Shown piece after piece: positions 1 through 52,768 of a stretch of 52,768 bases of DNA; within the stretch, counting starts at the first letter, position 1, and each line of letters opens with the position of its first letter. The notes below the pieces were generated by a model that was not told the origin of the DNA, made no database searches, and was given only the letters and a program-made list of their open reading frames with translations. The position numbers and the translations under genes are program-made. The DNA is from Nemertoderma westbladi (Eukaryota > Animalia > Xenacoelomorpha), in NCBI GenBank assembly GCA_032718475.1, contig JAUCBJ010005791.1, positions 1-52,768 of the forward strand, given 5' to 3'.

Positions 1-49
1 TGGGTGGAAGCCTTTGTAAATAAGGTTATTCTTATCAGTTTTCAGTGTT

Positions 50-900
50 GTTGGTCTTTCTGTCCTGAGCCAGGAGAGAGCGGCTTGGAAATATTTTGTG
101 CTTTTCTGTTTTAGTCTAACACTAGTAGGCTTAATTATAAGGACATATATCCGTTATCTGATGTCTGATCACTGATGAACTAAACATAACATACCATACC
201 TAATCAAACAACCTGTGCATACTTTTATATTGTTATACTGCTATTTACTGTCAGTTCTTCATGATATGGTTGATGAATTATTATATTTGGAATAACGATA
301 AATAACCCCGAAAACCCAATATTCTTGATATACCGAAGGTAAGAGAGAAAGGTTACATATAACGATTGTGACTTATGTTAAAGTGGTTTGAAGTGAATCT
401 AATGTTATTTGATAGACCCTACATGAGTCGGTCCGTGTTCCTTTTATATGTGGCTAAAATCAGTGAAGATCGGCAGATCAGTGTGCAGTATTGTGCAGCA
501 TTGTGTATGAGTGAGTCTGATAACGAAGCATTTCCTAAAGAATGCGCCATATATGTGAATTATAACTAAGCCATATCGTTGTGAGTAGTTTAAGTCATAA
601 CTCTGTTTATATAGATAGAGCGCCACGTCCTAAAGGAACTGTTAATATTTCCCGAAGGTGAATAATATTGTCAGAGATTATATAATACTGTCAGTCGAAT
701 AATACATTAAGCTTACATAGCAATAAGATTAAGCCGTCGAACCCAATCTCCCGGGTATATCCAGCGGGTGAATGATCGCGCACAGATTGGTTTCGACTAG
801 TGTAGTGAATCAAATACTTGTCATAGGCTAAAAGTGATTTATTATCTAAAAGACATCCTAATTTGGCGGGTTAAACTGCCAAAGGTCTGAAAGCGCGAAC
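50..900. repeat. Diverged interspersed repeat; inverted homolog at about 7860..8760
   Basis: Blocks such as GCGCCACGTCCTAAAGGAACTGTTAATATTTCCC (about 620) and GATCGGCAGATCAGTG (about 467) recur reverse-complemented at about 8097-8130 and about 8272-8287. Many mismatches and indels lie between blocks, and there is no convincing ORF. Confidence 0.75.
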
Positions 901-970
901 AAAGGTGGAACAGTAACCTTCGAATTTGTTCGTTGCCGTTCGAATTTGTAAGACTCTCATTTAAGACCTG

Positions 971-1366
971 ACACAGACTATGCCTCACTGAGGCACTGAG
1001 GCACAGACTGCCTCTCTGAGGCACAGACTATGCCTCACTGAGGAACTGAGGCACAGACTATGCTTCACTGAGGCACAGACTATGCCTCACTGAGGCATAG
1101 ACTATGCCTCACTGAGGCATAGACTATGCCTCACTGAGGCACTGAGGTATAGACTATGCCTCACTGAGGCACAGACTATGCCTCACTGAGGCACAGACTA
1201 TGCCTCACTGAGGCACAGACTATGCCTCACTGAGGCACAGACTATGCCTCACTGAGGCACTGAGGCATAGACTATGCCTCACTGAGGCATAGACTATGCC
1301 TTACTGAGGCACTGAGGCATAGACTATGCCTCACTGAGGCACAGACTATACCTCACTGAGGCACAG
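971..1366 (+). repeat. 22-bp minisatellite CACAGACTATGCCTCACTGAGG (left arm)
   Basis: Direct reading. Each unit contains the palindrome GCCTCA-C-TGAGGC. Confidence 0.95.
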
Positions 1367-1615
1367 ATTAAATAGCCGAGTTAAATTGCATTATATGAAC
1401 AATAAATTACAATATACGAGCACAAAAGAGTTTACAAGCACAGGTTCAAATCCAACTAAAGCTCTATATATTTTGCATTGAAGTGGAATACTTTAGATGA
1501 TGGGGGAATCTGGTTTGCGAGGGATATTTGAATGGTGAGTATAACTATCCTTGAGAGTTAGTGTGACATTATCTCACCATGGATGATTTACCACTGTACT
1601 CGCATCTGCTCTCTC

Positions 1616-1741
1616 ATTGGCTGTCTAACTTTCCTCCTTCGAGTCCTGATTGGCTGCCTAACTCACCCTCGCACTCTGATTGGATAATACATTCTAGCCT
1701 CCTTCTATAATAGCCCCTGTTCACCGCATTCCCATTCATTC
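1616..1741 (+). promoter_or_regulatory. Putative Pol II promoter: three reverse CCAAT boxes, TATA-like element and Inr
   Basis: ATTGG at 1616, 1649 and 1679 (spacing 33 and 30 bp), TATAA at 1706, TCATTC at 1736 about 30 bp downstream of the TATA-like element. Oriented toward ORF 3024. Confidence 0.5.
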
Positions 1742-1813
1742 TCTAATTTTTATTTTAAAAAGTTTTATTTATTTTCATAAAAGTTTTATTTAATTAAAAT
1801 TTTGTAAAATCAT

Positions 1814-2974
1814 GGATGATTCTAAATTAGGAAAACACTAGTAAAACAGTAAAACACTAGGAAAACATAGGAAAAGTACTGTAAAACACACGGAAAACAG
1901 TGAAAATATTGATCAGCAGGGAATTTAACACATGTACTTCTCTGAATTGACAATCCTAAATGTACTCCTCGCATAGCACCCCTTAAGTAATCACCGTAAA
2001 ACATAGGGAAAACACTATAAAAACACTATAAACCTTCCGGAAAATAGTGAAAAAATTGATCAGCATTAAATTTTACCTATATGCTGCAAAAAAATAAATT
2101 GAAAGAGTCTAATTCTGCCCAGAAAGCTTGTTGCCAGGCAACCAAAGAACTGTAACCAATCAGCATACGGTGCAGTATCAGTACAGCAGTACTATCGTTG
2201 TTTTACCAGTCAGTCGGTAGAGGCGCAAAGTACCAGTATTGCTGTATTCTGGTAGGCCTATTACCTGATTACAGATTACAGTATTAGTGCTGTAGTGCAG
2301 TAGTGTAATGCTGTAATGTAATGTAATGCTGTAATGTCCCATGGCTATGGCACTATCTCTGTAACCAGGCTGCCAGGCTGTCTTAATACTGTAATGCTTA
2401 CCGGTACTACTCAGCTACTAAATATAGAAATATTTACAGCTTTAACTAACCCTAACAATACTGCAATATCTGAATACTGGAATACACTACTGCACTACAG
2501 CACTAATACTGTAATCAGGTAATAGGCATACCAGAATACAGCAATACTGGTACTTTGCGCCTCTACCGACTGACCGGTAAAACAACGATAGTACTGCTGT
2601 ACTGATACTGCACCGTATGCTGATTGGTTACAGTTCTTTGGTTGCCTTGCAACAAGCTTTCTGGGCAGTATTAGACTCTTTCAATTTATTTTTTTGCAGC
2701 ATATAGGTAAAATTTAATGCTGATCAATTTTTTCACTGTTTTCCGGAAGGTTTATACTGTAGTGTTTTTATAGTGTTTTCCCTATGTTTTACGGTGATTA
2801 CTTAAGGGGTGCTATGCGAGGAGTACATTTAGGATTGTCAATTCAGAGAAGTACATGTGTTAAATTTCCTGCTGATCAATATTTTCACTGTTTTCCGGGT
2901 GTTTTACAGTACTTTTCTTATGTTTTCCTAGTGTTTTACCGTTTTATTAGTGTTTTCCTAATTTAGAACTATCC
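1814..2974. mobile_element. Non-autonomous Mutator/foldback-type MITE with ~490-bp TIRs and 9-bp TSD
   Basis: Arms 1814..~2305 and ~2485..2974 are near-perfect reverse complements with GGAT...ATCC termini. TAAAATCAT is duplicated at 1805-1813 and 2975-2983. Confidence 0.9.
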
Positions 2975-3023
2975 TAAAATCATTTAGCTAAAATTCAATA
3001 TTATCAATTGACATTGCTATATA

Positions 3024-4265
3024 ATGCATAGACATGAAAGTTGTTTGGTTTGTACTAAAGAAATGAGACAAGACAATCTATCTCGTCATATGGAAACACA
3101 TAGAAAGGAAAAGCGAATGGATCTGTTACCAAAAAAATTTAAAAAATCCGAAGATATTTTTAGTGAAGATGAAAAGAAAAAGAGAGATGGGCGTGATATA
3201 TTAAAGATAAAACAGACAATGGCAAATAAATTTCATAAAGGTATTAATATTTTGAAAGGGATACAAAAACAGTTACCCCGAGAAAAAGAGGAAAATTTGA
3301 GTGAGAAAGATGAAGAAGAAGAGGACGATGAGATGGAGAATGAAAATAGTGAGGGTCAGGATGAAGTTGAAGAGAGTGAAGTTGAGAACGAAGAAAGTGA
3401 AGATCAGGAAGAGGATGAAGAAAGTGAAGGTCAAGAAGAGGGTGAAGAAAGCGAAGGTCAGGAAGAGAATGAAGAAAGTGAAGAACAGGAAGAGGATGAA
3501 GAAAGTGAAGATCAGGAAGAGGATGAAGAAAGTGAAGGTCAAGAAGAGGGTGAAGAAAGCGAAGGTCAGGAAGAGAATGAAGAAAGTGAAGAACAGGAAG
3601 AGGATGAAGAAAGTGAAGAACAGGACGGGGATGAAGAAAGTGAAGGTGGGGAAGAGGATGAAGAAAGTGAAGGAGGGGAAGAGGATGAAGAAAGTGAAGG
3701 TCAGAAAGAGGGTGAAGAAAGTGAAGATCAGGAAAGTGAAGAAGAGGATGTAAATGATGATAATGAGGAAATAATGAGACAAATACTTGGAAATAAGAAT
3801 CAATTGCGGAAAATTATTAAACATTTGAAGGAAAATGAAGAAAATAAAGAGGCGACATTGACCCAAGTTCTAGGAAGTAAAATTAAATTACAGAAATTTA
3901 TTAAACATTTAGAAGAGAGTGATGAAAATAAAGAAGAGATATTGAGACAAATATTAGGAAACAAAAATCAATTGCGGAAATGTATTAAACAAATGGAAGA
4001 AAATGAGGAAAATAGAGAAGAGATATTAAGACAGGTTCTGGGAAATAAAAGTAAATTATTGAAAATTGATAAACAATTGAATAAAATTAAGAAACAGTTG
4101 GGTAATGAGGAAGATGAAAGTAAAGTAAATCAACCAGCTTTTACTAATTTTCGAAGACCTATGATAAAAAAACTCTCGTTCAGTATATGCCCGCGCAGGA
4201 CGATGCTATTGACATTTGTTTGTTTGAGTTCCTTTCATAATAGTATTAGGGCTATTTATCCATAA
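3024..4265 (+). CDS. Intronless orphan ORF: N-terminal C2H2 zinc finger, long Glu/Asp 10-aa repeat tract, four 28-aa helical repeats
   Basis: 413-aa ORF. CLVCTKEMRQDNLSRHMETH fits C-x2-C-x12-H-x3-H. EESE(G/D/E)QEE(D/G/N) repeats are followed by EE(I/T)LRQ(I/V)LGNKxxLxKxIKxL-like repeats x4. Promoter-like motifs lie upstream and AATAAA at about 4700. Confidence 0.6.
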   Translation: MHRHESCLVCTKEMRQDNLSRHMETHRKEKRMDLLPKKFKKSEDIFSEDEKKKRDGRDILKIKQTMANKFHKGINILKGIQKQLPREKEENLSEKDEEEEDDEMENENSEGQDEVEESEVENEESEDQEEDEESEGQEEGEESEGQEENEESEEQEEDEESEDQEEDEESEGQEEGEESEGQEENEESEEQEEDEESEEQDGDEESEGGEEDEESEGGEEDEESEGQKEGEESEDQESEEEDVNDDNEEIMRQILGNKNQLRKIIKHLKENEENKEATLTQVLGSKIKLQKFIKHLEESDENKEEILRQILGNKNQLRKCIKQMEENEENREEILRQVLGNKSKLLKIDKQLNKIKKQLGNEEDESKVNQPAFTNFRRPMIKKLSFSICPRRTMLLTFVCLSSFHNSIRAIYP

Positions 4266-4370
4266 CAAATATATTAGTATTAGGGCTATGTATCCATAAC
4301 AATTATATTAGTATTAGGAGTATTATCCTTAATTATTATATTAGTATTAGGAGTATTTACCCACAATATT
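4241..4370 (+). repeat. ~34-bp tandem repeat (TAGTATTAGGGCTATTTATCCATAACAAATATAT-like), 4 degenerate copies
   Basis: Direct reading; overlaps the stop of ORF 3024. Confidence 0.8.
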
Positions 4371-5033
4371 TATTACTACAGTCCCTATCTCATTCTAGAT
4401 ACCGTTTCTCAAACTGGGTACCTTTTCTCTTACCTCACTCTTACTAACTCAAACCTGTCTGAATTACTCAAACCCAACTCAAACTCGCGTAACCACCCAC
4501 TGTGCACTGTGTAGCATTCATACAACAAGCTGTCTGTGTTTAATGGCCCACTCGCTTCTGTTATACTCTGCCTACGGGTTTGATGGTCTCCTGCTGTTAT
4601 AACATTCCCTAAACTTGATTTGTTTGTGTGTAATTAACTCCAGTAGACAGTGAGAATTAAATTGCAGACTCAGTGACTCAATTTATTTTTAAATTTCAGA
4701 ATAAAAAAAATATATGCTAAATTATTAAACTGAAGATTTATTAATTTTTTATTACATTTATTAAGTATGTATGACTCATAACATATTAACGTTATTTTAC
4801 ATTAAAATATAACCAACCAATTTTATAAATTTATTTTAATGTCGCGTATATTTCGCTAATGTTGTTTAACTTTAATGTTTTACTAATGTTTAATTCTCTA
4901 TTACATCGTCAACACAATTATTCGCAATACATGCTAAATATATAGAGCTTTAGTTGGATCTGTGCTTGTAAACACTTTTGTGCTCGTATATTGTAATTTA
5001 TTGTTCATATAATGCAATATAACTCGGCTATTT

Positions 5034-5367
5034 AGTCTGTGCCTCAGTGAGGTATAGTCTGTGCCTCAGTGCCTCAGTGAGGCATAGTCTGTGCCTCAGT
5101 GAGGCATAGTCTATACCTCAGTGCCTCAGTGAGGCATAGTCTGTGTCTTAGTGCCTCAATGAGGAATAGTCTGTGCCTCAGTGAGGCATAGTCTGTGCCT
5201 CAGTGCCTCAGTGAGGCATAGTCTGTGCCTCAGTGACGCATAGTCTGTGCCTCAGTGAGGCATAGTCTGTGCCTCAGTGAGGCATAGTCTGTGCCTCAGT
5301 GAGGCATAGTCTGTGCCTCAGTGAGGCATAGTCTGTGCCTCAGTGTCTCAGTGAGGCATAGTCTATG
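5034..5367 (-). repeat. 22-bp minisatellite (right arm, inverted)
   Basis: (CCTCAGTGAGGCATAGTCTGTG)n, the reverse complement of 971..1366. Confidence 0.95.
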
Positions 5368-5436
5368 TCAGGTCTTAAATGAGAGTCTTACAAATTCGAA
5401 CGGCAACGAACAAATTCAAAGGTTACTGTTCCACCT

Positions 5437-5505
5437 TGGTGTAGTGGTTGCGTTGAATTCACATCTCCCGTATGTCATGGGTTCGATCCCCGCATGAACC
5501 AGGGC
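5437..5505 (+). mobile_element. tRNA-derived SINE-like head
   Basis: A-box TGGTGTAGTGG and B-box GGTTCGATCCC; related copy at about 38409..38478; no complete cloverleaf. Confidence 0.6.
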
Positions 5506-5562
5506 AGTTTTCGTTCGGTCAGCAATAGGCCTAACTTTGCAAAATGCAAAATTGCCTTGTAA

Positions 5563-7045
5563 CCAATTCATGGCTACTATATGGTTTTCACTTTGAGACA
5601 TTTCGCCCTCTAGCGGCAGAATGGGGAACTTCAGACAACTCTGTGACTCTGCAAAAGATATAGCCTATATTGTAATAGATACCGCCTGGGGGGTCAAAAT
5701 TAAGTAATAATATATCTAAATAAGTCTCAAACATCTTGCCTCATGGCTCGCCCCGCAGAACTCTTAAGCAATATGGTTTCATCGTTTTTAAGGCAAACTG
5801 GTAAACGAGATTTGTTAATTACGCATACCTCGCAGGCTTAAGTAATTAATTATACAGTAGGTTAGATCGTTTTGAGAATAGGACCATTGGAAACCGAGCC
5901 CTCGATAACCTCAGTAGGCCTACAAAGAAAATTAATACAGATTAACCGGATATAGCTTGTTATTATAAAACATAAATTATAATATAGTAGAACAATTAGG
6001 GTTGTAAATAAAAACGAATTAAATTGAAGATAAACTGTATATAAACTTATGTATTAAAAGAGGGCCTTATTTAATTATACAGTATACTGAAAATGATTAG
6101 CAATACCATAATTAGATTATCGATAGGGATGCGGCTTCCTTAAATGAGGCAATCCTGACGCAACACAAAGAATTTTAAGAGGGCCCCCCGATAAATTGCT
6201 CATTCGTGCTTAACTGGTAACCTAGGCGATAGCTTGCATGTAACTTCTTGTCTTAAGTTTAGGCCCTTCGCTAACATTAACTCCAAAATAGTTACCAGTA
6301 ATGGAGCTGTATACCCTAGGGCTAAATAAGGCTGCAAGTCTATGGTTAGATGGTTCCAATAATGACGTCATTATCATCGGTGTGTAATATATAAACTGTT
6401 TATTGTTAAAGCTAAAAATAGAAACCAATATATAAAGTCAAAGTAATATAATTAATTAAGTCAAAATAAATGCAAATAAATAAAGTAAAATTAAATTCAA
6501 ATAATTAATTAAAATGAAATATATATTAAATAAATTAAAATTAAATACAAATAAATAAGTATTAATAAATAAAAGAGCCGCGGTACCAATTCATAGCTAC
6601 TGTATGGTTTTCACCTGGAGACATTTCGCCCTCTAGCGGCAGACAGGGGAACTTCAGACAACTCTATGACTCCGCAAAAGATATGGCCTATGCCGTAGTA
6701 GATGCCTACCGAGTTTAAACCTATTCGGAATGAAAATAACAAAGTTAGAGAATTCAGATAATACACCCTCTAGCGGCAGGCTATAGAACTGCAGACGGCT
6801 GGATATAGGTAAGTGTAATTAGTTAACATTAAGGGAGCTGTATACTCTAGGGCTAAGTATAACGAGGTGAAAGTCAATGAGGTCATTTAGAAACCAATAT
6901 ATAAAACTAATTATTGGTAAATCTAAAATTAAGTGCAAATAAATAAAGTAAAATTATAAACAAATAATTAATTAAAATAAATACAATTAATTAATTAAAA
7001 TTAAGTACCAATAAATAAGTATTAATAAATAAAAGAGCTGCGGTG
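5563..7045. repeat. Locally duplicated repeat modules (5563..5675 ~ 6586..6695; 6303..6584 ~ 6834..7044)
   Basis: CCAATTCATRGCTACTRTATGGTTTTCAC...TTTCGCCCTCTAGCGGCAGA... occurs twice. GGAGCTGTATAC(C/T)CTAGGGCTAA plus an AT-rich block ending AAAAGAGCYGCGGT also occurs twice. Confidence 0.8.
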
Positions 7046-7060
7046 TCACTTATGACACCC

Positions 7061-7342
7061 TCTTGGCCCTCTAGGCGACAGTTAGACAACACTGACACCA
7101 TTGCGTATCGGATTGATTAATTAGGATAATCAATTAAACCCTAATTAGGAGTCATAAGACACCTATTAGGGTTTAATTGTACTAATTAATTGATGACACC
7201 TGTCAATTAGGGTCTAATTAGCCTAATTAGGAAGTGTCACCCAGACAGTCTGGTGCCAATGACACCCACATGGAACATTGTGTGTCACCCAGACAGTCTG
7301 GCGCCAGTCAGTGTGGTCTAACTGTCGTCGAGCCGGCCAAGA
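7061..7342. mobile_element. Small TIR element (MITE-like)
   Basis: TCTTGGCC...CGACAGTTAGACAACACTGAC is mirrored by GTCAGTGTGGTCTAACTGTCG...GGCCAAGA. Confidence 0.6.
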
Positions 7343-7377
7343 CTCTACTACTCACCACCTTTACTTTTATATTACAG

Positions 7378-7435
7378 GTATAATTCTTCAACCTAATGAT
7401 TTGTTGGTAGGCCCTACTGATGGAAAGCTGGCCAT
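7378..7435 (+). CDS. Putative internal exon of an unidentified upstream gene (xIILQPNDLLVGPTDGKLA)
   Basis: Pyrimidine-rich acceptor ...TTTTATATTACAG, open frame, donor AT|GTAAGG. Phase 2 matches the exon at 9648. Confidence 0.45.
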
Positions 7436-7859
7436 GTAAGGATTCCTAATTTAATTGAAATATGAATTTGGTTATGTAATACTGTAGCTTAGATTTGGGC
7501 TTAATAATGTTGCATGGTTTTTGCACCTACTGTACAGTGTACACGCGAGGATATTTTATTACATTTAATAATTACATCATTATCATTATTATCTGTATAA
7601 GTTTTATCTATCTGTAATGTGCTGTATTTACACCAAGTTTTTAATTGCTTTAAATATTTAAAGGGAAAGTTTAACTATTTCTAAATGAATCTGGTGCTGC
7701 TATTTTATTTACCCAAATCCTGTTTAATGTTGTTTCAAGTGAGAAATTACAACACAAAGTTTACATAATTTTTCAAGGTTATATTTTTCTCTTGATTTAT
7801 TTTCAAACTCGCTTGTTATTTACTTTCACATCAGACCTAGGGTGTATTGCCGCTGAAAG

Positions 7860-8760
7860 ATTGTGTTCGCGCTTTTAGACCTTTAGCAGTTTAACCTGCC
7901 AATTTTAATTGTCTTTTTTGTATATCACTTATTTAATGTACTGAAGTTACATCAGCCGAAGCCAGCCTGTGCGCGACCATTCACCCACAGTTAAGGGAGA
8001 CTGGATTCGGATGCTTTGATAGTGATTGCAGTGTAGACCTACTGTATTATTCGATTGATCGTCAATATATAATCTCTGACAATATATTTACTTTCGGGGA
8101 AATATTAACAGTTCCTTTAGGACGTGGCGCTTTAAGTATAAAACAGAGTTATGACTTATACTAATCACAACTGGATGGCTACTGAGTTTCGTAAAAAGCG
8201 CATTCTTTAGGAGGTGCTTTATTAACCTTCACACTACTTCACACGACTTCACACTAGTTCAGACTACTGCGCACTGATCTGCCGACCGTCACTGAATTTG
8301 ATCATATATAAGGAGGATCGCAACTGACACATGTAGGGATTATGAAATAGCATTTAATTCACACAAAAACCACTATAATGTAAGTCGCAGTTGCTACCGG
8401 TAAACCTGTTCCTCTAACCTTTAGTAATCAAGAAGATTGGGGGTTTTATGATTATTCATCGGTATTCTCCAAATATATCAGCAATATACACCAACATAAC
8501 ACCAATTAATAACAGAATCAAATAATGCGGTGAACAGTCAGTATGTGTTACTTATGCAGTGTTCCATGTGCAGCAATGCATGAATTGCGGTGTGATGCGG
8601 TAGTTGAATCTCGTTGCGTAGTGCCGCGTTAATAGTTTTACGTTCTTGTAATCAAAGCCATCTGATGTTTCTGATGTTTAGGTCAAAGTCTGAAACTTCC
8701 AACACAGAAGTACAGAAGAATTTCCAAGCAGTTCTCTCGCTCAGAAAGGTAAACAAAGAC
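7860..8760. repeat. Inverted diverged copy of the 50..900 repeat
   Basis: See the 50..900 entry. Confidence 0.75.
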
Positions 8761-9647
8761 CGTAATGCATTGCGCGGTTTTCCGTAGGCCTCTGTACAAG
8801 ATAAAATGAAAATCGCTCTGATTGGCTGAGCGAGCTGAACAAAGAGATGTTATGTTCCACGTTTACAGTAAATCAGCTGACAGATTTCGTCATCTGAGTT
8901 CCAGTCTTTAGAGTATTAAGCGCATTGCGGCAGAGAATGGCTTGTTATGTCCGCTAAAACACCCACACGGTACATTGCGGAGAAAATGGCTTGTTATGTC
9001 CGCTAAAACACCTACACGGTATATTGCGGAGAAAATGACTGGTTATATCCGCAAAAGCTTTTACAGCTTGCAAAGTTTTTTTTATCGAGTTTCGACCCGG
9101 GGGGAGGGGGATATAATTATCAATAAAAGAAAAGGAGCAGGTTACAGTGGCAAGTTATTCTAACCAAAACAATACAAAATAAAACTAATCTACGTCGATT
9201 TCCCCCTGTAGAGGTATGAATTTTGATTGCGTTGAATACAACCCCCCCCCCCCCCCCCCCTAATCTGCGAGTTTCAATTTGGAACAATTTTAATCCTGTT
9301 TGATTACGCTAACCTTTGGTGATTGATGCAAGGATGATATATTTATGGAAGAATGTAATTTAAAAAAGTAGTTTGTGGCTGAACAGTCCGTGTACTACAG
9401 TTGGAACGCTAATTTTCTTCCAACTTACTGACATTTCTTGTACAGTTGGTATACAGCAATAGGGTTCAAATAGGAGATTTATCAACAATCGAATAGCTGA
9501 GAGATAATGAATCTTAACCTAAAATAATTTTATTTATTCATATAATTTATGTTGAGTAACACTCAGCTTGACATTGCTATTAATTATTTAAATTATTAGC
9601 TTTTCCGTTTCTATCTCACTTAATGGTATATCGATTTTTTCCCACAG

Positions 9648-9702
9648 TTATTATGTCGGACAGGATGGGATGCGCTGTCCACATGGCCCTCTGAGAAGGT
9701 AA
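9648..9702 (+). CDS. Putative last (or internal) exon of the unidentified upstream gene (IYYVGQDGMRCPHGPLRR*)
   Basis: Acceptor TTTTTTCCCACAG; in frame with 7378..7435; TAA at 9700-9702. An alternative donor AG|GTAACA lies at 9698/9699. Protein not recognised. Confidence 0.45.
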
Positions 9703-10242
9703 CATATGGTGGTAGGCTACGAAGAATGGGTTGCGCCCTGCGTTTTAACACAATATGTTTAGATAGATTCGTTTCTTAGTCACTTTCAAGACGAACACGC
9801 AGGAAATACACAATTTGTAGACAATTTGTAGTTACAGAGTCAAATTTATTATTTACACATTTTAAAAGGAACAATGAAAGTTAATTCAATCTAAAACTAT
9901 ATATTTCATAACGAATAATTCAGCTATTGATGACGTTTTTAGTAAATGGAAGGGCCAAGGGCTGATTTTCGAGACAGGGGAGGAAACTCGACGCAAAACC
10001 CGTCTCAATGTTAAATCCTCTATTTAAGGAAAGGAGCAGGTTACAGTGGCACGATATTTTAACCAAAACATTAAACTAAACTCAATAGAACAGGTAACTG
10101 TTTTATTTTAGAGAGTAATCAGCTATTATTTGCGTCCAATTTCCCCTGGAGAGGGATGAATTTTTATTGCGTGAGGTTTCCCCCCCTATCTGTGATTTTC
10201 ATATACAGTGATAGAAATAGAATAACATTATCGGATAAATTA

Positions 10243-10641
10243 TCATTATTGTTTTGTTTGTAATAAAACGCCGACAAAATTACGACAAAATGTTTGTAAG
10301 AGTGTAATTAGCAAGTCGTAGGACTTGATTACTGTAAGAATTGTTGGCTGATTGACTGGCTGGCTGGCTGGCTGACTGGCTGGCTGGCTGGCTGGCTGAT
10401 CTACAGCCAAAACTACTCTAACGATTTTGATGAAATTTTCACAGCGGCTAGATACCGCGATTCTAAGGTCCCTGGTATGTTCCGCTATTTCGTCCATGAG
10501 CCGTGGGCTCGAAAAATAGACATAAACGAAAAAACGCCATAGGCGCAATGGTAAAATAACACCAATGACAGCTTGTTGATGGAATTTACATTTGATTGAT
10601 GACTTCCGACTTGCTTAACGGCGTCTTGACGCCGTCTCTAG
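10243..10641 (+). mobile_element. Non-autonomous Helitron/HINE-like element
   Basis: Internal (CTGG)n microsatellite and a 3' hairpin ACGGCGTC-TT-GACGCCGT followed by CTCTAG|T. The 5' end is approximate. Confidence 0.65.
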
Positions 10642-10952
10642 TAAAATATTGTGATATATTGTCTACATTGTGATGTATAACTACTGTTGTTGGTTGAATT
10701 CATCAGTAGGCCTATTATACTGTGCCTACTACTGTAGTTTAACAATCAGAGGCGTTACCCTTTAGAAGCCATGTTTGTATAAGCGCACTGCAGTTTGATA
10801 CAGCCATGAGTAGTTTGATTTTGGGCGCGGTTTCAATTCTCTATAGTCATTATATCAGAGCGATATAACCAAGTAGGCCTATATATTGCGTTATTCAGTA
10901 TTAGTTATACAATGTTTGTTATATATATATTTATTTTGTAAATTATTGCAGG

Positions 10953-11182
10953 AAGATATATTTCTTGAATATATAAAAGATATATTTCTTGAATATATAA
11001 AAGATATATTTCTTGAATATATAAAAGATATATTTCTTGAATATATAAAAGATATATTTCTTGAATATATAAAAGATATATTTCTTGAATATATATATAA
11101 AACATATATTTCTTGAATATATATATAAAACATATATTTCTTGAATATATATATATAAAACATATATTTCTTGAATATAAAA
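10953..11182 (+). repeat. 24-bp AT-rich minisatellite (ATATATTTCTTGAATATATAAAAG)
   Basis: Direct reading; the later units are longer variants. Confidence 0.95.
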
Positions 11183-11224
11183 GAAACCGCCGTGGTAAGG
11201 GATCCGTTTTAGTGTATACAGTAT

Positions 11225-11480
11225 ATATTTGTAAGCATAAAATAATAAATATAATATTAATTTTAAATAAAACAGATCGACCTCAGAAAAAAACTATTTT
11301 ACTTTATTATATGAATTTGAATTTAATATTGAATATGAATTTGATTATAGGCCTACTTTGTTTGTTACTATTTTACTTTTTTTACTACTATATTTTTTCT
11401 GAGGTCGATCTAGGTTTATTTATAATAATATTTAAAATTAATATTATATTTATTATTTTATTCTTACAGCACAAATATAT
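11225..11480. repeat. AT-rich inverted repeat
   Basis: AGATCGACCTCAGAAAAAAA is mirrored by TTTTTTTCTGAGGTCGATCT, with mirrored AT-rich flanks. Confidence 0.75.
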
Positions 11481-11545
11481 ATTTATGTTGTATATATTAT
11501 TTACGCCCAGATTTCTTCTCGACAATTATTACTAATAACGTAGGC

Positions 11546-11766
11546 TAGCTTCCGGCTTCCGTTGCTTCCAGGCCATCTTAGCTTCCGGCTTCCGTAGCTT
11601 CCGGCTTCCGTAGCTTCCAGGCCATCTTAGCTTCCGGCTTCCGTTGCTTCCAGGCCATCTTAGCTTCCGGCTTCCGTAGCTTCCGGCTTCCGGCTTCCGT
11701 AGCTTCCGGCATCCGTAGCTTCCAGGCCATCTTAGCTTCCGGCTTCCGTTGCTTCCAGGCCATCCT
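11546..11766. repeat. GC-rich compound tandem repeat (AGCTTCCGGCTTCCGT / TTCCAGGCCATCTT)
   Basis: Direct reading; lies about 440 bp upstream of the P4HA ATG. Confidence 0.9.
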
Positions 11767-12208
11767 TTTTTCATCATCATTTTTGTCGTTCTCGTGTTAA
11801 CTAAATTTCGATTTATTTTAAGTAAATAATTATTTAGAATCTTTAATATTTTATTAAATCCTGATATCTTCGTGGTATGTATATTTGCGTAACGTCCTTT
11901 TGCGCTTTTGGGTAAGATCCGTGGGTTATAAGCTCATGTAGTTGGACGAATTGCAGTAATACAAACATCATTACCGTGGCAACAATGATGACTCGATAAT
12001 TTTTACTGTGTAGTGGATGTGCCTAGAGTGTGGGAAAATTTTTTTAATGAAAAATTATTAAAATTAAAAATTTTTAATTTCTTTTTGACGTTGTTACGGC
12101 AGACTCCAACCAATTAGATGAAACATCCGTTCCATCCCTATAGTTGTCAGTAACAACTGGATTACAACAAAAAGTACAAAATCAACTAAATACAAGTAAA
12201 CGTTCGTA

Positions 12209-12345
12209 ATGGATATGTTACCAGGTATATTGTTATTGTTGGGATTAACTAGTTTATCGAGAGCTCATTATTCAGGGTCTTCTAGGGATGCCTTGAATTT
12301 GGCGAAAATAGAATCGGAATTGGTAGAAATATGGAATTCTCACAG
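12209..12345 (+). CDS. P4HA: P4HA exon 1 (MDMLPGILLLLGLTSLSRA signal peptide ... ESELVEIWNSH)
   Basis: ATG at 12209, hydrophobic leader, donor AG|GTAAGG. Confidence 0.85.
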
Positions 12346-15300
12346 GTAAGGAAATGTAAAAGTGCAGAACTCTTACATGTAATAATAAGTGAAATATGGA
12401 ACATTTACACTTTTAACTATGTAAAAAAAGTAAATACCCGTACTGTATTATAGTAAAGTAATTAATTATTAGGGATACTGTAGCGACCCTGGAACTAGAA
12501 CGTTAGCTGATAGGTTTCCCAGCTAAGGATGCTGGATATGTTGCTAGGCAACACAACAAAACAATGATTCTTATAGCTAGCTAGATCACTACACTTTGTA
12601 CTGAAAGACGCGTATATGTATTAATACTTTTATTACGTATTATTTTAATGATCAAAAGATAATAATACACTAAACTTAGCTCACGCTAAACTGGTGACCC
12701 AGACGCCGAACTCATTTTACCAAGCAAAAACACACGCGATGGATCAAAACGACATTCAGCTACTAGCTCAGGCCATCAAAAACCTAACGACGCCTGTCAC
12801 TGATCCATCTCCTGCACCAGTAATTTCGTCCGTTTCTGTCAAACTCCCTGTGTTCTGGACAGCCGAACCAGAAGTTTGGTTTGCTCAAGTGGAGGCGCAG
12901 TTTGACACGAGAACACCCCCGATTACTGTCGACAAGACAAAGTTTAATTACATCGTTGCAGCTCTGGACAATGCCACTGCTAAAGAAGTTAGATCAATTA
13001 TCCTCAGCCCTCCAATTGATGATCGCTATGAAACTCTGAAGACAGCCCTCATCAAAACCTTTGGTAAATCTCAAGCGGCCAAAGACAATGAATTACTGTC
13101 ATTATCTGGTCTTGGGGATCGTACACCATCGGGACTGCTTCGACACATGCGTTCTCTCAATGGCAACCCTGAGACAATATTCCGTGCTCTTTTCCTGGCT
13201 CAAATGCCTATCGAAGTGCGCCGTATCCTGGCTGGTTCCAAAACGTCGGAGCTTGACCAACTGGCAATAGAGGCAGATAACATTATTGAAGCTTCAGGCA
13301 ATAATTTCGGCCACCCAGGCATCAACTCTACACATTCCGCGCCGCCTCCTTCAAAGCAAAGAACAAAAGCCCGGAATGAACTTTGTTATTTCCACAATAG
13401 ATTTGGAGAAAATGCCCGTAAATGCAACCATGATGGTTGCATCCTCCGTCACCTTGTACCGAATGCAGCCACCCCAATCCGGCCCAAGTTTTTAACCTCG
13501 GGAAACTCCCAGGCCGGCCGCTAGACGTCTCCACGGTCGGCCTTGATCAAATGACGATGAGAAAAACAATGATGGTCAGTGACCGCCGCTCTGGTCGCAA
13601 CTTCCTAGTCGACTGCGGTGCAGATTACTCAGTCTACCCTGCCTCTGCCCACGACAAACGGTTCAACTCGTGTACTGAGTCTCTCATAGCCGCTAATGAC
13701 ACCATCATCCGCACTTGGGGTACACGAAACATCCCTCTTCTCCTAGGTCGTCGATCATTCACCCACGAGTTTCGTCTCGCTGATGTTTCTCGACCCATAC
13801 TCGGTGCCGATTTTTTCGCAGATAACCATTTAGCTATCGACATGGCTGGGCGCCGCCTCCTAGACATGGAGCTGCTTTCCACGATCCCATCACGGGAATC
13901 CACTGTTCAAGCCTCCATTTCCGGCATTCATGCCCCATCTGAGAGCACCTTTGACAAGATTATAGACGAGTACCCTGATCTCCTTATTCCTCGTTTCTTT
14001 GCTGAAGCCTCCAATAAACATGGCGTGGAGCACCACATTCTCACAAAGGAGGGACCACCTCTCCACGCTCGTGCACGACGCCTCGATGCAGACAAGTTAG
14101 CCATCGCCAAGGCAGAATTTGCCAAAATGGAGGAACTCGGAATTATTCGCCGATCTAATTCACCTTGGTCCTCTCCCCTCCATATCGCCCCCAAACCTGG
14201 TGGTGGCTGGCGCCCATGTGGAGACTTCCGCCGGCTCAACGATGTCACCATAGATGATCGTTATCCACTACCCCACATCCATGACTTTAATGCTAGCCTC
14301 GAGAACATGAGGATTTTCTCAAAGATCGACTTGGTGCGAGGTTTTCACCACATACCTGTACACGCCAGTGATATACCGAAAACTGCCATTATAACACCAT
14401 TTGGGCTATTCGAGTTCCTACGAATGCCATTCGGTCTTAAGAATGCAGCGCAAGCCTTTCAGCGTCTTATGGATGGTATCCTTCATGGTGTCCCCTTTGC
14501 TTTTGTATATCTCGATGACATCCTCGTTGCTAGCGCCACTTCAGAGGAACATGTCAACCACTTACAGCAGGTATTCCGCCTCCTCCTGGACAATGGGATG
14601 GTAGTTAACAGAGGTTAATGTGTGTTCGGTGTATCAGAACTAACATACCTTGGCCACAGCGTCAGTGCTTCTGGTATCGCTCCGCTTCCCTCTAAAGTTG
14701 CAGCTATCATCGAATACCCAACCCCCAAGTCAAAACTCGCCCTACAACGTTTCCTTGGCATGATAAACTACTATCACCGTTTTATGCCACGTATTGCCGC
14801 CACCCTCGCAGCTCTCCATGATGCCACTAAGGGAAAGGGGAAAGACATCACTTGGACCACCGAATGTCAGTCCGCCTTTGAAGCTGCTAAGGCAACGCTA
14901 GCATCTGCAACTCTTCTCGTACACCCTAGTTCTGCGAGTGAGATGAGGATCAGCACCGATGCATCAGATATCGCAGTCGGAGCCCAAATTGAACAGCTAA
15001 ACTCTGTTTCTGATACATGGCTACCCCTGGCGTTTTTCTCCAGGAAACTCACCACTGCTGAGTCAAAATACAGTACCTTCGACCGTGAACTGTTGGCGAT
15101 ATTCACCTCAGTCAAACACTTCCAACACTTTATTGAAGGCCGGAAGTTCCATATCCTAACCGACCACAAGCCTTTGACTTTCGCCCTTTCTACATCCACC
15201 GACAGATCACCACGACAAACTCGTCAACTGTCATACATATCAGAGTTTACCACCGATGTTCGCCATATCAATGGTTCTGATAATGTGGTTGCTGATGCAC

Positions 15301-18300
15301 TTTCTCGGGCAGTCAGTCCAACAATCTCTGCGATTCATGTTCCTACTATCGATTACCGCCAATTGGCAGCTGACCAGGTTTCTTCCAATGAAATCGCTTC
15401 CTATCGGACAGCTATATCTGGACTCAACCTCAAAGATGTTTCTTTCGGCGATTATACCGTCCTGTGCGACATCTCTACAGGCAGCAATCGTCCCATAGTG
15501 CCAGCTTCATGGACTAAGCACATTTTCAACACAATTCACAATCTGGCACATACTGGTTGCCGCCCAACGCAACGCGCCATATCATCCAGGTTTGTTTGGC
15601 ACAAATTAAAATCTGATGTCAGAAGATGGTGCCGAGAGTGCCATCCGTGCCAGGCATCAAAAGTGCAACGTCATGTACATGCCCCACTTACACATCGGCC
15701 ACGACCCGACCAACGGTTTGCCAGTCTCCATGTTGACCTTGTGGGACCCCTTCCTGAATCAGAAGGCAATTCGTATCTGTTTACCATCATAGACCGCTTC
15801 ACTCGCTGGCCAGAGGCAATTCCTCTGCAGAACGCCACCACTGAGTCCTGTGCCCGTGCACTCATTAGGCACTGGATTGCTCGGTTTGGTGTTCCCATCG
15901 ACATTGTCTCAGATCGCGGCTCCCAATTCACTTCGCACTTGTGGTCGAAGCTACATCAACTACTAGGCATCTCTGCCTCGTCCACTACAGCCTACCACCC
16001 TCAAGCTAACGGTATTGTAGAACGGATGCACCGTCAACTTAAAGCTGCCCTAAAGGCTCGCCTCAACAACCCAAACTGGATGGATGAGTTACCCCTCGTT
16101 CTCCTCGGAATGCGGACTGCCTGGCGTGAAGACAGCGACTGCTCATCTGCCGACCTTGTTTACGGCACAGCTCTACACCTCCCAGGGGAATGTCTACAGC
16201 GCAGATCTCCTACTGACTGTCCGGATAATCTGCTACGTCTTCAAACTGCAATGCATTCCGCACTCCCTCCGCCTTTCAACTATCATGGCCAACGACATGA
16301 ACACTTTCCAAACCACTTATCATCAACTGGATTCGTTTATGTCCGAGTAGACAAACACCACGGACCCCTGGAGCGGCCCTATTCAGGTCCATTCAAAGTC
16401 TTGAAGGCGGGTGATAAATGTTTCTTACTCGACATCAATGGTAAACAAGACTCCATCTCTGTTGACAGACTCAAAGTAGCATATAAATCGCAGTTGTCAA
16501 CCACAGCTCCAAATCCACCCGCGCTAAAATCTACACCCACACCCACAAACCACTCACCGGAGCCAACCCCAGCAACATTGGAAAAAGTTTCACATTCAGG
16601 CCGTATAATAAAGCCCCCGAACTATTATGGTTTCCAGGCATCATCGCTTCAGTCAGTTCACTGCCCTCCGCTGGGGGGAGCCATGTAGCGACCCTGGAAC
16701 TAGAACGTTAGCTGATAGTTTCCCAGCTAAGGATGCTGGATATGTTGCTAGGCAACACAACAAAACAATGATTCTTATAGCTAGCTAGATCACTACACTT
16801 TGTACTGAAAGACGCGTATATGTATTAATACTTTTATTACGTATTATTTTAATGATCAAAAGATAATAATACACTAAACTTAGCTCACGCTAAAATACTT
16901 AACTATACAGTACTTTCAACTAAAAGCTGGTTTTTATGACAGCAGAGTGGATTTTATGAGTAATATTTTTTCTTCAAAACGAAAAATATAATATTTGGCA
17001 ATATTACAATAAATTATATATTGTTACATTTTGTGTTCGTCTCATTTACCTTTAGGAGACACACTCGAAAACTTTCAGCAACCCTGGACGAAGTAATTAC
17101 ACAAAGTACCGAGACTGGCGTACGGAGTGGTTTCCATAACAACCGGTAAGTAACGGGTTTTACACAATACAGTTAGTATAAATTCGTTATTTATCACTGG
17201 TACCGTAGTAATTCGCCGTCGATTTATGCACGCAATTTAAGCACTAACAATTTTTTTCAGTAAATTATCTCTAAGCGATGTCAGTAAGGATCACGAGATG
17301 GCGTTGTTATACAACGGAAGTTTGACAGACTACTGGAATCATCCAATCAGATTGTTTAAACTCGTGAGACGATTAGAAAATAAACCGTGGCCGCAGCTGC
17401 GTGCGGCTTTACAGAAACGCAGTGCTATTGGTAAGTCAACAATAATTTATTAATTTATATTATAGCCTAGGAAACACTATAAAACGCAGTTACTGTATGA
17501 GTATGAGTATGAAATTAATAAGTGAGAATTCATAATAGGCTTATATATTTTTTTTAACCTGAAAATTTTTTTCTGGTTTATAGATATTTTTGATGAATTA
17601 TCCGAATTTCACAAAAGTCATTTACCAGGATCCAAAGAGGTGGAGAAAGCCGCTTTTGTGATAATGCGAATAAATGAAGTTTACGATATACCAATAAAGC
17701 AACTAGCAGACGGGACTGTAGCTGATGAATCAGGGACTGAGAGTTTATCAGGTAAGTAGTAGGCCTACCTACGGTCGCGGTAAACGATACCTTGCTGGTT
17801 AAATCCGTTGACTTTCATTCACATCTCTCGAAAGAAAACTTTTACTGTGCTTCTAATAAGCGACTATCGGATGCGATTTTCACTTGTCAATCAGCAGGTG
17901 AGAGACTACATAACATGTACTGAAGGTGTTGTTAAGAAAAACCGAATGGGACGTGATAGGCCTACTGTAAGTAGATTAGGGAATATAAATCATTTAAAAG
18001 CAAACTAGAGTCTTTATTTTTCAGCTGATGACCTCTGAGCCTTTATTTTTCAGCTGATGACCTCTATCATGTGGCGTTGGCAGCTCAAGACAGGGAATTT
18101 TACCACAAAGAAATCCAATGGCTTAAAGAAGCACTACGCAAACAAATGATCGAAGATGAATTGGACGAAGCCACTATTGATATAAAGATACTATATGATT
18201 ATCTTCAGTACAGCTACTTACAGAACGGTCAAAATAAGGAAGGGATATATTATGCGAGTTTACTTCTAAATATCGGTAAGACAATTAATGAGTATTAATA

Positions 18301-21300
18301 TTAATAACACACAATCATTGTATATTGATATTTATTTACTGTACAGTATAACTACCGTAGATACAGTTTTACATATTTATAATAAATAAATTATGATTAT
18401 GTCTGCTATAATCTAGGCATATTTAGACCAATTTGTTTCTGGAGGTTTTGTTTTCCGTTTACATTTTAGTATTTTGCTAATAACGTTGGCAATTTTTGGT
18501 GAAATTGAAATTAAATATATAGATTACATTCCAAAATCGAAAAATAAAGCCGACTGAGGTGGCTAAGTATTGCCAAATAGACTATTTTTAATGGCTTGTT
18601 GTATTGAAATAGCTCAGAAATTGAGAAATCTGGCTTTGCTCCAGCAGTAAGAAAAATTGTCAAATTTCGTAGCATACTGAATGATTGAAATTTGAAAAAA
18701 AATAATAGGGGGGGGGGGGGGGGGGGGTCCTTGCTTAAAATGGTTGTTGTTGCATTAAGGAAGATGGTGTTTATTATTTCGGTGGATATTAATAACAAGA
18801 TTGCGGATATTAATAAAGAAACAATCGATGCCATGATATGCCGGAGCTGCTCACTGCACCGCACAGGATCACGTAGACCTATCCGGATATTCATCCGTGG
18901 CGAATTGGCTGAAGGAGCCAAGCCCCAAAATCACCACTACTACTACTACTAGGTCGAGCGAACTCGGACAGTGGAAATGAGATCCTTCCAGGCTTCCCGA
19001 TTCTTCATAGTTGTCGCAATTTCGTTTCTCCCAAGTTCAGTATCCCTTTCAAGTTGATCTATATATGTTATGGCCGGTCATCCACGACTACGCTTTCCAT
19101 GAGTTGGTTGCCAGAGAAGTAGATCTGGTATGACCTCGTCTTTACTTCGCAAGCAGTGCCCACTGAATCTTAATCTGCGTTCACGGAGGGTGGTTGATAC
19201 AGGTGGTATTGTACCATAAAGCTCGGCGTTTGTCATGTGTTGTCTCCAGCTGATGTTTAGGGCTGCCCTTAGTAGTCTTGTGTAGCAACCATCAATTCGT
19301 TGTTCAAGTGATTTAGTCAGTGTCCAGGTCTCACCCCCATATAAAAATACACTTTCCACTGTGGCTCGAAAGAACTTAGTCTTCAGGTGCCTGGAGAGCT
19401 CTGATTTCCAGATGGTATCCATTTTTGATAGAGCTACCCAAGCCTTTGCTTTCCTAACTTCTATGTCCTTTTTGCTACTCTCTATCCATGATCCAAGGTA
19501 CTGGAAGTCATCGACCTTCCTTAGTTGATTATTATCAATGGTTGTCAAGTTTCCATCAACATTAAAGGTCATGAATTCGGTCTTTGTAGCATTTATATGC
19601 AATCCAACCTCCTTAGCAGCCCTCTCCACTTTATTTAGTAGAAGCTGTGGATCTGCTAGGGTATTAGAGAGCAGGGCGATGTCATCCGCAAAGTCGGTGT
19701 CTGTGACTGTAGATGCCGGATATCTACTACTTCTGCGTTCTTGAAGTGTGAATCCCAGATCTTCACCCTTTGTGGCCGTCCTCATTGCGTACTCCAGCAC
19801 AATTACAAATAGTAATGGTGCTAATGTGTCACCTTGCAGTACGCCAGCCAGGATTGAGAAAAACTCAGTTTCACCATCTGGTGTGAGTACCTGTGCTTCT
19901 GTGTCACAATATAACAATCCAATGCCAGCAACAATTACTTCTGGTATTCCATAAGCTCTTAGGATTTCAAGCATTTTACCTCTATGGATGGAGTCGAATG
20001 CCTTCTTGAAGTCCACAAAAGTCATGACTGCGGGGAGATTCTTTGACTTAATTCCTTCAATCAGTCTCCGTAGTGCAAGTATCTGAGCTATTGTTGATCT
20101 ACTTGGTCGAAATCCGTTTTGGCTCTTACGCAGTAGTTTCTCTATGTGAGGCCTAATCCTATATAGAATCATTTTATTGTATATTTTGGCAGCTACCACA
20201 AGCAGACAGATCCCACGATAGTTTGTTGGTATGCCGAGGTCTCCTTTCTTGGGGAGAGGCTTTAGTTTACCTTTAGTCCAAATTGGTGGTGGCTTTTCCC
20301 CTTTTAACATTAACTTTCTGTTTAGCACTCCGGTTTTCCATACCTCCGCTGAGATTTCATCTAATCCACTCGCTTTATTATTGGACATGCTTTTAATGCT
20401 TCTTTGGAGATCGGCAGGTGTGAAGTCCCCTGTTTCTATAGGTAGTGTCTTGTCATATATTTTCCTTGTAGGGCTGACCTCGATGTTTGGTGGCTGCCCA
20501 AGCAAGTTGCTGAAGTGATTTTTCCACTTCCCAACACGTTCTTCAGGACTATCGGCTTTGAGGCGCCCCTTTGCACAACTTTTCCGACCAGATACCTCAT
20601 TTACAGTTTGCCAGGTATGTCTTGATTGTTGCTGTATATGAGTAGTTGTAATTGCTTCAGTTTTATCCTGTATGTACTTTTCCTAGCTGATGTTGTAGGC
20701 CAATTTAAGATCGTCCTTAGCTTTCTCAACCTTGTTAATGTTTTCGGTTGTTGGTTGTTCAGTTTTAACTTTGTAGGCTATCTTAAGATCTTCTCTCTTA
20801 CAAGTAACCTCAGAGTTTTGCCATGGCACATACTGTTTTCGTTTGGGTTTCTGGGGGATATGCCTCTTAGCTGATTCCTTGTGGGCTGTTATTATATTCT
20901 GGTATATTGAATTGGTGGATTGCTCTTCATCCATTGACTGAAGTGCTTCAAAGCGGTTTTGAACTTCTACTGTATAAGCATCCATTACAGCATTGTCAGT
21001 TCTGAGTTTCTCCCAGTCATATTTGATTTGCTTGCTTGTCCTGGGTTTGCTGGCTCTCAAACTGAGTCTGATCTCTGCAGTCACAATTCTGTGGTCCGAA
21101 CCAATTAGGTTGAACGAGCTGTATGCCTCGCAGTTGATCATGCTGTTTCTCCACTTTTTGTTTATAAGGATGTAATCCAGTTGTGCTTTGGTTCCATTAG
21201 GGTATTGAAAGGTCCATAGCTTCACCTTACTCTTTTCGAATGTGTTGTTTGTTGGTATCAATTCACATTCTTCCATTAGGTCTAAAAGTAAGTACCCATT

Positions 21301-24300
21301 TCTGTTAGAACTGGTGTTATAGGTGTAACCCTTGATGTCTTCTGGGCCAATTTGGGCATTCAGGTCACTAGCAATGACTTTAACATTGTGTTTCGGAATG
21401 TCCTTTATAAGTCCAGTTAGTTCTTCATAAAACTTGACTGCTTGTTCTTGCTCTGAGGCATTGGTTGGACTGTAGCAACATATAACTGTTGCCTTGGGAT
21501 TCCCATCAAATGTTGCGATCATAACCCTGGAATTTATAGATAGAATTTATAGCAAATGAGCTTAACAGAATTCCTACTCCACCAATTGATGCATTGGCCG
21601 AGTTTCTTACTGCTGAGCTTGTTACTAACGTCCATCCATTTCCAATGTCATTGTACTTCATGGCAGTAGTGTCTTCATGACAAATCCGATGTTCTTGGAT
21701 GCAGATGATGTCATATTACGATGTTATACTGTATTCCATTGCCAGAGCGAGCATGTCACCCTGTTTGGTATGTGCTTTCAGCGTGCGTGCGTGCGTTCAT
21801 TGTAGCAATCATTAGTGTCCTTTTACATTTCAACAGGTTGGTTCTTCTTTCTTCTCTGTCTTCTGTTCCAGTAGCCAATTTATCGACCCCAGCCTGGTGT
21901 ACCACTGAGGGACGCGGTCCTCCTTGACCCGGGCGACGACCGAGCCGGTATTTCTCCTGGAGGGTTCTCATACTCATATCTTTCAGTTGCGGGAGTAAAC
22001 CGCTTGCGGTCGCAACTCCTACAAGAGTCTTCGCAGTAGATCGCCGTTGGTTGATTACCTTCCGCCGACCTTGTCAGCATGTCTAGCCGTTGGTTGATTA
22101 CCTTCCACCTATCCTTGGCCTACAGCCCTGCTGCCGACTGTAGGGGTCCTTTTGTTACACCCTGAACCAAGTGTGCCTCCTGGGTAGGTTACCTAACACT
22201 GGTAGAGGAGCATCCAGTATAGACAGGGCGGGGCGTGTATCATCTCTAATGCACTACTAGGATCGGCATGCTGCATTGCAGCTGCATTTTTAAGAATGCT
22301 GTGCCGGCTTATCGACAAAATTGCACCGCCACAACTCGTCCCTATCACCCATGACATTTGCTAGATCATCCGCATCTTCAAGGCCAGTGTCCTTTAAGAT
22401 GCCTCTCAAGAAAGTCATGGGCTGTCCACCATGCTTATTCACTCCATGAGGCTGCCAAAGTACAAGATTATGCACTGGCTGGTCCTCACGGCGAAAGCAA
22501 TGTCCTGCAAAGCGGAGGCGATTTTGTTCTAGTGTCAAGCTTGGGGGAACCAATGAGACACCTCCAATGTTATATAGTGTCTGGTTGGAGATGTGTGCAT
22601 TGTACTTGACACAATGAACCCGGCGTAGCATTTTTGTGAATGTGCCATCCAGAGATTTGGTGTCCTCAGCAGTTAGAGCCCAGCATGGACTCCCATAGAG
22701 ACTCTAATGCAGATGCGTATCAAGCCTTTGACTTCAATGTTGCCCTAGGCGCTATAGCCCTCAATGACTTATTCAGTTGACGGGGCTAAACCAACCCACT
22801 CTTGATCAACTAAATAATGAATAGGCTATGCTTATCGGGCCTGCCCTACTGGGCTGACAGCTACAGGTAGTACCACATTACTGCCATAGTGGTAGCAGGA
22901 TCTGGGGACCTGACCTGACCTTCCATAAGTTCGCATATTTCCAATTGGGGTGTCGTTTCAGCCTATGGAAGCACGCCAGCTTTCCATACCTCTGCAGGGA
23001 TTCCTTCCACCCAACCCAAATACTTTAGTCAATATTTTTACTATTCAGATCCCAATAACGAACGGGCTGCTATCAACATTGAATTTGCCAAGAATAACCC
23101 AAATATGAAAAACTATTCCATTAGTGAACCTAGTCTTGGTCATCGTCTCTACAGACTCGGTTGCCAAGGTCACCCAGATTACTATAAACAAGTGGTTAGT
23201 AGTTTGTTACATCTTTATAAACAGCAGTATCACTAAAATATTCGTGGAATTTTGTTGTACATATCTGTCTGTATGCTTCCTATACTACTGCATCTGTCTG
23301 TATGCCTCCTATAATAGTATAGGCCCTACTACAGTATGTATAATAACATTTTATTTTATATTTATTGTGATTCAGCGATCTCTAGATTTCTAAAATAAAA
23401 TAATCATGGATGGGATCATTTTTAGCCCGGGAATAAATATATTTGCATGTTAATAAACAAAAAACAAAACTAATTTAGATACTGTAAATATATATTTAAT
23501 GTTACTATTATTAATTAACCAGCATTGCTGTAATTATTTGTTTTTTTTCTTCAAGTCTAACCGGGTTCGGAGATATCAGATATGCCGCTACAATAACAAG
23601 AATAGCAACCCAAGACTCATATTGAAGCCATTAAAAGAAGAATTAGTTCACCCAGAACCCACTCCCATAACAATATACCACGATTTACTGAATGACCGCG
23701 AGATAGAAACCATCAAAGAATTGGTAGCTAATAAAGTAAGTAAGATTGCGCGTATCGCATACAATAATACAGTAACTTTAGTTGTGAGATAAAAGTAGCG
23801 CTTTTCAGCATTCTCACCCTTTATCTTAACCCTATTAGTACCGGGCTATAAAATGTTGTACAAATACCGGGAGGGGGTCATATTGACCCCCCCCCTCTAA
23901 AATCTACAAATGTTTACGAAAATGTCTGATTTTTTGTTTGTACGTAGGTATCACTTGTCTGGATCCGACCGAAAAAAAAAATTTTCGAAAAAATGTACTG
24001 GGGTGGTTATATTGCAGCACCAAAATTACAAGTAGTGCACAATTTTCACCAAATTTGAAAGTTACATTTTCGGCTAATTATTTTTCAATACAGGTTTTCT
24101 GGGGTGTAAAATACATTGGAAAATATTAAAAAATGATATGATTACTATAAATGGCTGTTTAGTCCTCTCTGCGTAGGAAAAAAATGAAAAAAACAAGTAA
24201 CCAGCACTTTTCAGTTAGAACACAAAATTTTTAATTCACTTATACGATGCTATAAATTCACATTTTCAGGTTTTTGAGGGCGCTGATTCTAATGGAATAC

Positions 24301-27300
24301 ATTTCTAATATGCTAGATCATTGCTACTTGTATTTTTCGGCGTAATTTGGCAATTTTGGTGCTAGCACCAAATTTCGTACCCATCACCAAAAAGTACAAG
24401 TTTGCGATGTCCAGTGCAGTTTTTATTGATTCCATCGGATTCAGGACCCTCATAAACCCGTATAACGCAAGAAACAAGGTGATACTATCTACTTATCAAT
24501 TTGCATATTTTCCAAAATTTGGTGCTGGCACAACAATTTTCACCCACCGGCGAAAAATACAAGTTTGACAACTCTTATGAAATTTTTACTGATTCCATTG
24601 AATTCAGAACCATCACAAACCCGTATAACGCAAGAAACAAGGTGACACAATCAATTGATATATTTGATGGTTTTCAAAATTTGGTGCTAGCACCACATTT
24701 TGCACCCACATCCGAAAAATACAAGTTTGAGATGTCTAGTTCGATAATTATATTTTCCATTGAATTCAGAACAGCCATAAACCTCTAAAACGCAAGAAAT
24801 AAATTCTCACAAGCAATTTTATCTATTGAATGGATTTTCAAAATTTCGTGCTAGCACCAAAATTTGCACACAGCACCGAAAAATACAAGTTTGATACGCT
24901 TCGTGCAACTCGTATATATTTCTTCGAATCCAGAAACCCAAAAAACCCCAATTGCGTAAAAAACAAGTTTCAAACGATCAATTTACAAAATTGACTTATT
25001 TCAAAATTTGGTGCTGGCACCAAAATTTGGCACCCACCGAAAAAAACAAGTTTAAAATTTCTAAATCAATTTATATGAATTCCATCAAATTTCTAACACC
25101 AAAAAACCCGTGTAAATAAAAAATAGAGATGTTACAATTCATATTTAATGAAATGTAATTTTCAAAAAACGTCTCAAAAAAAGTGCCAAAAGTAGGGTTA
25201 AAAAATGGCGCTATAACTCGAAAAGTACCCAATATTTTTGAAAACGGTTTTCACTACTAGGAAGACAATAGATTTTTAGGAAAAGTCATAAAATTTCAGA
25301 TTCCCAACTGCGTTTGTTTCAGAATTATAATAAAAAAATCACGGGAGGGGTCATATTGACCCCCCCCCGGGTTTAATAAGGTTAATATTGTACCTCGGAA
25401 CGGGGAGCTCTGCTTACTACAGCTTGAGCGAAGTCCTCACAAGCGCATTAACTAAAGGTATAAACTGAAGTTCAGCATTTAATAACGAACCTGTCTTTAG
25501 ACTGGGTAGTTCTTGTCAAGAGTTGAGCCGTTCGAAAACACGATGTGTGTGTGTATGTGTGTATACAGTAACCATCCTATATCTCAAAAACTCACAGGTA
25601 CGCAACAATTTTTAATGCGACTACTGTATTTATCAATTATTATCTAGTTGTTGAAAAAAAAGTTGGGAACGATTCGATGTGCGATATTCGAAATATTAGC
25701 ATATTATCAACATTATGGAACGCGAAATTAAATACCCACAGCTACACTTTGTCAGCTGAACAACATTTCACTACTTATTGTTAATTTGAGTTGCGTACTA
25801 CATTATTATTATATTATTATTTATTATAGTTCTCTCTATTCAGTCAGTTAGTGTAATGTCAAGCAGTACATCATTTATAAATCGTATGTATAGGGCCTAA
25901 TTGTCATCGTTATAATTAATACTGTCATCAACTCAGGCTAAGCTTAATTGTAATGTAAAGGCTTAGTAGGTTTTGTATATCTGGGACGTTTACAACAGCT
26001 GTCGATTAAACTAATAAAACCAGAAAACTGAACCAGGGTGGCTGCTAGCCCAGTTACCAACGGCTGTTGGCCGTTGGGTAGACTTAAGGGAACATTTCAC
26101 AAACTTTCATAGGAGGCTTGTACACAGTGCCGGATTAATCCTCTGGTGGCCCTAAGGCACATTTTAGTAATTTCCAAAAATGGCCCGAAAATTGATCTTT
26201 TTCCGCAAACCCTTTCAAAAGAACAAGCTGCTAAAAACAACCGAAATTGTGAAAATGTTGAGAATGAAATATAAAGTATTTTCTTTAGTATATAATATTT
26301 AATAGTAATTAGTATTCAAAGCAAGGCACACTGTCGGCCGAAGCCGGAGGCGACCCGAAGGCTCCTCTTTCGATAGCTGCTACCCGAGGGTAGGGGTGGG
26401 CGCTACTCATATCCCAAGATTTGCTCCCAGTTATTTAACTGGTACTCATTTTATCGACCCCAGTGGGTGAAAGACTGAGTGGAACCTGGTGGAGCTGAAC
26501 CTACAACCAATAGATTGCATGCCCGGCGCTCAACCAAATGAGCCAAATTAATTACATTAATTAGTAGTATAATATTTCAAATAACTACTAAGTACTTTAA
26601 TAATAAGTACTTTGCAAAAATAGTTTTCATCAAGAATTGTAACATTTACTAAACGGCATATTATGCCTATAAAACCATTGCTATAAAAAGTGTAATGGTT
26701 TTGGTAGAATTTCTCACGCTTTAATTTTTAATATATTAATGGGACCATTACCCCAAATCTATTTGTTTTATTTATAAAGCTACTATTCTGAAGCTTTAAC
26801 ACAATGATCTGTGATCTTTTATATAGGCCTACTATGAAAACTGAGTATAGACAGCTTCATAAACCGTTTGTTCGAAAAATATGGCACTTTTTGAGCAGGT
26901 CGGTTTTTTTCAAAATTTGTATAAATTTTGAGGCATTTATATGTAAATTAGATCATGTTTAAGGATCTGTAATAGCACCTGCATTGAAGTTCTTGGTCCA
27001 AGACTTTGGAAAAATGGACCTAGATAAACGAAAATTTGTAAATGAAAATTTTAGCACAAAATTATTGTTTTTGAAACATTTATGGGGGTTTTAGTATGTC
27101 AGGGCTATATTTTGGGAATCAAATATTTTGTGACAGACAAAGTGTAGCAGTTATAACATCGGTTCTAGAATATCCAAATGGCCATGCTTTACAAAACCAA
27201 CGACAGTATTCCTAAAGCTGCTGAACATTTTGGTATATGTTTGATGGAAATTGAGTAAAAAATAAAATAGTAGTAGGGAATTTAGTGATGAAAAAAGTCA

Positions 27301-30300
27301 AAATCGTCAAACTGATAAAAAGGTTGTTTTATACAGAGAATCATAAATATCCGCACGTAATATATACAGTATGTTGTTGAAAAGAGCAGTTTTGAGGATA
27401 AAAAATAATTCAATGTTGAAAACCGTTATCACCTTATGAAAGCCCTTCTATCAAACTACAAAGAATTGTGTAAATTTTTGTAAATTTCGTTATAGTTGGC
27501 CCCTTTTAAGCATTTAGCAATTTTGATCGGATCGTGGGAATGTGTTATTTATTTGCTTTAGGGTAGGTTTCGCAGGGTACTTACAGTATCTTTACAGGAC
27601 TTGCTGAGAAATATAACACACCAAAAGTGTGGGATTAGTGCAAAGATATAATATTTCTGATCTATATTTGGACTTGCTGAGAAATTAATGTTCTTCTATA
27701 AGAGAACAGTCTCGGAAATGAGCTCTTTTAGTCACTAACTGTACTCCTCCTTTTAACAAAGCCGCATCCACTAACTCCCTTATTACGTATTAGCCTGTGC
27801 TGTATCAATGCCTCAGTGGGTAGTGCTGTAGTGTCTAGGCTACCGGTACGATAATCCCATGTACAGTATGCTTTCATGGCAGCATGGCATATAGCTCAGT
27901 AACTGCCAGTGAAAGAGTACCACCACGAGCACTTACAGCCCTACCCTACCATGAGCACCCTAGTGTAAGATGGGTGCGGGTCAATTTGCCCCTCAACCTT
28001 TTCGCCCCAAGTCGATTCGCCCCACATTTTACACTTTTTGGGGCATATGGACCTGGGCCGAATCGACTTGGGCAGTTGACTGATTCGCATTCGCCCCACC
28101 TCACCTTCCAAGTCCATTCGCCCCAGATGATATTATTGAATGGTTTACTAATATTCTTTTTAGGTACAATGATATTAGAAAGTGCAGAAGTACCAGATGA
28201 TTAGATGACCAGAGCACAGAGGTTCACCATCTCAATTTGTTTCACATGTAATTCATTATCTATGCTTCTAGGTCCCGCGAGTTCGAACCCTTGCCGAGCC
28301 TCAAGGTCTGTCTGGAATGTCTGTCTGTGTGTCTGTGTAATCAGCTATACAATCGAACCCATCTCGATGAAATCTCGCTTGCTATAGCTCGTTAGAAAGG
28401 TCTCATCCTAACTCGTTGCAACGTAATACTCAGAGCCGTCTGAAGTTCCCCGTGTGCCGCTAGAGGGCGAATTTCGTGATTTTCTGGCGAAATTTATCGA
28501 ATTATTTCGGCTGTTCGGTTCTTCTATCGGTAATTAATTATTTAGAGGGGTAACATTTATCCCATCTGGCAGTCTGGTAAAATTAACATGGCTAGTGCTG
28601 GCTACAGCTGGTTCATCGTCCTGGGGACTGTTCGACGACGTACTGGACTACATCTATCCCGATTCAAATTTTCGTTGCATTTCGGTATCCTTCGCGATAT
28701 GTGTTCGCTCCCAAATGCATGGGTCTGTGCAATATTTCATTGTTCTTCAAATATTTTATTAATTATAAAACTAATTCCTTATATATTATCCAATTCAAGT
28801 AGGTTTATTTCCATATTATCATGTTTATAATTGTATTATTTGAGTCAATTTTTTCTGGAGGAGTATTTAATTGACATTTAATATTTTTTTTACATCACTA
28901 CACAAATCCAACCTCCAGGGGGGGGGGGGGGGGGGATATATCACAATCACAGCCGGCGGCTATTAAGTTTCATCCACCTGACTTCCAACTGAATCCACTT
29001 AGATACACCTGAGCTGATTGGTTATTCACGGGTCAATATTCCTGTACGGAACGGCTTGTGGCAACGCACCTGCCCGAGGCCGCGTCCGCCTGCAACTTAA
29101 AGGCCTACCGGTGTAACAGGAAAATATGCCCCCCCGGGAAATGTGCTCGGGGGGGCATATTTTCCTAGGAAAAAATGCCCCCCCGGGCAAATTTCCCTAG
29201 GAAAAAATGCCCCCCTTAGGAAATTATGCCCCCCCTGAATTATACAATAAACAAAACTTATTACTACTAAAACTTACAAAAATCATACAAAACAATAAAC
29301 AGTCACTTTACCAAATGAAGGAAAGGAGCAGGTTACAGAGGCAGGCCTTTCTAACCAAAACAATACACGATCATTTAACTAAGTGAGGGAAAGGAGCAGG
29401 TTACAGAGGCGGGATTTTCTAACTAAAACAATAAACAGCCACTTTAGCAAATCAGGGAAAGTAGCAGGTTACAGAGACGGGATTTTCTAACCAAAACAAT
29501 AAACGATAACATTACCAATTGAGAGAAATGAGCAGGTTACAGAGGCGGGATTTTCTAACCAAAACAATAAACAATCACTTTACCAAATCAGGGAAAGGAG
29601 CAGGTTACAGACTTAAAAAAGCTTGGAGCTGCTCGGCGCCCACACAACACCACACACTCGCACTGCTGTTATACCAGTACTTACTACAGTAGCCTACTGA
29701 CTTAGATACTTCAGTATGCTGTTCTACATCCCTTACTGCCTTACCTGCTTACCTACCGGCAGACCGGTACCGTACTATTCTTCCAACTATATTACAAGTT
29801 CTGCAGTTGGTAGATTAAAAGTTGCTACCAGCAGACCGGTATCGTACCAGTTTTCAGACTTTTGAGGGGGGCTAATTTTCCTGAGGGGAGGCATTATTTC
29901 CTAAGGAGAAAATGCAAAATGCCCCCCCGGGCGCCCCGGTGCATTATTGCTAGTATGGCCCAATCACGGTGATACATTTTCGACTGATGCCAAGTGCCAA
30001 GACGGCAATACATTAATACTTAATAAATCCTGAACATTATTGTGTGCTGATGGCCTAATTGTTGTATCATACAGTATGTGGCATGTTAAGTGAGCTCAAA
30101 ACAAAATTATTTCCTGGCGTGCATATTCTTAACTGGCGCCGAATGTATTTTAATTTGTATGCTACATTTTTTCTGGCGCACATCAATTTATAGAGTTCAG
30201 AGTGTTGGCGCGGCGCGATTTCCAATATTACTAGGCGCGGCGCGATTTTCATAATATCTGGCGCGTTATCCGGCGCGCTTTTTGTAAGGATTCCACTAGG

Positions 30301-33300
30301 GACCGGGGGGCATATTCTAGGGGGGGCTGATTTCCTTGTGACACCGGTAATCTGGTAATACCGTACTGCAGTACTGTAATAACGTTGACGTTTGACGTTA
30401 GGTAAGGTAAGGTAGTAAGTAGTCTGGTACCGGTAGTTGAGTTCAGGCGTTACCGGTCAGCCGGTAGCCACGGAATCTGAGAGACAATGGATATATATGA
30501 AAACAGTGTCCATGGGGGAAGACAAAAACGACTCGTAATGTCTGAACCCCGAAAACCACAAAAACTTCCCAACGGGAAAAAAACACGAGGCAGAGTTAAA
30601 ATAAAAATGGAATTTATTGACAACAAACTCCGTCGCTACACAACTTTTAGTAAACGGAAAACGGGAATAATGAAGAAAGCTTACGAGCTTTCAACTCTAA
30701 CTGGAACCCAAGTGATGCTACTGGTTGCCTCGGAAACCGGACACGTTTACACGTTCGCGACACGGAAACTCCAACCGATGATAACAAGCGACGCGGGTAA
30801 GGCCTTGATACAAACTTGTCTGAACACCCCGGACCCGGAATCGGTGGACCGTCCGCTGTGCGAGGAGACGGAGTTCAGCTTCGATGGGTGTCTACGGGAG
30901 GCGCTGGAGGAGGGCAATACACGGACCCCAGTGGAGGAGAGGGATTGGCGGACCCCAATGGAGGAGAGGGTCTCCATAATAAAGAACGTGCCGGGCGCCG
31001 CCCCTGGTAGCATCGCGATGCAGATCCCCCCGGGTCTGCTGGCTAATCCTCCACACGAACAGCGCAAGGAAACTCCGGGCCCACAACTCACCTCTACCCC
31101 ACAACTCGTTCCGGTCCATCAACTCGCCCACGCCCCCCAACTCGCCCACGCCACACAACTCACCCACGCCCCCCAACTCGCCCACGCCACACAACTCGCC
31201 CACGCCCCCCAACTCGCCCACGCCCCCCAACTCACCCCGGCCCCCCAGCTAGCCCCCTCTATGCTGCAACCCGCCCCCAACCAACTCCCGGTGTTCACGA
31301 TATCCCAACCCCCCGTCCAGAAATCCCTTAAGTTGTCTCCGGACTGTAAACCACCCGCGTTGGTCGGGAACCCGTCCAGGGCACCGTCGGGCGCTGTGCC
31401 CTCCTCCCTCAAACGCCCCGCCACACCCGAGCCGTCGACCAACCGCAGACAGCCCCCGCCCCTAAAGGGCCCCTTGTCGATCCCTCTATCCCAACCCAGC
31501 GGGATGCATCCCGGGGGAATCTCTAACCCCCCTAACAAACAATCCCTCTTCCCAACAGTAATCATATCAGCCCCAACCGATATCGCTGTCTCTTCCAATT
31601 CTTCTATCAACGGTACTTTACTAGATGATTCTCCCTTTACCGACACCAGTTCATCCCCCCTGATGGACGGCACATTGCATCCGACTGCGCCACCCACCAC
31701 TGTGGCTGCCATCCAACCCACACCCAATCCCTCAATCCCATTCAGTCTCTACCAATCCCTCATCTACTCCCCACAGACTACCCCAGGATCCAGTGGGAGT
31801 GACTCGCTTATATTCGGTTACACTTTAACGCCTCACAGCGGGGCGCCGGGGAACCGCTTCTTCTCGGGTATGAGTGATGCTACTGGGGTTCTGAACACAC
31901 CCACAGTACTGCCTCGAACTAACTAACCTAACACCAACACACTACATAGTCGCACCCAATCCACAGATACACACCAATCTAACTAGACATTACTACCAAG
32001 CTATTATAAAAAATATGCATTTGATATTCGATTCAGATCAGTTGGTAAATTATGCAAACATGTGCTGAACATTGATTGTTTAACCCAAGTTTTCATTACA
32101 TTGAGTTCAACTTTAACTAGATTCACATATATGTGGCAACTTAGGCAAAACTTACTGCGATTATCTCATACACTCAGTTGTGGTTAACCAACTTCTGACT
32201 GTCCTATTGCCAATTTACTTGGTATCATTAAAACCCATCCATAGAGAAGTGATCGATTTAGAGGTACCTTAGTTACTGGATAACAGTTAATATTTCTCGA
32301 GATGTCGCACAAAAGCTGTTGCTGGCTACCTCATTAGAAGAGTCAATGTCTTTACCCCCCGAATAGATCATTGCTGTTGGAATGGGCTTATATTCTTGAT
32401 TCGGTTGGATGTTGAGAGTATTATTTTTTAGCGAAATACCTACATGGTATTGATTGACGAGTTGTGCTGACTGACACTTTTTATACAATATCTCGAGTAA
32501 TAATATCTTCCTTAGTTTGCAAGGATTTTCAATAGGAGTATCAGGAAGTTGGTCTCTAAGTTGGCACATTTTGCATTGGAAAGGTTGATTTTCGAAAATT
32601 GTTCTTACAATAGGAATATTACGTATGTTGTTTTTACTGCACTGCGTAACCCTAACTAAGTGTAAGTATAAGTGGTTCCGAATTTAAAAGTGACAACTAC
32701 CCCTTGTCTTTCATTGGGTTGTTTTAACTTTATAACACCGATAGTACTGATTTATTGAAATGTCGCAATCATTTGTGTTTCTGATTCACCAGTTATAATA
32801 TAACTCAACTGACCAAACTGTGGTTAAAAATATTTTAATTTTGCGAGCAGAGCATGTTACATAATCAGATCCAAAAGTGCACGCAGAAAAATCTGCAAAT
32901 TTATAAAAGTTTCGAGATTGCGCGGTTGATATTATATTACAGAACGCCCCACTCCTACTTGCTGCATTGACCTCCCTTTGTATCATAGCCATACACCATT
33001 GCTACAAATTCATACCACAACCCACTGTCCATGTCCTGGAATATAGTGTCTTTATTCAGGTACCACCACCCCCCCCCCCCTCCCCCTTCCCAAAATTGTT
33101 CTAAAAATTTTAATGATGGGGGCTACTTGACTTGAATAAAGACAATATTTTTCCAGACATGTTGTGAGTCAGATCATATTAACAGTAAGATACTTGAATC
33201 TCGATATTTTATGGGTATAATTATTAATTGCCACTTTTATATTTCACTTAATTAAGTAATTATAATGTAATTTGGGACTTAATTTGTTATTATCTATTAA

Positions 33301-36300
33301 ATTTGTACTTTTGTTTGTATTTGTAGAACTGTTAACTTTTGTATATCGTTACTCCACCCTGAATACTTTACCTTAAATATTTAATTATAAAAAAAACTAT
33401 TAAATAAATTGTTAAATATTAATCACAACATGTTTATATGTTTTAACATTCATGGATGGAAATATTTGGATCCCCATATACGACATAGGAACTAATTTAA
33501 CCTGTGTCTCATTCGTTGAACCAAAAAAATGTAATAAATAAAAAATTAGTAATAATGTTGTTTTTAAAAAGTGAAAAAGTATTTTGGCTGTTTTTTACGA
33601 TGTCACTTTTGCAATGTATAACCTAATGTCTCTAAAAGTGGTTCCATCTATAAAGGAATTGTAGTAGAACATAATACTGAAAATTTCGCAGGAACATGAG
33701 TAAAAACTGAGATAATGGCATTTAAAGTATTCAAACCTTCCCGCCAATTTTTCTTAAATGGAAGGAAATTTCCAACTATATTCAAAAAAAATAAGGAAGA
33801 ATACTTCTTCACTAAAATTTTCGATATGGAGGTTGTCATTGTCGGTGATTGCATTTCCGATGTCAGTTTTAACGTTTGATGAATTCCAGAATGTCTGACA
33901 GTCAGTCTGTCTGTTTATCAAACAATCTGTCTGTCTAAATTTAGGAAAGCACACGACCTCGCTGAAATTTAAGATAAAGGGGTTTTCCTGGTCAATGATT
34001 CCATTTCTGTTGTCAGCTTTGAATTATGATCGCTTATTTGTGTTGGTCTGTATACCTGTCGATCTGTTCGTCATAATATAACAGACAGACGGATAGTCCA
34101 TCTAGAATCCGTTAACTGTTAAAACAGACATAATAAACGGAATCATTTACCAGGAAAACAAACCCCTTTAACAAAATTTTCAGCTGTGTATTGCATTCAT
34201 GATTTTTGACAGACAGACACATACAGGCCAAAATACAGATAGACAGAGCGACAGACAGAAAGACATACAGGCTGATAGACATTCTAGAATCCATGAGACA
34301 TTAGAAATGAAGTCAGTAAACAGGAAAAATCCTATAGGGAAAATAGGTTACCTATGTTAAGAGATACTTAAGAGGTACTCGTACATAGAGACACTTAACT
34401 AAAAAGGTCGTGGAACCATAGAGCCTATTCTGATCTGGCACTTGAAGGTTAATCGAAGAGTTATCAATAAAGAAAGACAGACACTGGCTATTATCTTTGT
34501 AGACTTCTTTAAAACCTTCGACTCAGTCTCCCGACAACGTATGTTCAGCATACTGGCAGCATAAGGGATTCCAGAGGAAATTGTTGCAGGTATGAGATCA
34601 CCGTACGATGGTTCCACCTCGTTTGTGTCTGCTGCTGATGGTGTCACAGATACATTCGAAGTTTTATGGGGATAACTTCAGGGTGAGACATTTTTTTTCA
34701 CCATTCGCATTCCCCTACTGACACAAGAAGTAAAGGAAATCCAGCAAACTGCCTTACTGATGTCTGATCTTAAGGGCAAAGCTCTAGGGACGGCTTGCTT
34801 GAGCACGTGAATGACTTCTGCTACTTGGGATCATGGACCCGAAGGAAGGCAGGGGCAGCGTTAAATAGGCTTTCCAGGAAATGGAAGTCCCATAGAATAA
34901 AACGGAACCTTACGGTTCGATTATTTATGGCTGTAGTAGCACCAGTACTCTTATGGGAGTCCATACTGGGCTCTAACTGCAGAGGGTACCAAATCTCTTG
35001 ATGGCACTTTCACAAGAATGCTGCGCCGGGTTCATTGAGTCAAGTACAATGAACACATCTCCAATCAGACTCAATACAACATTGGAGGTGTTCCATTAGT
35101 CTCTCCTAGCTTGAGACTTGAACGAAACTGCCTCTGCCTTGGAGGACATTGCTTTCGCCGTGAGGACCAGCCAGTGCATAATCTTGTGTTTTGGTGGCCC
35201 GATGGAGTGAATAAGCGTGCTGTACAGCCCATGACTTCCTTGAGACGCATCTTAAAGGCCACTGGCCTTGAAGATGCGGATGATCTAGCAAATGTCATGG
35301 GTGATAGGGAGTTGTGGTGGCGCAATTCTGTCGACAAGCCGGCACAGCATTTTTAATATATATGTAATATATATATAATGTAGCTGCAATGCAGAATGCC
35401 GATCGTAGTAGTACTTAACTATGTTAAGAATTGCTTAAATATGTTAAGAGTTGTTTGACATAGTTGTACTGTAGAAGTGCGTTTACGACATATGTTATGT
35501 TAAGATATACTTAAAGAGATACTCCTACGTAGAGTTAAGTAATATGTTAAGAATATATGTTATAGGAATATATGTTAAGAGTTGCTTGACATAGTTTTGA
35601 ATGGGATAATCTTTTAGGCTCGTTAATCCAAGAAATGCCTGTTCACCACCATGGGTGATCTTCCACAGTAAACCCTTTCACTCTGATCATAGTTTTAGAA
35701 CTGAGTTAACTACTGTACGTTAAGAGATGCTCCTACGTCGTGTTACTTAACTTTGTTAAGAGATAGGCCTACTCCTACGTAGAGTTACTTAACCATAGAT
35801 ATACTCCTACGTAGACTTACTTAACTATGTTAATGTTTAGATGAAAGCGTCTCTATTGGCTGTACAGTCGGAACTCGCGCACGGTGGAGCTGAAGATGTA
35901 AGGAGTCGTTCTGGAAAACTGTAAGTAGAACTCAAAGTGTATGAAACAAAATTATGTATGTGTAACATGATTCATCATCTATTTATGGTTGGATGATGCC
36001 TTGCTCCCGCATCGCACTTATTATTCACGATTATAATCTATTTATAGCTACGTGATTCATCCTATTTTCATAGTGCCTTGTGATTCATTATCTATTTATA
36101 GCGCCTGGTTACATGATTCAGATGGTGATATTCTACCAGGAATTTCTCAAAGAACAGAAGATGCCTCGGAATTAGATACATCAAGAAGTGAATTATACCA
36201 GGTACCTGTAGTTCAGCTTTTCGATATTTATCTGTCGCTGATCGGGTTATACAGTATCTGTAAACACTTAGAAGTCTCGTAGTTTTGACTAATTTTTGGT

Positions 36301-39300
36301 TGTTAACTGATTTCAAAACAAATCTATCGAATTCCACAAGCCAATGTTTCAGCATTATTATAGTAGAACTGTGATGTTAGGCAGGTGAGTATCATTCAAT
36401 GTACCATAATTATTATTATATAGCGCTTCATTTCTCATATACCTCGTATATCCAACATTGTATTGTACAGTATTATACTATACGGAATGTAGGCCTACCA
36501 TCCGTTTATCATGTCACTGGAAGGACCTGATCTGCCGTGCAATGTAAAAAGACCGCAAGTCACAAAAAGTCATTTCGAGTAAAACGCAAATTACTGTTTG
36601 CCTTCAGATTGTACGTTTAAAATGTCCGTAAATTACTAATTTTTTATAACCCGACGCAATTGGGGGTGGGAAATTTTCTACGTGATTATTTCTCGCTTTC
36701 CATTAATATTTTCACTTCAGGGTTATTTTTTTGTACTTACGGTGTTTTTGCATTGAACAACCTGCATGTAAATACATTCGATACAATGCAAAAACAAATG
36801 TCACAATGACAAAACAAATGTCACAAAGACAAAACACCGTAAGTCTGTCAGTTGCGGTGTTTTTACATTGTATATATTTAATGCATATTGTGTTGGGGTG
36901 GGGGGTTGCAACCCCCCACCCCCCTGAAAAAAACTTGGGAACGGGGAAATATTATGAAATCCAAAAAACTGCCCGAAATTTGTCGAAGTTTATTAAATTA
37001 CCTGTAATATTAAGCGAAAATTAAAAAAGACTAATTAAGTTTAGTTAAATGACAGAGCAGTAGTGTTTTTTGAGTGAAAAAATTTCACTCCGAGAAAATA
37101 GCCTTGAAAGTTTAAACATTGCCACACAAAACTGCCAGTATGGGGTCTGGTTGGTTAATAATGTGAGGGTGTGGCATGAAGGAAGTACATCACAGAGCTA
37201 TAATTTTCATTATGGTGGTTTTCGAGGTCCGTGATTTCATATCCAATGCCATTTTTATGTTCGGTAGAATCTACAGTAGTCGGTTTAACTATTAATTGGT
37301 AAGCCCCTCTGACTGGACTTAACATTATGACTTTTTTTACATTTTGATCTCGCTTAAAGGAATTAAGAAGGGACTCTTTTAGTTATGGTAGGGGGGGGGG
37401 GGGGGGGTGGTTGACCTCAGGTGACTAATGGAATTATTAACAACAGTTATTACAAGCTTTTTTATTATGATATTTGCACTGCTTGTTTATTTCGTGCCCC
37501 AGGGGGCACTTTCAAAATTGCCAAAAATGTTCTCGAATATTATATTTGAGTTATATAACCGTGGTCAGCATCTAAAAAGCCGCTATATGCATGCAGCCAA
37601 TAAATTAATTTTAGTTAGCCATAAAAATTTAGCACAAAAAATACTTCAGATTGGTGCCAGAAAGGGACCACAGCACGAAAACTAACATAGCCACGTAAAT
37701 GGCGTTTGTTCTATTGGATAGCCCTTTAAATTTTAGGAAAAGTCACAATATCTCGGGGTTCCCAATAAACCCGACTCAAAGATACAGATAAATTACATAA
37801 AATTAAAAAATTTAATTATAGAGAAATGGGTCAGTGCTAAAGTATTTTACTATTATCATCATCAATGAATCAACAATACGCAATAAATAATATGAGAACA
37901 AAACTGTTACCGCTACAAGGATGTGACGTTTACTTAGTATCTTGATGCAATAATTGAAATGTCTAATGTATTTACTAGACGGCAGGTTAGCTATATGATA
38001 AAACACCGCAAGTCACTTGGTGAAATTTAAATTTAGCGCCTTTTCTGCTAATAGTAAAAAACCGCAAGTCAAAAGACACATATTTCAATAAAACCGTATG
38101 TGTGTTTTCTTATTATCTATGCAATGACAAAACACCGCAAGTCTTGTGACAAACAAGTCGGCAACGCAAGTCGGTTTTTTGCATAAATTTAAGTGACTTA
38201 CGGTCTTTTTCCTTTGTAACACTCTACATATCTTGTTGACTTACGGCCTTTCTACATTGCATATCTCGAGAACTAGAGTAGATACGGTGTTCTCGATTAT
38301 ACCATTAGATAGAGCGCATTTTTTAGACCCAGAAAAAGTGAATTTTAGAAAAAAACGACTTGCGGTCTTTTTACATTGTACGGCAGTGATGGCCTTGCAG
38401 TTCTGTCGTGGTGTAATGGTTGCTTGGAATTCACATATCTCCTGAGGTCGTGGGTTCGATCCGTGCATGGGGGTCAGGGTAGGGCACGAATACTTTATTA
38501 TTTAAAGGGATCTTCTACTTTATCCTTAATAATGAGTACCGGAAGTACAGTTATTTTTACCTTTTACATCTCCTCAGTCTCACTAAGAGAGCATACAGTA
38601 GTTGTATTTATATAACCAGCACTTCTATCTCCATCTGGTACTTCCAATTGTTACTTTAGGTCCTTGATTATGGTATCGGAGGCCACTACGAACTCCATTG
38701 GGACTTCTACTTGGAAGGTGAAGGCTTGGGAGCCGCTTACGATATTTGGGGAAATCGATTAGCAACATTTCTTTTCTATGTGAGTTTAAACTATTAGCTA
38801 ACTTTATTCAATTTAGAGATAATGTTTAGCCAACAAGTAACCGTAAGTTGATTTTTGCTGTTCTGAGATAGTCGATAAAAAATAAAAATGGGGTTTTGAT
38901 TTGCTTTTGGGTTTGCGTTGATTTGCTTAGCATTGCTATATACCCGTACCAAGTAATAAAGTTAATGGGTTTTTATTATTCGTTTATTCAATAGTTCCAA
39001 AATGAATGGTTGAGAACATAGGGATTCTGGTGTAGATGGAAGTTTTGACGCTCAAAACCGTGACAACCATAGGCTATAACCTGTTCTTTTAACTACAGTA
39101 CTGTAGGACCCCTTTCGTTCTGGGAAAGGGTTGCGGACACCATTTGTCGTGGGTTAAGGACCCATCTACTCGGCTACAGGGGTATAAGGCCTGACCATGC
39201 AGATGGTAATCTATCCATGGCTGCCTGGTCAGGAGTAGAGTAGAGTGATATTATCTACAATTTGAGTGCACTCCACTGCGACCTGCCAGCATTTTTCAGC

Positions 39301-42300
39301 AGATGAGCTGAGCTATGACCCACCAATAATGATGTGTCATGGTGTCATGTGTTTCAGAGTAGGTATGGGTGGGTGATGGGCCCAATATCTGACTCAATCC
39401 ACCCTGATGAATGGCAAACAAGGGTGCGGTATTTTCCCTCAACCACCACTATGGATTACATTAGCAATGCGGAGATCCGGCTAGCTGTTGGCAAGCTGCA
39501 TTTTTCGAGGTGTTTTGTTATTATACATTTATGATAGGAAGGGATCTAGGGGTCTTAACCTCGAATGATAAGTTTATTTTACCGAAAATAACTTATCTTT
39601 TATTGGTGCAATTGTAGGACTAATCCCATCACATGCGTACTTTTTAACCGGGTAGTGTACAAATTTAAGAATCGCGTATTTTTTCTTGAAATTAATATCT
39701 CATATCTCTCCAAACCACGTACGCGTTTCGACCTTACTGAGTCTCATCAGCGTGGAGTCGGATTCGAACCTGGGACCTCGAGGTAGAAGCCGAGACTACA
39801 ACCACTAGGCCACAGGTTCTTGAGATATGGAGTATTAATTTCAAAGCCAGCTGCCATTTTTATTAGCCCCTGATTTTTTATTATTGATAGTAACAATGTG
39901 TTGGCAAGCTGCATTTTTCGAGGTGTTTTGTTATTATACATTTATCTAGGTTATTTCCTGACCTGCTGCCTGTCTTACCCCGAAATGGAGAGAGAGCGGC
40001 CAACAATAATGTGAGACCCCGTTCCTAAAGACCTTTCTGGCCCAAACCCTGAGTCACTTGAGAGGCACGATTGCGAGGGGGGGGGGGGATTCTAGAATTG
40101 GAGGCTACTCTCATGTTCCACCCCGACCAACCAAGCCTCCATTGGCGAATCTGAGGCAAAGTCACGAGACTATTCTCAGTTAACACCCTAAGACTCGGGT
40201 CCCCAATGCGACAAGGCGAAAGCTTACTGCCCTGACAAATAATTAATTACAGAATCCTGTATTACAGTACAGTAATAAGACATGATGAATTAAGGCACAT
40301 TCGTGTGGGTCCTTTGTGCAGTACGAGACTAAATACGTACCAAATTTGGTTTAATTTTCATCAATGGTTGACTGACCTATTTTGGTTTTTATCAAAAGTC
40401 TGAATCTACTGGTACCGACAGACTGATTTTTTACCAAACATCAGAATCTTTGTAAACCTTTGACGGACTACGTATATACGTAGTTACGTACCAAGTTTGT
40501 CTTAATTTCATCAAGTAATGACTGAGTTATTAATATAGCGATCAAAATGAATTTACGACGACGACCACATCATACTGTACAACTAGTTAATGGTACCCCT
40601 ATGCTAAGGCATCGCTCACCCTATATGATTGGACATAGACTGTTGTCAACGACGTTTGACTGTTGTCGTCAGGCGTTTGACGGTTGTCACCGACGCTGTA
40701 TTCCTGATTAACATATCAGGTTTTTGTAAAGCATACTGTGACAATGTACATATTACTTAATTACATAGATGAATGATGTGAAGGCGGGAGGAGCAACCGT
40801 ATTTCCGAAGTTAGGAATCCGAAGTATTCCGAGGAAAGGGTCAGCGATACTCTGGTACAACTTACTACGTAACGGAGAAAGAGATTACCAGACAATGCAT
40901 GGTGGATGTCCTGTATTACTGGGGACTAAATGGGGTTAGTAACAGAGAAAGAGATTACCAGACAATGCATGGTGGATGTCCTGTATTACTGGGGACTAAA
41001 TGGGGTTAGTAACAGAGAAAGAGATTACCAGACAATGCATGGTGGATGTCCTGTATTACTGGGGACTAAATGGGGTTAGTAACATAGAAAGAGATTACCA
41101 GACAATGCATGGTGGATGTCCTGTATTACTGGGGACTAAATGGGGTTAGTAACAGAGAAAGAGATTACCAGACAATGCATGGTGGATGTCCTGTATTACT
41201 GGGGACTAAATGGGGTTAGTAACAGAGAAAGAGATTACCAGACAATGCATGGTGGATGTCCTGTATTACTGGGGACTAAATGGGGTTAGTAACAGAGAAA
41301 GAGATTACCAGACAATGCATGGTGGATGTCCTGTATTACTGGGGACTAAATGGGGTTAGTAACATAGAAAGAGATTACCAGACAATGCATGGTGGATGTC
41401 CTGTATTACTGGGGACTAAATGGGGTTAGTAACAGAGAAAGAGATTACCAGACAATGCATGGTGGATGTCCTGTATTACTGGGGACTAAATGGGGTTAGT
41501 AACAGAGAAAGAGATTACCAGACAATGCATGGTGGATGTCCTGTATTACTGGGGACTAAATGGGGTTAGTAACAGAGAAAGAGATTACCAGACAATGCAT
41601 GGTGGATGTCCTGTATTACTGGGGACTAAATGGGGTTAGTAACATAGAAAGAGATTACCAGACAATGCATGGTGGATGTCCTGTATTACTGGGGACTAAA
41701 TGGGGTTAGTAACATAGAAAGAGATTACCAGACAATGCATGGTGGATGTCCTGTATTACTGGGGACTAAATGGGGTTAGTAACATAGAAAGAGATTACCA
41801 GACAATGCATGGTGGATGTCCTGTATTACTGGGGACTAAATGGGGTTAGTAACAGAGAAAGAGATTACCAGACAATGCATGGTGGATGTCCTGTATTACT
41901 GGGGACTAAATGGGGTTAGTAACATAGAAAGAGATTACCAGACAATGCATGGTGGATGTCCTGTATTACTGGGGACTAAATGGGGTTAGTAACATAGAAA
42001 GAGATTACCAGACAATGCATGGTGGATGTCCTGTATTACTGGGGACTAAATGGGGTTAGTAACATAGAAAGAGATTACCAGACAATGCATGGTGGATGTC
42101 CTGTATTACTGGGGACTAAATGGGGTTAGTAACATAGAAAGAGATTACCAGACAATGCATGGTGGATGTCCTGTATTACTGGGGACTAAATGGGGTTAGT
42201 AACATAGAAAGAGATTACCAGACAATGCATGGTGGATGTCCTGTATTACTGGGGACTAAATGGGGTTAGTAACATAGAAAGAGATTACCAGACAATGCAT

Positions 42301-42757
42301 GGTGGATGTCCTGTATTACTGGGGACTAAATGGGGTTAGTAACAGAGAAAGAGATTACCAGACAATGCATGGTGGATGTCCTGTATTACTGGGGACTAAA
42401 TGGGGTTAGTAACAGAGAAAGAGATTACCAGACAATGCATGGTGGATGTCCTGTATTACTGGGGACTAAATGGGGTTAGTAACATAGAAAGAGATTACCA
42501 GACAATGCATGGTGGATGTCCTGTATTACTGGAGTCTAAATGGGGTTTAGTAATGGAGAAAGAGATTTCGAGTTTGTAATGTATGATTAGTCTAATAGTA
42601 TTAAATATAATAATATTATTTAAAATACTATATAATAGCATTTCATTTGATATTTACAGTTATCAACAAGTGGTTTAGAACATATGGACAGGAATTACAC
42701 CGCCCATGCGGTACAAAAAACGATACGATGACACACAGATTGGACACTGTGAGATAG
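12209..42757 (+). CDS. P4HA: Collagen prolyl 4-hydroxylase alpha subunit, 12 coding exons, about 558 aa
   Basis: Exons 12209-12345, 17056-17145, 17261-17430, 17584-17751, 18054-18275, 23049-23194, 23556-23735, 35841-35920, 36102-36201, 38660-38779, 40769-40934 and 42660-42757. All are GT-AG and phase-consistent, totalling 1677 nt. Motifs: signal peptide, HPIRLFKLVRRL, DPNNERA, YRLGCQG, CRY...PRLILKPLKEE, YGIGGHYELHWD (HxD), GNRLATFLFY, GGATVFP, HGGCPVLLGTKWVINKW, RPC. Confidence 0.93.
12739..13524 (+). CDS. gag: Gypsy Gag
   Basis: KLPVFWTAEPEVWFAQVEAQF, LGDRTPSGLLRHM and CYFHNRFGENARKC are typical of this Gypsy Gag class. First ATG at 12739. Confidence 0.9.
   Translation: MDQNDIQLLAQAIKNLTTPVTDPSPAPVISSVSVKLPVFWTAEPEVWFAQVEAQFDTRTPPITVDKTKFNYIVAALDNATAKEVRSIILSPPIDDRYETLKTALIKTFGKSQAAKDNELLSLSGLGDRTPSGLLRHMRSLNGNPETIFRALFLAQMPIEVRRILAGSKTSELDQLAIEADNIIEASGNNFGHPGINSTHSAPPPSKQRTKARNELCYFHNRFGENARKCNHDGCILRHLVPNAATPIRPKFLTSGNSQAGR
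13500..13545 (+). other. Predicted -1 ribosomal frameshift signal at the gag-pol junction
   Basis: G_GGA_AAC heptamer in the gag frame at 13500-13506, followed by stem AGGCCGGCCG/CGGTCGGCCT. pol is in the -1 frame. Confidence 0.75.
13500..16688 (+). pseudogene. pol: Gypsy Pol (protease, RT, RNase H, integrase) with one in-frame nonsense codon
   Basis: LVDCGAD protease, YLDD RT, TDASD RNase H, HHCC motif and D-D-E integrase. TAA at 14616-14618 in NRG*CVFG, where Lys is expected; both halves are in the same frame. Confidence 0.92.
17056..17145 (+). CDS. P4HA: P4HA exon 2
   Basis: TTTAG acceptor, 90 nt, phase 2-2, donor CG|GTAAGT. Confidence 0.75.
17261..17430 (+). CDS. P4HA: P4HA exon 3 (DYWNHPIRLFKLVRRL)
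   Basis: CTAAC branch point, TTTTTTTCAG acceptor, donor G|GTAAGT. Confidence 0.9.
17584..17751 (+). CDS. P4HA: P4HA exon 4 (LPGSKEVEKAAFVIMRINEVYDI)
   Basis: AG/GT boundaries; matches the P4HA N-terminal domain pattern. Confidence 0.9.
18054..18275 (+). CDS. P4HA: P4HA exon 5 (TPR-like substrate-binding region, QWLKEAL...YDYLQYS)
   Basis: Uses the second of two duplicated acceptors; donor G|GTAAGA. Confidence 0.9.
18936..22970 (-). mobile_element. Near full-length RTE-type LINE (APE endonuclease + RT), frameshifted, (TAG)n tail
   Basis: IATMNART, CYSPT, DLNA, LDYIL and SDH (APE); QNGFR, DFKKAFDS, GVLQGDTLAP and FADD (RT). The ORF is broken into pieces 21977-21756, 21522-20683 and 20505-19078. 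Tail ACT repeats at 18936-18950. The 5' end is approximate. Confidence 0.93.
22254..22701 (-). mobile_element. 5'-truncated second RTE-family LINE inserted in the 5' region of the first LINE
   Basis: RLRFAGHCFR...LVLWQP C-terminal motif; 10-bp TSD CTCTAATGCA at 22244-22253 and 22702-22711; same family as 34402..35412. Confidence 0.88.
23049..23194 (+). CDS. P4HA: P4HA exon 6 (DPNNERAAIN...YRLGCQG)
   Basis: TTCAG acceptor and donor GTG|GTTAGT. Confidence 0.88.
23556..23735 (+). CDS. P4HA: P4HA exon 7 (CRYNNKNSNPRLILKPLKEE...YHDLLNDREIE)
   Basis: 180 nt, phase 0-0, donor AAA|GTAAGT. Confidence 0.93.
23830..25381. mobile_element. piggyBac-like MITE (TTAA TSD) with internal ~163-bp tandem repeats
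   Basis: TTAA|CCCTATTAG...TAATAAGG|TTAA; subterminal GGGGTCATATTGACCCC near both ends; about 5 diverged units anchored by TTGGTGCTAGCACC at about 24356, 24519, 24681, 24845 and 25007. Confidence 0.8.
26321..26545 (-). mobile_element. tRNA-derived SINE with Nin-like central domain
   Basis: Minus strand reads GGCTCATTTGGTTGAGCG...GGTTC, then CCACTCAGTCTTTCACCCACTGGGGTCGATAAAATGAGTACCAG (Nin-like, recognised from memory), then tail GCAGCTATCGAAAGAGGAGCCTTCGGGTCGCC. Confidence 0.7.
29108..30347. mobile_element. Non-autonomous TIR element flanked by TA, immediately upstream of SRF
   Basis: TA|CCGGTGTAACAGGAAAATATGCCCCCC ... GGGGGGCTGATTTCCTTGTGACACCGG|TA; subterminal GGAAAAAATGCCCCCC repeats; 5 internal ~70-bp repeats at about 29323-29611. 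Confidence 0.75.
30487..31926 (+). CDS. SRF: Serum response factor (type I MADS-box), intronless, nested in P4HA intron 7
   Basis: 479-aa ORF containing KKTRGRVKIKMEFIDNKLRRYTTFSKRKTGIMKKAYELSTLTGTQVMLLVASETGHVYTFATRKLQPMITS...GKALIQTCLN (MADS + SAM), with a P/S/T-rich C-terminus. Confidence 0.97.
   Translation: MDIYENSVHGGRQKRLVMSEPRKPQKLPNGKKTRGRVKIKMEFIDNKLRRYTTFSKRKTGIMKKAYELSTLTGTQVMLLVASETGHVYTFATRKLQPMITSDAGKALIQTCLNTPDPESVDRPLCEETEFSFDGCLREALEEGNTRTPVEERDWRTPMEERVSIIKNVPGAAPGSIAMQIPPGLLANPPHEQRKETPGPQLTSTPQLVPVHQLAHAPQLAHATQLTHAPQLAHATQLAHAPQLAHAPQLTPAPQLAPSMLQPAPNQLPVFTISQPPVQKSLKLSPDCKPPALVGNPSRAPSGAVPSSLKRPATPEPSTNRRQPPPLKGPLSIPLSQPSGMHPGGISNPPNKQSLFPTVIISAPTDIAVSSNSSINGTLLDDSPFTDTSSSPLMDGTLHPTAPPTTVAAIQPTPNPSIPFSLYQSLIYSPQTTPGSSGSDSLIFGYTLTPHSGAPGNRFFSGMSDATGVLNTPTVLPRTN
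34402..35412 (+). mobile_element. Degenerate 5'-truncated RTE-family LINE
   Basis: Broken RT motifs (IFVDFFKTFDS, YGIP, FCYLGSW, GHCFRREDQP); tail GTAGTAGT; ACTTAACTA on both sides as a probable TSD; homologous to 22254..22701. Confidence 0.85.
35413..35833 (+). repeat. Degenerate tandem repeat (TACTCCTACGTAGAGTTACTTAACTATGTTAAG-like) abutting the exon 8 acceptor
   Basis: Direct reading; a similar unit at about 34350-34400 lies on the other side of the LINE. Confidence 0.7.
35841..35920 (+). CDS. P4HA: P4HA exon 8 (MKASLLAVQ...RSRSGK)
   Basis: TTTAG acceptor and CT|GTAAGT donor; occupies the position of the LARATV...RVSKS segment. Confidence 0.8.
36102..36201 (+). CDS. P4HA: P4HA exon 9 (AWLHD...SELYQ)
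   Basis: 100 nt, phase 2-0, donor CAG|GTACCT. Confidence 0.9.
36532..38386. mobile_element. Non-autonomous DNA transposon with ~30-bp TIRs and 4-bp TSD (Sola-like)
   Basis: TGAT|CTGCCGTGCAATGTAAAAAGACCGCAAGTC ... GACTTGCGGTCTTTTTACATTGTACGGCAG|TGAT, with repeated ACCGCAAGTC motifs inside. Confidence 0.8.
38409..38478 (+). mobile_element. tRNA-derived SINE-like head
   Basis: TGGTGTAATGG and GGTTCGATCC; same family as 5437..5505. Confidence 0.6.
38660..38779 (+). CDS. P4HA: P4HA exon 10 (YGIGGHYELHWD...GNRLATFLFY)
   Basis: Fe-binding HxD motif; donor TAT|GTGAGT. Confidence 0.96.
39709..39762 (-). ncRNA. Type I hammerhead ribozyme with short palindromic stem III
   Basis: Minus strand reads UCCGA-CU-CCACG CUGAUGA GACU-CAGUAA-GGUC GAAA CGCG UA^CGUGG-U-UUGGA. 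All core nucleotides are present. Predicted cleavage lies between 39720 and 39719. Confidence 0.88.
39760..39819 (-). promoter_or_regulatory. tRNA-derived internal Pol III promoter (pseudo-tRNA, possible Arg-TCT origin)
   Basis: A-box TGGCCTAGTGG (39812-39802), B-box GGTTCGAATCC (39770-39760) and an anticodon-like loop CT-TCT-AC. The T-stem and acceptor stem are incomplete. Confidence 0.75.
40769..40934 (+). CDS. P4HA: P4HA exon 11 (GGATVFP...HGGCPVLLGTKW)
   Basis: Carries the distal Fe-binding His and the 2-oxoglutarate-binding Lys; donor G|GTTAGT. Confidence 0.96.
40869..42567 (+). repeat. 24 x 70-bp tandem array made of the 3' part of P4HA exon 11 plus its splice donor
   Basis: Units start every 70 bp from 40871 to 42481. 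Variants: AACAGAG (11 copies), AACATAG (12 copies) and the exonic AACGGAG. The last unit is diverged. Confidence 0.97.
42660..42757 (+). CDS. P4HA: P4HA exon 12 (VINKWFRTYGQELHRPC...*)
   Basis: TTTACAG acceptor, TAG at 42755-42757, AATAAA at about 43100. Confidence 0.93.
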
Positions 42758-43144
42758 CGAGGATATTTTGGATTCGGCGAATAGATGTTTAATATTTAGA
42801 TTCAATTACTCTGAACTGAGTCATATTATTTAGTCCACAGAAGAGTAAATATGGAAATTAAGCATTAAAATAATGCTGCGAAGAAGAGTAGTTGATATAA
42901 CTATTTCATTATATTATTTTGTTATTCTTATAATCTGATATAATGCTAACCCACCGTTGTTTAAGTAGTGTTAATGGAGGTGGACTAGGTTGCGGGAAGG
43001 GAAATTAATGCAATATTATTCTTAGCTACAGTTAAATATAAATAACAGGAACTTTCAATTATTAAAATGTTTGTTGAATATGGATATAAACTTACCATGA
43101 ATAAACGTCACCAATTACACTCAATCATTAAGCTCGTTCTTAGT

Positions 43145-43364
43145 GGGTCAGAGTAAAACGCGGATCCGGATTCTACATTTAACATTGTCCCTACGGAAGT
43201 CCATTTTTTTTACATTTTTATAACTCCCAAAAATAAAACTATAACCTGTTCTATTCACTTTAGTTTATTGTTTTGGTTAAAATAACGTGCCACTGTAACC
43301 TGCTCCTTTTCCATTAATTGATAATTTTGGAATCCGGATCCGGATCCGCGTTTTACACCTACCT
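43145..43364. mobile_element. Mutator-like MITE with 9-bp TSD
   Basis: TIRs containing GTAAAACGCGGATCCGGAT; GTTCTTAGT at 43136-43144 and 43365-43373. Confidence 0.8.
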
Positions 43365-43513
43365 GTTCTTAGTGGGGTTGGGGGGGTTGGTGGGGGGGGG
43401 GGGGGGGGGGGTGGGGGGGGTAGTATTATTGTAACAATAACAGTTACAATAATTTAAGATACACATTGCGTTTTAATTATGATACACACAAACAATGAGT
43501 CCCAGTATAATTG

Positions 43514-43543
43514 TACTACTACTAGGTCGAGCGAGCTCGGACA
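43514..43543 (-). mobile_element. Extremely 5'-truncated RTE LINE 3' end
   Basis: TACTACTACTAGGTCGAGCGAGCTCGGACA matches the 3' end of the LINE at about 18941-18970. Confidence 0.7.
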
Positions 43544-43737
43544 AAAGATTTATAGTTATAAAGTATACTTCTTGGAAATACACAACTTAGATATTCAATA
43601 AAGTAATAATTTACACACATAATAGCCTATACAAAGTAGTCAAATAAACAGACGACCGATGTGACCTTCTTAGGTGTACGGACCCGACATTCTTCCAAAC
43701 AATGCCACGCCACACAGATTTACTCACTTTGAAGACC

Positions 43738-46700
43738 GTTGCTATTCTTACTAACTTGATTCTTTAAGTATGTGTGTGCCCCAGTCACTGTTTGCTATTC
43801 TTACTAACTTGATTCTTTAAGTATGTGTGTGCCCCAGTCACTGTTTGCTATTCTTACTAACTTGATTCTTTAAGTATGTGTGTGCCCCAGTCACTGTTTG
43901 CTATTCTTACTAACTTGATTCTTTAAGTATGTGTGTGCCCCAGTCACTGTTTGCTATTCTTACTAACTTGATTCTTTAAGTATGTGTGTGCCCCAGTCAC
44001 TGTTTGCTATTCTTACTAACTTGATTCTTTAAGTATGTGTGTGCCCCAATCACTGTTTGCTATTCTTACTAACTTGATTCTTTAAGTATGTGTGTGCCCC
44101 AGTCACTGTTTGCTATTCTTACTAACTTGATTCTTTAAGTATGTGTGTGCCCCAGTCACTGTTTGCTATTCTTACTAACTTGATTCTTTAAGTATGTGTG
44201 TGCCCCAGTCACTGTTTGCTATTCTTACTAACGTGATTCTTTAAGTATGTGTGTGCCCCAGTCACTGTTTGCTATTCTTACTAACTTGATTCTTTAAGTA
44301 TGTGTGTGCCCCAGTCCCCAGTCACTGTTTGCTATTCTTACTAACTTGATTCTTTAAGTATGTGTGTGCCCCAGTCACTGTTGCTATTCTTACTAACTTG
44401 ATTCTTTAAGTATGTGTGTGCCCCATCACTGTTTGCTATTCTTACTAACTTGATTCTTTAAGTATGTGTGTGCCCCAGTCACTGTTTGCTATTCTTACTA
44501 ACTTGATTCTTTAAGTATGTGTGTGCCCCAGTCACTGTTTGCTATTCTTACTAACTTGATTCTTTAAGTATGTGTGTGCCCCAGTCACTGTTTGCTATTC
44601 TTACTAACTTGATTCTTTAAGTATGTGTGTGCCCCAGTCACTGTTTGCTATTCTTACTAACTTGATTCTTTAAGTATGTGTGTGCCCCAGTCACTGTTTG
44701 CTATTCTTACTAACTTGATTCTTTAAGTATGTGTGTGCCCCAGTCACTGTTTGCTATTCTTACTAACTTGATTCTTTAAGTATGTGTGTGCTCCAATCAC
44801 TGTTTGCTATTCTTACTAACTTAATTCTTTAAGTATGTGTGTGTCCCAGTCACTGTTGCTATTCTTACTAACTTGATTCTTTAAGTATGTGTGTGTCCCA
44901 GTCACTGTTTGCTATTCTTACTAACTTGATTCTTTAAGTATGTGTGTGCCCCAATCACTGTTTGCTATTCTTACTAACTTGATTCTTTAAGTATGTGTGT
45001 GCCCCAGTCACTGTTTGCTATTCTTACTAACTTGATTCTTTAAGTATGTGTGTGCCCCAGTCACTGTTTGCTATTCTTACTAACTTGATTCTTTAAGTAT
45101 GTGTGTGCCCCAGTCACTCTTTGCTATTCTTACTAACTTGATTCTTTAAGTATGTGTGTGCTCCAATCACTGTTTGCTATTCTTACTAACTTGATTCTTT
45201 AAGTATGTGTGTGCCCCAATCACTGTTTGCTATTCTTACTAACTTGATTCTTTAAGTATGTGTGTGCCCCAGTCACTGTTTGCTATTCTTACTAACTTGA
45301 TTCTTTAAGTATGTGTGTGCCCCAGTCACTGTTTGCTATTCTTACTAACTTGATTCTTTAAGTATGTGTGTGCCCCAGTCACTGTTTGCTATTCTTACTA
45401 ACTTGATTCTTTAAGTATGTGTGTGCCCCAGTCACTGTTTGCTATTCTTACTAACTTGATTCTTTAAGTATGTGTGTGCTCCAGTCACTGTTTGCTATTC
45501 TTACTAACTTGATTCTTTAAGTATGTGTGTGCCCCAGTCACTGTTTGCTATTCTTACTAACTTGATTCTTTAAGTATGTGTGTGCCCCAGTCACTGTTTG
45601 CTATTCTTACTAACTTGATTCTTTAAGTATGTGTGTGCCCCAGTCACTGTTTGCTATTCTTACTAACTTGATTCTTTAAGTATGTGTGTGCCCCAGTCAC
45701 TGTTTGCTATTCTTACTAACTTGATTCTTTAAGTATGTGTGTGCCCCAGTCACTGTTTGCTATTCTTACTAACTTGATTCTTTAAGTATGTGTGTGCCCC
45801 AGTCACTGTTTGCTATTCTTACTAACTTGATTCTTTAAGTATGTGTGTGCCCCAGTCACTGTTTGCTATTCTTACTAACTTGATTCTTTAAGTATGTGTG
45901 TGCCCCAGTCACTGTTTGCTATTCTTACTAACTTGATTCTTTAAGTATGTGTGTGCCCCAGTCACTGTTTGCTATTCTTACTAACTTGATTCTTTAAGTA
46001 TGTGTGTGCCCCAGTCACTGTTTGCTATTCTTACTAACTTGATTCTTTAAGTATGTGTGTGCCCCAGTCACTGTTTGCTATTCTTACTAACTTGATTCTT
46101 TAAGTATGTGTGTGCCCCAGTCACTGTTTGCTATTCTTACTAACTTGATTCTTTAAGTATGTGTGTGCCCCAGTCACTGTTTGCTATTCTTACTAACTTG
46201 ATTCTTTAAGTATGTGTGTGCCCCAGTCACTGTTTGCTATTCTTACTAACTTGATTCTTTAAGTATGTGTGTGCCCCAGTCACTGTTTGCTATTCTTACT
46301 AACTTGATTCTTTAAGTATGTGTGTGCCCCAGTCACTGTTTGCTATTCTTACTAACTTGATTCTTTAAGTATGTGTGTGCCCCAGTCACTGTTTGCTATT
46401 CTTACTAACTTGATTCTTTAAGTATGTGTGTGCCCCAGTCACTGTTTGCTATTCTTACTAACTTGATTCTTTAAGTATGTGTGTGCCCCAGTCACTGTTT
46501 GCTATTCTTACTAACTTGATTCTTTAAGTATGTGTGTGCCCCAGTCACTGTTTGCTATTCTTACTAACTTGATTCTTTAAGTATGTGTGTGCCCCAGTCA
46601 CTGTTTGCTATTCTTACTAACTTGATTCTTTAAGTATGTGTGTGCCCCAGTCACTGTTTGCTATTCTTACTAACTTGATTCTTTAAGTATGTGTGTGCCC

Positions 46701-49210
46701 CAGTCACTGTTTGCTATTCTTACTAACTTGATTCTTTAAGTATGTGTGTGCCCCAGTCACTGTTTGCTATTCTTACTAACTTGATTCTTTAAGTATGTGT
46801 GTGCCCCAGTCACTGTTTGCTATTCTTACTAACTTGATTCTTTAAGTATGTGTGTGCCCCAGTCACTGTTTGCTATTCTTACTAACTTGATTCTTTAAGT
46901 ATGTGTGTGCCCCAGTCACTGTTTGCTATTCTTACTAACTTGATTCTTTAAGTATGTGTGTGCCCCAGTCACTGTTTGCTATTCTTACTAACTTGATTCT
47001 TTAAGTATGTGTGTGCCCCAGTCACTGTTTGCTATTCTTACTAACTTGATTCTTTAAGTATGTGTGTGCCCCAGTCACTGTTTGCTATTCTTACTAACTT
47101 GATTCTTTAAGTATGTGTGTGCCCCAGTCACTGTTTGCTATTCTTACTAACTTGATTCTTTAAGTATGTGTGTGCCCCAGTCACTGTTTGCTATTCTTAC
47201 TAACTTGATTCTTTAAGTATGTGTGTGCCCCAGTCACTGTTTGCTATTCTTACTAACTTGATTCTTTAAGTATGTGTGTGCCCCAGTCACTGTTTGCTAT
47301 TCTTACTAACTTGATTCTTTAAGTATGTGTGTGCCCCAGTCACTGTTTGCTATTCTTACTAACTTGATTCTTTAAGTATGTGTGTGCCCCAGTCACTGTT
47401 TGCTATTCTTACTAACTTGATTCTTTAAGTATGTGTGTGCCCCAGTCACTGTTTGCTATTCTTACTAACTTGATTCTTTAAGTATGTGTGTGCCCCAGTC
47501 ACTGTTTGCTATTCTTACTAACTTGATTCTTTAAGTATGTGTGTGCCCCAGTCACTGTTTGCTATTCTTACTAACTTGATTCTTTAAGTATGTGTGTGCC
47601 CCAGTCACTGTTTGCTATTCTTACTAACTTGATTCTTTAAGTATGTGTGTGCCCCAGTCACTGTTTGCTATTCTTACTAACTTGATTCTTTAAGTATGTG
47701 TGTGCCCCAGTCACTGTTTGCTATTCTTACTAACTTGATTCTTTAAGTATGTGTGTGCCCCAGTCACTGTTTGCTATTCTTACTAACTTGATTCTTTAAG
47801 TATGTGTGTGCCCCAGTCACTGTTTGCTATTCTTACTAACTTGATTCTTTAAGTATGTGTGTGCCCCAGTCACTGTTTGCTATTCTTACTAACTTGATTC
47901 TTTAAGTATGTGTGTGCCCCAGTCACTGTTTGCTATTCTTACTAACTTGATTCTTTAAGTATGTGTGTGCCCCAGTCACTGTTTGCTATTCTTACTAACT
48001 TGATTCTTTAAGTATGTGTGTGCCCCAGTCACTGTTTGCTATTCTTACTAACTTGATTCTTTAAGTATGTGTGTGCCCCAGTCACTGTTTGCTATTCTTA
48101 CTAACTTGATTCTTTAAGTATGTGTGTGCCCCAGTCACTGTTTGCTATTCTTACTAACTTGATTCTTTAAGTATGTGTGTGCCCCAGTCACTGTTTGCTA
48201 TTCTTACTAACTTGATTCTTTAAGTATGTGTGTGCCCCAGTCACTGTTTGCTATTCTTACTAACTTGATTCTTTAAGTATGTGTGTGCCCCAGTCACTGT
48301 TTGCTATTCTTACTAACTTGATTCTTTAAGTATGTGTGTGCCCCAGTCACTGTTTGCTATTCTTACTAACTTGATTCTTTAAGTATGTGTGTGCCCCAGT
48401 CACTGTTGCTATTCTTACTAACTTGATTCTTTAAGTATGTGTGTGCCCCAGTCACTGTTTGCTATTCTTACTAACTTGATTCTTTAAGTATGTGTGTGCC
48501 CCAGTCACTGTTTGCTATTCTTACTAACTTGATTCTTTAAGTATGTGTGTGCCCCAGTCACTGTTTGCTATTCTTACTAACTTGATTCTTTATAAGTATG
48601 TGTGTGCCCCAGTCACTGTTTGCTATTCTTACTAACTTGATTCTTTAAGTATGTGTGTGCCCCAGTCACTGTTTGCTATTCTTACTAACTTGATTCTTTA
48701 AGTATGTGTGTGCCCCAGTCACTGTTTGCTATTCTTACTAACTTGATTCTTTAAGTATGTGTGTGCCCCAGTCACTGTTTGCTATTCTTACTAACTTGAT
48801 TCTTTAAGTATGTGTGTGCCCCAGTCACTGTTTGCTATTCTTACTAACTTGATTCTTTAAGTATGTGTGTGCCCCAGTCACTGTTTGCTATTCTTACTAA
48901 CTTGATTCTTTAAGTATGTGTGTGCCCCAGTCACTGTTTGCTATTCTTACTAACTTGATTCTTTAAGTATGTGTGTGCCCCAGTCACTGTTTGCTATTCT
49001 TACTAACTTGATTCTTTAAGTATGTGTGTGCCCCAGTCACTGTTTGCTATTCTTACTAACTTGATTCTTTATAAGTATGTGTGTGCCCCAGTCACTGTTT
49101 GCTATTCTTACTAACTTGATTCTTTAAGTATGTGTGTGCCCCAGTCACTGTTTGCTATTCTTACTAACTTGTTTCTTTAAGTATATGTGTGCCCCAGTCA
49201 CTGTTGCTAT
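43738..49210. repeat. Homogeneous 53-bp satellite, about 103 copies
   Basis: Unit TGTTTGCTATTCTTACTAACTTGATTCTTTAAGTATGTGTGTGCCCCAGTCAC; variants mostly in the first ~1.8 kb and near the right end. Confidence 0.98.
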
Positions 49211-50539
49211 CATTTTATACAAAGGATAAAGCTGACCGTCACTGCACGGTCAGCTTTACCCTCTTACTAACTTGATGAACACAATTAGATGGCTGTTTAG
49301 TGTCCTTTACTCATCATTCCACTTCGTTTATTCAAATTTTTCCCTGTATCTGTTAGTGTTGTTAACGTCAAATTAACAGGATGTGGTAATTTCACTTTCA
49401 CTTTTTTACCAGTTTAGATAATTCCCCGTTACACAACATGTCTTGTTTTATTATTCGAGATAAATCTTCGAAAGTATCACAAGTAGATTCCTCTTTCGAC
49501 TTAAATCGTTATAAATAAGATTACTTAGAAAGCTTAGGGATGGACTGTAAACAACCTTGAATCAATCGTTATCTTAGCATCTAATTCTAAGTGCAATTTA
49601 CTAGGGTTGGATGGGTACCCCGACCCCCTCCTTGTGTGAAATCTTCACAATTTTTATTTAATGAGAATTTCAAATCTTAAAACGGATTTACGAGTTTTTT
49701 TTAGTTGTGGGGTTATCGCTGTCTTTCTGGCTAGCAGTTAGTCTATCAAAATCTACTGTATGAAGACAGACAGACTATATTTTGCTAAACATTACAACTG
49801 ACGTCGGAAATTAAATCACCGACCCCGAAAACCCCCGTAATATAATGACAATAAGTAAGTTTGTGTGCAAACTTAGTGACAAACATTACTAACCGATTGG
49901 CAGACATTAGACAGCCGTAGTTTTGAGGGGGAAGGTTTAAACGTTAAAGGGAATTATCTCGGAAATAAATCCTACTCCTCCGTAATCTTTCACGCTAATT
50001 ATATAATTTATGGTTCGTTTGTTAAAGGATTTTCTTGATTCGAAGGTGTCATTGAGTCCAAAAAGTTGATTTAAAAAAATTGGGATAAATCATGGGACTA
50101 GTAGTGTTTTTAGTGAAATATTTAATAACGCCACTCGTCGCTAGAGGGAGACACAAAATATCAAATTTCCATTTGTATTGCTATTTGGCATCTCCCATCC
50201 CCCCTACCTTAAAGTAATTATTATTATAGAATAATTAGCAAGATAATAATCTTCACTAATCTACCCGGCCATTTACAGTTTGTACCCTGGTTTGTGATGA
50301 AAAAATGGTGGTGGTGTATTGGTTTTTGAAGGTAGTTTAATCGTTTATTTAAGGTAAAGTATACGTAATGATTGGTAATTTTTTATTAGACACGCTTTTG
50401 GTAAATTAATATAAGAAAAACTTACAAGGTTTCACTACTAACGTAATTAACTGATGCAGAACATTAGTCGTCGACTGCCCAGACAGACCTCTTGTCTGGA
50501 TAACAAAGGAACTGCCCTGTGGAATATAACAATAATAAC

Positions 50540-50954
50540 GGGTGAGTACAAAACAATGACCCAAAACCTAAAAACCTTTACAAAACACTAACTTTCAAAC
50601 ACTAACGCTAATTTTCGTTTATTGTTTTGGTTCCCCCAACACACAACTGTAACCATCTCCTTTACTAACCTGCTCCTTTAAATGGCAATTGGAACTGACG
50701 CTCTTTGGGACCTAACGCTCTTTGGGACCTAAAGGTCTTGGGGACCTAACACTCTTTGTGTCCTAACACTACTCTTTGTTTTGTACAGGTCAGAAAGAGC
50801 GTTAGGTCCAATTGCCATTTAAAGGAGTAGGTTAGTAAAGGAGCAGCTTACAGAGGCGTGTTCGGGGACAAAAACAATAAACGAAAGTTAACACATGTTA
50901 CAAGATTATGCAGGTTACTTAATTGGGTCTTTGGTCTTTGCTTTGTACTCACTC
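50540..50954. mobile_element. Mutator-like MITE
   Basis: GGGTGAGTACAAAAC...GCTTTGTACTCACTC termini; AATAATAAC on both flanks; internal inverted repeats. Confidence 0.75.
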
Positions 50955-51414
50955 AAATAATAACTGTCAGAACAATTAGGCACTAATAAACAGTAACAGG
51001 TGTAAGGGTAGCCTATTGATATTGTATACTGAATCTGAAATACTGTGTCACTGACACAGCACTAATATCTGGGGCGAGCCACGAATGTAAACGAGCTTAG
51101 TATAAAGGTACCATTATATCCCACTATATCAACCTCGTGTCTGTCTGTCGGTCGGTCAGTCTAATTCTTTGACCTTGTTTCTCCACTTTCTTAAACTAAA
51201 ACTTAGTAGGACTGATCTATGAAAATAGTTAAGAAAGTTCACATACACAACACACAGACTTCTACAGTTTAAAGTCGGCAGTTAGGGGCCTACATGTCGT
51301 AATATCCTCCCATTACATTGCTTTTAATCCGTTAAAGCTAAGCTAAAACCTGTCAGATATTTACTAGACTACAGCATGCGTCTTTGTGTAAACGGTCCGC
51401 TGTTCTCCAGTCTG

Positions 51415-51991
51415 CTACTATTACTACTACTAGGTCGAGCGAACTCGGACAGTGGAAATGAGATCCTTCCAGGCTTCCTGATTCTCCATAGTTGTCGCAA
51501 TTTCGTTTCTCCCAAGTTCAGTATCCCTTTCAAGTTGATCTATATATGTTATGGCCGGTCGTCCACGACTACGCTTTCCGTGAGTTGGTTGCCAGAGAAT
51601 GTAGATCTGGTATGACCTCGTCTTTACTTCGCCAGCAGTGCCCACTGAATCCTAATCTGCGTTCACGGAGGGTGGTTGATACAGGCGGTATTGTACCATA
51701 AAGCTCGGCGTTTGTCATGTGTTGTCTCCAGCTGATGTTTAGGGCTGCCCTTAGTAGTCTTGTGTAGCAACCATCAATTCGTTGTTCAAGTGATTTAGTC
51801 AGTGTCCAGGTCTCACCCCCGTATAAAAATACACTTTCCACTGTCGCTCGAAAGAACTTGGTCTTCAGGTGCCTGGAGAGATCTGATTTCCAGATGGTAT
51901 CCATTTTTGATAGAGCTACCCAAGCCTTTGCTTTCCTAATTTCTATGTCCTTTTTGCTACTCTCTATCCTTGATCCAAGGTACTGGAAGTC
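51415..51991 (-). mobile_element. 5'-truncated copy of the RTE LINE at 18936
   Basis: Highly similar to about 18940-19508, with the same (TAG)n tail. Confidence 0.95.
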
Positions 51992-52419
51992 GGCTAACTA
52001 GAGGGCGAAATGTCTGAAAGTGTAAACCTTCTCCAATTTTCTGTGATTTTAATCAGTTTAAGCTAAAGCTTTGCATGTACTAGACCACATGCTGCGACTT
52101 GTTGAGGAAGTTGATCATACCGCAGTTATCTTGTTTGCAGCTAAAGGGCTAAATGAATGAAAGTGAGAACCTTCCACCGTTTACTTGATTTACTAGAAAA
52201 TTGGCAGCGTCTTTGTGGGACGCTGGTCCATCTATCTATATTTCTCAAGTTTGCCGCTAGAGGGATAACTAGTTAGTAGCTTTATTAATTCTTAATTGCA
52301 CTCATAGGCGTACGGGACGGGACGGGACGGGGGGGGGGGGGGGGGGGGGGGGGGGTGCATTGCATTTCAAGATTGTCTTCTTCCTGAACAACTTAACAAC
52401 TTGAAGTGGATGCTATTTT

Positions 52420-52720
52420 TCATGCACCTAAGAAGTGGGCGTGGCATATTCAGAAATTGCCCCTAATTTTTTATTTCAACGCATCTTTATAGGTTTTCTG
52501 GGCCGCTGAATCGATTGAAAGTAATATAGAAGCCTGAAGACTTAGATATTAGCCATTTTTGATGTTCCAAAATTAGGGCGTGGCACTTCAAATTTTGAAA
52601 AATGAAATGAAAAATTTTGGTGCACCAAAAATGGCAAAACCACTAAGACTTCAGGCTTCTATATTACTTTCAATCGATTCAGCGCTCCAGAAAACCACTA
52701 AAAATGCTTCGAAATCAAAA
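52420..52720. repeat. Inverted-repeat element, probably running off the window end
   Basis: GCTGAATCGATTGAAAGTAATATAGAAGCCTGAAG (about 52505) is mirrored at about 52648-52683. Confidence 0.7.
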
Positions 52721-52768
52721 CTTTAGTAAAATTTCCGAATAAAGTAATTTTGAAATTTTAAAGTGCCA

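Follow-up and report, generated by a model that had tools for sequence, protein, structure and literature searches.

An intronless SRF gene, a candidate retrogene, on the same strand within an intron of P4HA in Nemertoderma westbladi

We analysed a stretch of 52,768 nucleotides of Nemertoderma westbladi DNA (here called the window). It contains a P4HA gene of 12 coding exons and, on the same strand within its longest intron, a single open reading frame (ORF) for SRF (Table 1). The joined P4HA exons encode 558 aa with a single terminal stop, and 11 of 11 introns have GT-AG borders. The protein scores 374 bits over positions 7-548 of a profile made from 14 relatives and has the N-terminal domain, the peptide-binding region and a catalytic domain with HxD...H and Lys. 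Like P4HA2 (PDB 7zsc), it is a full-length, collinear protein; its HxD, distal His and Lys align to those of chain 7zsc_A, and the product of exon 7 matches residues 33-84 of the same chain. It differs from P4HA2 in being divergent (identity with its full-length relatives is at most 37%, and in a tree it forms a long branch whose placement has no support) and in a gene that hosts SRF together with an RTE-like and a Gypsy-type element and has one of its splice donors overlain by a 70-bp array.

In tblastn searches with five relatives, each detectable P4HA exon was found once and in order, save for the copies of the end of exon 11 in the 70-bp array. Exon 8, which has an in-frame ATG at its very start, has diverged beyond the reach of tblastn; it was the best of three candidate exons by profile and splice score, and the alternatives to it within intron 7 were rejected on these scores. 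Because the exons are collinear, in phase and present once, SRF lies inside the phase-0, 12,105-nt intron 7 of one P4HA gene. The original prediction, made from the sequence alone, had placed SRF on the same strand in a 12-kb intron 7, and the 12-exon map agrees with it in each of these respects. The prediction had also named two separate P4HA genes as a possible source of error; we rejected this, since each detectable exon, apart from the 70-bp array, occurs once and in collinear order. No contig of the sequencing runs joins a P4HA exon to SRF or exon 7 to exon 8, and the long-range nesting rests on the assembly of the window. Exon joints over intron 7 were not seen among the joints listed (15 of 1356) for the repeat-swamped region 22900-40860. 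One run (X2, see below) has some cover in the bin with exon 10, which may come from the exon or from a repeat.

Table 1. Positions of the genes and of the element next to SRF in the window
Feature	Position	Strand	Remarks
P4HA exons 1-7, region	12209..23735	+	Signal-peptide-like beginning, then the N-terminal and peptide-binding regions and the first part of the catalytic domain
P4HA coding exons 1-7	12209-12345, 17056-17145, 17261-17430, 17584-17751, 18054-18275, 23049-23194, 23556-23735	+	
P4HA intron 7	23736..35840	+	12,105 nt, phase 0, GT-AG; contains SRF and several repeats
Non-autonomous DNA transposon	29106..30349		Terminal inverted repeats (TIR), TA on both sides, high copy in DNA runs
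Likely SRF 5' UTR	30365..30486	+	No upstream ATG; X2 contig starts at about 30365
SRF ORF	30487..31926	+	479 codons and stop, uninterrupted (translation)
Likely SRF 3' UTR	31927..33430	+	AATAAA at 33135 and 33403, a third at 33533; X2 contigs
P4HA exons 8-12, region	35841..42757	+	HxD in exon 10; distal His and Lys in exon 11
P4HA coding exons 8-12	35841-35920, 36102-36201, 38660-38779, 40769-40934, 42660-42757	+	

The nested ORF is intact over its 479 aa and has the conserved MADS region that had been predicted for it. The encoded protein consists of an N-terminus of 29 aa, an SRF core (aa 30-116) and a tail of 363 aa. The core is identical to human SRF (PDB 1k6o, 1hbx) at 83 of 87 residues (E 7e-50), and Pfam SRF-TF (PF00319) matches the ORF above its cut-off (E 1e-20). 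A MADS box with the SRF-type C-terminal extension is present, and the similarity scores (SRF, 173.6 bits; MCM1, 111; MEF2, at most 37) put the protein nearer to SRF/MCM1 than to MEF2, as an SRF-type MADS-box protein. Of 249 homologues tried, 239 could be aligned on the core, and the nearest one differs at only 2 of the 87 positions. The N-terminus is short compared with the median of 98 aa; one of 30 aa or less is found in 15 of the 239 homologues, some of which may be partial. The tail is rich in Pro, Ser and Thr and of low complexity, with tandem repeats of 27 nt and 18 nt (QLAHAP-type). It has no match in 120 other SRFs (best E 0.07), and the 150 matches listed from a search of 1.84 billion representatives are all anchored on the core, with no homology to the tail among them; the top database matches of the nested SRF are set by the invariant core. 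Thus, the likeness to human SRF and to the arthropod blistered/SRF homologues is that of the core, while the short N-terminus, the unrelated tail and the unsplit coding region differ from human SRF, a gene of seven exons (PMC9185982, in the text available; PMC7203814 has seven in one of its legends but eight in the discussion section, and the available part of PMC5167519 adds nothing on SRF gene structure). Judged by the identity of its core, the nested protein would dimerise on CArG boxes and may recruit MRTF/TCF cofactors like other SRFs, with its tail acting differently. The tail-coding stretch 30835-31570 is GC-rich with a strong C-skew, and GC3 is 0.71-0.73 over aa 117-360 against 0.38 in P4HA.

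We compared four runs from three samples at the SRF gene, one sample possibly being the source of the window. X1, X3 and X4 are DNA runs; X2 is labelled 'DNA?', and we infer from its cover that it is RNA. It is one run, and the depth of its contigs is a poor measure of expression. The X2 contigs cover 30371-31152, 31132-31192, 31210-31288, 31259-31352, 31414-33058 and 33069-33430, the last ending 27 nt past the AATAAA at 33403. Beyond this point, the X2 cover is low to about 33630 and zero in 33635-33740, where X1, X3 and X4 continue. No splice joint of X2 was found over 30300-33740; the two joints there are in DNA runs only. The 19 loose letters at the 5' end of the X2 contig match a 13-nt insertion allele that is also present in the DNA runs X1 and X4. 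The contig is therefore genomic back to about 30365, with neither a leader nor an upstream exon, and a trans-spliced leader or upstream exon was rejected as an explanation of these letters. Before the SRF ATG, the best acceptor-like site scores 0.1, compared with 8.7-13.2 for the true sites; these are in-sample and thus inflated scores from a splice matrix trained on 11 sites, and leave-one-out acceptors score -1.2 to 6.8. A fusion of P4HA exon 7 to SRF is therefore unlikely, and we rejected it. SRF is likely transcribed on its own, as a unit some 3.1 kb long (about 30365-33430) that is unspliced and independent of P4HA splicing. The RNA-like cover of X2, a run labelled 'DNA?', speaks against the possibility that the ORF is not expressed, which had been raised along with the original prediction. 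The AATAAA sites at 33135 and 33403 are where they had been reported and are probably used by SRF. Around the 5' region CpG is not depleted (CpG o/e 1.1-1.25 at 30000-31000). There is no CArG box within 4 kb upstream of SRF, the nearest being at 26174, and hence no sign of simple SRF autoregulation. Just past the SRF unit, record 21 of X3 joins 33643 to 33952, and the 308-nt stretch 33644-33951 is missing in that haplotype.

Set against the window, the ORF of the X4 haplotype shows 6 differences (three synonymous, three not) and no indel in 1368 covered coding nucleotides, compared with 26 differences (25 of them listed by place) and three insertions in 1119 nt of the 3' UTR. The 18-nt repeat stretch 31157-31223 is outside the two long contigs of this haplotype. 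The ORF is thus about five times less divergent than the 3' UTR (Fisher P 4e-5). The deficit of nonsynonymous changes within the ORF, where three of the six differences change a residue, is not significant by itself (P 0.17). The nested SRF gene is real and probably functional.

In animal SRFs, the MADS box is generally interrupted by a conserved intron. Isoform labels, which are indirect support for multi-exon SRF genes, are carried by about 30 of the 120 homologue rows listed, all of them arthropod. The coding region of the nested gene has no introns, being a single ORF with no X2 joint across it. X2 also contains a second SRF-like contig (record 10; 2745 nt, depth 61.7), which aligns to 30580-30814 without gaps and with 45 differences in 235 nt; in the MADS box, 81% of the nucleotides are identical. 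Over most of 30580-30814, X1, X3 and X4 have only the depth of the main contig, save for a small extra in X1, and the second sequence was not seen uninterrupted in these three DNA runs. This is expected if the second gene is split by introns. Redrawn codons would give 52-57 differences, so that with 45 the second SRF is near synonymous saturation and is indistinguishable from the SRF of another animal. It is likely the intron-bearing parent in the same animal; foreign RNA would give the same pattern.

The original prediction left open whether the gene is a retrogene or has lost all its introns. Both the unspliced, RNA-like cover and the absence of the second SRF-like sequence in uninterrupted form from the DNA runs support this choice of origins and favour a retrogene over intron loss. 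We therefore consider it reasonably probable that the nested gene is an old, functional SRF retrogene. The mRNA of an intron-bearing SRF would have been retroposed into intron 7 of P4HA on the same strand, and the copy would have gained its own promoter and be transcribed as an unspliced mRNA. There is no genomic A-tract after the SRF AATAAA sites and no convincing target-site duplication around the gene, where one 8-nt match was found. Scars of retroposition decay in old copies.

The main rival to the retrogene reading is that the nested gene is the sole SRF of the animal, either retroposed in place of a parent that was lost or stripped of its introns earlier, and that the second sequence in X2 is foreign RNA from a symbiont, food or cross-contamination. 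This agrees with a second sequence that is near saturation and absent in uninterrupted form from three of three DNA runs, and with an almost invariant core, as expected of the main copy; there are known examples of parent genes replaced by their retrogenes, with 25 human cases cited in the available text of PMC7290577. On the other hand, introns account equally well for that absence, a 2745-nt contig at depth 61.7 would require much foreign RNA, and the N-terminus of the nested protein, which at 29 aa is shorter than the median of 98, looks derived. On balance, we regard a sole, replacing copy as unlikely, if worth serious attention. A DNA-level route, in which a transposon or a segmental duplication carried an already intronless SRF, might be suggested by the mobile DNA that is abundant in intron 7, by the TIR element that abuts the 5' end of SRF (ending about 15 nt before the apparent transcript start) and by the lack of retroposition scars. 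However, both ends of this element lie upstream of SRF, so that it does not enclose the gene, which is why we rejected a capture of SRF inside it, and in the DNA runs SRF is at single-copy depth with no uninterrupted second copy; such a route is very improbable. Hardly credible at all is an artefact, be it a misassembly caused by repeats or a transcribed pseudogene. It could appeal to the want of a run contig from exon 7 to exon 8 and to a low-complexity tail without homologues, but the P4HA exons are collinear, single and in phase over intron 7, and the four runs show an unbroken SRF ORF wherever they cover it, an ORF that is less variable than its UTR.

Whether the retrogene acts on its host is a separate matter. 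The original prediction held that the SRF polyadenylation signals could end P4HA transcripts before the catalytic exons. The signals are real, but they are not special: AATAAA is no denser in intron 7 (1.57/kb) than in intron 9 (1.63/kb), and upstream of SRF it occurs 11 times. By analogy with known cases, some interference of SRF with P4HA is plausible. Full-length P4HA mRNA would then be made by splicing across SRF, chiefly at times or in places of lower SRF activity. Truncation of the host, if it occurs, would be a by-product of transcriptional interference and not a selected switch. A selected switch would have SRF transcription or polyadenylation end P4HA after exon 7, and/or have donors in the SRF 5' UTR splice to exon 8. 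Several features can be read this way. Exon 7 read into the intron gives 371 residues plus 18 from the intron before a stop, or a product of roughly 389 aa without the catalytic residues. The 12.1-kb intron 7 contains only three strong donor-like sites (30402, 30407 and 30797), all within the SRF unit, and two of them, 30402 and 30407, are AG|GTAAGG in the 5' UTR, where about 0.03 would be expected in 122 nt (noticed post hoc). With the ATG at the start of exon 8, a 187-aa P4HA driven by the SRF promoter is possible on paper, as read from the sequence; and interference has been demonstrated for mouse H13/Mcts2 (PMC13309782, in the text available). Against a switch, the X2 contig crosses all three donors unbroken, AATAAA is not enriched in intron 7, X2 has no joint in 30300-33740, no truncated or chimeric transcript was observed, and the product of exons 8-12 would be missing the portion of the crystallised catalytic construct that exon 7 encodes. 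We therefore hold a selected switch to be improbable. The 5' UTR donors may be U1 sites that help an mRNA without introns, or may permit rare splicing to exon 8. In a bolder version, the main SRF role has passed to the retrocopy with its newly built 363-aa tail; firing of its transposon-flanked promoter would cut full-length P4HA after exon 7 and, by way of the 5' UTR donors, might start a P4HA at exon 8 that lacks the signal peptide. This is similarly doubtful; if true, collagen hydroxylation would at one locus be under the direct control of a transcription factor that responds to actin.

Same-strand intronless nesting and interference of retrogenes with their hosts are already known phenomena. 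The original prediction stressed that nested genes are more often antisense to their hosts. This holds in Drosophila melanogaster, where 71.3% are on the opposite strand, but intronless genes make up 71.5% of the same-strand ones (PMC5174743, in the part available), and the present arrangement is less odd than had been implied. In mammals, a slight orientation bias of nested genes is reported (bioRxiv 10.1101/2023.05.02.539096, available text). Like the same-strand nested intronless genes of Drosophila, SRF is a short intronless gene in the longest intron of its host. Those genes are typically short young duplicates and often tissue-specific (PMC5174743), whereas here we have an old-looking core transcription factor with a near-invariant DNA-binding core. 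The mouse H13/Mcts2 locus, where a retrogene in an intron gives rise to intronic polyadenylation of the host, is similar in that an intronless, probably retroposed coding gene has its own start in a host intron, and the 5' region here is not CpG-depleted. In the available text of PMC13309782, transcription of the nested retrogene drives termination of the host even with the intronic poly(A) signal removed, and interference makes the host end upstream instead of at the poly(A) site of the nested gene. The present case differs in being from an invertebrate, with no sign of imprinting and no observed truncation of the host. In human, too, shortened host isoforms with retrocopies nearby have been reported (PMC7290577, available text). 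What sets this case apart is the gene that is nested: it encodes a core transcription factor whose DNA-binding core is near-invariant and whose N-terminus is short and tail unrelated. In a literature search mostly outside subscription journals, no listed paper described an SRF retrogene or an SRF nested in P4HA. Muscle and actin genes have SRF as one of their core regulators. An intronless second SRF with a different tail, if expressed and constrained, would be a clean case of RNA-mediated duplication of a core transcription factor. It would then matter for SRF orthologue assignment and for SRF knockdown in the animal; the general lesson is small unless coupling to P4HA is shown.

The P4HA introns contain several mobile elements. 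A full-length Gypsy-type LTR retrotransposon (12480-16896; family named from translation) lies in intron 1 on the gene's own strand. Its two LTRs (TGTAGCG...) are nearly identical, it has gag- and pol-like frames, and it looks recent. Intron 5 contains an antisense RTE-like non-LTR retrotransposon (18931-22230), with a 5'-truncated copy at about 51430-52000. About 90 nt past the exon 7 donor is a piggyBac-like element (23826-25387) with TTAA on both sides, inverted ends and internal 163-bp repeats, which has a very high copy number in the DNA runs. No Rfam family was found in 23700-40800. Upstream of P4HA, nested inverted-repeat elements with long arms (899-5440) surround a Glu-rich open frame of 417 codons (3012-4265). 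Tandem repeats touch the P4HA exons at two places. A 29-bp duplication (18008-18065) doubles the acceptor of exon 5, and the 70-bp array (40869-42567; 24.3 copies, 99% alike) begins inside exon 11, so that every unit encodes the distal catalytic His and Lys and also contains the splice donor, which is present in 23 exact copies. The later donors of this array meet a stop at once, so that only the first donor works. Just past the 3' end of P4HA is a 53-bp satellite (43739-49210; 103 copies, 98% alike). The motif TAGGCCTA, which may be echinoderm-like, is enriched, with 11 occurrences compared with 0.7 expected.

What the first reader, a model, noticed from the sequence alone, without database searches (positions are those of the whole stretch)
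39486..39945. Pol III tRNA head fused to a hammerhead ribozyme in a terminally redundant 413-bp unit (retrozyme or Sm-alpha-like element)
Seen: on the minus strand a tRNA-like A-box/B-box runs directly into a complete type I hammerhead. It has stem I CCACG/CGUGG with lower stem UCCGA/UUGGA, core CUGAUGA, stem II GACU/GGUC, GAAA, a palindromic ACGCGU stem III and a GUA cleavage triplet. The module lies between identical 47-bp direct repeats 413 bp apart. Known: schistosome Sm-alpha SINEs combine a tRNA-derived head with a hammerhead. Metazoan non-LTR retrozymes are short repeats with type I hammerheads that yield circular RNAs, and hammerheads with a palindromic stem III can cleave as dimers. 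Inference: this is a self-cleaving, Pol III-driven, non-autonomous retroelement. The 47-bp redundancy could reflect about 1.1 rounds of reverse transcription of a ~413-nt circle. It is antisense to P4HA, so it should not cut the host pre-mRNA.
Basis: partly seen in the sequence, partly recalled or inferred. Interest (0 to 1): 0.9.

Follow-up and report, generated by a model that had tools for sequence, protein, structure and literature searches.

The report
Hammerhead retrozyme with tRNA-type promoter
This is one stray, slightly-more-than-one-unit copy of a very abundant 411-base non-coding repeat of an animal that carries tRNA-type promoter boxes just upstream of a predicted self-cutting hammerhead RNA and likely spreads through small RNA circles, a design already known from blood flukes and other animals.

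Summary
The minus strand has A and B boxes, a complete type I hammerhead and identical 47-bp repeats 413 bp apart, in a P4HA intron, antisense. Public runs show a very high-copy family (summed depth about 30,000 times the single-copy flank in two studies). One contig closes on itself as a 411-nt cycle. So the 47 bp is part of the unit, not a target-site duplication. The family's letters give a better ribozyme than this copy. Helix III is one pair plus a palindromic CGCG loop, so cleavage is predicted to need two hammerheads; this copy has one and is a likely dead end. Best reading: a non-LTR retrozyme of the schistosome Sm-alpha design, likely Pol III-transcribed from tandem loci and likely mobilised by a Penelope-like element. 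Cleavage, Pol III use and RNA circles are not shown; the cyclic contig could be tandem DNA. The class is published, and this scan reported similar elements in other genomes (e1-9924037, e1-8665316). Open lead: a 1.8-kb high-depth contig carries the hammerhead segment at one end, like a Penelope terminal repeat.

The parts
39486..39945 (-). Whole dispersed copy, 460 bp = 1.11 units of a 413-bp period (family 411 bp)
39899..39945 (-). 47-bp redundant segment, RNA-sense 5' copy
   Evidence: carried by the family at about unit depth
39486..39532 (-). 47-bp redundant segment, RNA-sense 3' copy
   Evidence: X4 contig runs 39898 to 39486 to 39556 without a break
39822..39844 (-). 5' arm of the 23-bp inverted repeat that extends hammerhead helix I (clamp)
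   Evidence: pair probabilities 0.7-1.0 in circular fold
39760..39819 (-). tRNA-derived segment (about positions 1-62 of a tRNA), cloverleaf lost, folds as a rod; predicted Pol III start near 39819 (inferred from A-box position)
39802..39812 (-). Pol III A box
   Evidence: unchanged in the X4 family contig
39760..39770 (-). Pol III B box; its last 3 bases overlap lower helix I of the hammerhead
39709..39762 (-). Type I hammerhead, canonical metazoan geometry, helix III of one pair plus palindromic CGCG loop
   Evidence: definition read in PMC4209133
39719..39720 (-). Predicted cleavage site after GUA
   Evidence: sequence and hammerhead numbering (established knowledge); not assayed
39686..39708 (-). 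3' arm of the 23-bp clamp
39585..39588 (-). Only run of 4 or more T on the ribozyme strand of the unit; possible weak Pol III terminator about 232 nt after the predicted start, inside a hairpin
39408..39481 (.). Left part of a second high-copy repeat family into which the copy is inserted
   Evidence: depth; X4 record 17 joins it to 40018-40216 through 116 other letters
40018..40216 (.). Right part of the second repeat family
38660..38779 (+). P4HA exon upstream of the host intron
40769..40936 (+). P4HA exon downstream of the host intron (3' end approximate; it runs into a 70-bp array)

Best explanation
The 460 bp is one dispersed 1.11-unit copy of a high-copy, head-to-tail 411-bp repeat with tRNA-type A and B boxes upstream of a type I hammerhead, and it is likely a non-LTR retrozyme of the schistosome Sm-alpha design that spreads through a circular RNA. 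Shown: the anatomy, the high copy level, the cyclic unit and the antisense intronic position. Inferred cycle: (1) at tandem loci Pol III starts near 39819 and reads through more than one unit; (2) two successive hammerheads pair through their ACGCGU palindromes and both cut after GUA, freeing a 411-nt monomer with 5'-OH and cyclic-phosphate ends; (3) helix I plus the 23-bp clamp hold those ends together for an RtcB-type ligase; (4) the circle has one hammerhead with no stable helix III, so it resists re-cutting; (5) a borrowed reverse transcriptase, likely from a Penelope-like element, copies the circle for a variable number of rounds. Here it went 1.11 rounds. This copy has one hammerhead and two substitutions that favour a misfold, so it is likely a dead end.
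For: Summed contig depth over the unit is about 29,000 (X1) and 31,000 (X3) times the single-copy flank, in two studies. X4 holds a 441-nt contig that runs 39527-39898 then 39486-39556, a closed 411-nt cycle with a 30-nt overlap. X1 DNA has a head-to-tail joint 39898 to 39554 with only 7 letters of the repeat between, depth 107 against 21 for single copy. Depth inside the 47-mer (292,152 at 39513) is no higher than at 8 listed interior places (270,438-667,949), so it is present once per unit. Majority letters at 39740 and 39756 (over 99% of depth in X1 and X3) turn a U.G pair of helix II into C-G and add a sixth pair to helix I, giving the canonical 6-bp/4-bp geometry of PMC4209133 (passages). 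A and B boxes and all core bases are unchanged in the X4 family contig (its 8 differing letters lie elsewhere). Folding two units as separate strands, the double hammerhead is -152.2 kcal/mol against -141.0 for two single ones with helix III closed. Unit length, 38% G+C and circular fold z -3.5, 0 of 100 shuffles as stable, fit metazoan retrozymes (PMC7229834).
Against: No run is shown to be RNA: X4 is only guessed to be RNA, and X4, X7 and X8 cover no P4HA exon, so the cycle may be collapsed tandem DNA. Repeats longer than 31 nt collapse in such contigs, so long arrays are not directly seen. Rfam score is far below the cut-off. In the two-unit fold the double hammerhead is 1.5 kcal above a non-catalytic fold and only 0.8 below two open monomers, with about 5% probability for this copy's letters. 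A T4 run lies before the second hammerhead and could stop Pol III. Scarcity of T runs is not significant against composition (P 0.50). No Penelope-type endonuclease family was hit among 12 window ORFs scanned. In a 2026 preprint 8 of 9 predicted retrozyme dimers did not cleave in vitro.
Confidence: 0.62

Rival explanations
1. Same family and promoter, but the template is a linear multimer or cut monomer, not a circle; the 47 bp is a Penelope-type 'tail' or partial tandem made during insertion.
For: Penelope-like insertions form partial tandems with a 30-40 bp extension at one end (PMC8557442 passages). Of 7 listed pieces with unrelated letters at the RNA 3' side, 6 end at 39515-39550, near the 47-mer; one diverged X3 piece starts at 39719, the predicted cut. 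Sm-alpha was described with linear multimers (PMC6765202).
Against: Those are 16 listed pieces of thousands, and a family 1-base deletion at 39513 can break alignments there. Related repeats in coral, mussel and axolotl accumulate as circles (PMC7229834).
Confidence: 0.2
2. A retrozyme whose tRNA boxes are vestigial or give only a 232-nt RNA ending at the T4 run; unit-spanning RNA comes from read-through by other polymerases.
For: The T4 run is kept in the family contig. A review states that retrozymes seem to lack promoters and rely on read-through (PMC7761336 passage). The tRNA fold is lost.
Against: Both boxes match consensus exactly while the paired tRNA stems have decayed, and both are kept in the family; the pair arises in 0 of 300 shuffles.
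Confidence: 0.1
3. A satellite spread at the DNA level (unequal crossover, reinsertion of extrachromosomal circles) whose ribozyme no longer matters.
For: Tandem DNA explains the cyclic contig equally well; the window holds other long tandem arrays.
Against: The majority letters keep every core base and better pairing than this copy; other copies are dispersed, truncated and internally deleted across structured parts (tables 5, 8), as expected of reverse transcription.
Confidence: 0.05
4. The 47-bp repeats are a long target-site duplication, or the terminal repeats of a TRIM-like LTR element.
For: They are 100% identical and the + strand copy begins TGTTGG, like an LTR (recalled feature). tRNA-bearing TRIMs exist (PMC10886601 passages).
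Against: The 47-mer is family sequence at about 1x, not 2x, interior depth, and contigs pass through it from unit end into the next unit. The tRNA-like part is not inside the repeat, as it is in Ajax.
Confidence: 0.03

Closest known systems
Sm-alpha / Sj-alpha SINE-like hammerhead repeats of Schistosoma (seen through PMC6765202 passages and section 11 part 2, and PMC2770079 passages; the 1998 original, PMC108972, was not held)
   Same: tRNA-derived Pol III promoter followed by a type I hammerhead in a tandem unit; after cutting, the promoter sits near the 3' end of the monomer, so single copies are dead ends; very high copy number.
   Different: No sequence comparison was possible. Helix III here is one pair plus a palindromic tetraloop (amphibian type); the B box overlaps helix I; a 23-bp clamp encloses the module. 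The host is an animal of undetermined group (best P4HA identity 66%).
Metazoan non-LTR retrozymes (PMC7229834, parts 1-4 of 6 read; bioRxiv 10.64898/2026.07.22.740005, parts 1-3 of 5 read)
   Same: Non-coding 150-450 bp tandem unit, under 45% G+C, one canonical type I hammerhead per unit, self-paired fold, dispersed monomers beside tandem loci.
   Different: Has internal Pol III boxes, whereas PMC7761336 says retrozymes seem to lack promoters; 411 nt is at the upper end; circles not shown here.
Newt satellite 2 and axolotl HHR_Amex1 repeats (PMC7229834)
   Same: Single-pair helix III with palindromic tetraloop; dimer-dependent cleavage expected.
   Different: Newt transcripts appear to be Pol II products (PMC6765202); no tRNA-derived part is described in what I read.
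Penelope-like element terminal repeats with minimal hammerheads (PMC4209133, PMC8557442, passages)
   Same: Type I hammerhead with palindromic loop 3; partial-tandem insertions with a short extension.
   Different: No ORF; helix II is 4 bp and helix I 6 bp plus a lower stem, the canonical form, not the minimal form with 7-8 bp helix II.

Membership tests
Metazoan non-LTR retrozyme | Type I hammerhead with intact core | tested here: met
   All core bases present; descriptor 1 real against 1 in 300 shuffles; Rfam HH9 E 0.024 but below cut-off
Metazoan non-LTR retrozyme | Short (150-450 bp), low-GC, non-coding unit | tested here: met
   413 bp, 38.5% G+C; no ORF of 70 aa within it
Metazoan non-LTR retrozyme | Head-to-tail tandem copies in the genome | tested here: met
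   Cyclic X4 contig and X1 head-to-tail joint 39898 to 39554; array lengths not seen; this copy itself is 1.11 units
Metazoan non-LTR retrozyme | No LTR, PBS or PPT | tested here: inconclusive
   The 47-mer is not an LTR by depth; PBS and PPT were not searched for
Metazoan non-LTR retrozyme | Expressed as linear and circular monomer RNA | tested here: inconclusive
   No holder on record as RNA; X4 not shown to be RNA
Metazoan non-LTR retrozyme | Self-cleavage in vitro | not testable with these tools
   Folding only
Sm-alpha design | tRNA-derived A and B boxes upstream of the hammerhead in each unit | tested here: met
Sm-alpha design | Pol III transcription | not testable with these tools
   Inferred from boxes only
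Sm-alpha family (by descent) | Sequence homology to Sm-alpha / Sj-alpha | not testable with these tools
   No Sm-alpha sequence available from a tool; no schistosome SRF among the 120 listed hits, though only the best-sharing candidates were scored
Classical tRNA SINE | tRNA region at the 5' end of the copy, simple-repeat or A tail at the 3' end, target-site duplication | tested here: not met
   tRNA region starts about 126 nt inside; the 47 bp is family sequence; only a possible 4-bp CTAG duplication, unverified
Penelope-like element terminal repeat derivative | Homology to the terminal repeat of an autonomous element in the same genome | tested here: inconclusive
   No genome held; X5 record 22 has the expected layout but its sequence could not be read
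TRIM with tRNA-like LTR (Ajax) | tRNA-like sequence inside two LTRs | tested here: not met
   Boxes lie outside the 47-bp repeats, which occur once per unit

The most novel reading that the evidence does not exclude
The family is the non-coding offspring of an autonomous Penelope-like retrotransposon whose own terminal repeat carries the tRNA-derived Pol III promoter and this hammerhead. X5 record 22 (1,831 nt, depth 401) bears 39687-39795 and a 41-nt piece ending at 39570 near one end, with about 1.65 kb of other sequence downstream in ribozyme sense. That would give a matched pair of helper and promoter-bearing retrozyme, in which the promoter start inside the clamp steers two hammerheads into the dimer fold.
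Probability: 0.2. Interest if true: 0.65.

Novelty: new member of a known kind. Interest (0 to 1): 0.36.

Why it matters
Two steps of the animal retrozyme cycle are still open in the papers read: which polymerase makes the RNA, and which element copies it back. A family with exact Pol III boxes, a dimer-type ribozyme and a candidate helper contig makes both testable in one species. It also shows the Sm-alpha design in another animal genome. It is not a new class of element, and this copy probably has no effect on P4HA.

Tried and rejected
No whole genome is held, so copies could not be counted or read. No second copy in the window. An exact 30-nt family motif found 0 matches in metagenome contigs. 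A relaxed B-box plus hammerhead pattern gave 18 metagenome loci and 1 viral locus; 0 of 19 resemble the unit by blastn at E 0.01. No RNA holder listed; X7 laid 1 contig and X8 none; these blanks are no evidence on expression. T-run depletion as a sign of Pol III read-through: 1 T run against 8 A runs, but P(T runs up to 1) = 0.50 given composition and 2 of 107 background tiles are as skewed; rejected as evidence. Promoter-inside-clamp idea: the cross-unit clamp forms at P 1.0, but also at 0.95-0.98 in controls with the upstream arm present, so the test does not discriminate; one constrained row was wrong and was redone. Parent tRNA not determined: the anticodon position reads UCU here and UCC in the family majority. 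Host group not determined: SRF and P4HA searches gave only distant animal hits or none. A joint 39474 to 40030 at about single-copy depth in X1 and X3 may be an allele without the insert, but cannot be phased to this locus. The mir-7386 match (E 1.7) is taken as chance. Literature: 9 searches listed no title that I could tie to this family, but without the species name this is weak. PMC108972 and PMC5785218 were not held. The supplement of PMC7229834 could not be read and the preprint's supplements were not seen; either may list this family or other promoter-bearing retrozymes.

Full report
Observation. On the minus strand an A box (39812-39802) and B box (39770-39760) lead straight into a type I hammerhead (39762-39709) with all core bases and a GUA triplet, predicted cut 39720/39719. 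The module lies between identical 47-bp repeats 413 bp apart. Both motifs exceed chance: 1 real hammerhead against 1 in 300 shuffles together, and 1 real box pair against 0. Rfam gives only a sub-threshold HH9 match (20.3 bits, cut-off 52, E 0.024) and lists no tRNA match; ARAGORN sees the tRNA part only at 80% threshold or lower.

Setting. The host is an animal of undetermined group. The copy lies in the intron 38780-40768 between two exons matching consecutive stretches of human P4HA2 (146-186 and 185-239), on the opposite strand, so the pre-mRNA does not contain the ribozyme. It is inserted in a second repeat family (39408-39481 and 40018-40216). CTAG stands on both sides (39481-39484, 39946-39949) and may be a short duplication; this is unverified.

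The family. No genome was held, so I used public runs: 6 of 9 listed runs hold the stretch or part of it, from 4 studies. Summed contig depth over the unit is about 29,000 and 31,000 times the single-copy flank in X1 and X3. The tool warns that this is no copy number; allowing for 30-base contig overlaps I infer roughly 1,000 to 30,000 copies. One of these runs may be the source of the window. X4 holds one 441-nt contig that runs 39527-39898 and then 39486-39556: a closed 411-nt cycle. X1 shows a head-to-tail joint with only 7 letters of the repeat between, at about 5 times single-copy depth. Depth in the 47-mer is about 1x the interior. The 47 bp is therefore part of a cyclic unit, and this copy is 1.11 units. 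X4 is not shown to be RNA: it covers no P4HA exon, nor do X7 and X8, so the cycle may be tandem DNA.

Ribozyme quality. The family majority differs from this copy at two ribozyme positions, each in over 99% of depth in X1 and X3. One turns the U.G pair of helix II into C-G, the other adds an A-U pair to helix I. That yields the 6-bp helix I, 4-bp helix II and short palindromic helix III given as canonical for animals in PMC4209133 (passages), and the single pair plus palindromic tetraloop of axolotl HHR_Amex1, which cleaves better as a dimer (PMC7229834). With two units folded as separate strands, the double hammerhead is 11 kcal/mol below two closed single ones, but 1.5 above a non-catalytic fold. 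By inspection, that misfold uses both U residues private to this copy, so the family would lose two of its pairs; I did not compute this. In the circular fold of one unit, helices I and II and the clamp form (P 0.6-1.0) and helix III does not appear in the minimum-energy structure.

Mechanism. Shown: anatomy, abundance, cyclic unit. Inferred: Pol III starts near 39819; at tandem loci it reads past one T4 run to a second hammerhead; the two pair and cut; the clamp holds the monomer's ends together; an RtcB-type ligase closes the circle, as shown in vitro for axolotl and mussel retrozymes; a borrowed reverse transcriptase makes copies of variable length. Penelope-like elements are the proposed helpers. 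None was detected in this window, whose two reverse transcriptases belong to an LTR element and a LINE. This copy has one hammerhead and cannot release a monomer, as described for single Sm-alpha copies (PMC6765202). Weak support for RNA-templated polarity comes from the 16 listed DNA pieces on the unit (6,766 more pieces of the stretch not shown): 6 of 7 with unrelated letters on the RNA 3' side end at 39515-39550, while 8 RNA 5' ends scatter from 39653 to 39913, two at the clamp base and one at 39719. An indel at 39513 may bias the first cluster. Against the model: the T-run argument failed, the promoter-in-clamp test did not discriminate, and 8 of 9 predicted dimers were inactive in a recent preprint.

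Comparison. It works like Sm-alpha and meets the sequence-level features of metazoan non-LTR retrozymes; expression and cleavage are untested. It is not a classical SINE and not a TRIM. A review says retrozymes seem to lack promoters (PMC7761336), yet Sm-alpha has one, so the promoter is a known variant and not a first. This scan noted related designs in other genomes and no look-alike by sequence; those notes are unchecked and were used as leads only.

Verdict. Real, correctly read by the first stage, and a new member of a known kind. Interest 0.36. The best open lead is X5 record 22, which has the layout of a Penelope terminal repeat followed by about 1.65 kb that I could not read.

Noticed in passing
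L002-L009, L011-L015, L018 (matches listed): 14 of the 19 pattern hits are intact tRNA genes (11 Glu-UUC, most ending in encoded CCA) followed within a few bases by a type I hammerhead with a long helix III insert (24-67 nt) and a GUC or GUA site; helix I covaries across loci. They look like bacterial or phage tRNA clusters with trailer ribozymes. Three searches listed no paper on this by title; the parallel to theta ribozymes is recalled.
   Followed up: partly
window 40869-42567: A 70-bp unit repeated 24.3 times at 99% is the 3' part of a P4HA coding exon itself, including the second catalytic His motif; the last exon follows at about 42659. It may offer many alternative exon ends or break the gene.
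   Followed up: partly
window 30481-31923 (+): An uninterrupted SRF (MADS-box) ORF of about 480 codons lies inside a P4HA intron on the same strand; possibly a retrocopy or a nested gene.
   Followed up: partly
window 39408-39481 and 40018-40216: Second high-copy repeat family hosting the insert; X4 holds a 2,356-nt contig of it at depth 37. Not identified.
   Followed up: partly
window 39474 to 40030: A joint skipping 555 bases, including the whole copy, at about single-copy depth in X1 and X3; possible insertion polymorphism.
   Followed up: partly
window 12652-16685 (+) and 19081-21546 (-): An LTR retrotransposon (RT, RNase H, integrase) and a LINE (endonuclease, RT) with long ORFs; LINE-like fragments also near 22293-22703, 34400-35350 and 51572-51997.
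   Followed up: no
window about 994-5345: Arrays of a 22-bp unit in opposite orientation at both ends enclose a 417-codon acidic ORF with a Cys/His N-terminus and no Pfam match; probably a DNA transposon.
   Followed up: no
window 43739-49210: 53-bp satellite, 103 copies at 98%.
   Followed up: no
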